From contig NC_088857.1 of NCBI RefSeq assembly GCF_963853765.1, positions 8,804,001 through 8,868,000 on the forward strand: a stretch of DNA of 64,000 bases, in the 5' to 3' direction. The position numbers were made by a program, and so were the translations under genes. The notes beneath the pieces are model-generated. The model saw only the letters and a program-made list of their open reading frames with translations, ran no database searches and was not told the DNA's origin. This document shows, one piece after another, positions 1 through 64,000 of this stretch; the first letter of the stretch is position 1, and each line of letters opens with the position of its first letter. The stretch is from Magallana gigas. Taxonomy: Eukaryota.

Positions 1-59
1 AGGATATTATGAGATTATTCAAAATAGAACACTTAATGCCGTTATACTATACATTTTTA

Positions 60-309
60 AAACAATAAAATGCTCACTTTGATGATTCATTTGGGATATG
101 AAGGTAGCGACATTGCAGAAAAAATACATAACCCGCGTTAGCGGGTTCTGTAAATTTTTTCTGCAATGATCGCTACCTTCATTACCCGAATGAATCATCA
201 AAGAAAGCATTTTATTGTTTATATTAACATCTTTCTTTTAGCCAATTGATAAATTGATTATGAAAAGTAAGTAAAATTCACTAAATTACTGTTAATGTAC
301 GTAAGTACG
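60..309. repeat. Foldback (long hairpin) interspersed repeat, copy 1, proximal part; continues at 1205-1498 after an insertion
   Basis: Arms 60-~125 (aaacaataaaatgc...gaaggtagcgacattgcagaaaaaa) and ~155-220 (ttttttctgcaatgatcgctaccttc...gcattttattgttt) are imperfect reverse complements around a GC-rich core acccgc-gtta-gcgggt. Near-identical copies at 3982 and 53615. Confidence 0.9.
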
Positions 310-313
310 TTAA

Positions 314-1200
314 GGATGACGTTTACTCAGAATGAAAAAAAAATCCACTGATGATAATGAAAAACCATCTATTGTGTGTTATAGACCTTTGCTTGTATTG
401 TTATTTTTCACTTTCAGAAAAGTAGGTCAATGACCTACTTTTTGAGTTAATGGCCATTGAATATTTATTGAAAATTCAAGAAAAATCCCATAAAATTTTA
501 CACTACGATTGAGATTTTCTTAATTATAACAATATTACAAATAATTAAACACTTTAAAAAATAAGATACAGTTTACGAATGGTAGTGGCACTAAATAAGT
601 ACACAACATTAAGATTTCAGCAACAATTTTTAAAAATAATTCAGTCCGAATTTCCTCTATCAGTTTTCAAATCCCTACCCATTTTTGATTCAATTTTTAA
701 AAAAATTGAATGATGATAATACAAAAACATTTATGATATTGAACTACTTATATTGACCTTATTCTGTTGGCATAAAATTTATATGAGGTCAATGATCAAA
801 ATTTTGAGATATGATGTCTTTTATAGTTTTTTAGCATTTTTCAATATTATTATTATTCGTGCCATAAGATTATTTTAATGAATAAGTGAGGTAAAACCAA
901 CGGAAAATATGCAAAGTTATGTAGACTAAAATATAAAATCCTAACTTTTAATATTAGACTACTGCCAAAAAACTTTTAGCAGAAAACGAAATCTGCAAAA
1001 TTTAGTCCGAATTTCCTCTGTTTGGCTAAAAGTCAATTTTTGTTTGAGCATAATTCCATAATAAAGTAAAACTATTGAATTTTTTGTCAATAATAATTCA
1101 TTTCATAAATACTTTTTGTATTTAGAACAAATTTTACTCATTACATTGAACTTTTTAACAATCGGAATTTGAGAACTCAAACCCTGAGTAAATAACACCC
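314..1200. mobile_element. Non-autonomous TTAA-targeting DNA transposon (Kolobok-like), 887 bp
   Basis: TTAA at 310-313 and 1201-1204. Termini GGATGACGTTTACTCAG and (revcomp) GGGTGTTATTTACTCAG, 13/17 match. The paralogous empty site at 53844 has a single TTAG. RR..YY termini with TTAA TSD fit Kolobok rather than piggyBac. No transposase ORF. Confidence 0.85.
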
Positions 1201-1207
1201 TTAACTA

Positions 1208-1426
1208 ATAGAAACAGCCAAATCGTCTCCTGTGAGACTTTGAGTCTGACGTCGTCATGATTATTTCGTGCAGTCCGTGATTTTTCCTAGGTAGTTGTAG
1301 GTCTCGACCAATCGATAAACTGGGCGTGTCAAGTTTGGTCCTGTCACTTTCTTGTCAGTTTCAGCCGCTGTAGATTTCGACCAATCAATAAACGGGGCGT
1401 GTAGATTTCAATCTGGCTGTTTCTAT
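1208..1426. mobile_element. MITE-like module with 16-bp terminal inverted repeats, part of the composite repeat also present at 53850-54060
   Basis: atagaaacagccaaat (1208-1223) vs revcomp of atctggctgtttctat (1411-1426): 15/16 match, with TA at both ends. Two internal gaccaatc..ataaac.gggcgtgt motifs (1306-1329, 1379-1402). Confidence 0.6.
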
Positions 1427-1732
1427 AGAGCTATGAATTAACTATAAGTTTCCGTAAGAAATAGAGGGAATAATACTTGGTAGATGTAAATATATGTACA
1501 TGCATTATAAAATTTCTGGAAAGGGCCGCAGCAGATTTCGAATTCTGAGAAAACTATACACGTAACGCAGGTGCCTGTTCTTTTAAATAGTTCTTAAAAC
1601 TAGACACTGTGTATTATTACTTTAACATTAAATGCTTATATTTGTACTCATATTGATGTTAATTTATATGAAAATGTCGGTCCTGTCTTCAAGCACCTGA
1701 CAATTCATATAACATCACGTAAGTGAGGGCAC

Positions 1733-1803
1733 GCATCGGTGGTTCAGTGGTAGAATGCTCGCCTGCCACGCGGGCGGCCCGGGTTCGATTCCCGGCCGTT
1801 GCA
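1733..1803 (+). tRNA. tRNA-Gly-GCC: tRNA-Gly (anticodon GCC)
   Basis: GCATCGGTGGTTCAGTGGTAGAATGCTCGCCTGCCACGCGGGCGGCCCGGGTTCGATTCCCGGCCGTTGCA, 71 nt, with intact A and B boxes and GCC anticodon loop. One U4-U69 mismatch in the acceptor stem. Confidence 0.93.
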
Positions 1804-1806
1804 ATA

Positions 1807-1811
1807 TTTTT
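1807..1811 (+). terminator. RNA polymerase III terminator (T5)
   Basis: TTTTT 3 nt downstream of the tRNA-Gly 3' end. Confidence 0.7.
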
Positions 1812-2128
1812 CTAGACCTTTTGTTACTAATAACTATATTATATGCAGTCGATCAGTGGACTAATATAAGTTTCCTATTACAGAGAAGCCGGTATTGTCT
1901 TGATAGTTTTTATTTTCTTGCATTGTCAATCAGATAAAGAGCGGCTATATGTCTATTATATTATTGTTGCAAGTTCCACTTATCAAAATATGTTATTAAA
2001 TTTACTAACCTCCTATCATTCTGTGACTTTGTGATGAACAATCCCGACAAAGCTAAGTTGATAATTCCGGCCATCAACATATGAACCTCTCATCATTTCG
2101 CAACTGTTTTCTATCGTGCTTTGAAAAG

Positions 2129-4962
2129 ATGATCACAAATCTACTACGTCCGCTTTTACTGTTGGAAATTTGGCTCAGCGTAGTCTTTGGTAAGAGTTTT
2201 AACGTTGTTCATTTATATTAAGGTGGTATGGGACACTTCCATGTTGTGGCCTACATGTATTGTTTATCGAAATAAACAATAAAACGAAGTGTAATTATAT
2301 AAATAGTTTCTTTAAGTTTCCAATATTGTTACCCATCATCGTAGCACTTTAATCAACATTGATATCGACAGATGTCCCATTCCACCCTACTTGCATGCAT
2401 GAACAAATAAAGGTATAGACTATTTATAATGGTTTTATCAAACGATTTCTATGATCCGTCTGGGATTCGAACGAAACATTGGTGTAATATGTAGCTGGTT
2501 TTATCGAGTTAGTCTCTGGTAACCTAAGTGGTAAGTACAATATGAAGTCAGCAATAAATGCTCACTTAATTTGTGTTTTTCAGATGCAAGATCCGTGTAT
2601 AGTTGCGATGCCAACATATTACGGGGTTATAATGCCTCATTCGGATCTGGAATCATTTTAGGTGGAAACGAATGCAGAATTTTGCACCATTTCAAAGGAA
2701 AATTCGCATATTCGGTGAAACTTTTGAATAATGGAGCATGTGATATAATGTGTGAGATTCTTTACCAAGACTTTTTCAACCACCAGCAATATCAATTTTG
2801 TGATGACACGGTTACAATTATTGAGGCAGACGTGGAAGGAATATCAACTGTGAGGCTCCTTAATCCTGGGGAAACTGATACAGAAGCAAGCGCCAAATTT
2901 TGTTTAACGATTTCCTACCTTGGTAAAAATCCATTGCATGGTTTTTTTCTTTGTGCCGATGACTGACTCCCTTCTTAAACAATTTTCAAAATAAAGATTA
3001 AAGAAATCTAAGTTAAAGCATAAGAATGAAAAGAAAATAGAATGTAAAGGATCACAATGAGGTTTATGAACCAGTGTTGCATGTATTAAATAATTAATAC
3101 ATTCTCCCTCTTTTCTGAAGCCATTTATCCATCATTCCCTTTCGAACTGAATTGTGGAAATGAAGCGACGACTGACGCTTGGGTCGTGAGAACAGAAAAC
3201 AATCCTTCCGTGACTGGGCAGTCTGGTAAGATCACCGTTATAATCCTTGTTTGTACAACACTGTATTTTGTTGGAGTACAGATGTTTAGAACCATTTTAA
3301 CAGGAGCTTGGACTTTGGGTAGTTGTAGCAAACAGCAATGTGACGTAGGCCTGTCTATTTCATTGTTGGCCACTCAGCCATGACACTTTGAAATCAACAA
3401 GATTTGTCTGGCTTTTGGGCTAAGACTACAGGAACTGACACAATCTGTGTATATTTCACTTGGAACTAGCGTCATTTTAAACTTCTTTTGACGCAAGAAA
3501 AAGATAGTTACATCCTACCGAAAGTCCAAGGTCTTGTTAGAATGGTTCCATTACATGTACTGTATGGCCTCTAAACATCAAGATGCTTGTCATGTTCAAC
3601 AGTATTAAGTACATGTAAATGTACATAGCCAATTTTTCCTCAGATGATTTTTCCACGTTTAACAGATTTAAGTGAAATTTTCAAGTGGATTCCATTTAGC
3701 ATAAGACCGTTGCTTTAGTTTATATCTTTGAAATACGTATACATTTGAAGCAAAATTGAATTAAAAACTTCGAAAGATTGAAGAAAATCCGATACATTTA
3801 TTATAATAAGTTTTTACTGTTGTATAAAAATGATTTTGTTTCGACTTTGCTTGAAATGGCATAGTTTTTGCATGGTTAGGGCAATAGAGTGTGTAATATC
3901 ATACCATGCAGGGAAGTGCAAATAAATTAATGTGGAGAACTTGTGAATTTTTTCTAATGCACGCAACTTCTGTGTAACACCTAAACAATAAAATGCTTTC
4001 TTTGGTGATTCATACGGGCTATGAAGGTAGCGACTTTGCAGAAAAAATACATGTACATAACTCGCGTTCTGTATTAATTTCGTTATTTTTTCTGCAATGA
4101 TCGCTACCTTAATAACCCGCATTAATCATCAAAGAAAGCATTCTTTTGTTTATATTAACACCTTTCTTTAAACAAATTAATAAATTGATTGTAAAAAGTA
4201 AGTAAATGAACTTTTGTCATTCGTTACGTCATACATTTATAAAATATTGTTGATATATATTTTTACCCTCTAAGCCCAACACTGATAATTTCCATGAACA
4301 AAAGCATATTTTAAAGACGACAAAAGTGAACTTCTTTCAGTTAATGTGGACGAAGATATACGTTCTTCAGACAGGAATCGGTCCATATCTGAAAGTGAAC
4401 GAAGACCAGATGCATATCAACCTTCTTGTGGTAAGATATGTTAATAGTATTATATTACATATATTACTTATACATAGAATTTTTAAGAGTAACGATAACC
4501 TAATTCTAATGCTAAGAATAAAAAAGGTTACAAACTTTGCCTAAAATGTATGTTTTTTTTTGTAAATCACATTTTTCTGATAATAATTTCTGTTTTACAT
4601 TGCAGTAGTTCTCACTGTGTTGCTCGTTGTTGCCATTCTTTGCATTTTGGTTCTTGTGGCTTTGCTTATCTACTTCAGAAGGTAACTTATTTGGGGTTTA
4701 TTGGAAAATTTCAAACCTTTTTATTAAATTAAAAATATGTATTTGCAATTGTGTGCTTTTCTGAGTTCACAGTAAATGGAAGTCACCTCACCATAAAGCA
4801 GGACACAATACGAACGGTGAGCCTGGGGTAGGGAGTGAATCCATCAACTATGTCAGTCAGACACCAAACAGCGGCATTTACACTGGACTAGACCACGCTA
4901 CACACTACCAAGACCTGAGTGGACACTACACAGCTTTACACCAAACCAACAGGTCGAACTGA
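2129..4962 (+). CDS. Type I transmembrane receptor-like protein, ~286 aa: signal peptide, Cys-containing ectodomain, TM helix, tail with three YxxL motifs
   Basis: Exons 2129-2189, 2584-2922, 3121-3225, 4341-4430, 4606-4681, 4773-4962; all GT-AG and phase-compatible (861 nt). Starts MITNLLRPLLLLEIWLSVVF; TM VVLTVLLVVAILCILVLVALLIYFRR; tail ...GIYTGLDHATHYQDLSGHYTALHQTNRSN*. Family not recognised. Confidence 0.8.
2222..2386. mobile_element. Short Kolobok-like MITE in intron 1 of the receptor gene
   Basis: TTAA (2218-2221) then GGTGGTATGGGACAC. The other end 2372-2386 reads GGTGGAATGGGACAT on the reverse strand (13/15). Right TSD decayed (CTAC). The same 5' end recurs at 7070. Confidence 0.6.
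3982..4208. repeat. Foldback repeat, copy 2 (truncated after the spacer), in intron 3 of the receptor gene
   Basis: Arms 3982-4152 align with 60-220 and 53615-53755; homology runs to aagtaagtaaa at ~4208. Confidence 0.88.
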
Positions 4963-5848
4963 TTTGGTTAATTGGATTTTTTTAATGAATGAATTTATCA
5001 AGATTTTTTGCATAAAAATTCATGTTAAACTTAAATTGACAGAATAGAAGTTGGTATAAAGGGTAGCATTTCAATGTTTTACGTTTATTTGACATGCCCT
5101 GTATACTGTGTGTCGTTTTTTGAAACAGGCCAGCGAGTTACCTTGTACCAGCTACCTACCAAGATGTCAAGTGAACAAGTCATTAAAAACATTGAATTCA
5201 AGACGGAGAACATATAATTAAACAAGGCAACCATTTTTATAGCAAATGCAAATGGCAAAATACTCACATTTCTCATCCTTTACACGATTAAGGTCATGCA
5301 TACGGCCAAGGACTGTTTTAAACATTTTTTCTTGTAAAATCAATCGCCTAATAAAATTGTGTTTTCCACAATATTTATTCAAGACAGATAAGAAAGTACA
5401 TGTATACTACATGTATATAGATTAAAATTGAATTTCCAAAGGAGTACCTTTCATCTGATAGAAATCATTTCATTTTGACCAAGACGGAATTTAAACAAAA
5501 TAAAGTAGAGTAGATGACTTTGTAGTATTTCACTGATCCATGCAGCTATTGAAATTTGATTCAGTCTTGCATTACGAAATTTGAAAGTGAGACAAAATAA
5601 AAATATACCTTCATTACAACTGGACAAATCTTTGACATAGATGACAAATATAATCCATCCTGATATAACGATTTCACTTCGAGCAAACAAACAAAGTTTT
5701 TAATTATTTCGGCTTTAGGGATTTAATTTATTCACTAAAGTGATGTAATTTTTATTGTATATTGTTTATTATTTACAAAGAAAATTCAATGTATATTAAA
5801 CATGTATTTTGTTATCCTGAAAATAAAGGGGAACTAATCGTTTTATGA

Positions 5849-5911
5849 GCATTGGTGGCTCAGTGGAAGAATGCTCGCCTGCCGGCCTGGGTTCAACTCC
5901 CGGCCGATGCA
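5849..5911 (+). pseudogene. tRNA-Gly(GCC) pseudogene
   Basis: GCATTGGTGGCTCAGTGGAAGAATGCTCGCCTGCC-GGCCTGGGTTCAACTCCCGGCCGATGCA then TTTTT. Lacks 8 nt (ACGCGGGC) of the anticodon arm and has substitutions in the A and B boxes. Confidence 0.88.
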
Positions 5912-6589
5912 TTTTTCGATCACTATTGATTCAATCAATAAGAAATTAAGACAACTACCTATGTTAATTTGTTGAGATATTATAGGAAAGAAGTGCGAGG
6001 CATGCGGCAGTCCAAATCAATTTTTTTATTTTAATTTTTAAATATATAACAAATCATTACTAAATTTGATATAAAATTTAAAGTAATTGCAAAAAAGACC
6101 AACAGTACATACATGTATATAAATGTACATGTATGTGATTTTTTTTTTTTGATTTGTACTATTTACAAATCAAAGGATGATTCTTTAAAAAGCACTCTTG
6201 CAGCATCGTGACGCGTTTTATGGAGAGCTGTTTGATTTATTTGGGTCAAGTCCAGCAAGTTTTTAAAATGTTCTTGACTTCCGATGAGTGTTACACAGAA
6301 GTATACATGTATGATTAAGCACTCATCGTTAGGGTTATTAACCTCAATCAAACGACCCGTATTTCTCTGCATTTCACAATCTATTTTATTTGAAGTTCTT
6401 TGCAAAAATAAGCACTGAGTGAGGAAACTACATTTTCTGCTTTCGCTGCTGAAAAACAGCTAAACCTGTCGTTGTTTTAGTATTTTCTTTTGACGTTCAC
6501 ACTTGAAGTCTAATTTTGCTGAAATGATTAAGTTTTGTACTCACGTATTTGTTCGGAAGATATTAATAAACCAGCATTTAAAAATATAG

Positions 6590-6860
6590 ACAGGCACGAA
6601 CTTTTCATTCCGTTGCTTGGAGTTGCTGCCCTTTGCTTGCTGTTGGCTGTGGGCATGGTTCTCTACTGTAGAAGGCATTTATTTGACTCACCGTTATGTA
6701 TATGTAAAATTTTTGCAGTAGTTTCTGATTTCACAGTAAACGGAAGAAATAAAATCTAAAGAGAGTAAACATTAGGAAGGGCGTGGTCACTTATTGAACT
6801 CATCTGTAATATTGGGACACAAAAAAGTAGCATTTAATTCTACACACTACAGGGTATGAA
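6590..6860 (+). pseudogene. Decayed duplicate of the TM and tail exons of the receptor gene
   Basis: Open TM-like exon DRHELFIPLLGVAALCLLLAVGMVLYCRR (6590-6674) ends tactgtagaag like tacttcagaag (4681). Acceptor ttctgatttcacag|taaacggaag (6736) matches ttctgagttcacag|taaatggaag (4772). 6816-6836 matches 4860-4880 at 17/21. Donor is GC, not GT, and the tail has stops. Confidence 0.7.
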
Positions 6861-7069
6861 CAGACAATAAACATCTGTACATAAAAGCAACAAGTCGAGC
6901 GATTCGTATTCATAGAGGCTGCAGGGGCAGTGGAAAGATACCACGTATCGTTAAATTCTCAATCAATATTTGTATTCTAAAAAACTTTACATCACAAATA
7001 TTACATGCGTGTTTGATCAAGCAGGAAACATCGGTTGTCGGTTCTTTAAAGTTTTGTGAATGCAGTTAA

Positions 7070-7260
7070 GGTTGTATGGGACACATGTCGATACTAATGT
7101 GTATTAAAAAGTACATCAAAGTAAAAATACCTTCAGCGAATTAGAATTTTAAATCTTTAAAAAGTATGACCAAAAATATGGTTTTTTATTTTTTGAAAAA
7201 GTAAAAATAATAAAAACCTCAGCGGGATTCGAACACATGACTTACAGAGTCATAACTTTG
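7070..7260. mobile_element. One-ended fragment of the same Kolobok-like family as 2222-2386
   Basis: ttaa-ggttgtatgggacac at 7066-7084. Internal gcgggattcgaac (antisense B-box-like) near 7222. No matching right end found. Confidence 0.45.
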
Positions 7261-7528
7261 CCATTCATCAATCACCTTTACAGACAGTTAAGTCATGCAT
7301 GTTGCATTTAGTCGACTAAGTACTTCAGTTTCATCTTGTAATTTTTCGCTTATATAATCCCACTGAATACTCTAGTCTTGCGCAAAGAACACGACAAAAT
7401 TTGATATAAAAGTTTTTTGATATTTTACTTTAAAAAACTCCTTTGCTTAACTATACAATTTTATAAATACATATTCTAGTACATGTATACTGATAAACAT
7501 CCAAACTTGAGTCACGCGGATACTCCTA

Positions 7529-10500
7529 CTACTCTTGTACATATCCGGGCGGAAGATTGATGATGTAGTTTGGCGGACATTTTGGAACCTTGCAGCATTT
7601 TCCAGCGGGAGGGGCTTCTAGCGTACACTGGGATGGCAAGTGGAACCCCATGCATCTAAAATGTGAAACAAAAAAGTGAAACAACATTAGTTCACCACAT
7701 TTTTTGTAACTATCACCATGGAATCAATTGATAACTTAATATTTTTTTTAATATTACCCAATTTCATATACCAACTATGCACAAAATAACAATAAAGACA
7801 CCATCCATGAACATTGGGTCAAGAATCTGTTTGTAAAGCAACAACGTAAAAAAGAAGTTGTCTTACCTGCTTTCACAGTTGTAGAACGCCTTACGCTCAC
7901 AGGAGCATTTCCATTGACAACCGTCATACCACGTATCCCTTAACTGGTAGATGGACCCGTCTTTGTAAACACATCCTTGGAAGTCACCTAATTAAGAATA
8001 TGAAATAGTTGTGACGGTAATGATAATAATGTGGTGTGTAGCTCGAATGACTATCATGACTATTAACTTACTTGATAAGATATGTGTCGTATTGACATTG
8101 GGCAAATCACATACAGACTCTGGACAGCAATTTCCGGCTCTCTTGACCAGGGAACAACCATCAGCCAGCTGGATGTTCGGGCATCTGTNNNNNNNNNNNN
8201 NNNNNNNNNNNNNNNNNNNNNNNNNNNNNNNNNNNNNNNNNNNNNNNNNNNNNNNNNNNNNNNNNNNNNNNNNNNNNNNNNNNNNNNNNNNNNNNNNNNN
8301 NNNNNNNNNNNNNNNNATGAATAGAATTAAATCTAAGGAAATGGTTTCTTTTTCTCTTAATAACTTTCCTAAATTCACTGTAAAAATAATATTGACCTCT
8401 TTAACATCAAATTTTAATTTCTTTATATTTATCAACAGGTCATCTAAATTAAAAAGGTTAACAATTTTCATTCAAGAAACAAACTCCTTCACGAGAACTT
8501 ACTAGTTAAATCATTCTAAGGGTCAACCCATGACAGTTTGCTTTTATATTCCTAAAGAGAAGTCAGGGCTTATAATGAAGGGTGAAACACTAATTATAGC
8601 AAGCATTACTCTCGTAATTTTTATTTGCTACACCAAAATAGAGCATATATCTTATTTTGAGAGTTTTATTGACATTCATTTCAGATTGGCTAATATAGCA
8701 AGGCTATAACCCATTTCTATACACGGAAACATCCCAGGGGTTTTTAAGTCGTCTCAAGTGTCGTCCCAAATTTAAAATGGCCATAGCCACTGCGTTTTAA
8801 ATATCAATATCTGTAACCTCTTTCTAGAAGATACTCACATTTCATCAAACGTTCAACTCATTATCGAATATTCCTCACTTTACGTGCATTGGTTTGACAT
8901 TTTTATTCATTCTAAAATGAAAATACATTATGTAAAAGTACTACACATATATATAATACTTACGTGCTTTTACAGTCATACCGCCCTGATCTGCTGTCTA
9001 GACATGTACACGTGATGGCACAGCCGTCTTGCCAAGTTTCCCCTGACTGGTATTTCTGGGATTTGTATGTACAGCCTCCGCGATCGATGAATGAATCTAC
9101 AAAGAAAACCATTGATAAGAGGAAATAAAAAAAATTCATATAGGATGAGTGGCACTCTGTTGACTGAATGTAACGAATGAGGTCGAGATTTCAAAACAAT
9201 GTTAAAGCGGTGTTCGATTTAACATACTTGCGGTAGTGTTGACACAAACTAACTTCCTGCAGCATTCCCCGGAAACCACTTCATAATGACAGCTTGATGG
9301 GAGATGCTGGAACTCATTACACCTGTAAATGTAAAGCACTGAATTAAAATACTGGTCTTAATCCAAAGTATCCTTGCAAAAATACAATGTATCAATTTCA
9401 AATATATCAATAAGTGACGATGTTAAAATTGTAGAGTGGTAATTAAAGAGAATATGCACTGTCGTATTTTGGGTAGTGAGATTATAAGGGACAACGACAA
9501 TTAACACACTTTGTCGAACTGTGGGCAGCGAGGTCAAAGACAAAATGTCGGTTTTGAAGGTCAAGGGAGAGAGTTTGAAAAACCAAATTGCACAATGGAT
9601 GGTGGATCCACAGTTGACATAGTGAACATTTAATGTGGCATCAGGGAGAGTGACGTCACTGAATGAGCCTTACATCGATGCGCAGTGCGTGGTCAGTCCG
9701 TCCAGACACGTGCAGTTGTAGACACATCCATCCTGCCAGACCTCCCCGACCGAGTACGTCTTGTTCTTGTACTCACACTTATTGATCCCTCCCGATATCT
9801 CGTTTCCTTATAAAGAGAGTTAAAAAAGAAACAAAATAACACTTTTATAAAATGTCTACTTAGTTCAGGAAAGTAACAATCAATATTACTAGAAAACACA
9901 ATATCAGGTGTGTACTGTAACATCGAAATGTTAAGGCATCACCTACAAATACTGGTTAGCTATTGGTGCTTAACTTTTGTTTATAGCCAATGGTGTTTTG
10001 GTCCAGTGTCAAAAATGCAGAGTAATGTTATTTACGAGTAATATTGATTGCGAGGATGCCAATAGTATTTACCTGTTACAGAACATACAACCTTCTTGCA
10101 GCAATCTCCAGGAACTGTTTCATAATGACACGAGGAAGGGAGGTTTAGGTAGGTCAAACACCTGTATAAATATTAACTCGTTATGCGGAAGACATTAAAA
10201 TTGGATTGGATATTAAGCTGCACCCTTAAAACATTTCAACACTTAGATGAATTAATTTACGTATAAAAAAATATATTTTGATGTAAGATCAATGGTGCAA
10301 TACATTTGAAAAGAATAGTGCTGGTCTAAGTTTGAATTTTTCTCAGTTTGATTGAAATTACAAAAAAAATCCATTACGGTGTGATGCACTGCACGATGTC
10401 ATTCCTCTCACATGTACATCTGTAATCACATCCATCCATCCAAGTCTGAGCCTTAGCATAGGTCTTGTTTTTGTACAGACATCCCTTGTCCAATGATATA

Positions 10501-12889
10501 CCAGGAGCAGACAAAGTTCCGTCTACAGAAATATCATACCATAGCAAATATCATACCATGGCAAATAAACAGGTGTTACATTTCATTGTGTTTCTCTGTG
10601 TTTGCGATTTCGACTTGAGGTATATGATTCTGGTGTGTCAACTTACTGCAGGTTGTGGGTGGTTACTTACTAACAGCACACGTGATCTGTTTACAGCATT
10701 CCCCAGGTATCGTCTCCTCGCGACAATTGGAGGGTAAATTAGAGTACTGGGCGCATCTACCATAAAAAAAATTAGTTACTACGACATGTAAATGAGATTT
10801 TTTTAAACATGATCTTTAACATTTACTGCACAATGCTTGCTGTAGGATGTTAGAATTACATTGCAGTTAGCCTTACGGTTGTGTGCATTGCGTAAGACCG
10901 GGACTAGCGCACGTGCATCTATAGTCACAACCATCCAGCCATGTTTCACCAACAGAATGTTGTTGTCCTTTATAAACACAACCTTTAACTGTAAGGCTAG
11001 CCTCTGTGGTTGTTGTTGTCGGGACCTCCGTTGTAGTGACAGAGTTCGCAACTATTTAGATACAATACACAATTCAATATAACATTTTTTTTTAAATATG
11101 AAATCATTGAGATAATTTTTGTATCACCCTGTTATCAGCATTTTTTGTAAATTCTTTCAAAATGCGGACCCGGTAATCATTTTAGGGATGAGGTTGCGGT
11201 GAGTGTTAGCTTGTTTTGAGTGTTTCTGCGCCTTTTTTTGTTAGTTTACCACAGAAATCAAATAGGCAAGCGTGCATTTCCAAGGAAAAGGGGGTAATGG
11301 TTAATCTAGAATCCCCCCAACCGCACCGATCATGGTTATATAAAGTTTTCATTTTGCTTGAAAAAAATCCATACATGTGAATTAATTATGAAATGTCTGT
11401 AAGAAGAAAGTTCCTACTTGAACTACAAAGCCCACAGAAACTGGCACAGTTGGTCTTGGCCCACGTTAGATATGGTGCCACACAAGCCGATTTCCCATAT
11501 TCCGAGCAGTCAGAAATCGAGTCACTGCAAGTGGGAGCTAAAACGAAAATATTCCTAATATGTAGGATGTGGTAATAAAGTTGTCACGTAGATTTAACTG
11601 TAGTTATATGTTCATGATGATGTGCTTTTTTAATGAATGCCACCTACATATAATCGAATAAGGTATTTATTCTTTACTATCAGTTTCTTGTTAATCATTA
11701 AAAAAAACTGAAAAAAGCAAATCTTTATCATTCGAACCTAAATGCAATTCAATCTTTCAGGGTAGTTCTTTTTATCAGACATGAATTGCAAATTTTTTAA
11801 CAAAACAAACCGGAATCAAAAATATTTGAGTGGAAGATGTGTGTTAAGTTTTGGATCACATCAGGTGAAAAAAAACCAGCGCTCTTAATAACTTACATAC
11901 TCTATAAAACTGCTGTTTATCCTTTATCATTAATTACAAGTATCTACTCTTCAATTATAGCACTCTGTATATAGTTACAATGCAGATACTCTTTGTATCA
12001 ATTTAAGGAGGCTAGCTAGGTGGTCAACGAATTATCCATAAGATATAACACATAAGGCCACACCAATATAATTTTTTGTTCATCCGACATCCAATGAAAA
12101 GAGTACGAGTGGGTGAGCGATTAAATAATAAAATTATTTTTGTTTTTTGTTTTTTGTTTCTGATTTATAAATTTAAACTATTTAAAATACGAAAAATAGA
12201 GCGGAAATAGAACAGAAAACAGCCCAGGATGCGGTAGTTTAACTGGATGCGGCAAATTAATAATAATATTATTTGTAGTTTTAGTATTTTCCTCCATCTT
12301 TATCAGAGCTCTTCATCTAAAGGAGAATAAATCAGTCAACAAAATGGCCACGACCATCGAACCCTCTTAAATAGGGAAAAGAGCAATGACTTCTATTGGT
12401 TTGAGTTGCATAGAAAATGGAAGAAATGGGGCTAGGTTTATTTCTGTCTTTAAATCCCATTGTACATGGACGGAAAGGATACCTTCAGAACATCCAAACA
12501 TTTAGGTCAGCTTTACTTCAATAAATGTTATACTTTATGTTATACTTAATGTCATACTTGAACTCTTGTTTTATCCATTCTTGGATATGGAAAGAAAAAC
12601 TGAAATCAAACCTTACAACAGAATCCACAGAAGAGCGGGCAGTTTGTTCGGGCCCACGTGTCGTAGGGTGCCTGACAGGCAGTTTTTGTGTATTCAGCAC
12701 AATCCGGAATCTGGTCTCGACACGTACCGTAGCAGGTGTGAATAATAGCTAACAAATGCAATACGTATGTCTCATTTCCATCAGTTACAGTACAAATATT
12801 TTTTTATTTGGGTGCAATTTAAAAAAAAAAGGTGATTGATGTAGAGAAAACTTACCTACAACGAACGCAATGCTTGAAAATGCAATCAT
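7529..12889 (-). CDS. Secreted ShKT-ShKT-(VWC-like)x5 cysteine-rich protein, ~500 aa
   Basis: 13 exons: 12889-12856, 12748-12617, 11537-11418, 11051-10877, 10756-10671, 10522-10378, 10161-10073, 9806-9674, 9322-9228, 9096-8964, 8184-8072, 7987-7867, 7655-7529 (1503 nt, all GT-AG, in phase). Signal MIAFSSIAFVVAIIHTCYG; ShKT e.g. CRDQIPDCAEYTKTACQAPYDTWARTNCPLFCGFC; VWC-like CxYKxxxYxxGExWxDGCxYxCTC...C/CP..LP..C.....PGECC...C. Confidence 0.9.
8189..8316. other. Assembly gap (128 N) inside an intron
   Basis: Run of N. Confidence 1.
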
Positions 12890-13370
12890 TCTTTTTGAGT
12901 TTATCTTTCTATCAGTGCTGAACAGCACAATCGGAATTTTTCACTGAGAGAACTTTCTTATCAGTAATAGACAACCTACATATATTGTACATAGTATTTA
13001 CAAAACTGTGTCGTCAAAACTTACAGGAATTACTTACTTAAGAACTACTAGCTTTGCCAGTGTTAAAAATCTGCGTTGATTTTGTATACCGGTATATTGC
13101 TGCATGTTTAAATATGTTTACATCCATCTAATTGTACACATTGCAATTATATAAAATAACTTGGTTGTGATTTTCATATAGTTTATTTACAAAATTGATC
13201 AAATATGTTAACTGACAGCATAACACTATGCACACACGACTCTCAGATATTAAAACAAATGCCCTTGTAATAATTTAGATGATAACACTTCAACTAATGC
13301 TTTTACAAATATCGTCTTTTTAAACACTTGTAGAAGAAAAAATGTAGAATGTTTCTTTTTTATGTATCCA

Positions 13371-16300
13371 TTACTCGAGGATGTACCCCGGGGGGTAGTT
13401 GTATGGATAGTTAGGTGGACAGTTCGGAACTTGGCAGCATTTCCCAGCCGGTGCGGGGTCCAAATGGCACAATTTAGGAAGTAATAAGTCCAAGCACCTG
13501 TAAGAATTTTCATAATTATGTTAGGACGTGACGTCATGTAAAGTTATCACACACTGTCCATATCATGCCATTCATCGTATCACATGGTATTAACATTGTA
13601 TATTTAGTATAATCAAAGAATTATTAAAATTTACAAGATTAAGTTCTACAGACTTCTGTGCGATAGATTACATAAAAGCTTTTAAAATATTGAATATTTT
13701 GCAAGTGACCAAAAATTTAATTTTTTCCGTTTTACATATTTCTGACGGTTTAGAACAGATAAGAAGAAGTAGTGCGTGTTTACCTGGGTTGTGAGGTGCA
13801 GTGCATGTTTACATGGGCTGTGAGGTGTAGTGCGTGTTTACCTGGGTTGTGAGGTGTAGTGCGTGTTTACCTGGGCTGTGAGGTGTAGTGCGTGTTTACC
13901 TGGGTTGTGAGGTGTAGTGCATGTTTACCTGGGCTGTGAGGTGTAGTGCGTGTTTACCTGGGTTGTGAGGTGCAGTGCATGTTTACCTGGGCTGTGAGGT
14001 GAAGTGCGTGTTTACCTGGGTTGTGAGGTGCAGTGCATGTTTACCTGGTCTGTGAGGTGAAGTGCGTGTTTACCTCGGTTGTGAGGTGTAGTGCGTGTTT
14101 ACATGGGCTGTGATGTGAAGTGCGTGTTTACCTGGGCTGTGAGGTGTAGTAGCCGATGCTGGCGTCCTTGCATTTGATCGTGCTTTTACATCCATCATTC
14201 CATTCGTCCCCTTCACTGTAGACCAATCCATTGAAACGACACCCGGCAGCTGCAATAGTCATTGATTAATTGATTAGCACAAATAATCAATTATAAATCA
14301 AAATGTTTTAAAATCTATTAAAAATTTATTCTTTATTCTTTTTAAATCCATGCGTGATCTTGCAGTGCTGATATTCAACATGTATTGAAATTGTTGTAAC
14401 TAAAAATGCTATGCTAAGGACATTACGTAACGGTTTTCCACATATGGTGAAAAAGTCAATAAAAAAGGACGATCAGAGTGGTATAGTACTGTATCTCCAT
14501 CTACCATATACTGTATATCAACGTTTATTTACGACATCTTCGTTTCGCGATTTATCCGAAATGAACTGGTTCGCGGCGACTAGGCCTTATCCACACGCAT
14601 GTTGTTATTACAACTATTCCATAAAAATATCAATTATAAACCGATTTTTGGGGGTATACCCAGGGAATGCCAACAGAGCCCGTTCCGTCCCTGTGTCTAC
14701 ATTTAAAGGCAGATGAACAACTGAACCACTGCTGAGAGACTACGGCATACCTTGGGTTTCACTAGCCTTTGGAAGGTCGCAAACTGACTGAGGACAACAG
14801 CTTCCGTTTCTTTTCACAACAACACAGCCATCAGTGGGCGTGATTGGAGCACATCTAAAGATACAATTCTTAAAATGAGGAAATCATAGATTCTGAAATT
14901 TGTCTAAGTCTTATACAGAGGTTAAGAACTTCATATTGTTAAAAAACATACGTTAATGTAACATTCTAAAATACATGTATATAATTACTCACGTGTCCTC
15001 ACATTTGTACTGTCCTGTGCGACCGTTTACACAAGTACAGTTGATGGAACAGCCATCACTCCAAGATTGGCCTTCAAGGTACTTCTTTCTGTTGTATATA
15101 CACCCTGTATCACTCAGCACCGGTGCTGAAAAGGAGAGCATTTCGTCTTTTTTTACTAGATACTAAGCAGCATTTCTGAGAATGTCATTTGATATGACAT
15201 GTACATGTAACACCTAAACTAACAAAAGAACAATAATTTTTTTATGGAGAGAAAATATGCACATACCTAAAGTGTTTGGCTAATCATAATACATTATATA
15301 TTTAAACAAATTATTAGTAAAATACATAAGTTAAAATAACCATCGAAAAAAGTCCCGAATAACATGTATGGACTTTTTTTGGCTATATAATATCCATTCA
15401 AAAGTTTTCTAATTCTTTTGCCATAAAGTTTTCCAGGAACCAGCTTTTTAGCATTTAGATCCCATTTAGTAGTTGGATTCTTCGAATATCTTACTGTTGG
15501 GACTATCAGAACAGACGAGTCTTCTACAGCACTCTCCATCAATGGCTTGATAGTGACAATTTGCTGTGGTATTGATGAATGTGGGACATCTGCATTGATG
15601 AAATCAACTCTTAGATTTCTTATTTAGTACTTTACATGTCAAAGACAATAAGTCGCTTTTCATAGTTACGATTGATATAAAGTATATCAACTAAGCAAAC
15701 GCTTCAGAAAATTGCAGTGGTTTTAATCAATTAATAGGAGCTGTCGCTAAAACCAATTAGAAACACTTACATGGTAGAACACCGGTATGCTCTCCCAGCA
15801 CCGCACGTGCAGTTGTATTGGCAGCCATCTTGCCAAACATCTCCGAGTTTGTAGGTTGTCCCTCTGTATAGACAATCGGTCTTTGGTACGGCAGCAGTAG
15901 AGGTGACAGGGGGAGCGATGGTGCTATCGCCTACGACAAGAGTCAACATATGAAACATTGTACATGTATCAATATCATGTAAATCAGTTGCGATGCATCA
16001 GACAGACACTTACCACAGTATTTACATGTCTTAGCACAGTTTTTCCTTGCCCACGTATCATAGGGGGCCACACAGGCAGACTGGCCATAATCAGCACAAT
16101 CTGGTAACTCATCCGCACAGTCGGGGGCTTCATCACAAAATAAAAAAAATAACATAATTATGTTTGACCGACAATAATTCAACCATTAACACATTATTTG
16201 CCTGGCTAAGAAATTTAGTTTGTATACCAACTTTTTGTCAATTACATATTGCTTTGATTTAGATTCTCATATCTAAGCCCACAATTTGTATTAAAATTGT

Positions 16301-17308
16301 ATTACAAGGAATACAATCATTTATTAAAATATTCTTTAAAAAAATGGTTTAAAAGATTTACAGAGCGTCCTCGTATGAACTCTGGTCCTATCGAAGTCAT
16401 GCCTTTTTTTAAACACTGAAAATGTAACGAACGTTCTCTACGTGGCAAATGGAATATTTTGTACATGTTTTGCCAAACCTGTCTGAAGGCCGAGGAGATT
16501 TATACACTTCAGGTAGATATATACAGGTAGATGGACCGGCAGATATACAGATTTTTACTTTTACACTCCAACCTCAATCTATCCGACTTTTTAAGTTTTA
16601 CATTGTTCAAATTAGTCAAAATAGCATCATTTTTTATACATAGGATCGAGCTTTTTTATTGAATCCTTAACTCAAATATATCAGTATATTATAATTATAA
16701 GCTTTCCTCCTTTATGTTTACAGCAAATTACTGCTATTGAACTATAGTGCAAAAATGATTTACCTTGATACAAGACGCCATTTTTATTGGCCTCTCAGGC
16801 CATGCTCTATAGTTTTGATAATCAGTATATTGAATCAAGTGTTATTCATTGCAAATATACAAATAAGTGATCCATCCATCGTTTCGAGGCTGCTGAGGAA
16901 ATTAAAGGAAAAGCAGCAATCAATATTAAAATCAAATGTACTCACTACAAAAGCCACAGAAGCGAGCACAATTTTTTCTTCCCCATGATTCATAAGGGGC
17001 CTGGCAGGCAGATTTGGTATACTCAGAACAATCTGGGAGAACATCGGTACACGGGTTTCCCTGACCGTAGGTCCCTGTTAGGGCCGCTAATAACAAAGAA
17101 ATAAAATGTTCGTATAAAGACCAAGCAAAGTTGCCTTTTCATTAAGCGTTTCGGAACATACACCTCGTCTTTAAAAAAAACCTTTTTTAGTCAATATATT
17201 ATTTTAAAAGTTTCAGATTTAGAAATCAGGACATTGAAAAGAAATCATTTTACATGTAAAGAAATAATCCTTACCAATTCCGAGAACAAAGTAAAAGAGT
17301 GACTCCAT
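13371..17308 (-). CDS. Secreted ShKT-ShKT-(VWC-like)x3 cysteine-rich protein, ~341 aa; tandem paralogue of 7529-12889
   Basis: 9 exons: 17308-17275, 17086-16946, 16127-16014, 15930-15771, 15589-15495, 15125-14993, 14854-14751, 14249-14132, 13497-13371 (1026 nt, in phase). Signal MESLFYFVLGIAALTGTYG. Last exon RCLDLLLPKLCHLDPAPAGKCCQVPNCPPNYPYNYPPGYILE* has the same 127-nt size as the paralogue's last exon. Confidence 0.9.
13771..14147. repeat. 29-bp minisatellite, 13 units
   Basis: Unit agtgcgtgtttacctgggYtgtgaggtgt starts every 29 nt from 13771 to 14119. The last unit overlaps the exon end and donor at 14132/14131. Confidence 0.95.
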
Positions 17309-17357
17309 TTTCTTAGTGCTATGTGCTATGCTGCTGAGTTAACACACTCGTTTTCCG

Positions 17358-17364
17358 TTTTATA
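17358..17364 (-). promoter_or_regulatory. Probable TATA box of the ShKT-VWC gene
   Basis: TATAAAA on the minus strand, 50 nt upstream of the ATG at 17308, with an Inr-like ctcagc about 20-25 nt downstream of it. Confidence 0.5.
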
Positions 17365-20300
17365 GAGAGGGTCTTATCATACCTCACCAAAGGCGACCCG
17401 AATTGACTGGGAAATTGGGTCGCGAAGTGTAAACTTCTGAAGATAAATAACCGGACGTTTCTTGGGGGGTAAGGTTGACCTGAAACTTGCAGACATGCGT
17501 TTTCTTTTGAACTAGATGTTCTTGCACTAGATATACTAAGGTGTACAGGTGCGTTTCCAGTTTGTTCTTGAGGTGTATATTTTAATAATTACTTATTATA
17601 TAGGGGGTATGATTACCGGTAAGATGAAATTTGTTTAATCTAAACTCTCCTATAATTAGTTTTCAATTTATTTCTATTGTATAGAAATTCAAATAGTCAG
17701 GTGAGCAAGCTATCTTGAAGTTATCATGTGCATAGTATGAAAGGGTTACTATGTACCCTAAGAATGTTTGCTCTTGGGGTGCTCTAGAGGTTATCAAAGA
17801 GTGTATTTTTAGAATAAAAAGTTATTTAGATTTTTATTGAATGCACTTATTAGTCAATGGGTCCCCCTGACTCAGAGAGGCAATGATTAATATTGTTTGT
17901 GAAGTTTAATTTATCTAGCTTATTTCGAATTCAATGTCAAAAATTTGCATTCAGAATTTTTTGCAGCCAATGGTACACTCTGTATATAAATTAGATAATA
18001 TACATGTTTGCAGAAATATTCGAAATATAACTTTTTCCATTTACCTTGTGTTGTTATTTTGGACAGCGTGTTGTTCTCTATATGTGCCATAAATTTGTCT
18101 ATTACGAATGTTCCATGAAGATTACTAACATATATAACGTAAACAAAGAATGTTTCCTACTAGACTATTATAAAGCGTTAATCGTAAATAAATCTTCGCT
18201 GTAAACAACGAAATATCCTGAAAAAAAATCATCTTGGATTACGACGAAGTAGATAACTACAAAAAGTTGCCATTGGATGTAATTACAATAACTTTGAATT
18301 CCATGTTACAACAGGGGTTTTTAGAAAAGTTTTTTTTAAAATTGATATACGGCACATTCGTAGTTCATATGAAACCAAGAACAATAAGCATCTGCAATCA
18401 CAGCGACGGCTTTTTCAAAGGAAGTATGCATGTTTTGTCATATTTCTACCGGACCATTCTATACAATTCAAGATAGCCACATACGTGTGCATAGTAATAT
18501 AAAAAAAACCACCACAATAGAAGCAATTTAAAGTCACACAGATATTGTCGGAGGTTCCAAATTAATGGTCTTGCGTCTTTCAAATGATATTATTATTGCA
18601 TACCTGTATAATAAGCTTTCAAGTCGATGTAAAAAAGTCTAAGATATCTCTTTAAAAATTTCCACAAGCTGTTCTGTAAAAAAACGATGTGATTTAAAAT
18701 GTGATGGTTTTTTTAAAAAGATTAATATAGACTGGTTATACAGAGATTTAGGAACATTTACTGTTAATCAGTTATGAGGAGAGCCAACTCAAGATTAGAT
18801 TAACCAAACAAAAAATATTGATGTTCATGTCCCAAGCGTGGTCAAATAGTGGAGAGGGCATGCTGTCAATTCCTATCGTGTGGCTTTGTGCATTTTGTGC
18901 ATGACCTGCGGTTCCTCTCTGTTACTATGTGTATCTATTACAAAAATCAACAACCGATGAAATCCGTAATCTGGGAAAGGCTATAGTAGTACATGTATGT
19001 GTACCAGACCAGAAAACTAACTATTCAACAATAAGTTTTGGCAAACAGATGGGCAGATGGCAGATGATCTCCAATATGAAAAGAAGTTACGAGTATGTAA
19101 CACACAAAAAACAAAGTAGAATTGTATATCGGTGAGAATGGGAGGTGTATTCGGTCACACCAGTCTGTGAGGCCCACAAAACTTTAATTAATCCATTTTA
19201 AAAAAATGTGGTTTCTTTGTTTCTTTAATTGCGTTATTTCAAAACATAAGCATTGGTTAGAAATATTTGATGATTATTGGAATATGGTAAATGTTCAATG
19301 CTTGTTAGATATGTTATATGTTACCTATTAATTGCTGTTTGTGACAAAAATACATAATAACCACTTCTCATGAATATTACGATTATTATGATCAGAAATC
19401 AATTTCAATTTGATAAGATTTACGCAGTGAACACTGCTCAATAAATTTAAGTTATTTAATGAAGGAAGATCCAATAAATAAACTACACCCTATTAAAGAC
19501 AAAAGTCGGATCTGCATGAAAAACAATTCAAAGAAAAGCATGATTTATAGAACAAAAAAATCATCATTATTTTTTTTTTTTGGTAATTAGAAAATATGAA
19601 CACATCTGCTTTGAAAGCGGTAATGATACGTATCAACCAAATGTGTATTTATGGAGGAATTTGTTATTTTCAGCGCCAATCATTTTACAATCTTATTATT
19701 GTGCTCAAAAGCATTTACTTTAGAAGGAAAACACGATGAAGAGAATATTAATAACATTCTTTGAACCAATTAATTATGAAGCGGTCAACTTGCACATCGG
19801 CTCATTTTTTTTTGCTACAATATTTTAATATTCAAAGGAATTATTTCATTTTAAGCAAACATAATATAACTATTTAAAAGATAACATTCTTAGGAAGTTT
19901 GTTTACATACATTTCATTAATTATGTTATAAAATGCATGTTAGATTTTGGATTAATTATACAATATCCATTTATATATCTCAATAGCTAAATTTGTTTGA
20001 CTCCACAATTATATGCGATAAAATGAACGTATAAATATTAACTGATATGATCTCACTACAATGCACTGCACTATGGAATTCGGTTTTCATTTAAAGTCAA
20101 AAGAGTGCACTTTTCGTCCTCACTTCGTTATCGAAGACTTCTGGTCTTAGAACTATGCATACGTCACCTACAATAAGTGGGCTTAAAACTGTAATAAATT
20201 TTTTAAAAAATGTTAAAGTGTTTAAAATGTTGAAAAAGGATTATCAATCATATTTATGTATTTTTTATTCCCGCTACGCATTGCAAATTCATCATTATTT

Positions 20301-21909
20301 AAGATAATTGGATTAACTTATTGCATTTGTGGCCAATTTTAAAAAGCTTTTCTCTGTGCTAGTGGTTGTTTCTGAAGGCTAAGATATTTATGTCCCCTAA
20401 TGACTATAAAATAGGTCTAATCGCATAGCTTGTGTAGAAATAAAAGTCACAATATATTAGAATTAGTATACTTAAAGTCTGAAGTTTAATATTTTGTTGA
20501 CATTTTTTGTTGTCTTTCAAAGCAAATTTTTAGACCTAAGAAAATCTGGCAGATGATTATAATGATACGACGACTACGATAAAATCTCGTTATAAGTATT
20601 GTAGTATATTAATCTAGTTATAATTAATTGTGTCAAAGCATTAACTTTATTTCTCTGCCAGTAGAGTTTGACTTTTTTTCTCACTGAAACTTGACATTGT
20701 GACAAGACAATCCATCATGGAGTCACTTCATTTGGGCTAGTTCCGTTACGTGTGGTTTTTTTGTCGGCGATAAAACGCTGTGCATTGAATACCTTTACTA
20801 TCAACACACACGAACAACCACACACTAATTATCTCATAATATGAGTTTTATTTCTATTTAGGTCTTTATTAAATTGATCATGATACAAACTCGTAAAACA
20901 AATTTTTCCTTGTACTAAAATGAAAAAAAATGTATATTTTTCGTGACGACATCATGTTAGCGTTACAACTATAATACAATAAAATAATGAGAACATTGTA
21001 TTTTCCATATTTTCTGTCATAAATAGATATAATATATCAGAGTTTTAGTTATTTTAGAATGTTATGACATGCTAAATAACGGTTTTCTTGTGTCTAAACA
21101 TGTATGATTCTTTACATTTAGTTTAAACATTATTTTATTTCAAAATGAAATAGGATCGGACAGCAGGCATGGTCTATTTTTGTCCTTTCCCTATTCTTTA
21201 CCGGTAGAATAGGAGAATTCAAACATATGGGGTTTTTCTACATAAAATGAAAAAAAAATTGAAAGAAAGAAAAGAAAACAGGATCTTTAACTGCATTGTG
21301 CAAATCATAGAGCAAACAATTCTTGTCACACGCTATGTTGTTTTATATAAAATACTATACAATATTTCATATCGTATTTGGATTTGCTCTATAACTGCAA
21401 AGTCAGGAAACATATGCCTTAGTTCATACTAGTAATCGTTAAATGTTCACCAATTCTTATCCCGCAAATATTAAAGAACTTAAAGAAAAACACTGTTATC
21501 AAAGATACCACACATTCATTCCTCGCATTTATACATTGAAACAAAGGAAATGATCTTTTATGGACTTTATTTTTCCTATTACACAGACAATTGTAAATTG
21601 TTATACATGATAAGAACTTCGTAAATTGTAAAAACTTATGTTCAAACCATCTATATATTTTGTTCAAACCAGGATTTTATACAGTTATTAGTACTTTTGC
21701 TTAGATGAAATGTAATTTTAAAAAATGAAAAGTTAAAGAAGATGGGGGAATAAGATGGCGCAAATGCCCATTCGGTTTAGTAGTGAAATACAATTTTGAA
21801 TTTATTTTTTCCCAATTAAATCTATTCAAATATATTATAATACAAGTTTGCAAAAGCACAATTTCTAACTGTAATCAGTATTTAATATATTTAACAAAAG
21901 ATAAGAAGA

Positions 21910-22300
21910 AAAAAATATTGCCAGAATTTTTTGCGGTATCGAACCCATAACATAAATACCCTAGACATATAATGTTAGCCTATGTCAGGTACTCTTTTTT
22001 TAGGTTATGTCAGCTACTCTAACCACTGAGCCATTTCAGACACAACAAAGTATGCTGTTTAAATATTATGTGTGACTTTGACCATGAATTTACGGACTTG
22101 TATTATTTTTTCAAAACGTTCAATTGTTGGGATACAAAATGATATTTTAAATGTATTGTGGGTCATCTCTCCACGTTTTTGTTGATAGAAATCGGTTTGT
22201 TTTCCAATAGACCTTATTTAGACTATGAGAAAAATATGGAGCACAGAAGTTCTAAAACATGACAGTATTTGTAGGTTTTGATAGGTATACGCCTGTTTGA
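21910..22300 (-). repeat. Degenerate interspersed repeat with tRNA-like A and B boxes
   Basis: Minus strand tggctcagtggttagag (A-box-like, ~22035-22019) and gggttcgataccgc (B-box-like, ~21946-21933), separated by an internal duplication (agagta.ctgacata twice). No cloverleaf. Boundaries approximate. Confidence 0.35.
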
Positions 22301-25300
22301 GTCAACATATTCCAAGTATTGAAATTGTTTATAGGTTAGAAATCAATGATATGTAAAATGTATATTGTTTTAAATGATTTTTTAAAAAATATCAGATTTA
22401 TTGATATTTTAATTTTTCGGTAGCTTGTCCGACCGTGTATGGTCATTTTACACGCTTTATCCACACATTTTCTTTGTGTTAAACTGTTAAAAGAGCACTA
22501 AAGAATAAAAATACACAATTTTCAACTTGAAATTCTAATTAAACTTAGAATTCTAATTGCCATCATGATAATTAACCATCAAATTACATTTGAATCACAC
22601 AGAAACCAAATTAATGGTACAAAGGAGGAGTTCTCGGATTTTAAAAAGTTCTTGACCATTGTTGAGAATCGTGTTTTTTAGGGTAAATTTTAGGATTCTC
22701 ATAATATTTTCATGTCATGTATAAATAGATTCCAAGGTAAACAAAAATGCAAAAAAGGCAGAAAACCTGAAAATCCAGTTAAACAACATTTACAGTACAC
22801 GATCAGACTTTAAGATCGGAAGAAAAAATAGAATATAAAAGACTGCATGTTAATTTACAAGTTGCACCGACCTGACACTGCAACACAACAACCTAATTGA
22901 GACAATCACCAACACAATAGAAATATACATAACACGTGTGCATGTAATTAACTAAATATGACTTATCAGCAGTTACATGCAATTTGAAATGAAGGTCAAG
23001 TTATTTTTTGGAAAAGTTTCGGTGCAATCTTTGTTTGATCTCATTGACTTGAATAGATAAAACAAAATAAAATAACAAATTTTATTTGTCATGAAAAAAC
23101 ATATTTTAAAAATCTTGGATATTCTTAAGACTAAAACAAAATAGAAACTATTTCGCCTTTTTTTTTCATTTATCATTTTTATTCTCTAACCCATAAATCA
23201 TTTTGCTTTAAAAAACCTATATATGACAAGTTGGGTTTTTTTCAAATTTGACCTGAACAAACACGTATAAAATACATGAACCGAAGTTTAACTACAATGT
23301 ACATTTCTTAAGATAAAATCATGCACTTTAAACTGTTGTCCTTCCTTGATATATTATATTGTTTTGTTTTTTCGGGAATCGGTTCAAACCATTTGTATGT
23401 ACTAAATGCATTGTCTGTTGATTTTTAACTTCTATTTAATAGCATTTTGTGGATTAAAAGCATATATAAGGTCAGCAGACCAATTGGAAATTGTCTTCAA
23501 TGTGGCCCACTCATGTTTATCATGTTAGTATATATGTTAGTAAACTATATCTGTACATTTTAAAAGGTCTAATATATATGTTCCCCTCTTTCTGAGTCAC
23601 CCATTGAAATTCCTTAAGACGCATTTATTCTGTCTTATTTAAACATATAAAATACTTTATCATCACAAAACAAATTATAATGTGAATTTCCCATGCATCA
23701 TCTTAGAACACTTTACTGAAAAATATTAGTTATAGTCAATGCGTAAATTTTCGTATTATCTACAATTTATATGACAATTTATTCAAAGCCAATTTGTACT
23801 GGTCATGTTATTGTCGCCCAATGGACGGCACCTGTTAATGTCCAAACCACGTAGAAAAGGCCAAGGACACCAATACTTATATTTTATCAATAGGATAATT
23901 CACTTCCCTATTTCCTGAGTGTCCTTTTTCTTGTATAAATAATAGCATTTGAATAATTTGCATCATATATGACGGTTTTGTACATACGTACATTCTAAAG
24001 TGTAATGTAAATTTCAGCTGCGGTTCCATGTTATTTGCAAAGCGATTGTCAGAAAAGGTTCGGTTTTCTTTTATTCATCGTTTATTAGCATTAAATGATA
24101 TGTAGTTTGCGTTTGTTGTGTGTCTTTTTATAATACTTTTACATTAATTATCTTTCTATTACCATCCTCTTATAAAACTAAATTAGACGTCTACAAACAG
24201 AAATTGAATGGCTGCGTAGAAAGTTTAATGCAAGTTTAAGTATTATACTTTGACAAAAAAAACCCACTTGAATGTATCCAAATCAAGAAAAATATCAATA
24301 AAAAGAATAAGATTTTCATTGGAGATGTTATATTGAAAACTGGCAACAGAATAAAATTCTAATAATAGATCTAGACAAGGGAAGAACGACACGTAAACAC
24401 GTACTAAAATGTTTTCGAAGAAGTGTGAAATTGTTAATGAAGAATTTGGAAAAGCAAATTCACCAAGTGCCCTACGAAAGGTCTTGTACATAATCCATCA
24501 ATACAGTGTCAATTACATTTATTTGACAGGACAATTTAGATTGATGCGCATATTTGAGGTATGCAATGAATCTCTGTAATCACGACTGAAGTTTTATAAT
24601 AGTGTTATTACAGGCTGTATTATTTATAAAGCAATATGAGTTCTTTTAAATTTTATTTTGCTGAAAAAAATCCCTGCTAGTATTGGAAATTTGGATGTAA
24701 CTTAAACTTTCATGATAAATATGATTTTAAAAAATCATGAATTTTTGTCAGATGAAAGATTTCTCTATTAAGGAATATATAGCAGATCAATATTTGTACA
24801 GGACGAGAATAATTCGGTTTTGCTCCAATTAAGGCTTCTTAATGGCTTTTCCCACAGAAATTAAGTAACAGAAATTTTTAATTATGACATCTTCTGTCAT
24901 TTTAGTAGTAAATACCATTTTCTTGAAAAACAAATCAACAATTGCAACTAACATTGTTTTAAATGAACTGTAATATTGCTGCAGTAAACATGAACAGTGA
25001 TAGACTCTCTGATGGATACCCTTTTAATGTGTTATAAAAACGATAAGCAGGAATAGTGTTCACCTTACATGTACCTATTATAGAACTGTTTCAGTTGGCG
25101 AAATGATGTAGTTTAATATTTTTCTTTCTTTTCCGCTCAATGAAAACAGACAACTGATCTTTTTATTGAATAGATAACCAAGTGAACATTTACTGACACC
25201 ATAAAAGCCCCGTTCATCAATTAAATTTATTCATATCTCTCATTGTCATAATTCTTATCATGACAACATGAATTCAACTAATTCAATTTTATCAAGTCAG

Positions 25301-25363
25301 TATTACGTGTAGTTTGTAATGCAGACTGTGTATTACCACAGGAACCTGAATTTCCATCAATCG

Positions 25364-25464
25364 GTCGCTCAGTAAGCTAAATATAAAAAAAAATTACCTC
25401 CTCTACATGTATATGCAATTTTTATATAGAGGAGGTAGAATTTTTATTTGGCTTATTGAGCGAC
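25364..25464. repeat. ~100-bp imperfect hairpin (MITE-like)
   Basis: gtcgctcagtaagctaaat...ttacctcctcta pairs with tagaggaggtag...atttggcttattgagcgac. Confidence 0.65.
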
Positions 25465-28236
25465 TACGTGATGTTATTGAACACGACAATTGTAGGCAAT
25501 GTGTCAATGTTAGATAATTGAAAAATAAGACACTTTGATTACTTTTATCAAAGGCAAAGTCGCGGGAAAAAAGTGTATTTTAAATAGTGTCTAATGTGGC
25601 TTTTAAAACAGAATATTGTCGTTGATCGTATGTGCTTTTTTGGTTTCATGAAGCATTCCAAGACTCTTTATATTAGAGGTCCTACCAAAATGGTGATATC
25701 AAGGTACTGTACATGTACATCAATGTTCATGACGACAATTCTACAAAATATAATGTAAGAAATTTAGTTTCTTGGTTACAATAATGAATGATGAACTATA
25801 TCCTGATAAAGAAATGGGTTCTCAATGTTAATCACAATTACCTTTTCAGTACTTAAAACAGGGATTTATATATTGTCATACTAGCCAGTACTGAAAAAGT
25901 AGATTGGAAGACCAACATACAAAGTGTCACTTTGTTATCACGGATATTTATTAATCATAAATACAATTTACGATACTTTGATTTAAATAAGAAAATAATA
26001 TAACAGTCTGTTGATTTGTGAAGACAAAAGTCAGCAATTTGAATGCAAATTGAAATTGTCATTTTAGAAAGATTGCTCTCTGTGTACCAGTTATTGTTGT
26101 TTTTTCTTTAGTGTTGATCATAAACTATAAAAGCTGTGTTTAACATTAAATCAAAATGATTTTTTAAAGAAACGATAGAGTTTCAAAAGTTCACATAAAT
26201 AAATGGACTATCTATTATCTATTGAAATATAATTTGAAGATGAAGACTTTAACTATCGATAAGTAGAGGTATAAACTGAGTTTAAAAGCTATTAATGTCC
26301 ATAGATTGTAGACCAACAAGGTAATTGAACTCTTTTTACTCTTATTAAGTTGTTTGACCGAAACCATGTAAATTCTCTTGTAATGTATAAATGATTTATT
26401 ATTTGAAATGTCAGCTTTGTTGTGTAATACATAGATTTATGAAATCTCTTTAATTCTGTATAATTATCAAACTAATATTCATTGAGAAAACTTAAAGTAC
26501 TACAAGAATCATTTAGAAAATATCATAAATTCTCTTAACATTAATCGGCTGCAATATGTATGTAGATTAATATCACGTTTCAAAACATGTGCATGTTAAC
26601 CTCACAACATCAGATAACATTTGATTTTATAACCGTTTCCTGGGTGTATTTCAGAGCAAATGGGAATTTTTATGAACATTTTCGTTAATTTCTATGTTTT
26701 TATAAATAAAACAATGAACATTTTCCCCATAATTGACTCAGATAAAACCGATGATAACAATTTAAATACCTAAAAAGTACAACAATTACATTCTTCGCAA
26801 TTGCTCCCATAACTCGTTCAGGAAAAGGTTCGGGTCCTTTTATGCAAGATAATGGCATGGAAAGTCTTCTGCTTAAAGTACTTTACAGTATCCCGTTTTC
26901 CACTGTTTTTGAACCTTAATGAGTAAAATCAAGGAGCTGTCCATTGGGATCAAAAAGTGAAACATTCTCAATGACTATAAAAGAAATAAGAAAAGTACAG
27001 ATATGTAACAAGTTATTGGTTTTTAATTATGTTAAAAATTAATATTTACAAAATCTATATGATTAATTAAATAGACATTTTATTTAGAAAATATATATGA
27101 TTAATTAAATTTATATAATAAAATAAGCTAGTATTCGCTACTTTTTACCAAAAATATGAAACATAAACGGTTGTTAGTTTTGTTAATAAGAAATGCTCTT
27201 ATTACATATATAGGTGTTAATATTCTGTATTTGACATTCAGCTGGGGTTTTTACAGGGGACAGAAGCACGTACCAAGAAAAAGATGGTGACCTACTAACT
27301 GTTTTGTAAGCTTAAAAAAAAAACATATAAAGAAGACAATGTCAAAAGTTACCAACAACGGTCATCTATCGAAAATTCTTTTTAAAATTGATGTTTTTTT
27401 TTTAATCAACGACATTCAAAATATTGCAAGCAAACATTTAAAACAATACAGTACTGCAAATGAGTAAAATATAAGGTTTTGCTTATAAAAAAATACACCA
27501 TGAATTCGAACATACCTAAAAACACGATAATGGACACAATAAATATTTAGCCGATGGACACCTCCTTTACTGAATGAGGATATAAAAACAAACGCCGTGC
27601 CGTCTGCAAAACGTAGATTAACCTATTCGAAATGGGTAACATTCGTCTATTATCAGGAATAGTAACATGGAAAATACATCATCTTTGGCTGCAAAGAATT
27701 CAATGATAATGTATTGCCGACTACTAAAAATTGAAGCGTGTAGTTTTTTGCAATAAGATGTTGAGACAAACACTTCTGCACTGATTCCTTCTTTGGTGAG
27801 ACAACAGGAAGTTATTTTTATTGTGCTATGCTATCTAATTTAGAATAGATGACATTCATGTGTTAGAAATACACGTAATACTCAAATAAACGTTGCACTT
27901 ATAATTACATTACATGTTTTGTGCATAGCTTGTATCTTATTAAGAAGACTTATAAAATGTCTTATACAATGTCTTCTGCCTAATCCTGCTATGTTTATTG
28001 ACATCATAAAATTTGTTTAAATCAAGAGACAATTGTAATGTTTATTTGTAAGATGCATACATTGTTAAAAAGCTGTAAAATTAATACAAAATATTATAGA
28101 ACCTTCAACAGCACCACATAAAAGAACAGCACGGACATCAACAAAGTAGACTGTATATTATCTCGGGCATGGAAATGCCCACTCCATCGTGGACATAAGC
28201 AGCCAGTATTCTCAGTACAGAAGGGTTGTTCTTTCC

Positions 28237-28271
<35 letters not shown>
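28237..28271. repeat. (CAT)n microsatellite, ~11 units
   Basis: Direct reading. Confidence 0.95.
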
Positions 28272-30272
28272 ATCTCAAATCGTTCTCAAATTATTTCCAA
28301 CTATGCATTTACCTTGTAAGTAGATGACACAACAATCTAAAGCATCTGCTTGATCTGCATTTCATCTGGTTATGAAGGATAAGGTCAAAGAAAAGTATTC
28401 GTGCTGAATGTATACAATTTAAAATAGGATTTTATTTCGCTGAGTAAGACATATTATGATTCCTTAATGTTTCAAATAACGACAAAAAAACCCTTTTATT
28501 CCAGAAACAGCATATGTATTGCATATCGTGGATATTAAAGCTTGGGTACTTATATAATTATGTTAAGATGTCTTAAACGTGTTAATTAATTATGGTACAC
28601 TGGTATCCAAGGGCATGTTTCGAGAAATACAATCCAGTTTTATTCGTAATGATGTGAAAGTCTTTTAATGCTTTCAAATGGATTATGGAATTTTAATTCT
28701 TGAAAAAACATGTCTTATCATTTGTACATAAACATCACCATAAGTCTGTTTTAACACGCACTGTCAAACTCGCTCACACGGAGGGCCACATGACTTCAAT
28801 GTAAGCGAATGAAATGGCTTGACATGCATTGAAATTGTCACATTAAATGATCTAAAGTACGATGGCATGCTCTTCTGGAATTTTTTAACTTAATAAGTAT
28901 ACATACAGAGTAATTATACACTTAAAGGAAAAGAAACAAATCTCAATTTATCTCTCTCTCTCTCTGACCTTCGTCGATTCTTTCTAATTTTTAACATTAT
29001 AGATTCTGGTATTTTCATTCAACAAATGTATTCAGTCATATACAAATTTTATAAGCCCTATTTGCTGTTGTTGTACAGAACATGTATATTGAAAAATGCC
29101 ATGTTTCTGAATTTCATTGGTGTTTTAAAATATGTTCAAATCTAGAAAATAAAATCGAGCACAAAGTAAAAAAATATGAAAAATCAAATTAAAACTTAGT
29201 CTATTCATTTCATTCAATAAAAGCAGTAGATAATAGTTTTGATATTAAATCTTGCACTGAAAAATATGTCTTTATCAGCCTTATACCGCATTTTAAATAA
29301 ATTAGAGCAGATATGTCGTAGCATGTCCCTTTGTTCAAAGTTCAATCAGAATAAAGCTATTTAGTAAAGACATGACACTTTTAGAGCGACGTCATTTGAA
29401 TCTAACCATGTTAATAAGCTATATCCATTTGTCGTCAATGTCTAAAAATCATAAAACCAATGTCTCTCATTTGTCTTAAGATATGAGAGGGAAAATTGAA
29501 TGATTATTTTAAACATTCAAGCCGCCATAAGCTATATCTATCGAATTTACACTTTCTATTTATGTCACAACTGGTGCCGAGTTCTTAAAGAACCATTCCT
29601 AGTATATGCCAGTAGGCAATATTCTAAAAATTGTTCATTTTCAAAGTTTAAAAAGAAATCAAATAATTCTTTGATAAACAGTAGGTTAATATGCAAAAAC
29701 ATATTTCTTGGGTTAATTTTTTCACACAAAACACATGATGTATCAATTTTTCAGAAGTGCCTCCACTTTTCATAGAATATGCATATCTAGATAAGAGTTA
29801 AGAGTTAAGTATATATTTATTTGCAATATGTTGATTTAAAAAGGATTGATGTACATGCATAACAACGTACATGTATCACTACTAATTGCATTCACAGTGT
29901 GGCTGCAGTATCTCACTGTTTCGTGAATGAATCATTTTATTTTCAATCGTTCACAATTTATTGTCCTTTTGTTTATTTCTTTCGATTTGCTCTGCGCTTT
30001 GTTAACTTTCCATTTATCCATCACAGAAAAAAATAGCACAGGCCATGACAGCCATATTTTACAAAGATCTTAATTTCTTTTCTGGAGACGGCGTTAGGCA
30101 TGTTATGTCTACATTTTTTTTTTTTATAATTAATAGTATAACACTCTAAATCCGGTAATGTTTTAAAAGAAAACGGCTGGTAAAATACTTTTTTTGCATG
30201 TTAATAAATTTTGTTGAAACGTTGATGTAGAAAAAATATGTAGAAGAATGTAGAAGAATGCTACTATATATA

Positions 30273-30446
30273 CAGTTGAACTACAGTATCTCGAACATTG
30301 ATATCTCGAATACAATGGATGAGTCGAAATGATTTGTAAGTCCAAACCCCTTATTTTTACAGTATCTTACCCTCAATATCTCGAAACTCAAACATTTCAA
30401 AGTGTTTTAACAGTCCAATCTAGTTCGTGATAATGAAGTTTGACTG
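30273..30446. mobile_element. Tc1/mariner-type (pogo/Tigger-like) MITE, 174 bp
   Basis: TA at 30271-30272 and 30447-30448. TIRs CAGTTGAACTACAGTATCTCGAAC vs revcomp CAGTCAAACTTCATTATCACGAAC (19/24). Confidence 0.8.
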
Positions 30447-33400
30447 TATATTGATAAGTCCTACTTGAAAAATAGATACATAAGTATCACTAACAAAATT
30501 ACTCCTTAGACAACCAAGTGACTTTTATTAAAGCTTGTTTTTATGTAAAAAGATGGCATCATCAATAATGTTACCGAATTTAGTAAAAATATTGATCAGA
30601 GAGGAAACGCTATATACGTTGATAAGAATGGTACACCCTTGCCTTGTATACCTTGTTTAATATTGCTCATGCATTTTCTGTATGATGTATGCAATATCAG
30701 GAAAAAAAGAATAAAATTGAAGATTAATAGAATTTTTAAGAATAAAAATTGGCATCACAACATTCACGAGCTTTGACCAATTTAAACAGAAAGGAGGAAA
30801 TGAGGAATAAATAATGAGACAATGGGCTATATTTTTCTTTACATACAGGTACATATTATCGAGTTCTTAAAGCTCTTTATGTCATAAAGTGAATTCTGCG
30901 TGAACCCCCTCAAATATCCAACGAACAATGATAATTATTGAAGACAATTCAAAACATGTAGGCAAGTGACGGCTCAGTACGAAAGCATCGATCATCGTCT
31001 TTGATCACAGCAATTTCTTTTTTCTTTTATTCAGTGTTTGTTTATGCATATTATTGTGATTTTGTTTTTCGATCCAGTGAAAGAGTATTTTATTTAAGGC
31101 ACCTGCAAACGTACGAAAACAATTAAAACATGGGGGGACGGTATTTGAGAGTGTTTATATCTTTTACGAATAAATTCTTTCTATAAGCTTTCAGGCGAGA
31201 GAAAGATATATTATAACATGGAAATTTTACGAACATAATACTAATTATACATTCCATAACCAAATATTATTTGTAATAATTTGTTTTGGGGCTAGACAAA
31301 GATATTTATGTTAGCGGATACTAGTAAATTGAATCTGTAATTCGTGACCGCCTCCAGCTTTGAAATCAACATCATTAAATTAATTATTCTATTGGTTACT
31401 AGCTTGGAAAATGTCTTTGAAATTATTTTAAAGAATCAAGGTTTATTCCATAACCATTAATCAGTTTCTTTTTTTCTCCGCCCTAATGAGTCGCGAGTTA
31501 TAAGTATTTAGCAGCTGGTCCAAGGGTTAACGACTCGACACATTTGTTTCACGGGCTATCGAGAACACGCGGGCATTTCGGGATTAATATTGAGTGCTGT
31601 TTTGTTTTTTACTTCATACCTTCTACAACTTTTAGTTATGCTTTGAGATCATGCTCTGTCGCTCATAGAGGAAAACAACAATCTTTGACACAGAGGTAAG
31701 TTTTCATTTTTACATTATCATCCCCCCCCCCCCCCCCCCATTCGTCGTGTTTCATGAAAAATAAAATTTCAAAGACCAATGATGAGTACGTATTTCTGGA
31801 AAAGTTATATTCGTTCAGTTCGTTTGATAATAATTTTGAGTGTCCCCTATTCTGCTCGTGGGGGTTTTTCTTGACATAAAACACTAAACAAACATTTTTA
31901 TTGGGATGAAACAACGGCATAGGAAAACAACAAGAAGACATTGTGTTACGAGAAAAAGATTCAGATAATGGTGCAAAGACATGTTACCCTTTTTATGCTT
32001 CTCTGCAATAAAAGTTGGACTGGATCGGCTGATACGAAGCCCCTCATCGTCTATATATGACTTGTTCTTGAAACAATGACCACCTAAAATACACCTGGAG
32101 CAGATCAGTCTACTCCCTGATCAGACAAATATAAAGATAGATTTCCTCTTCGTGTTTTCATTGACTATTACTTGTTTTTTATCTATGCGAAAAATTCCCA
32201 GTGGGCTTATGAAGAGTGTGGGCTGAATTTGAAAGATTTAGTGCAGAAATTCAGTTGACCTTACAGGTATCCGTAAAATGATCATAATCTCAGGCTTAAA
32301 AGCCAAGAATTTATTATTTTACTGTGCAGTGAAAAATATAGTGCAACGTGTCAATCATAACGGATACCGAACAAGTAAATTTGTTGTCTTTAAGAACACA
32401 TTAATGACAATATATTCCCCGAATATTTCTCGGTTGGTGGGCGTAAACAGTCAACAGTACAAACATATATACCAAAGCTCGTCTCAATACTTAACGACCA
32501 AAAAACAGAGATCTATCGCCTTTGAAAAGTTTTGTTCTGGTCGATAGAAAAAAAATAACACGGTCATGGAGCAAATCCTATTCTCTAAAGAAGGAAGGAT
32601 AAACAAATTCATTCACTAGTATGTTTTTACTCTTCAAAAAATAAAATCAATTCAAATGACTTCCTTTCTAGCCAAAGAAATTTTCAAAAATATGACATTG
32701 TAACTATTTCAAAAACTGACGAATGCGAAATCAGCTTTCATGATACTGATATTCTGGATTGTCCTTGTTGCTCTTTGAATTGAATGACAAGCCCTCTGGG
32801 CACTTTTTGGTGTTAAACATATAAAAAGTGTTAATAACCGTGAAAACACCTGTAATTGGAAAGACACATAATAGTACTTTGCTTATGTTTATCTCCAAAT
32901 ACAACATATCCTAATTAAAAGCGACGATGTACAAGAATATTTGACATGTCTCGGGGAAGTGAAAACACAGAAAATGTGTTGAAATTACAATTAGCATGTG
33001 CTATTTAATTGGAGCACAAACATATCAATTTTATTATTACATAAGGACCGCTGGTTTATATAAATAGGGCTTTTGCTGATTAGTAGAATTGTGTGCTTCC
33101 GGGATACATCTGATAACTTTTAATTAATTTAAAACCACAAAACTTCTGAGCTATACATAAATATTTATTATCAGGTATTAGAATATTTGAGTGTACAAAG
33201 AACATTTTTATCAGCTTCATAATTGAGAAGTAAAATGGCACACATTTGTCTTCAATGTCAAACAATTGATGGTACCTTCTATGCTCAACGTTTTTCCAAA
33301 ACGTTGTGTCCATGTTTTAATTGTTATGATTTTTACATTTAAAATCTAAAGGACATATTAAAATTAATAAATAACTATAACATATATTTTAAAGAAAGCA

Positions 33401-36400
33401 GTATTTGGTTTGATGCTATTTTGATCTGAACAGTCTGCTTTTGTTATTCTCAGTACTTCCTATCAATAAGTAACTACCAGTGCGGTGTATATCACTCCAC
33501 ATAACTGACACTATATAGGGCAGCCGATGATTGATCGATCTATCCACGTCAACAAAAGAGGGCAATTATTGTTCAAAAATTATTGTTGTGATATTTTTAC
33601 ATTTCTTTCTTTCTATCTATCATTCTTTCTTTCTATCCTTCCTTCCTTTTTCTCTATTTTGAAACATCATCAAACCTATCCCCTCCACCCCCCCCCCAAA
33701 AAAAAAAGATGATTAAAATGTCTAAATCTTTTGATAAGTCTTAACAAAAGAAAAGAAATTCTCATTGGTTTAGACTTGACTCCTGTTTTTGTTCCAGTTA
33801 GATATTCTGACTTACTTCGACAAGAAACAAATGGCTACCTGTCAAAACCAAAACAGTCAAAAAAGAAACTTGCACAATTTGTTCTTCCCTTTTTTTGTAC
33901 AACGATTTCTGATAAGTATAACATATATTTATGTGTGACATTTCAAAGATAATCCTGCATGAATTTTATTTGTCTCTATCCATTTTACAAAAGTTTTATA
34001 AATTAAATTACCATACTTTTATACTTAAACTGCCTTTGACTTGTCGAATAAACTTTAATATATGCTTCGTGGATTAAGTTTATCATAAATAACAGTCAGG
34101 GAAATTTCATTAAAATCTTTTATTCATCACCGACCGCCATTACAATATCTTAATTGTCCAAATAGACATTTATTTTCTTTTAAACAAGACGTTTCTGTAT
34201 ATTAGAGCGATTCAGGTCATTTAAGATGTTCTTCTCACATAACATTCACGTTGCGAAAGGTACTGCGTTTAACAGCATTTCAATTTTCATAGACAATACC
34301 ATACATGCTTACTTTTGTTATTTTGTCTAACAATCTTTAAATGAGAGAATTTATGGTAACCTATCATAATTAAGATTAAGAAAAGTTACTACCCAAAGAT
34401 ATATTGAATATAACAGTTTTTTTCATCCAATTAACTGCAAATGCAGTGTAAGTATAAATCCTTAAGTTTGTATTGCATGTATGTAATAAAGTATTACAAC
34501 AGCCTTTGCCTCTAGAAAGTGTACACCTTTCAAATGTCCATGTATCATTTCGGTGACCTATTTAGCAGTTCTAAAACATTAATTCTAATTTTCATTTTTT
34601 ATATAAATTCTCTGTTCCCATCCATTTATCTGAAATACCGTTTAAAACATATATTGTAAGCGTTTTAAAAACACATTCAGTGTAAATACAATTACATAAC
34701 AAATTTAACAGTCAAACATTATAATGATTTGTCAATTATGACCTGAAATTTTTTTCTTGTACAGTGTATTTGGATTTCACACACACTCCGAATTGAATCT
34801 TTTTCCTCAGTCAAATGGTGAGGAAAGAATTATAGTAACATCTATAAATATAGATATTTTGCAAATACATCAAGTAATCATCATATATCATAACAATCGC
34901 ATCATAACACCTCACTACAATGTCACTCAGAGGGGACGATAGTTGGTATTTAGTGAGTCCGGCTGAATTATCGCCTTCAAAATAGAACTGAATACAAATC
35001 GAAGAATCTTGTGTCACCGAGAAAAATACGACTCGTAGACACCGTGAATGACTTAATTTTCCCTTGCAATGTTTCGTTTCCACAACAACAAATATACAAA
35101 GAGAACAACAACAGCAAATAAATAAAAACAACCAATCAATATATTTAAACATTTGAAGTACTGATTCGAATCTTTTATAAACATTTTGAGTGTATTTGTT
35201 TAAAAGATACAGTGTATGGTATATATCAATTTCAGTTGTATTAAACTTCAACCAATTTACAAATGCTGAAACGTACGGTTTCTGCTTTCATGTCATTTTG
35301 CCAACATTAATTTGCGCTTCTCTACAAGCCAATCCTATATTCTCGGAATGCTTTACTTGCTGAATGTAATTTAATGAATTTAATTCATAAATATATATGA
35401 GTAGATTGGACGAACGCGTCTTCATCAAAACACCAACAGGGTCCGCAGAATCAACATAACAAAACATTAGTGTCAACTCAAAACTGTAAATAACAATTAA
35501 AATTTAAACAACGATAAACAACATACAGTATTTCCCTCCGATATTCTCATCACCGTATTGCAACCGTGTAAGATATATAAGTAATCATAAGAAGTTTAAA
35601 ATTAAATTCTTGATGGTTTTCCATGCTGACCATACAATTGTGCAATATCAGAGATGATAAATGATGACGTCATCAATGTCCATAAGATTCACATCATGCA
35701 CATTTAACTTGCCGAAAAAATTCCATTTGCTGACTGCTTTTCATTCTCATTAACGAAATTAATAAAATCTGATTCGTGCAGTTTGCGGTCATAAAGCAAA
35801 GCTCAAAGCTGTCTTCAAAGACATTTTCTTCTACCTGAGTTACATCACACAAACCACGTTTTAGCACATGCGCTGTATGTGTCAGATGAAAAAAATTAAA
35901 TCTTTAAAGATGACTCAACTGCAAAAAAGAAGAAAATAACCTAATCTAATTTTCATTTTTTATTAATTTTTCACAAGTTTTTTTTATTTCATTTGATTGA
36001 TTTATTTGCGCTAGAATCCGCGGAGACGCATATCAATTAAAATCAATTAACTTGACAATTTTATTTATGATTCTTTCGACATTGTATATAAATCAAACAG
36101 TTTTATATCTACATCAGGCGCATAGTTGTTACAGTGTTATAATAACAGCCTTATGCATACTCTGACACAACAACATATTACTGAAAACATAAGAAAACCT
36201 TGATATAGAAGCGCAAGTTCCGTCATCCCTTGATAATTTGTCTTGTAGTTTGAATCTGCTGTTTCACTCGCCGATTGTCTTATGAATTGTAATAGGTATA
36301 ACGTAGGCCCTGTCTGATTAATAAAACCCCGGGCGGCCCATCGCGGCTCATCAGATCTCGCGCTCCCTCCGCTTGTCGCATTGCTTTAGGTGTTTGCCCT

Positions 36401-38885
36401 TGTGAGAGCTGGGTCATGGTGTTCGCTTCTTATTTTTCTTCCTAAAGTGGATTTATCATTTTTTGATATATATTTTTTCTCAATATACGTAAGTATGTTT
36501 CAATGTTTCCCTTTTTAAAGGAGATTTTATTGAATTATGAATAATACCTTGTAAAGTTTTCAAACTATATTACATTGATGATGTCCTATTCTAAAATTTT
36601 TTTTTTTTTTTTTGACTTTTGTTTCGTTTTGGTTTTTTTTTTTTGTTGAAAATTAATGTTTTTACCTTTAGGTGACAAATTAAAAAATGTTTTGAAATGA
36701 GTCGTAAAACTATTTAATTTTTTTAAATTCTGATTGATATTCGACACACATGTATAGATATTAAAGGTGTACTGGTGTAAAATTGATGTTTAATTGTTTG
36801 GCATAGCATTGAAAAGTCAAAAGTAAACGACAAAGTGTGTTGTCTTGCATGGTATACTAGTAATTATTTTCTTTTGATCTTACAACTTACAGTTTAAGTA
36901 TGCGTGTCGAATAAAATAACCAACCACCACTTTATTGGTTAACATTTGCTGTAATTAACTACTATCTTTGGTAATTAATGAATTAATTATTGGATCGGTA
37001 ACCACAGATCTTATATTTTTGACCGTGGCAATAACGCTTCCTAATTTCTATAACTGACGAATCCCACTTTGTTAGGGTTTTGTCTCGTAACACATTGCGT
37101 GAGAAGAATTACAAAAGTTTTCCCGCACTAATTACTCTTTTTGAAATTAGTAAGATACAAATAAAGATACATATTGATACAGGTTTTGATATATTATTAA
37201 GGTCGTACCCTCCGTTGTCTGAAGATTATAAATGTGTCTTATTTCCTGGAGAAATCGTCGTAAGATGCTAATGCAGGCTAATTGAATCAGAAAATATCTG
37301 TGAGAATGATCGATATCATCAGCGTTTTTAAACATTATCGTTACCACAACGGTGTTATAATCGTATCGAAATTACAACGTTTCCCATTTATGATATGACA
37401 TACATTGCATACAGTGTTGTTAAACAATGTAAAGCGACACAAAAACGTTTTTAAAACTTAAATCCTGATCGAAAATCAGAAACTTTGAAATATTACATCC
37501 CTATTTGGTATAAGTTCTGCAGATAAAATCATATACAATGTATAGCGACATATATTTTTGTTCGTTCTTGTGCTACATCAGTAATAAGTCTATACATGGT
37601 TTTGTCGCGGTTGGTGAACGGCATGTATACCTGCGGTTTCCATGTTCTTTCATTATCGATACAATCAATCATATAAACGTTATCAATAATCGATTGTCAA
37701 AAAAAACCAGAACTCAATTTTATCACAATCACAAAGTTTCTGTATGAATGAATATTTATTTCGACCTCATCTATAGTCATAAAAAGGTTCTTTAAGGACG
37801 ATTTTTAATTCATTCTTTCAACTTTAATTAAAATCTATGGAATTCCGATCTCTCCACACTTTTTAAGTGTGTTTTAATCAAGAGCGTTCTTGCGTTCAAT
37901 TGATAGGACATTCATTAAAAAATATGACTATTATATTCGTTTTGGATAAGATTCTGACATTCTTTTTCGCTTTTGCACTCGACCCGTTTGCCGTGATGAT
38001 ATAATGGGGTCATTTTTGGTTTGACGCACATATTCCTATTGTTATGTTTGGGAAAAGTTAAATATCGAAGCGAAGGCAGCAGTGCATTCTACCTATGACA
38101 TTGTCGATTTCTTGATGTACGTTGGTCAGCGGCGTCAACTATTTTGTGACATTTTCGCGCCACCAACGCCTTACACCTGGTAAATAAGTGAGCAAATATA
38201 TGATGTATTTGATTGATTCGGTAGAGAAATATGCCTATTTATTTACGATCAAGCGACAATAATGCCTTTCCTCTCCCTTCATAAATCTACAAAGTCATTC
38301 AGAATTCCTGTACAACTTCTAAACATTGTATAAACGTTTTTCAATTATCAACCAATTCAACAATTGAACAATATATAGTATTATCATTTTACGAATTTAT
38401 CTAACTAACGAGGCATGAATATGTGAGAGAGAGGAATTATCAAACATAATTATGCTCTGCAATCATATGCACCCTAATGCTCTAAAGTATTACGAATTAC
38501 AAACTATCCAACTTCCGCAACTCCTAAAATCTTTCTTAAATTCCTATTGATTATATAATGGGAAAAGAACTCAAGCTAGAGATATTTTGTGCCAGATGTT
38601 GCTTTACTTGCGCGAAATACACGTGATACTAGAGTGCACCAATCCCCTTTTGATATTTAAATGAATAAAGTCACCTTGACACTTTCCTGCCAATCAGTTT
38701 TGACTTTTGGCCTCTAATTTCCATTTTGTCACATCAAAAAAAAAAAATACATAAAAAATCGTAATCAATTTATTTCATTCGCTTCTTCCCATTGCAACTT
38801 GCCACAACTTATTTCAAAAACTCCCATTGATGAAAGGTATTTTAGAAATCAACTTGTTTTTCTTATTGCAGATTTAAAGGAAAAG

Positions 38886-41800
38886 ATGGACTTACATACA
38901 AGTCTTCCATTTGTTAGCATAATCTTCATGCTGTGCTGTGGTTTTGTCCATTGTGACACCGAGGATGCAACTGAAAATGTTGAATCTGTGATGACACATG
39001 CGCCAATTGTTTCGGACTCTCCGGTTGGACAATATCAAACAACAGTTGGCGGTGGTGAATATACAGACTATCAGGAGGATGATAATATGTATCTCTTTGG
39101 AGATTATTTTAACAAACAAGATATGGACGACAATCAAAACGCTGCACAAGCAGACGACAGATCAGCCACTCAGTCTTTCAATGTCGCTGATTCTCACACA
39201 ATTTCAAATAACGTAGTGCAAGTTACAGAATCTCCTGACTTTATCGAAGATTCAGAAGAAGCAGATGACCTAGGGGCTTATGACAAGGACTACGGTACTG
39301 AAGCGACTCAAATGGAGGCAAACGAAGGAAGTCGCGTGGCTGAAGGGGCTCAGTCAGATAGCGCCGGAGGAGATAGCACAGAGACCAGTGGTAGCGGGTC
39401 TTCGTCTTCTTCTGGAGAAACCAAACAATTTGGCGGTGGTGATAGTAATAATGGTAATTCCAAAAATAGCGATAGCAAGAGTTCAAGCGAAAATTCTGGT
39501 AGTTCCTCAAGTGGAACAGACGACAATGGATCAGGAGGGAATGGTAAGGATGATGGAAATGATATCGTAGATGTAGAGACCTATCATAACCTTCAGGGTT
39601 TAGCATCGTCTGAGGACAGTTCTTATTCCGACGAAAGTTCCGGAGAAAGCGGTACGAAGAAGAAAAATTGTAAATGTAAGAAAAATAAAAATGGTAAAGG
39701 AGGCGATTTTGGAAGTGATGATAGTAGTGATGACAGTAGTGAAGATCAGAGTAGCAGCAGTGGATCGGGAAGCGGAAATAGAGACAAAGATAAGTCGAGG
39801 GAAGGTAACTATGGAGACCAAGGAGACTCGAGCAGTGACGAGAGTAATTACGACTCGTACGACAGTGAGGATCACGAAAGCAGCAGCGAGAGTAGGGAAC
39901 AACCGGACAAACCGGATATCCCTGACTATGATAAACAACGAACCGGCAACGGTCTAGATAGAAGTAAGAGACGAGTCTAATCTGATCTTCTTTTTACCTT
40001 TGAAAATTGTCTGATTATTGGTAATCAAATAGAATTTGATGTATGAAATATATTTGATCAACAGACAAAACAGTCAGCTATGATATCTAAAAATACATAT
40101 AGAATTGACTATGCGTGGTGTAGGGATTATGAATGTGAATGACGATGTTATTTATCATTTATGATAATATATTTAGGATGGTTTGCATGTAAAATATACA
40201 CATGGTTAAAGCTTTGGAATGTTCTTTCCTTATTGCATGGGTCTCTCTTTCAGATCGTAATGAATACACCACTTCAATTCACCGATTCTTTACTAGCAAA
40301 ACCAACACCCTTTTCAATGTTGTGAACAAATTAACTTCGAATACTCCGAACACCCCTTCTAGTCCCGGAGGAGGCGATGTTAGTCTACGGACAAACTATC
40401 GACTGTCTTATCAACCAAAATCTACTCCATCTACAACAACTGCAAAATCATATATCATTAATTTAACGACTACGCCCCCACCACTCGGCGGGGACCCGCC
40501 TAACGTAAAGGATATAACAGATCAGAGTGTTCCAAAATGGTTTAGAGACTACATACCGAAACGGGAGTATGTTGAGCAGCCAATTGCTCGCGATTACATC
40601 CTCACTCCCAGAACCTCGTTCTGGGAGCCACCTGATGTCGCTAAGCCCCCTGATTGGCAGGAACAGAAAGAGTGGATCAATATCAAAATTAACCTCGAGA
40701 AACCAGCCGATTGGATAGATGATCCAAACTCAAACGGAAGCATTCCTCATTGGAACATTCCTTATATTCCCCCTGATTGGTTTAAAAAGAATAACGAGAA
40801 ACTGACCACTGAATTTCATTTTGAGCTGACAACACCCAGTCCAAAAACGGTGCGTTGGACACCAAAACCAGAGGGTGTTGACAGAACTACCCACGTCCCA
40901 GAGTATCTTGCAAAGAAACGAGGTAAACTAATTTAAATAATCTCAGTAGGCTTTCAAACATTTATATTGCAGGAAGACGTTTCATTCGATCGCTAACCAG
41001 AAAGACCCGATGTCGAATAAAAAATGCAGTTGGTAATTGCATGAGGGCATGACTCAAACTGCATGAAGTTGAATGATTTTGCATTTCTTTTATTTGAATG
41101 CTTTGTTTGAGGGTATATAGTGATTTTCTGAAAATATTTTTTTGTTTTACGGTATAAAGAAAATGGAGATATTTGGATTCTCCTCTCGATTCTAAAAAAC
41201 TTTCAGACTTAGAAAAGCTAAATGATACTTTTTTTGCTTGTAGTAGAAATGAACTTGTTTTACAAACATTAAAAAGTTGATAGTGTTTAATGATTTTCTT
41301 TGGTTTTATAAGTCAGGTTTATAGACATGACCATATTTACTTGCGCATGCGCGCTCTTGTAGAAAAGCGTTAAATGATGTTCCAATAAATAGGAAACCAG
41401 AAATTACAGTTCAATTAAAAGTTTACAACAGCTATCAATTCTTGTATGCCTGTCATTTGACGGCGCGGCATTTAATTGATCGTGTAAAATGAAATATGCA
41501 AAAGTCTTCAATTTTAGTTCAATAACATCAAAAAGATATAACTGTCAATTACATAGAAAGGGTTAAGTGCAAAGAATGTTTTCCATAATGTTTCCTTTAG
41601 TTATGAAGATAATGTATGCAATGTTTACAATGTATTATCCATTAAAAAATAATTTTCGGTAGAAACTAATAAATAAACCTGCTTTGTTTACAGTTTGTGA
41701 CAGGACATTTGACATCGTGTTGGCAATAGATGGCACCGGGAACGAAAAGGACTTTGGGTACCTAAAGGGGGCCATAGTTCAGCTCTTGGATCGTTTAATC

Positions 41801-44800
41801 ATGGGGGAAGATAAGGTCAAGGTCGGAGTCGTGTTGCTTGGTAACACTGATGGATTGCAGATTCCCATTAGTGGAAATCGGGTAGAATTAGAAGATCAAG
41901 TTGCAAGATTAGGGTTACCCGAGGACAGCAACAGATATGATATTGGTATGTTATACTCACCAACAGATATGATTTTTGGCATTTTATATTCACCATTTCT
42001 TTAAATGTATTTCTTTGTATAGGTTTATTATTATCTTAATTATAAAGTTGCGTACCTTTTTGTATTTGACGCTTATTTTGTCTATTGAAATGGTCCCCTT
42101 TTAATTTATGTTATAAAAAAATGTTGTGGTCACCGTAATGATTCGTTTTTCTTACAGCACTGAAGTCAGCGGGTGAACTCCTTGAAAGGGAAGGAAGAGA
42201 AGGGATTCCGAAAGTCGCCATAATGATTGTGAATGGAAAATCCAGATACCAGTATCACACCCGAATGGAGGCTGCGCGTCTCCATAGAAGTGGAATCTCC
42301 GTCTTTACTGTCGGCGTCGGATACAACACCGATGAAGAAGAACTAAAGACGATTTCTTCAAGTCAAAACGAGGTTATCCGGGTCAAAAACTATATTCACC
42401 TGGTGTATCTAATGACTGGGTACGTGCAACTGTTCTGTAACGTAGAAGATAATTACCTTACTCCGCCAACACTCGCTCCACCACACCAAACGGCCACACC
42501 CAAAGCCAAAATAATCGCCAAGTTAACCACGGACGTCATGTCAGAGCCAAGTCCAAGAGAAGCTAAAGGTACCGCTTTCATTTATTTTCTGTTTTTCATG
42601 TCTTATTTACTTTTCTTTCTGGCGAAGCTTAATATATTTATCAGATTTGACTAGATATTTGTTTGTTTCTGCAGTTCTTTGTGAGGGTTGCAAAATGATA
42701 AATGGAGCCGGATTCAACAGTCATCCCAATGAATGCGACTTATTCGTCCATTGCTATTTCGGAGAACTAGGACTTCGAGCAATCATCAGGAAATGCCCGT
42801 TTGGACAGTTCTGGAATCAGACGATATTATCCTGTGAATACTCTGAAAGAGCTTATTGTCCAATGGGTAAGTACAATTTGCATTTGTTAAAACTCTGTGG
42901 CAACAAGCGTTTAGAATTCATTTTCTGAATACTTTGATTTTGTTTTTTATAGATCGCTGTGCTTACATAAAAGACCGGGATTATGAAGCCTCAGAAAACT
43001 GTCGCGCATACTGGGAGTGTTCGAATGGTCATTCTAGAGGGAAGTGTTGTAGGTATGGATACCGCTACGTCAGAGGAGAAGGGTGCGCCCTGGACAGCGA
43101 CAACATTTGCAAAGAAAGCTGTCCGATGGAAATGCCTACGGATCTTCATTCGTATAACAATGGTAAATGTTTGGAGTTGAATGACCATGTTTCGAATGAA
43201 AGCATTTTAATACAAAATATTCGCAAAATTATCAATATCTGTTAACTTATTTTAAAATAGCTCCAGCCCAATCTTGTGATAAAATTCCAATCGCCAATGA
43301 TAGGAGCCACTACCAGCAGTTACTTCCGGGAACAGGGTATGTGACAATGCCATGCGCAGAGGGTACCCACTATAATGAGAGAAAGTGCACATGTACCGAC
43401 CAGGAGCCAAGTTATCCAACATTTAAGGAGCCACTTGTGCAAGAACCACCAGCTGGTAAGATAATTGATAATCATTAATTTAGTGTATCGCATAAACAAT
43501 GGAATACTAGTACTAGTATACACAATTTTAGATTATACTTGTTTGTATCAATTTTGATGGGTATTAAAAATTTTAAAATTGTTGATATTTCCTTTCGACA
43601 GGTTGTCGACCAGAAGTAAAATTAGACTTTAAAAATGGTGTCACTGATTCTTCCGGTAAATGGACCTATGTAAACAACCAAGGAGTTTTGATACAGAATG
43701 GAGAGGCGATATTCAACGGAGACAGTCGCTTACTGATTCCTAGATTCACAAATGTTGAATTTGGTAAAACATTTGTGATTCGCCTTCGGTATAAGGAAGA
43801 AGAAAAGTTGAAATTCAACGAGTCCCAGGCATTAGTTAACAATGGTGACTGTGGTGATTTTGGGTCCATACAGATTTTCACGAAAAGAAATTCTATTGGC
43901 TATGTCGTGAAAACTACGAAAGAACCTAGCCATGTTTCATTACAAATTCATAAACCAGTAAGTATTTAGAAAAAACAGTTATTGAATATATGCTGTCCCT
44001 TTTTTATTCTTTATGGGGATTTCATGCTAATGAGTTTCCTTCTCTGTTTCAGCACGGGGAGTGGAAAGATGTGGAATATGTAGTCTCTGACGGAAAGTTT
44101 GAAGGTTACTTAAATGGAGTTCAGGCAACAAAATGGTCAATGGGTATGTCATCTGTTCACGTGTACCCTTCCTAGCTATTTTGATAGGTTGACCTTGTAA
44201 AATCATGATTTTTCTGACAAATAGTATGTTCATGTATGTTTCTAACATTGCAGGATCTGTAGAATCAAGGCAGTGTGCCGTACAAATAGGATTTGGACAC
44301 GGCTATAACAATTTTAGAGGTCGTTTATCTTTGGTAGGTATAATCTGTATATTGGAGTCTTTTAATATTTATATATCTTTACAAAAAGTACTTGATAATT
44401 AAATCTTAATTGTTTTCAAGATGAAGAATATGTTAGGATATTGTTTATGCGGTTTGAAATTACAAAAATTAATGCAAAATACTGCATTATTCATAAGCGC
44501 ATTAAAATACCACACAGGTATAGTTTATTCATCAAAGACATACATGTATTGCCACTTCAATTTCCTTTCGTCTGTTTCTGTCCAATTGTGGCTGTTGTAT
44601 AGCCAAACACCGAAATATTTGTCTTTGTAGTATATAGACACGACAAACACTGTGTTATGACTGGAATTGACAACACTGTCAATCAAAATTGGTAGTTTGG
44701 CGCGTAGTTTTCCGTAAAACCAATCAACCGTAACAATCGATAAATAGAAGTCTTGTGTTTTATGTTGGTCATACACATAAATGGACACAAGCAGTATTAA

Positions 44801-45054
44801 AACAAACATAAATAACATCGTAGGTGAAATTGTCATTAAAGACGCATTCGTCATAAAATTCCGCCCAACGTTTTGTTGATCAATAATTTATCACCCATAC
44901 ATGTATGTAATGTATAATACATGTAGTTAATGAATTTTAAATATTACGGTACCACACACCTGGATGTTAATAAAATATAATAGTGAAACATTTTTTTTCT
45001 TTACAGCTTGAAATTTATCTCTGTAAACCAGAGAAAGCTATGAAGTATTCTTGA
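38886..45054 (+). CDS. Pif/BMSP-like shell-matrix protein, ~1193 aa: signal peptide, Asp/Ser/Gly-rich region, Thr/Pro/Trp-rich region, VWA, 2-3 chitin-binding (CBM14-like) modules, LamG/ConA-like domain
   Basis: Exons 38886-39963, 40254-40922, 41694-41945, 42158-42568, 42675-42866, 42953-43162, 43261-43455, 43602-43957, 44053-44143, 44254-44333, 45007-45054 (3582 nt, in phase). VWA: FDIVLAIDGTG..KVKVGVVL..IPKVAIMIVNGKS..ISVFTVGVG. CBM14: HPNECDLFVHC..RKCPFGQFWNQTILSC. LamG-like: AIFNGDSRLLIPRF..CAVQIGFGHGYNNFRG. AATAAA at 45217-45222. The join of exon 1 to exon 2 is the least certain part. Confidence 0.85.
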
Positions 45055-48000
45055 TAGACTCTCCATCCACTATGACGAGAAATCCACACTAGGAGGAAAA
45101 GGCACCTATCTACACTGAGCATGCGCAGACCATCATACATCAATCACGGGGCGCCTTTATTCAAAGTGCATCAGGATATTCTGATCGTCACGAAATCCTA
45201 CTCACTTTGATCAAGAAATAAACTGAGCTTTGTCATTTCTATTTACTCCAAAAGCAGCTGTTTCCTTGCATTCATTTGTACAGTGTGTGTATATATACCT
45301 CATATATGTTGAAAATTACAACTTTCCGTTATGTGTCATAACAGTTATTACGGATAATCATGATTTGACTGAAGATATGGATGAACATACGTTTAAATGA
45401 CGGACAAACCAGACTCCAGCAAAATAGAAGAGCTACGTAATACAGTGCTGGTCCATTCCTGTTTTCTCTGCAACTGTTCATGATTATGTCTGACATTACT
45501 AACTTTATACTTCATTGTGATAGTTTGAATATGAAATATTATTAATAATATACAAAGTATTTGTTTCGAGAAAACTGTTTCCTTTACTTGTCTCATGTGT
45601 TGTATTAAACTATATGATACTCTCTATTTTTCTGTATGACTTTAATGCGCAATTAAATCTGTATCAGTCCTGTACAGTGTAGGCACTTTTTACACGGTAC
45701 CCCCTCGATCCTGATTTAAAATAAAACCGTTTACAAACAGTCCATATTTGCTTAAATAGATATGTTTAACAACTACGATATTCGCATAATGAATTAAGTA
45801 AGATAAAAATTAGGTTTCTTTAAATCATGTAGCTGTTACATGCACCATCTTTCCTAGTATGTATAATGTTTATTAAATACTTGCTCGTCAAGTAAAAGAA
45901 TATCAATGAAATCGTGCCATTATCAAAACTACATTAGCATGATTCATATGTACATTATAAGAGAGAAATGCAACGTTTTTTAAAATCAATTTTCAAAGAA
46001 AACCTAAAGTAAAAAAAAAAGTAATGACACGTTACATGACGTCAACAGATAGTCAACAAATGTATTTTAAAAATAGACGAATAAGAAACTTATAAACAAC
46101 TTAACTGTCCATAAAAACATTTCAATTATTTTTGTAAATCTTGTTTTAATTAAGTTGCTTATTTTGGGAAGTAAATACAGACTGTAATACTGCGCAGTAA
46201 AAATTATTTTGTTTGCAACAAATGCGTTAAATTTTATTTTATCAAATTGATCTTTATTTTGGAACCACATTTTCTCAAATATTTCAATATTTCAAGTATA
46301 TCAAACCTTTATTGAGGGAACTTAACATCACAGCACATAGACTTAGCATTCATTTTTAAATTAATTTTCGCAAAAGGTATTAACCTTTAGTACTGATTTT
46401 CAATTTACTAACGTCAAAATGTTAAATTTAGAACGCACCTTAATTCAACCAAAAGAAAAAGACAAATTAACATCAACCTCAATTTCAAAAATCCGTACAA
46501 CCGGCTAAACTGAAACGTCATTAGTACAAGAACTTCACCAAAGTGTGCCTTGGGTTCACAAATCAAAAAGACCACAACCGCATCTTGTTATTAACATATA
46601 TATGTATATTTATAATCCTCTCCTTTTGAAAAAAAAATTAATTATCTTCTGTGTGAATTTCATACTTATTTTCAAATATATTCAAAAGTTCTCAATAGTC
46701 TTGTAGACCTGTCAAGAAATATTCAAAATATCTGAGACATCAAACTGAAAAACAGAATCTACAATTTGTGTACATTGTTGTTGAGTAAATCTTAACGCTG
46801 TCTTCATTAAAAGTGAAATTAAGGTAAACGGTTTTTGGAAACATATCTTATGTTGCTGGTACGTCATGAAAAACCGGTTGTGTCTCTCCGAGGACATAGG
46901 TACATGTAGCACTCAGTGACTGCTGTGAAATGAAGTTGAGAGTTCTTTTTGGGTTTTTTTTTTTGTTTTTGGCACATTCATATCAAGGCTTTGCTCAAAT
47001 GAAAACAATTTTCCAAAAAGAAGCCAAATTCTCAATTGAAATTCGCAGTTTTAGCATACTGCAGTACATGTACCTTATTGGGAAAATTTAACAGAAATCG
47101 CCTATTTACAAAAAAAATAACAAAAAGGACCCATTGAATTTTCTCTTTGTCGGAGGATTAATGTTCCTAAAAATAGTAAAAATAATTTAGGTTACAGAGG
47201 CTGGGACGGGGGGGGGGGGGGGGGGTAGCGTGTTTATTTTTAATATCGTTATACATGTAATATTGCTCTACTGTAAAAGAAAACATTTCGCACAGAGATC
47301 AATGTTGGCGTCTTAAATAGCACCGAATGTCAAATGAACGGAGTCCATACAATTTTGCAAAGTACAATGATTTTGGAAGAAGTTGAGCCGATTCCTGCAA
47401 AAGTTCTCCCCAGCCATTCTACCTAATGAGAACGACAAAGTTTAACCTTCCTTAAACCTGAATAAATCACTGTCCTGGTGAAGCAATCATTTGTCTTCTA
47501 CCTGTGTTTTGTTATATTTTTACATATGTTCTCCAAATCTTGTGTCATGTTTGTGCATCTTGCTCTTCAAAACTTGACACTTTTATTTGCATTTCATTTG
47601 CAGGATGTTAAGGGGTTTGTACTGGTTTCTTTCTGCTGAAAAACTCATCAAGAAGAGTGTTTCAAATTAATTAACACATATTTTGAATTCAACAATTTTA
47701 ATATTGAGCAGATTATTAAACCACATGAAATGCGTTAGATTTGTGTGTGCTATGTAAACAGCTTAAATTAGCATTAAAATGCAATACGCCCATAAAGTTA
47801 CATAACATTTGTATTAAAAACTCCAACATTAAACAAAATAAATTGACATGAAAAGCAACACTACAAATAAAAATCAACCTGAAAAAGATATGAATATTCT
47901 AACAGACTTTAAAAACCTTATGAAAAAAATGCCCCATATCTTAAAATTTCAAAATGACTCAATACAAAAATTACTTGCATAAAAATCATCTACAGCTTCT

Positions 48001-49562
48001 ACAATAGTCTATTCATCATGTAATAATCAAAATAGCTGCATAAAAGATGTTAAGAGTCTGAAATTCTTTAAAACTGATTTCTTATAACGCATATTATGTA
48101 AAATAATTATCTGTTGTAGAAAATCCACAAATAAATAATAAATCATCAGCTAGTATCCCTTTAAATGAATTGATTACTTTCTTCTTCCTCTTTTTTGAAA
48201 CAAAATAAGAATTTATAGATTCACAAAACTGACCTTACTACATACCATGTGTATCAGAATTTGGAGCAAATTAACTCATGCTTCAAAGGACTTAATTAAT
48301 TATTTATTTAACATGGATCTCCCATTAAATTGAAACTTTGGATTATAAGATGATGGATAAAAACCACGAAACGTTATCAGAATTCAAGCCTCACAAGGCG
48401 TTCTCTCAATAAACGTGTCAAACACTAATTATTTCCTCTAAAAATCAAACGAAAAACTATCAGAATTCAAATCGCACTATTAGTTAACATTAATTATGAT
48501 AAATGTTTTAAAAACCCAAACACATCCATGAAAAATCGTGTCGTACATGTATATATTACTAATAATAAATTTCTTAGTTCTCCTCTTTTAATAAATAACA
48601 ATTGGTTGAATTCTTCAGTTTTTTCATTCCAAGATGTCAAAAGACAAACAAACGGTAGAATAGCAAAACCAAATTATTGGTACAAGGGTAAATAGGCCAC
48701 ATCAATCATTATGGGATCCATGCAATGGTTATAAAATGTAATACACACTCATAGCTCTGTATGATATAGGCCATATTAAATGGCACTGAAGCAATTGTTT
48801 CTTTTAGTTTGCTGTATTTATTGTTAATTTTTTTATTTGATTTTGGTTTACATTGTAAAAAATTATATGCGTTACATGTACATGTTAAAATGTAATTGAA
48901 CTTTAAGCACCAAATTATGGTCAACAATACAGGAAATACAAGTATTATTTAAATTTCAACATTTCTTATTACCTCTTAAATGCATATAAGATGTAAATAT
49001 GGACATTGATACCAAGTTCCAGTATATCTTCGATAACAATACTATTATACATTTGCTGTAGTTAATGGCTATCATTATGTTTTAGAATATCAAAGATGTG
49101 AGCACAAGGCTATTGATATTGCACAAATTACATGAATAAATATTATAAAAGAAGAAATTGTTTTACGGTATTTTGTGAGTTATAAGTTAATTAAACCTAT
49201 TATTCAAATAAATTGATCATCTTCAGAATCACATACCTGGTATGTATCAAATCTTGAGAGCGCAGTTTTTAAAATCTAATTAAAATATGATTAAGTCATT
49301 ATAAAGATTGTTACTCTGAAATGAAACTACAGTCAGGGCTCTGAGTGTTAGACACTACTGATTTCAACAACAATTAATGGTGTAAGGAAGCTAGGATTGG
49401 TTGGCACTCTGGAAACAGAAATCTATCTGTGTAAGTTAGTAGGTACATGTAACTCACTAACAAATTGAGATCACTTAAAACACAAACAAGGTGACTAAAG
49501 ATCATTTAAAATTCTCGGTCAGTTCAAAGAATCAAAGTAGTAGTAGTGTTTTGAATGCCTAA

Positions 49563-52500
49563 TTACTCAACTTTTACCCTATTGTCAATTCGAACAACGA
49601 TCATTGCAAAACCAAGTAATATACACAAGTCATCAATGATAATCCGCACTTGATTCCAGAATAGCATTCTGTTGCCTTCTACCCAGTAGTTGATGTCACA
49701 GTCAATGAGGATTGTCAGGATTCCAAACATCACGATCACCGAGATGGACATGTCTCTCAGAAAGTGGCCCGAGAAAAAACTAATGGCACCGGCCGCCAAG
49801 ACGAGGGTGAAGAAATACCTACTCCAGTCACCGCCCGGGACATGGTACAAAAAGGCTTTCTTGTCCTCTACACTGTCGTTGAGAATATACACAAACGCCA
49901 TCAGAAATAGTCCTATGACGGTTTCTCCAAGCTTTTGCAATTGTTTTGATGGCAAGTTTTCAAAAATGGATGAGAAAAGGAGAAAAATACCAATACAGCC
50001 AATGTGACGAGATGCCATCCTAATCTGGGGACAAAAAGGAAACAGTTTCAGAAGTCAGACAGATAAAAACAAAAATTTAGAATACTACGTATTAAAAACT
50101 AAAAATTTTAACTTAATTTTCCTACACATGTATGAAGAGAGATAATTCAGGGACATGGAAAAGTCTTTACATTTTTTAGACTGACTAGTGTGGAATTTTT
50201 ACTGATATTATATAAATGAACTTGTGGACAAATACAGCAGTTGACTGGTATTAAGGACTACAGATTATTTATTTAACTTGAAAATGAATATAGCACTGGG
50301 GCCAAAAAAAGAACAAAGTCTAGCTTTCATTGATTCTTAGTCTTGCTTTTTCTCCTGTATATACTCCTTTTTTGTTAAAATGTGACTGAAATTTCAAGAG
50401 AGACTTTGTCCAAGTTTTATGACCTTTTACTGGGTGTGTGTCTAAAGCTGAAGATTAATTCAAGTAAAACAAATGTGTTCTTGAATCAAAGAAAAACAAA
50501 TACTGCAGCACATGCAACAACCTAGTTTTCTTTTACAGCTTCCTTTTGTTTTAAACTGTTGACAATTTCTTCCTAGTCATCAAATCAAAGATCATGATGA
50601 ACAAATAGGTGGGAAGGAAATTCTCAACTTTAAACAAAAAATTAAAATGATTATTTTTTATTGTATTGGTTTTACATCATCTTTGCTAGCCAAGGGTGAC
50701 AATTCACTGTGTTTCTCTATTCAATGAATATGAACAGAGAAACACTATGGATTGTCACCCTTGGCTATATAAGATGAGCAAAACAAACCATTTTAAAACT
50801 TGAATTACACCAAACCCTACTGGTTTAATTCTGCAATGCCAACTTTCACACAGCCATTGTTACAAAATAAGAGAAAAGCTTACTACCTTTCCGACACTGA
50901 ATAATAATAAACAATTTAATTCAAAATTTTATATATTATATAATTTTTAATTTATTTATTACTATATCATCAGTTCTCCAGATGGAGACCAACCCTCTCA
51001 CCTTTTGCCATTGGGTGTAGTCCATCTGTGTGTTAGTAAACAGGGTATACACCAGGTACAGCATTTGTCCGCAGTATACCAGTGAAACCTCCTTGCATTT
51101 GTAGCGGAAAGACAACAGAAATCCACAGACAACAAAAATCCCGATGTGTGTGTAGATTACTTTGGGTTGAATTGGTGGGTAACTGTGAGTGAATAAAAAA
51201 TCACAATAAACAGATGCCAACAACACGCAACATGTATACATGAAAACACAACACAAAATATTTTTGTAAAGACATATATTTAATATATTTCTTCACAATT
51301 AAAGCATTTAAAATGCACATCATTCAATGCCTGATACACCCATGAAACTCATAGAACTTTTTTAAACTGACTACATAACATATGCAATTGATCATTTTCA
51401 TGTACTGATTAATACATGTAAATATCAAACTATAGCACACCAGCTGTGCACAGTTAATTAAACATGTAACAGTGTATATCAAAATATATTTTACTTTTTA
51501 CAAGCATGTTTATAACAAAAATTTAAATAGACAAAAAACTTAGCAGCTCAGGAAAATGAAGCCTAACTACTAGGTTATCTGCACATGGCAAAATATTTCA
51601 TTTCTTTCTTACTTCAGTTAGGAATATGATAAAACATCAATGCACTTGCAGAGATCATGTAGATTGGAATTCTGGGAGGAAATTAAGCTATAAAACTGGT
51701 CAGTTTTTGGGTCAAACTGCACACTGTCAGTCTGGCAACTGACTTTTGGTATCAGCTGTAGCTATTGTAAGAATTCCACATACAAATATAAGTTTATATT
51801 GAATGCAGTGGTTTGCCACAAGCCTGTGACAAGGGAATTCAGAGGGATATTTATACAAAGTTACAATGAAAGAGAGCATCTAGAGTTGTATTATCTTATT
51901 CTTATAAATAAAGAAAAATCTGTGTGCTATCATAAATAGTGAACTCTTTATAATTACAGGGAACAAAAAATTATAGTCAGTCCAAAGATATGAATGCAGC
52001 AGAATTTGACAATTTTTAATAAAAAATAAAACATACCTGTGAAAGAAGTGCAATTGAAATAGATGAAAGGGGAAAATATCAAAGAAAATTTTATTCACAC
52101 ATTATCGTTTATCAATTGGAAAAATTCACAAGAATAGAAACTGATTTCTTATGGAGATTTATAATGGGGAATGTTGACATCTTTTCTCCATTTGCCGTGG
52201 GCCTTATGTGGGACTTGTTTTAGTATTAGCGCTCGGAATATCTCACATAATATTTCAATGTTATAATCCATGTCATATGTCCAGGTCTGTTGCAATACAT
52301 AATCCCAGTAGACATCACATTTTTAGCCATGTATTGAAACCTGATTATAAGCTAGAGGGGGCATTTCAAAGGAAAAATCTTGTTTTGGAAACTATATTTA
52401 TTCAAAAAGATTATGCATTTCCTCTCTAAATAATAATATTCCACTAGCCGACTTGCTTAGCTTTTTATAGCTTATCTTGTCAGAATATTTACGTTATGTT

Positions 52501-52712
52501 CTTATCGAACCGAATTTCCTCAAAAAAATACAACAGAATAAGATTCGTATTTCCTGAAGCAACTTCAATTTGCTCAGATCATCATTAAAGATACGTTACC
52601 TTTCATTTTGTGCACGCTCTGCAAGTAAAAGAAGCAAGCTTATTGCATTGAGAAATGGAAAACGTGCAATGAAAAATTCCGGTAACTTTCGCAACCAGTA
52701 AGCCGACGCCAT
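49563..52712 (-). CDS. TMEM101: Transmembrane protein 101 orthologue, 251 aa
   Basis: Exons 52712-52600, 51182-51002, 50024-49563 (756 nt). Motifs LLLAERA, WQKIRMASRHIGCIG, EDKKAFLYHVPGG and LIDCDINYW..MLFWNQ parallel the vertebrate TMEM101 segments as I recall them (LYAERA, WLKVRMYSR, EDRLAYLNHLPGG, LIDGNVAYW..EFWNQ). Confidence 0.88.
50687..50767. repeat. 81-bp hairpin in TMEM101 intron 2
   Basis: 37-bp arms with 4 mismatches (tagccaagggtgacaat...ttca / tgaa...attgtcacccttggcta), 7-nt loop, TA at both ends. Confidence 0.85.
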
Positions 52713-53614
52713 TTCTACAGGGAAGGGTACAACTTAGTGCCAAGCATTCCCACCCCCAGACGTTTCGACCCACCCGAAATTTCGACGTGCGACATTTCCG
52801 ACCTGATACGTTTCCAACCTAAAGTCCTCAGCGATTGGTGCATAAATTGTACGTATATAATCTTTCATTAAAATAGAAAAATGTAGTTTGATTGCTCGTT
52901 TCTATAATATGAAATCAATTCCCATCAAGCATTTATATATACACATGTAAATAGTTTCATAAGGTCCTAGCCAAAGGTACTGTGTATGTATTTTACTTAA
53001 GATTTCGAATCTCTGATGAGATAAAAACGATGTATAATAATCGTTAATTATTATACATGTCCGTTCTTCATAATAGTAATTTTATTTTTTTCCCCAATAT
53101 CATCACCTGAATGAAGTTAAAACATTTCTTAATAACAGTCTACTAGCCGTGTTACTGTGTCAAGTAACATTTAGGTCTTTAAGTTGAAACAAATTTTATT
53201 GATATTGATGAATATTTTTTTTTTACATTTCAGAAATGGAAACGCATATATAGTATACTTTTTATATATACATGTACATACATGCACATGCAATGTCGTT
53301 CGTAAGAAAACACTTTGTTTTGGCAATTACAATTAAATGGTAATTTCTAGTCCGCTTTAAATAAAGTTATTAACCACGGAGAGATTATTTAAGTTTCGTT
53401 AGGGCTATGTTTAACCGCTTAAGGCATTAAGATGGGGGATATATCCGTTGATTGATTGGAGTCGCACAGATTACAAGGAATTAAGAACGTCTACACTCCA
53501 AATCATTTTTAAAGAAGAACGCAGGGAAATCCGGGCAACCGGGACACAGGCGAGCCATTCGAAATCCAACAGAACAGGTATGTTTGTGGTTTATTTTTTT
53601 AGGTATCTGACATT

Positions 53615-54135
53615 TAAACAATAAAATGCTTTCTTTGGTGATTCATTCGGGATATGAAGGTAGCGACATTGCAGAAAAAATATGTCATTTTTTTCTGCAA
53701 TGATCGCTACCTTCAAAACCCGAATGAATCATCAAAGAAAGCATTTTATTCTTTATATTAACATCTCTCTTTTAGCTAATTGATAAATTGATTATGAAAA
53801 GTAATTAAAATTTACTAAATTACTGTTAATGTACGTAAGTGCATTAGCTAAAAGAAACAGCCAAATCGTCTCCTGTGAGACTTTGATTCTGACATCGTCA
53901 TGATTATTTCGTGCAGTCCGTGATTTTTCCTAGGTCGTTGTAGGTTTGGGCCAATCGATAAACAGGGCGTGTCAATATCTGTCCTGTCATTTTTTTGTCA
54001 GTTTCAGCTGCTGTAGATTTCGACCAATCGATTAACAGGGCGTGTAGATTTCAGTCTGGCTATAGAGCTATGAATTAACTATAAGTTTCCGTAAGAAATA
54101 GAAGGAATAATACTTGGTGGATGTAAATATATGTA
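53615..54135. repeat. Foldback composite repeat, copy 3 (uninterrupted)
   Basis: Colinear with 60-309 plus 1205-1498. Central hairpin core deleted and right TIR of the MITE-like module shortened by 6 nt. Confidence 0.9.
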
Positions 54136-54959
54136 TGTAAATACCCACCCACCCACATCCGAATCCTTAGGGGATGGAAAAATTTGCCTTACCAACTACC
54201 CAGCCACATTTGAAAGTCTTCTGGAAGCCATATACTTTCTGGATTACAGTGGGAGCACTGCAAGCTTATAGAAAAGAACAAAACCTTCTCTGTACATTCT
54301 AAATGAGAAGCGGACATTTTCTATTTTGATAAATATACAGTAACGTTATTATAATCAATTTTAAAAAAAAGGATATATCATAATATTTACAAGTAAATGG
54401 AAATAGAATGAAATTAATATCATTTTATTATAAACATATAAAAGAATTCATTAATCATTGAATATTATCAATGAAATCCTTTTTTAACCTGAAAATTATT
54501 ACCCATGAATGTTCGAGCCCCAGTTATATAAATGTATGCTGGTATTTTTAAATCACAGCATGGAGGTTTGATTAACGGGAATATCTAACTAATCCCTTGA
54601 CAAAACATTTTTAGAGTTGGCCCAGTTCAATTTTAGTTCACCTCGTATTTTTAAAACCATAATGTTAGGTGATTGTTTAGAGATCATGAACACATATTAC
54701 ACAGGGATTATACATGCACTGTAAATGTTTGATATTTCAAACGAAGATCCATACATATATTAACGTATAGGATATACCACCCGATTTATTCTCGATGAGA
54801 GTCAAGTGACTTAAAGCTTCTAAATTGCTCGGTGACATTTTCACAGACTAACACAGAGATTTAAATTCTGCATATGTGAAATAAAAAGTTTGCTCCTAAT
54901 TAAATATTACTGTGTTTTAGCAACGACTGTGAATACACATAAATAGGAAGAAGCTAAAC

Positions 54960-55002
54960 ATGACAGACCTCTCCCCAGAGGAAAAAGAAGCATTAGGTAA
55001 AG

Positions 55003-55070
<68 letters not shown>

Positions 55071-56237
55071 GGCGCCTAGTTTATTACTTGGCACTCAGTA
55101 CCTGTCTTGTATTATCTTGGCACGGTACCATTGACATTGACAGAGATCAGACGGTCCTTTGACTATCTTGATGTAAATAAAGATGGGAGAATATCAGTTC
55201 AAGAGGTTGTACGAGGGACACAAATCCATGGCTTAAATCCCACAAGCATGGAAGCCGACGAAATGATTGCAGAGATGGACATTAGCGGTATGTCAATTTA
55301 CAAAATACAATCTCCATTTTCTTGGTGTAGTTGCCCGGCAATGATAGCACTTATCTCCTGATAATATAAGATTTTGTTTCCACATGCGCAAATATTTACA
55401 TGTACATGTATACGGAAATGGGATTTATTGCAAACCTTTTAAAACAAAAAATGGAAAACCAATGTTGCTTATTTAAAAAAAATGCAAAATATATTCCTAA
55501 TTTAAGCAGAAAAATAAAGAAAATGCACAGACTGTTCCGGTGGTCTTTAACACTCGCCAGATAAAATTTCGAAAACTAAATTTTCTGCACACTCTATGTA
55601 CAGGGAATGGCTACGTGGAGTTTGAAGAGTACGAAAAGTTTATGAAAAAAGAACTCAAGAAAATGGACTATGAGCAAAAACTGCTGTTAGATGCTTTTAA
55701 GAAATTTGACAAAGATGACAATGGCTACGTATCGTTTGAGGAGCTAAAGAAAGCCCTCTGCGGCAAGGGGGATCGTATGTCTGACGAGGACGTCAAGTAT
55801 TTCTTTGAGGAAGCTGATGCCAACAAAGACGGCAAANNNNNNNNNNNNNNNNNNNNNNNNNNNNNNNNNNNNNNNNNNNNNNNNNNNNNNNNNNNNNNNN
55901 NNNNNNNNNNNNNNNNNNNNNNNNNNNNNNNNNNNNNNNNNNNNNNNNNNNNNNNNNNNNNNNNNNNNNNNNNNNNNNNNNNNNNNNNNNNNNNNNNNNN
56001 NNNNNNNNNNNNNNNNNNNNNNNNNNNNNNNNNNNNNNNNNNNNNNNNNNNNNNNNNNNNNNNNNNNNNNNNNNNNNNNNNNNNNNNNNNNNNNNNNNNN
56101 NNNNNNNNNNNNNNNNNNNNNNGGACTGACGGATGGACCGACCAACTTATAGATATATAGTATATATGTATATACATGTATACATAGGAAGCTGATGCCA
56201 ACAAAGACGGCAAAATAGATTTTAAAGGTACAAATTA

Positions 56238-56289
<52 letters not shown>

Positions 56290-56489
56290 CGACCGACCAA
56301 CTTATAGATATATAGTACAAAACCTATAAATTAATCAATATTAACGTATGAGTAGGATATTCTTAATATGTTTGTGTAGCATCTCGTTGATTAAAATATA
56401 ATTGACTTGCATGTTCATGTAGCACAACGCTTTTAAAATCAATTTTCCTTTTTATTTCAGAGTTTGTGATATGGTTCACAACAATGTAG
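54960..56489 (+). CDS. Calmodulin-like protein 1, four EF hands, ~151 aa
   Basis: Exons 54960-54996, 55144-55287, 55604-(55849, last 13 nt fall in the gap), 56461-56489. Loops DVNKDGRISVQE, DISGNGYVEFEE, DKDDNGYVSFEE, DANKDGKIDFKE (the IDFK residues of the last are taken from the duplicate at 56186-56227). Far too divergent to be canonical calmodulin. Confidence 0.88.
55006..55068. repeat. (TC)n microsatellite
   Basis: Direct reading; lies in the intron after the first coding exon. Confidence 0.95.
55837..56122. other. Assembly gap (286 N)
   Basis: Run of N interrupting the third coding exon of calmodulin-like 1. Confidence 1.
56238..56289. repeat. (GATA)n microsatellite, ~12 units
   Basis: Direct reading. 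Confidence 0.95.
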
Positions 56490-58165
56490 ATTCAACCATG
56501 TAGATTCATCTCTGTACGTGGAAGATATAACCAAAATATTATTCATTCAATATTGTTTCACAAATGATTGTTAACATTGTCCTCATATGTACGTTAATTT
56601 ACAATGAAATCAGTTTCAAGAAGATTATCCGAGAGACCAGTTAAAAATAAGTTTAATTGTGGATCATAAATCCAAATTCCAAACCAGGAGAGTACCTCGT
56701 GAAGAGTAATGAATTTCTGTAGCTTTAACAGTTGATGATGCGGTAAAAACATGTATTTGCTGTATAAGCTTTACTGTTTTCCAAATGAATGGTTGCTCAG
56801 GGCTTATTTTTGTGAAATAAAAAAACAACCTAAAATGTTTTGTTTTTCATCAGACAAGTACTATATAAACAAGCATCGGTCAAGTTAACGCACATGTGTC
56901 TAGTTATCAGACACGTAGCAACAAGCAGACTTACTTTTTCTCATATAATATAATAACATACAATGTAAAATGTAAAATCATTACTAGGAAAAGTTCGATA
57001 GTCGACCAGCTCTTACCTCATCCTACAGATTAGAAAATGGAATTTTTCTTTTTGAAAAAAAAATGAAGGTACATAATATGTAGATTTTATGGTTATAATT
57101 GTGTTGACAATTGTTGTTCTTTCTCACATTCGGAAACGATGCCTGTTTATAGCAAAGATAATTTGAGCTACAATAAAATTTGAATTATGTTATAATAAAT
57201 ATTAGATTCATTATACAAGGTACAGGAATACACTTAAGGGCAAAAATACAAGAACAAATCGAAAAATGCACAATAATATTTTTAAAAAACCCAACAAAAG
57301 GAACAACAACACCAAAAAACACCATAAAATAAGGACAAAGTTTCCAAAAAGGATTAAAAAAAAAGAAACAGTACACTACATAAAACCAAACGCTGCATTT
57401 ATTATTTACAAGTTTTACTAAAGAAAAACCCGCTATGATGAACATTTGAAATACTTACTATTTAGATAGTCCGAGGCATGTAAAAATAATTAAATCAGCA
57501 GTAAAATCAATTATTTTGTGTCAACCATTTCATTAATTAGTTTTCCGAAGGAATATATATAATGCAGCCATACTGCCTGTCCATCCTTAGTTATCTTAAT
57601 GTAAGCAGATGCAAGACGTTTCCCGCAAACAAATCTTCCCGTCTGTTACTTAGTTAATTGACCAAGTCCAAAACTTTCACCAAAGTCGCACAAGTTTATT
57701 TGGATCGTATAGTGGTATCAAGCTTATCAAAGCAAGTCTAATTCGGTTCTCATCTAATTCAGTTCTCTTCTTCGGTTCTATTCTGAATTGCTAACAATGT
57801 ACATGCATATATATACCCTTTCGACTGGGACAGACAGTTTCGATTACTCATGACCACCTGCGCTGGTCATGAGTGTAGATTTAGTGAGCAAATTCCTAAA
57901 CAATATTTTAATTCTAAATTCGGTATCAAAACTGTCAAAAATGTCCATCACAGCGTCAGGGGATGCGGGCTTCTGCAAATATGACAAATATAGCATTACT
58001 GTCCCACACCTGGACGTGTGAGATCATGCTGCTGCGCAATTAATTTCCAAAATATAATTTCCCAAGGACTTTCTAACATACATGTAATTATTGACATTTT
58101 AATAATTGCGCAGTTTGCATAAACAGCTTACATGTTTATTTCATAGTACTTAACAAGGTCATCTG

Positions 58166-58325
58166 NNNNNNNNNNNNNNNNNNNNNNNNNNNNNNNNNNN
58201 NNNNNNNNNNNNNNNNNNNNNNNNNNNNNNNNNNNNNNNNNNNNNNNNNNNNNNNNNNNNNNNNNNNNNNNNNNNNNNNNNNNNNNNNNNNNNNNNNNNN
58301 NNNNNNNNNNNNNNNNNNNNNNNNN
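58166..58325. other. Assembly gap (160 N)
   Basis: Run of N. Confidence 1.
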
Positions 58326-59322
58326 AAAAAACATCAAGTGTCTTATATGGTGCACTTATCGACGAAAAACAATCAAATTTGACCACTCCAGCCTGCAGTT
58401 TGGTGAGAGTCCTTTAAATATGATATTTTACTAATTACCAATTTTTCAAAAGGAATATACTCTCATACCTTTGGAACATTTAAGAACTTCTTCACACACA
58501 GACGGTGCCTTTTATTTATTCAATGTTTTTTGAAATCATAAATAATTGGACCTCTTAACATTTTTTTCCAATTACTATATAAAGAACACCGCCTGGTTAT
58601 GTGTTCGGTCTATGACTTTATCTATAAATGTCTGTCTCTGATCAAAATTTCATTCACAATGATGACACCTGTTAAAGATAATGCAACATTTCAGTGCATG
58701 TGTAGAATACGATAAAATCATACTTGGGTTAAATACATTGTAGATCACAAACAAAACCATACATATCTTTGTGTATAATTTGTATACCAACTGTATATTC
58801 AATCGCCGTCCTTTTTTGAGAACTAACGCAAAGATTGACTAACACGATTTCTTCTATCTTCATTAGGAAATTTTGAAATAAACTAAGGTATGCATTTAAA
58901 GTGTTCTGTTGAAGTGTTGTAAGCAGTATCACACGAACAGGGGTACTCGTCAGTAGCATCACAGAAGAAGGTATATCATTCAACAAGGCAAAGTATTGCT
59001 GTCACAAACATTACTCATAAAAAAGCAGGTACGTGGTTTTTTCTTCAACATCTAAATGCAAAATATCGATAATCTAATCTTTATAGGCTTTGTATGATTT
59101 TTGCTAGGTATATTTGCCAAGTTGGTCAATTTAGTGACTCTAAAGAGTCTTTGATTTGTTATTGTTACATTAACATTGTATGTAAAAAAAGAAAAGAAAA
59201 AAAATACAGTTTTGTAGCATAATGTGATTCACTTTTTTGGGAGGGGGGTCATTGCATAATCCCGCTTTAACATTGTTTTCTACCAAAGCAACACCAAATT
59301 TATCAACAAAATAGCCCCAAAC

Positions 59323-60227
59323 ATGTCAACAATTTCAAAGAAGGAAAAAGAAGCATTAGGTAAGAATGAAATTACTCTCTCCTTTGAAGTTTGATGAAAA
59401 CATACCTTAAAATATGTACTAGTATATTTATGTTTGTTAAAAACTATATCACATAATCAAGACTTCGTTTCCATTCATTGTTCGCCGTATTTGTTGACAG
59501 AAATAAAAGAGTCCTTTGATTTCATTGACGAGGACAAGGATGGTTTGATACAAGTGGAGGACATTGTTCGTGGGATACATATCCTGGGTTTAAAGCCCAC
59601 TAGCAAGGAGGTCGATAAGATAATTGCGGACCTAAATGCCTTAGGTATTTCATTATAATACAATACACAGTCACACTATTGTACTTATAAACCAAATACC
59701 AATAGTCTAAACGACTTTTTTTTTTAAATAAACGAGATCTAGTTATCATAATGAGTTTTCTTGTATTCTATTATTTTTCTACTTTTGTTCGAAAACAAAT
59801 GTAATCATGAAAGATTGGATACCACTTTAGATTGCAATTTAGTAAAGCACTATATCATGTTAGTTTTTGTATATCTTAACAGTTCTGCAACTACATGTAC
59901 ATGCAACTATTCTTATAATATTTTCTCTTACATGGCCTTATTATTTCCTTATTAAATTCTTTTTGCATTAGAAAAGCAATCTATGGACTTTGGCACTTAT
60001 GAGCAGTTCATGAAAAAGAAACTTAAAGAGGTGAACTATGAACATAATCTGTTTAAGAAGTCATTCAAGAAATTTGATAAGGACGGCGATGGCTTCGTCA
60101 CTTTTGAGGAGCTGAAGAGTGGCCTCAAAGGTATGGGAACCCGTATGTCTGATGGAGAGGTTCAACGTTATTTTGAAGAAGCTGATATCGATAAAGATGG
60201 CAAGATAGACTATGACGGTATGTGTAT

Positions 60228-60281
<54 letters not shown>

Positions 60282-61456
60282 GGACGGACAAACGAACAAA
60301 TTGATAGATGATTTACTTGACTCAAGCCTTTCTCACTCCCTTGTGGAGCATAGGCCACAGACAATTCTTCTCCACTTCTCTCTGTCCTTTGCTAGTTGGT
60401 GGATGGTGTTCCATTTGTGTCCTTTCTCGGCCATTTCTTTTTCAAGGACTCTTCTCCAGGTTAGTCTTGGCATTCACCTTTTCCTCTTCCCTTGTGGTGT
60501 CCATTGGAGGGCTTGACAGGTGATGTTAGATCTGCCTTTCCTTAGTGTATGACCAATCCATTTCCATTTTCTCTTTTTAATTTCTTGTGGAATAGGGATT
60601 TGGTTAGTAGTTCTCCAAAGGTCTTCATTAGTTATTTTGTTCGGCCACCATATCTGAAGGATGTTACTCAGACATCTGTTTGCAAAGGATTGGAGTTTTT
60701 TCCTGTTCGCCATTGTGGGGCCTCATGTTTCCGACCCGTAAAGTAGCACTAATTTTACGTTGCTATTAAATATCCTGAGTTTGGTCTTGATTGTTATGTA
60801 CTTGGACTTCCATACTTTTCTTAGCATACCAAATGCAGTATATGCCTTTGCTAGGCGTGATTTTACATCTTCCTCTGTTCCTCCACTATGGTTAACAACA
60901 CTTCCTAGATGTGTGAATGATGTAACATTTTCCAATTGAGTGTTATCAATTTCTATGCTGTTGATGTTGTTTTTTCTCATTAGCTTTGTTTTTTCCTTGT
61001 TGATTCGGAGCCCAGTCTTTGATGCATTTTTGACTAAGATTGATGTTTTCTCTTGCATTTGGTCGTACGTATGGGATAAAAGAGCCAAGTCATCGGCAAA
61101 ATCTAGGTCTTCAAGTTCGTTCATAAGGTTCCACTGGATTCCATTTCTTTTCCCTGCTGTTGTTTCTCTCATAATCCAGTCAATGGCCAAAAGGAACAAA
61201 AAGGGGGAGAGCAAGCAACCTTGTCGTACACCTGTTTTGATTTCAAATTCTGCACTTGTATCTCCTCCATGTATGACCTGGCATTTATAGATTGATAGAT
61301 ACTGTATGATAATTTTTTTTCACTCATCTTGTCAGCGTATTACATTTGAAATGTTTTGTACGAAACAAACTACACAATTCATGTATAGTTCTTTATTAAA
61401 TGATAATAAGTATTGTTTTCATTTCAGAATTTGTGAAATGGTTTTCAAATATGTAG
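59323..61456 (+). CDS. Calmodulin-like protein 2, 151 aa, EF2 degenerate; tandem paralogue
   Basis: Exons 59323-59359, 59501-59644, 59972-60217, 61428-61456 (37/144/246/29 nt, same sizes as paralogue 1). Loops [48 protein letters not shown]. Ends EFVKWFSNM* vs EFVIWFTTM*. Confidence 0.9.
60231..60281. repeat. (GATA)n microsatellite, ~12 units
   Basis: Direct reading; same intron position as 56238-56289. Confidence 0.95.
60310..61290 (-). mobile_element. 5'-truncated RTE-clade non-LTR retrotransposon (RT C-terminal part), 981 bp
   Basis: [57 protein letters not shown]. Two in-frame TGA stops (60725-60723, 60476-60474) and no frameshift between the two ORF pieces. TSD ATTGATAGAT at 60300-60309 and 61291-61300. 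Confidence 0.92.
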
Positions 61457-64000
61457 ATTCAACTGACAAGACTATAAATCATAATAATCATTATTCATTG
61501 TTTTCAAGAATATGTATAGCTTTCTAAATATAAAAAATATATTAATTTTTTCTATGTGTATATTATCAGTAAACTTTGTAATGATGCACAATGTTACTGT
61601 TCTTAAAATAAAGAATGTCAACACATTATATTCTAATTGTCTTTTTGCGAAATAGAACCACTAATTACCTTTCATTGTCATTTCTTTATTATACAACTTT
61701 TTATTATTTTTTTCATCAATATCATCAAAGCACCAAAAAGACTTTTCAAAGCATCCGATTTATTAAAATTTAACTGTAATAGAAACGTTATCCATTCAAG
61801 ATACCTTTTTAAAAAAAAACACACGAAAAAAGTGTCTTCCCGGGCATATGTCTGATTGACACAGATATCGAACATTCATTCAGAAAAAGACAACACCACA
61901 GAATTACATTAGTTTTGCAGATAGTATTATCACAAACAATATGTACACTGTAACAAAAGTTAGCATTTTGCAGATGCATTTATGTATTCGATGTATTCAA
62001 ATATTACTGGGGCACGTCCATAACACAATGTTCATGCGTCTTTTTTGTCCATCCGACTTGAGAACAATGTATGCATTACGTTTCATATATATAATAGATA
62101 TACTCATTAAAAATAATATCATTGTATGAGTGAATCGTTTCTTTAAAAAAAACATTTAACTTGAAATAAGCATTGCAAATAATTTCCCGCCCTCCTAAAG
62201 GGTCTTTGACAAAGTGGGATATCTTGCATCGTATACATCATTATAATGCATTTTGACGGTTATGACAGGGTATTTATTCAGACATTGATAAGAAACATAC
62301 CAGGACGCATTATTTACTGCAGAGCGATACCAATGGTATTATTCTTTTGGAACAAAAACAGTATCTAATGTCTATATTTGAGTTACCGTATCAATATTTA
62401 TTCATTCTACAATTATTAGAAAAAGGATAGGCTTTCTCTGGATTTTGAATTGTGTTATAGGCAAATATTAAGCATCTTAAAAGTCTATAAATGTCATTTT
62501 TAACGCTGTTTTTGCTATTTGTTGGATACCTGACCACAAATTAAATGATCTGTATAAAATAAAACACTGTAAAATTAAGGAAGGGTTATTCATTGGTGCT
62601 AATTAAAAATTATGGCTATTTTCTGTCAGGACAGAAGCGAAAATGTTCAGATGCTTATCGATAAACGATTTAATTAAGTGTAAATCTGCGCATGACCGCG
62701 GGAAAAGTAATCGAAAGAAACAGCATGGCGAAAGAGAAATGACAGCAATTTTGTTAAAAAAATAATTTACTGAAAATACTCATTTGACGTTGACAAAAAA
62801 ATATTACTGCAAAATTTTCGTTACGAAAAAATTACCACTATCAATAAACCTATAGACCAACAATTTTATTTACACCTGATCAGAGAATAAATTAACCAGA
62901 ACGTCAGTATTTCCACTATTGGGATGACTCGACTCAAAACAGTAGTTTCTAATAGATGTCTTTTTTTTTCTTTTGTTTACGAGTGCGTTAGCCTGCTACC
63001 AGCATGCCGACCACGCTTTCGCGTCAACGTTTTGTTTCTTTACTAAATACTTACGTATACAAAGCATAAACAAACATTCGAGATCAAACCTCTTGGTGCG
63101 AAAATGCAACCAGGGCGAATCCACCCGGATTCAATCCAATTAAATATGCCGATACATTCAAGAAACGTCATATTAGGTTTGATTTTATTAATAACGCTTT
63201 AACAAACGTCCAGAAGAGGAGTTCTGTTTACTTTCATTTCCGTTATATCTCTTTTATACAGGTAAGCAGGCAATAATTCTAAACAACCTACTCTTAGATT
63301 TCTTTGTTTTGTTTTCATGTGAATGGTTTATGAAAAGAATTGCCTTTTTTGCTTTTGTATTTTGGGTCACCCTTTTAGTAAGTGATATCTCGAATCATCT
63401 TGTGTTCTCAAGATATAAATGTCAAATTTTAGTTTTAACTTATTAGTAGAAACTTGGTTTAAACATTAAATCTTTTAGAATTAAAAGTACTTTCATATCT
63501 GTTTTTATTCTTAACGGTGTTAAAATCCTCCTACTCAAATGTTTCATCAATTGTAGAAAGTTTAGCATAAGTCTGAGCTTTATTTTACCATTTTCTTTAA
63601 CACATCTACATGTAAAAACATATTTCCAAAAACTGCACAGAGTAAGTTGTGGATTCCGTGTCTTGTTTCCATTTTGATTGATTATATAATTTATATCTCA
63701 GACCAACCCATTGTTAGAAACAATAGAAACAAATTGTTATGCTGTTTATATTTAAGCCCGAGAATCTTGAGAAGTCTAGTAGAACGCATACAAAGATAAT
63801 TTGGTATCAGCTAAGGATTTGTGATCGGCGTCTTGAGAAATGTTGTACCAATTATCTTTAATAGCCATTCTATTGATTAGTCAAAAATATTAAAAAACCG
63901 TTGTTTTTTAAGCTATGGTGTTCTCGCTGAACATTAACAAATACACCATTTATGCCATGTGAATGAATTACGTAAATATTGCACTCTTTATGCCCAAGGC

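What the first reader, a model, noticed from the sequence alone, without database searches (positions are those of the whole stretch)
38886..45054. Pif-like protein with the acidic domain at the N-terminus (inverted layout) and a dibasic site just before VWA
Established: pearl-oyster Pif is a precursor of VWA plus chitin-binding Pif97 followed by Asp-rich Pif80, split at a dibasic site; Pif/BMSP relatives share VWA-CBM14-LamG. Seen here: signal peptide, then ~340 aa of Asp/Ser/Gly/Glu-rich sequence, then ~220 aa Thr/Pro/Trp-rich, then LAKKR|V (40913-40922) immediately before VWA. There is no C-terminal acidic tail. Inference: an independently assembled bipartite precursor releasing an acidic mineral-binding chain and a chitin-anchored scaffold chain.
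Basis: partly seen in the sequence, partly recalled or inferred. Interest (0 to 1): 0.75.

Follow-up and report, generated by a model that had tools for sequence, protein, structure and literature searches.

The report
Known oyster shell protein PifS1
This is the Pacific oyster's already published shell-matrix gene PifS1 (CGI_10028014): the acidic front half joined to a VWA, chitin-binding and LamG-like back half is real and made as one transcript, but the layout is already described and the proposed cut between the halves has no evidence.

Summary
Eleven coding exons (38886-45054, + strand) give a 1193-aa protein. It is 100% identical to RefSeq XP_011422884.3, an "uncharacterized protein" of Magallana gigas.

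RNA contigs from three independent studies join exon 1 to exon 2 at 39963|40254. One contig runs through exons 1-4. The "separate exon-1 transcript" refuter therefore fails.

The layout is confirmed:
- signal peptide
- 337-aa acidic Ser/Asp/Gly part (pI about 4, net charge -52)
- 222-aa Pro/Thr/Trp part
- KKR|VC
- VWA
- CBM14 plus two weak CBM14-like exons
- uninterrupted LamG-like end

It is not new. Low-complexity strings published for CgiPifS1 (CGI_10028014) match exons 1-2 almost exactly. Shimizu et al. 2024 define the PifS1 subfamily by this long insertion between signal peptide and VWA. CGI_10028014 is a known adult-shell protein.

The cleavage idea remains untested and is weak:
- KKR lacks the P4 Arg of Pif's RMKR.
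- Val-Cys follows it.
- Tribasic runs occur at chance frequency.
- The 100 residues before it are as conserved as the VWA domain.

What I add: the exon-2 module was found only in oysters and is single-copy in this genome.

The scan's notes held nothing similar.

The parts
36359..36488 (+). 5' untranslated exon. The 3' end at 36488 is exact; the 5' end is approximate.
   Evidence: RNA contigs carry 123-130 extra letters before 38872. The last 30 of these match 36459-36488 uniquely. GTAAGT follows at 36489.
38872..39963 (+). First coding exon: ATG at 38886, signal peptide (38886-38954), then the 337-aa acidic Ser/Asp/Gly/Glu-rich part. It ends in phase 1.
   Evidence: RNA contigs start at 38872 and join 39963 to 40254.
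40254..40922 (+). Pro/Thr/Trp-rich exon (residues 360-583, phase 1-1). Its last ~100 residues are highly conserved among oysters.
   Evidence: Only oyster relatives were found among 1.84 billion representatives. It is single-copy in the genome.
40913..40921 (+). Lys-Lys-Arg (K580-R582) at the very end of exon 2. This is the proposed processing site, directly before V583-C584.
   Evidence: It reads KKR or RKR in all oyster orthologues seen. It is not an R-X-[KR]-R site.
41694..42568 (+). VWA domain, encoded by two exons (41694-41945 and 42158-42568) plus a Pro/Thr linker.
   Evidence: Pfam VWA E = 3.7e-18 on P0007, the 99%-identical allele. Both junctions are seen in RNA.
42675..42866 (+). CBM14 (peritrophin-A) chitin-binding domain exon.
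   Evidence: Pfam CBM_14 E = 2.3e-7 and 4.9e-7.
42953..43455 (+). Two Cys-rich CBM14-like exons (42953-43162 and 43261-43455).
   Evidence: Sub-threshold CBM_14 matches, E = 0.04 and 0.019. Junctions are seen in RNA.
43602..45054 (+). LamG/ConA-like C-terminal domain in four exons (43602-43957, 44053-44143, 44254-44333, 45007-45054 including the stop). There is no low-complexity insert.
   Evidence: Pfam is silent. Language-model features point to Laminin_G_3 clusters at 0.96. The AF2 model is all-beta (pLDDT 51). All listed Foldseek hits are ConA-like jelly rolls, TMq 0.36-0.66.

Best explanation
This is the Magallana (Crassostrea) gigas PifS1 gene, known as CGI_10028014 and RefSeq XP_011422884. 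It is transcribed as one mRNA: one 5' untranslated exon plus 11 coding exons. The product is a 132-kDa secreted shell-matrix protein.

Shown here:
- the gene model
- the single transcript
- the domain order
- conservation of the whole layout in Crassostrea and Saccostrea

Taken from the literature: the protein is present in the adult shell.

Inferred mechanism:
- The C-terminal half is the family's scaffold. CBM14 binds chitin, VWA binds other matrix proteins, and the LamG-like domain binds carbohydrate or Ca.
- The N-terminal half is a disordered polyanion with many Ser-x-Glu/Asp motifs that could be phosphorylated. It binds Ca2+ or calcite.
- My default is that both halves act in one chain, tethering mineral-binding charge to the chitin framework. 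This is the job that Pif does with two chains held together through VWA.
- A cut after KKR is possible, but I judge it less likely than not.
For: Identity:
- My model equals P0009 = XP_011422884.3.
- The five zone-1 low-complexity strings printed for CgiPifS1/CGI_10028014 match exons 1-2 with 0-2 allelic differences each.

One transcript:
- The junction 39963|40254 appears in contigs of three studies.
- X8 record 15 spans exons 1-4, and X4 record 8 spans 39431-40922.

Domains.

Acidic character is conserved while sequence is not:
- 36% identity to Saccostrea, yet pI 4.05 and net charge -51 to -57 in all five sequences.
- 12 SxE and 9 SxD motifs.

Shell presence and expression:
- CGI_10028014 is listed as an adult-shell and "conserved" shell-matrix protein (PMC11291548, PMC7747718, PMC5379566).

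Single-chain default: no R-X-[KR]-R site, P4 Ala, P1' Val, and a P2' Cys that probably clamps the VWA domain.
Against: - No experiment shows whether the mature protein is intact. Pif and BMSP set a family precedent for cleavage.
- The basic triplet sits exactly at the exon and module boundary. It is kept as KKR or RKR in every oyster sequence seen.
- Mineral binding by the acidic part is inferred from composition only.
- The link to CNI_013832 rests on mass, pI and best-hit annotation, not on a sequence I could read.
Confidence: 0.6

Rival explanations
1. A proprotein-convertase or Kex2-like protease cuts the precursor after K580-K581-R582. That releases a ~60-kDa N-terminal chain (acidic part plus Trp-rich part) and a ~69-kDa VWA-CBM14-LamG chain, mirroring Pif97/Pif80.
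For: - The basic triplet lies at the last codons of the lineage-specific exon, directly before the VWA Cys.
- It is kept as KKR or RKR in M. gigas, C. angulata, the C. virginica-like P0006, two Saccostrea species and the fragment P0001.
- Pif and BMSP are cleaved (PMC11291548).
- A Mytilus trossulus paralogue (P0008) also has a ~480-aa Asn/Asp/Ser-rich N-terminus. It ends in KKVRRRK five residues before its VWA Cys.
Against: - The site lacks the P4 Arg of RMKR, and there is no R-X-[KR]-R in the protein.
- P1' is Val and P2' is a Cys.
- Basic runs occur at chance frequency.
- Flanking residues 481-582 are 77-85% identical to Saccostrea, like the VWA domain, so the triplet's conservation is not specific to it.
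- P0008 is not an orthologue: its best matches in this genome lie in the 17.6-Mb Pif cluster.
- No proteomic evidence was found.
Confidence: 0.2
2. The N-terminal half is not a mineral binder. It would instead be a solubilising or propeptide-like region that keeps the chitin/VWA scaffold from assembling before secretion. It might be trimmed elsewhere or degraded.
For: - The acidic part evolves fast: 22-57% identity per 40-residue bin against Saccostrea.
- 8 of the 13 differences from C. angulata fall in the first 360 residues, and there is a 1196-aa length variant.
- PifS1 members of Atrina and Pinctada have different N-terminal low-complexity strings. Atrina's are Gln-rich; Pinctada has one short acidic string and one Trp/Arg/Asn-rich string.
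Against: - Net charge and pI are tightly conserved across genera. That suggests selection on the polyanionic character typical of mineral-associated matrix proteins.
- There is no direct evidence for trimming.
Confidence: 0.12
3. Exon 1 is a separate gene or transcript ending at the stop at 39978-39980. It would encode only signal peptide plus the acidic protein.
For: - The open frame continues 5 codons past the donor to a stop.
- Intron-1-containing RNA contigs exist.
- Logan ORF calls of 431 aa cover this frame on genomic contigs.
Against: - Intron-retaining contigs have depths of 11.6 and 14.2, against 274 and 493 for the spliced form. That is about 3-4%, the level expected of pre-mRNA.
- Spliced contigs bridge exons 1-2 in three studies.
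- The RefSeq model is the spliced one.
- No pile-up of read ends was reported there (table 6).
Confidence: 0.03

Closest known systems
CgiPifS1 = CGI_10028014, PifS1 subfamily of the Pif/BMSP family (Shimizu et al. 2024, J Mol Evol, PMC11291548)
   Same: It is the same gene. The published zone-1 low-complexity strings match exons 1-2. The subfamily is defined by a long insertion between signal peptide and VWA, followed by CBM14 and partial LG. The protein is an adult-shell protein.
   Different: Nothing structural differs. The paper calls the zone-1 regions Ser-rich or Gln/Asn-rich. In the text I read, it does not discuss net acidity, a basic site before VWA, or processing of this protein.
Pinctada fucata Pif (Pif97 + Pif80; Suzuki et al. 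2009)
   Same: Signal peptide, VWA, CBM14 and CBM14-like domains, LamG-like sequences, and a charged low-complexity region. Both are shell-matrix proteins of the same family.
   Different: - In Pif the Asp/Lys/Arg-rich region lies inside the LG region, downstream of the CBM domains. Here the Ser/Asp/Gly-rich region lies upstream of VWA and the LG domain is uninterrupted.
- Pif is cut at RMKR (R at P4); here the site is AKKR.
- They belong to different subfamilies (Pifsf versus PifS1sf).
- Pif is a nacre protein, and oysters make no nacre.
Crassostrea nippona CNI_013832-RA ('Pif', probably Pif-d; Bai et al. 2023, BMC Biol, PMC10543319)
   Same: 132.2 kDa, acidic pI, signal peptide, best SwissProt hit Pif. 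[quoted passage not shown] It is drawn with repetitive low-complexity domains.
   Different: Orthology is inferred from mass, pI and annotation only. I could not read its sequence.
Mytilus BMSP and the Mytilus trossulus protein LOC134686483 (P0008)
   Same: Both have VWA, CBM14 and LG modules. P0008 also has a long Asn/Asp/Ser-rich N-terminus and a polybasic run just before VWA.
   Different: - BMSP has four tandem VWA domains and Gly-rich inserts in LG.
- P0008 carries additional acidic inserts between VWA and CBM14 and inside LG, plus a canonical RRKR site.
- P0008's closest oyster relatives are in another gene cluster.

Membership tests
Pif/BMSP family, PifS1 subfamily | Identity with the published member CGI_10028014 | tested here: met
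   The five low-complexity strings of Table S7 match the model with 0-2 differences each. The model equals RefSeq XP_011422884.3.
Pif/BMSP family, PifS1 subfamily | Long insertion with low-complexity regions between signal peptide and VWA (zone 1) | tested here: met
   559 residues lie between the signal peptide and V583.
Pif/BMSP family, PifS1 subfamily | VWA domain followed by CBM14 or CBM14-like domains | tested here: met
   Pfam VWA E = 3.7e-18 and CBM_14 E = 4.9e-7. Two weaker CBM14-like exons follow.
Pif/BMSP family, PifS1 subfamily | LamG / ConA-like (LG) sequence at the C-terminus | tested here: inconclusive
   There is no Pfam hit. Language-model features give Laminin_G_3 at 0.96. The AF2 model is low-confidence (pLDDT 51), and all its listed Foldseek hits are ConA-like jelly rolls. 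The evidence is consistent but not strong.
Pif/BMSP family, PifS1 subfamily | VWA domain groups in the PifS1 clade in a phylogeny | not tested
   Taken from PMC11291548. I could not retrieve the Pinctada and Atrina sequences.
Pif/BMSP family, PifS1 subfamily | Protein present in the shell matrix | not testable with these tools
   Literature only: adult-shell protein.
Pif sensu stricto (Pif97/Pif80-type precursor) | Charged low-complexity insert within the LG region, downstream of the chitin-binding domains | tested here: not met
   Residues 1003-1193 are a contiguous LG-like domain without low-complexity sequence.
Pif sensu stricto (Pif97/Pif80-type precursor) | R-X-K/R-R (RMKR-type) site separating the two chains | tested here: not met
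   No R-X-[KR]-R motif occurs anywhere in the 1193 residues.
Proprotein-convertase-processed precursor | Basic cleavage motif in an accessible linker | tested here: inconclusive
   A minimal dibasic K-R is present with P3 Lys, but P4 is Ala, P1' is Val and P2' is Cys. The AF2 model of residues 355-800 is too poor to judge exposure (pLDDT 36).
Proprotein-convertase-processed precursor | Demonstrated cleavage products | not testable with these tools
   None of the papers read reports on it.

The most novel reading that the evidence does not exclude
The oyster PifS1 precursor is really cut after KKR. An acidic, Trp-rich ~60-kDa chain and a chitin-anchored VWA-CBM14-LamG chain would then be made from one gene in the reverse order to Pif. 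This would be a second, independently evolved two-chain matrix precursor, in a calcitic shell without nacre. A further part of this reading is that the conserved, oyster-only block 481-582 is a new small domain. It would hold the two chains together or dock onto VWA.
Probability: 0.2. Interest if true: 0.5.

Novelty: already known. Interest (0 to 1): 0.22.

Why it matters
As it stands, this is a correct re-discovery from raw DNA of a published shell-matrix gene and of the feature that defines its subfamily. It adds no new kind of system.

Three modest points go beyond the literature I could read:
- RNA evidence that the acidic exon and the scaffold exons form one transcript.
- The strongly acidic version of the N-terminal insertion, and the Trp-rich module before VWA, were found only in oysters. 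Both are single-copy in this genome.
- A concrete, testable processing hypothesis.

If cleavage were shown, it would be a case of convergent two-chain organisation in biomineralisation proteins.

Tried and rejected
- Structure of residues 355-800 (exon 2 plus VWA) with a four-sequence alignment gave mean pLDDT 36. It is unusable for judging whether exon 2 folds or whether KKR is exposed. It is not evidence of disorder.
- The ESM Atlas gave no usable hit for residues 440-582. Pfam is silent on 470-582.
- A profile of the LG part against PDB sequences gave only E = 0.42.
- Two searches for more distant orthologues found only the oyster proteins or nothing. These used region 584-1193 of P0007 and an alignment of the VWA-to-LG halves. 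The tool needs shared 5-residue words and a length window, so this says little. I therefore could not check the basic site in the Pinctada (pfu_aug2.0_421.1_04155) and Atrina (Ape5232) PifS1 proteins.
- I first took the Mytilus protein P0008 for an orthologue, because it shares the N-terminal acidic part and a basic run before VWA. I rejected this: its best matches in this genome lie in the Pif/LamG3 cluster at 17.6 Mb of the same contig, not in this gene.
- Paper searches for the RefSeq accessions and LOC numbers found nothing.
- The hit of exon 2 to a WW-repeat protein (P0004, E = 2.5e-7 summed over 8 repeats) was not confirmed as a WW domain. There is no Pfam WW match, and the Trp-Trp spacing, counted by hand, is 26 rather than about 22 residues.
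- tblastn of the protein against the window found no second copy. There are only non-significant LG-like matches at 2571-3347.


Full report
**Observation**

Reading 38700-45300 and splicing at canonical GT..AG sites gives 11 coding exons:
- 38886-39963
- 40254-40922
- 41694-41945
- 42158-42568
- 42675-42866
- 42953-43162
- 43261-43455
- 43602-43957
- 44053-44143
- 44254-44333
- 45007-45054

Together they form a 3582-nt frame without internal stops, encoding 1193 aa. Exons 2-7 are all phase 1-1, the class typical of shuffled extracellular modules.

- A 23-residue hydrophobic signal sequence.
- 337 residues with S 19%, D 15%, G 12%, E 8% (pI 4.05, net charge -52).
- 222 residues with P 13%, T 12% and 8 Trp (pI 9.1).
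- K580-K581-R582 at 40913-40921, followed by V583 and C584.

Pfam finds VWA at 589-746 (E = 3.7e-18) and CBM_14 at 815-865 (E = 4.9e-7) on P0007, the 99%-identical allele of the same length. It also gives two sub-threshold CBM14-like matches in exons 6 and 7. It finds nothing in exons 1, 2 or 8-11.

**Is it one transcript?**

Yes. RNA-seq contigs from three different studies, plus stranded raw reads of a fourth run, were laid on 38700-44400.
- All nine introns in that stretch appear as GT..AG joints.
- The critical joint 39963|40254 is carried by contigs of depth 274, 133 and 493.
- X4 record 8 covers 39431-39963 plus 40254-40922. X8 record 15 runs from exon 1 through exon 4.
- Contigs retaining intron 1 have depths of 11.6 and 14.2, about 3-4% of the spliced form, as expected for pre-mRNA.
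- Raw reads lie on one strand only.
- Loose ends of 123-130 nt before 38872 match 36459-36488, which is followed by GTAAGT. This is an upstream 5' untranslated exon.
- Loose ends after 44333 read into exon 11.

**What it is**

The model is identical, residue for residue, to P0009. That is RefSeq XP_011422884.3 / XP_034338493.2, "uncharacterized protein [Magallana gigas]". It differs at 13 positions from XP_052680622.1 of Crassostrea angulata.

Table S7 of Shimizu et al. 2024 (PMC11291548) prints the low-complexity regions of "CgiPifS1, CGI_10028014, zone 1". Its five strings occur in exons 1-2 of this gene with zero to two differences each. Several of those differences coincide with variants seen in the laid RNA. 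The gene is therefore the published CgiPifS1.

That paper divides the Pif/BMSP family into eight subfamilies. [quoted passage not shown] It places their low-complexity regions "primarily" upstream of VWA.

CGI_10028014 is cited in several contexts:
- as an adult-shell matrix protein
- as one of the conserved VWA plus chitin-binding shell proteins
- as expressed in shell-forming larval stages and up-regulated at metamorphosis

In C. nippona, the shell protein CNI_013832-RA has these properties:
- mass 132.2 kDa and pI 4.67
- a signal peptide
- best hits "uncharacterized protein LOC105325156 [C. gigas]" and Pif

The oyster orthologues here have masses of 131.5-132.5 kDa. CNI_013832-RA is the "Pif" gene whose mantle expression that paper maps, and it is drawn with repetitive low-complexity domains. 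I regard it as the probable orthologue but could not read its sequence.

**Relatives and origin**

An exhaustive HMMER search of 1.84 billion representative proteins with exon 2 found only three true relatives:
- a 1190-aa Saccostrea cucullata protein in which the match lies at 371-578, the same layout
- two fragments

Full-length orthologues of 1190-1195 aa exist in two Saccostrea species and in a Crassostrea sequence (P0006) that clusters with a C. virginica fragment.

Identity to Saccostrea differs by region:

| Region | Identity to Saccostrea |
|---|---|
| Acidic part | 36% |
| Exon 2 | 62% |
| VWA to C-terminus | 75% |

The acidic part nevertheless keeps pI 4.05 and net charge -51 to -57 in all five sequences. 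Composition, not sequence, is under constraint, as expected of a disordered polyanion.

Within exon 2, conservation rises sharply at about residue 481. It then stays at 77-87% through the KKR site into VWA.

In this genome, exon 1 and exon 2 each match only themselves. The VWA-CBM14-LG half has many paralogues, including a cluster at 17.60-17.69 Mb of the same contig. This is presumably the Pif_LamG3 cluster of PMC10543319.

Published zone-1 strings of the Atrina and Pinctada PifS1 proteins are different. Atrina's are Gln-rich; Pinctada has one short acidic string and one Trp/Arg/Asn-rich string. The large Ser/Asp/Gly-rich version therefore looks like an oyster elaboration of an older N-terminal insertion.

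**The C-terminal domain**

Pfam does not recognise it. Three weaker lines of evidence point the same way:
- Language-model features place residues 1000-1193 with Laminin_G_3 clusters, score 0.96, 68 of 100 hits.
- A low-confidence AF2 model (pLDDT 51, pTM 0.59) is all-beta.
- All its listed Foldseek matches are ConA-like/LamG-type jelly rolls, TMq 0.36-0.66.

This agrees with the family's "LG" region. Here that region is uninterrupted, so there is indeed no acidic insert or tail.

**The cleavage hypothesis**

For:
- The basic triplet is encoded by the last codons of the lineage-specific exon.
- It lies directly before the Cys that opens the VWA module in this gene and its paralogues.
- It reads KKR or RKR in every oyster sequence seen.
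- Pif and BMSP are cleaved.
- A Mytilus trossulus paralogue has an analogous acidic N-terminus ending in KKVRRRK before its VWA.

Against:
- The site is A-K-K-R|V-C, without the P4 Arg of RMKR.
- The protein has no R-X-[KR]-R at all.
- Basic runs occur at chance frequency: 2 tribasic against 1.4 expected, and 10 doublets against 13.3 expected.
- The neighbouring 100 residues are equally conserved, so the triplet's conservation carries little weight.
- The Mytilus protein is not an orthologue.
- None of the papers read reports processing of this protein.

The structure prediction meant to show whether the site is exposed failed (pLDDT 36).

I put cleavage at about 0.2.

**Mechanism**

Most likely this is a secreted modular matrix protein.
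- The CBM14, VWA and LG half integrates into the chitin-protein framework.
- The N-terminal polyanion has 12 SxE and 9 SxD motifs that could be phosphorylated. It interacts with Ca2+ or calcite.
- By default the two halves act in one chain.

The gene structure, transcript and domains are shown here. Shell localisation comes from the literature. Mineral binding and the processing state are inferred.

**Verdict**

- The finding is already known as CgiPifS1 and as the PifS1 subfamily's defining layout.
- Residual novelty lies only in the untested processing idea and in the oyster-restricted Trp-rich module.
- The scan's own notes held nothing comparable.

Noticed in passing
window 39964-39980: If intron 1 is retained, the frame ends five codons later (..GLDRSKRRV*). 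The product would be only signal peptide plus the acidic part. Such RNA is present at about 3-4% of the spliced depth, which is most simply pre-mRNA.
   Followed up: partly
window 40616-40921 (residues 481-582): A Trp-rich block with repeated PPDW/PADW/IPHW motifs is as conserved between Crassostrea and Saccostrea as the VWA domain. It has no Pfam or Atlas match and no relative outside oysters. It shows a weak, unconfirmed resemblance to WW repeats (P0004). It may be an undescribed small domain.
   Followed up: partly
P0003 (public protein collection): This 161-aa 'relative' of exon 2 has Pro replaced by Phe/Leu and Thr by Ile throughout. That is the pattern expected from translating bisulfite-converted (C to T) oyster DNA, so it is an artefact in the protein collection, not a homologue.
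   Followed up: no
P0023 = XP_022339846.1 (Crassostrea virginica): The RefSeq protein named 'asparagine-rich protein-like' (268 aa) aligns only to the last 268 residues of the 1191-aa orthologue P0006. The C. virginica gene model appears truncated.
   Followed up: partly
window 38886-39963: Amino-acid polymorphism is concentrated in the acidic exon. Eight of the 13 differences from C. angulata, and six of the eight from the commonest Logan allele, lie in residues 1-360. A 1196-aa length variant also exists. The window allele has T587 where the other oyster sequences compared have K, apart from two Logan M. gigas alleles (41706 C>A).
   Followed up: partly
window 55107-56160 and 59434-60231 (+): Two tandem EF-hand (calmodulin-like) genes, each with two EF-hand-pair exons. 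The first is interrupted by a masked run of N at 55837-56122, which I left untouched.
   Followed up: partly
window 60474-61214 (-): A reverse-transcriptase fragment (RVT_1 plus DUF6451) of a non-LTR retroelement lies just after the second EF-hand gene.
   Followed up: no
window 49563-50018 (-): A 151-aa open frame matches the C-terminal half of TMEM101 (E = 7.7e-24). It is the downstream neighbour on the opposite strand.
   Followed up: no
window 15943-16182 (-): An exon encoding a ShK-like domain (Pfam ShK, E = 3.2e-6). It belongs to an unidentified upstream gene.
   Followed up: no
G000 contig C5, 8,674,120-8,677,938 (-) and 17.60-17.69 Mb: Paralogous CBM14/LG exons lie about 126 kb upstream of the window. 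A dense cluster of VWA/CBM14/LG genes lies 9 Mb away on the same contig. This probably corresponds to the published Pif_LamG3 cluster.
   Followed up: no
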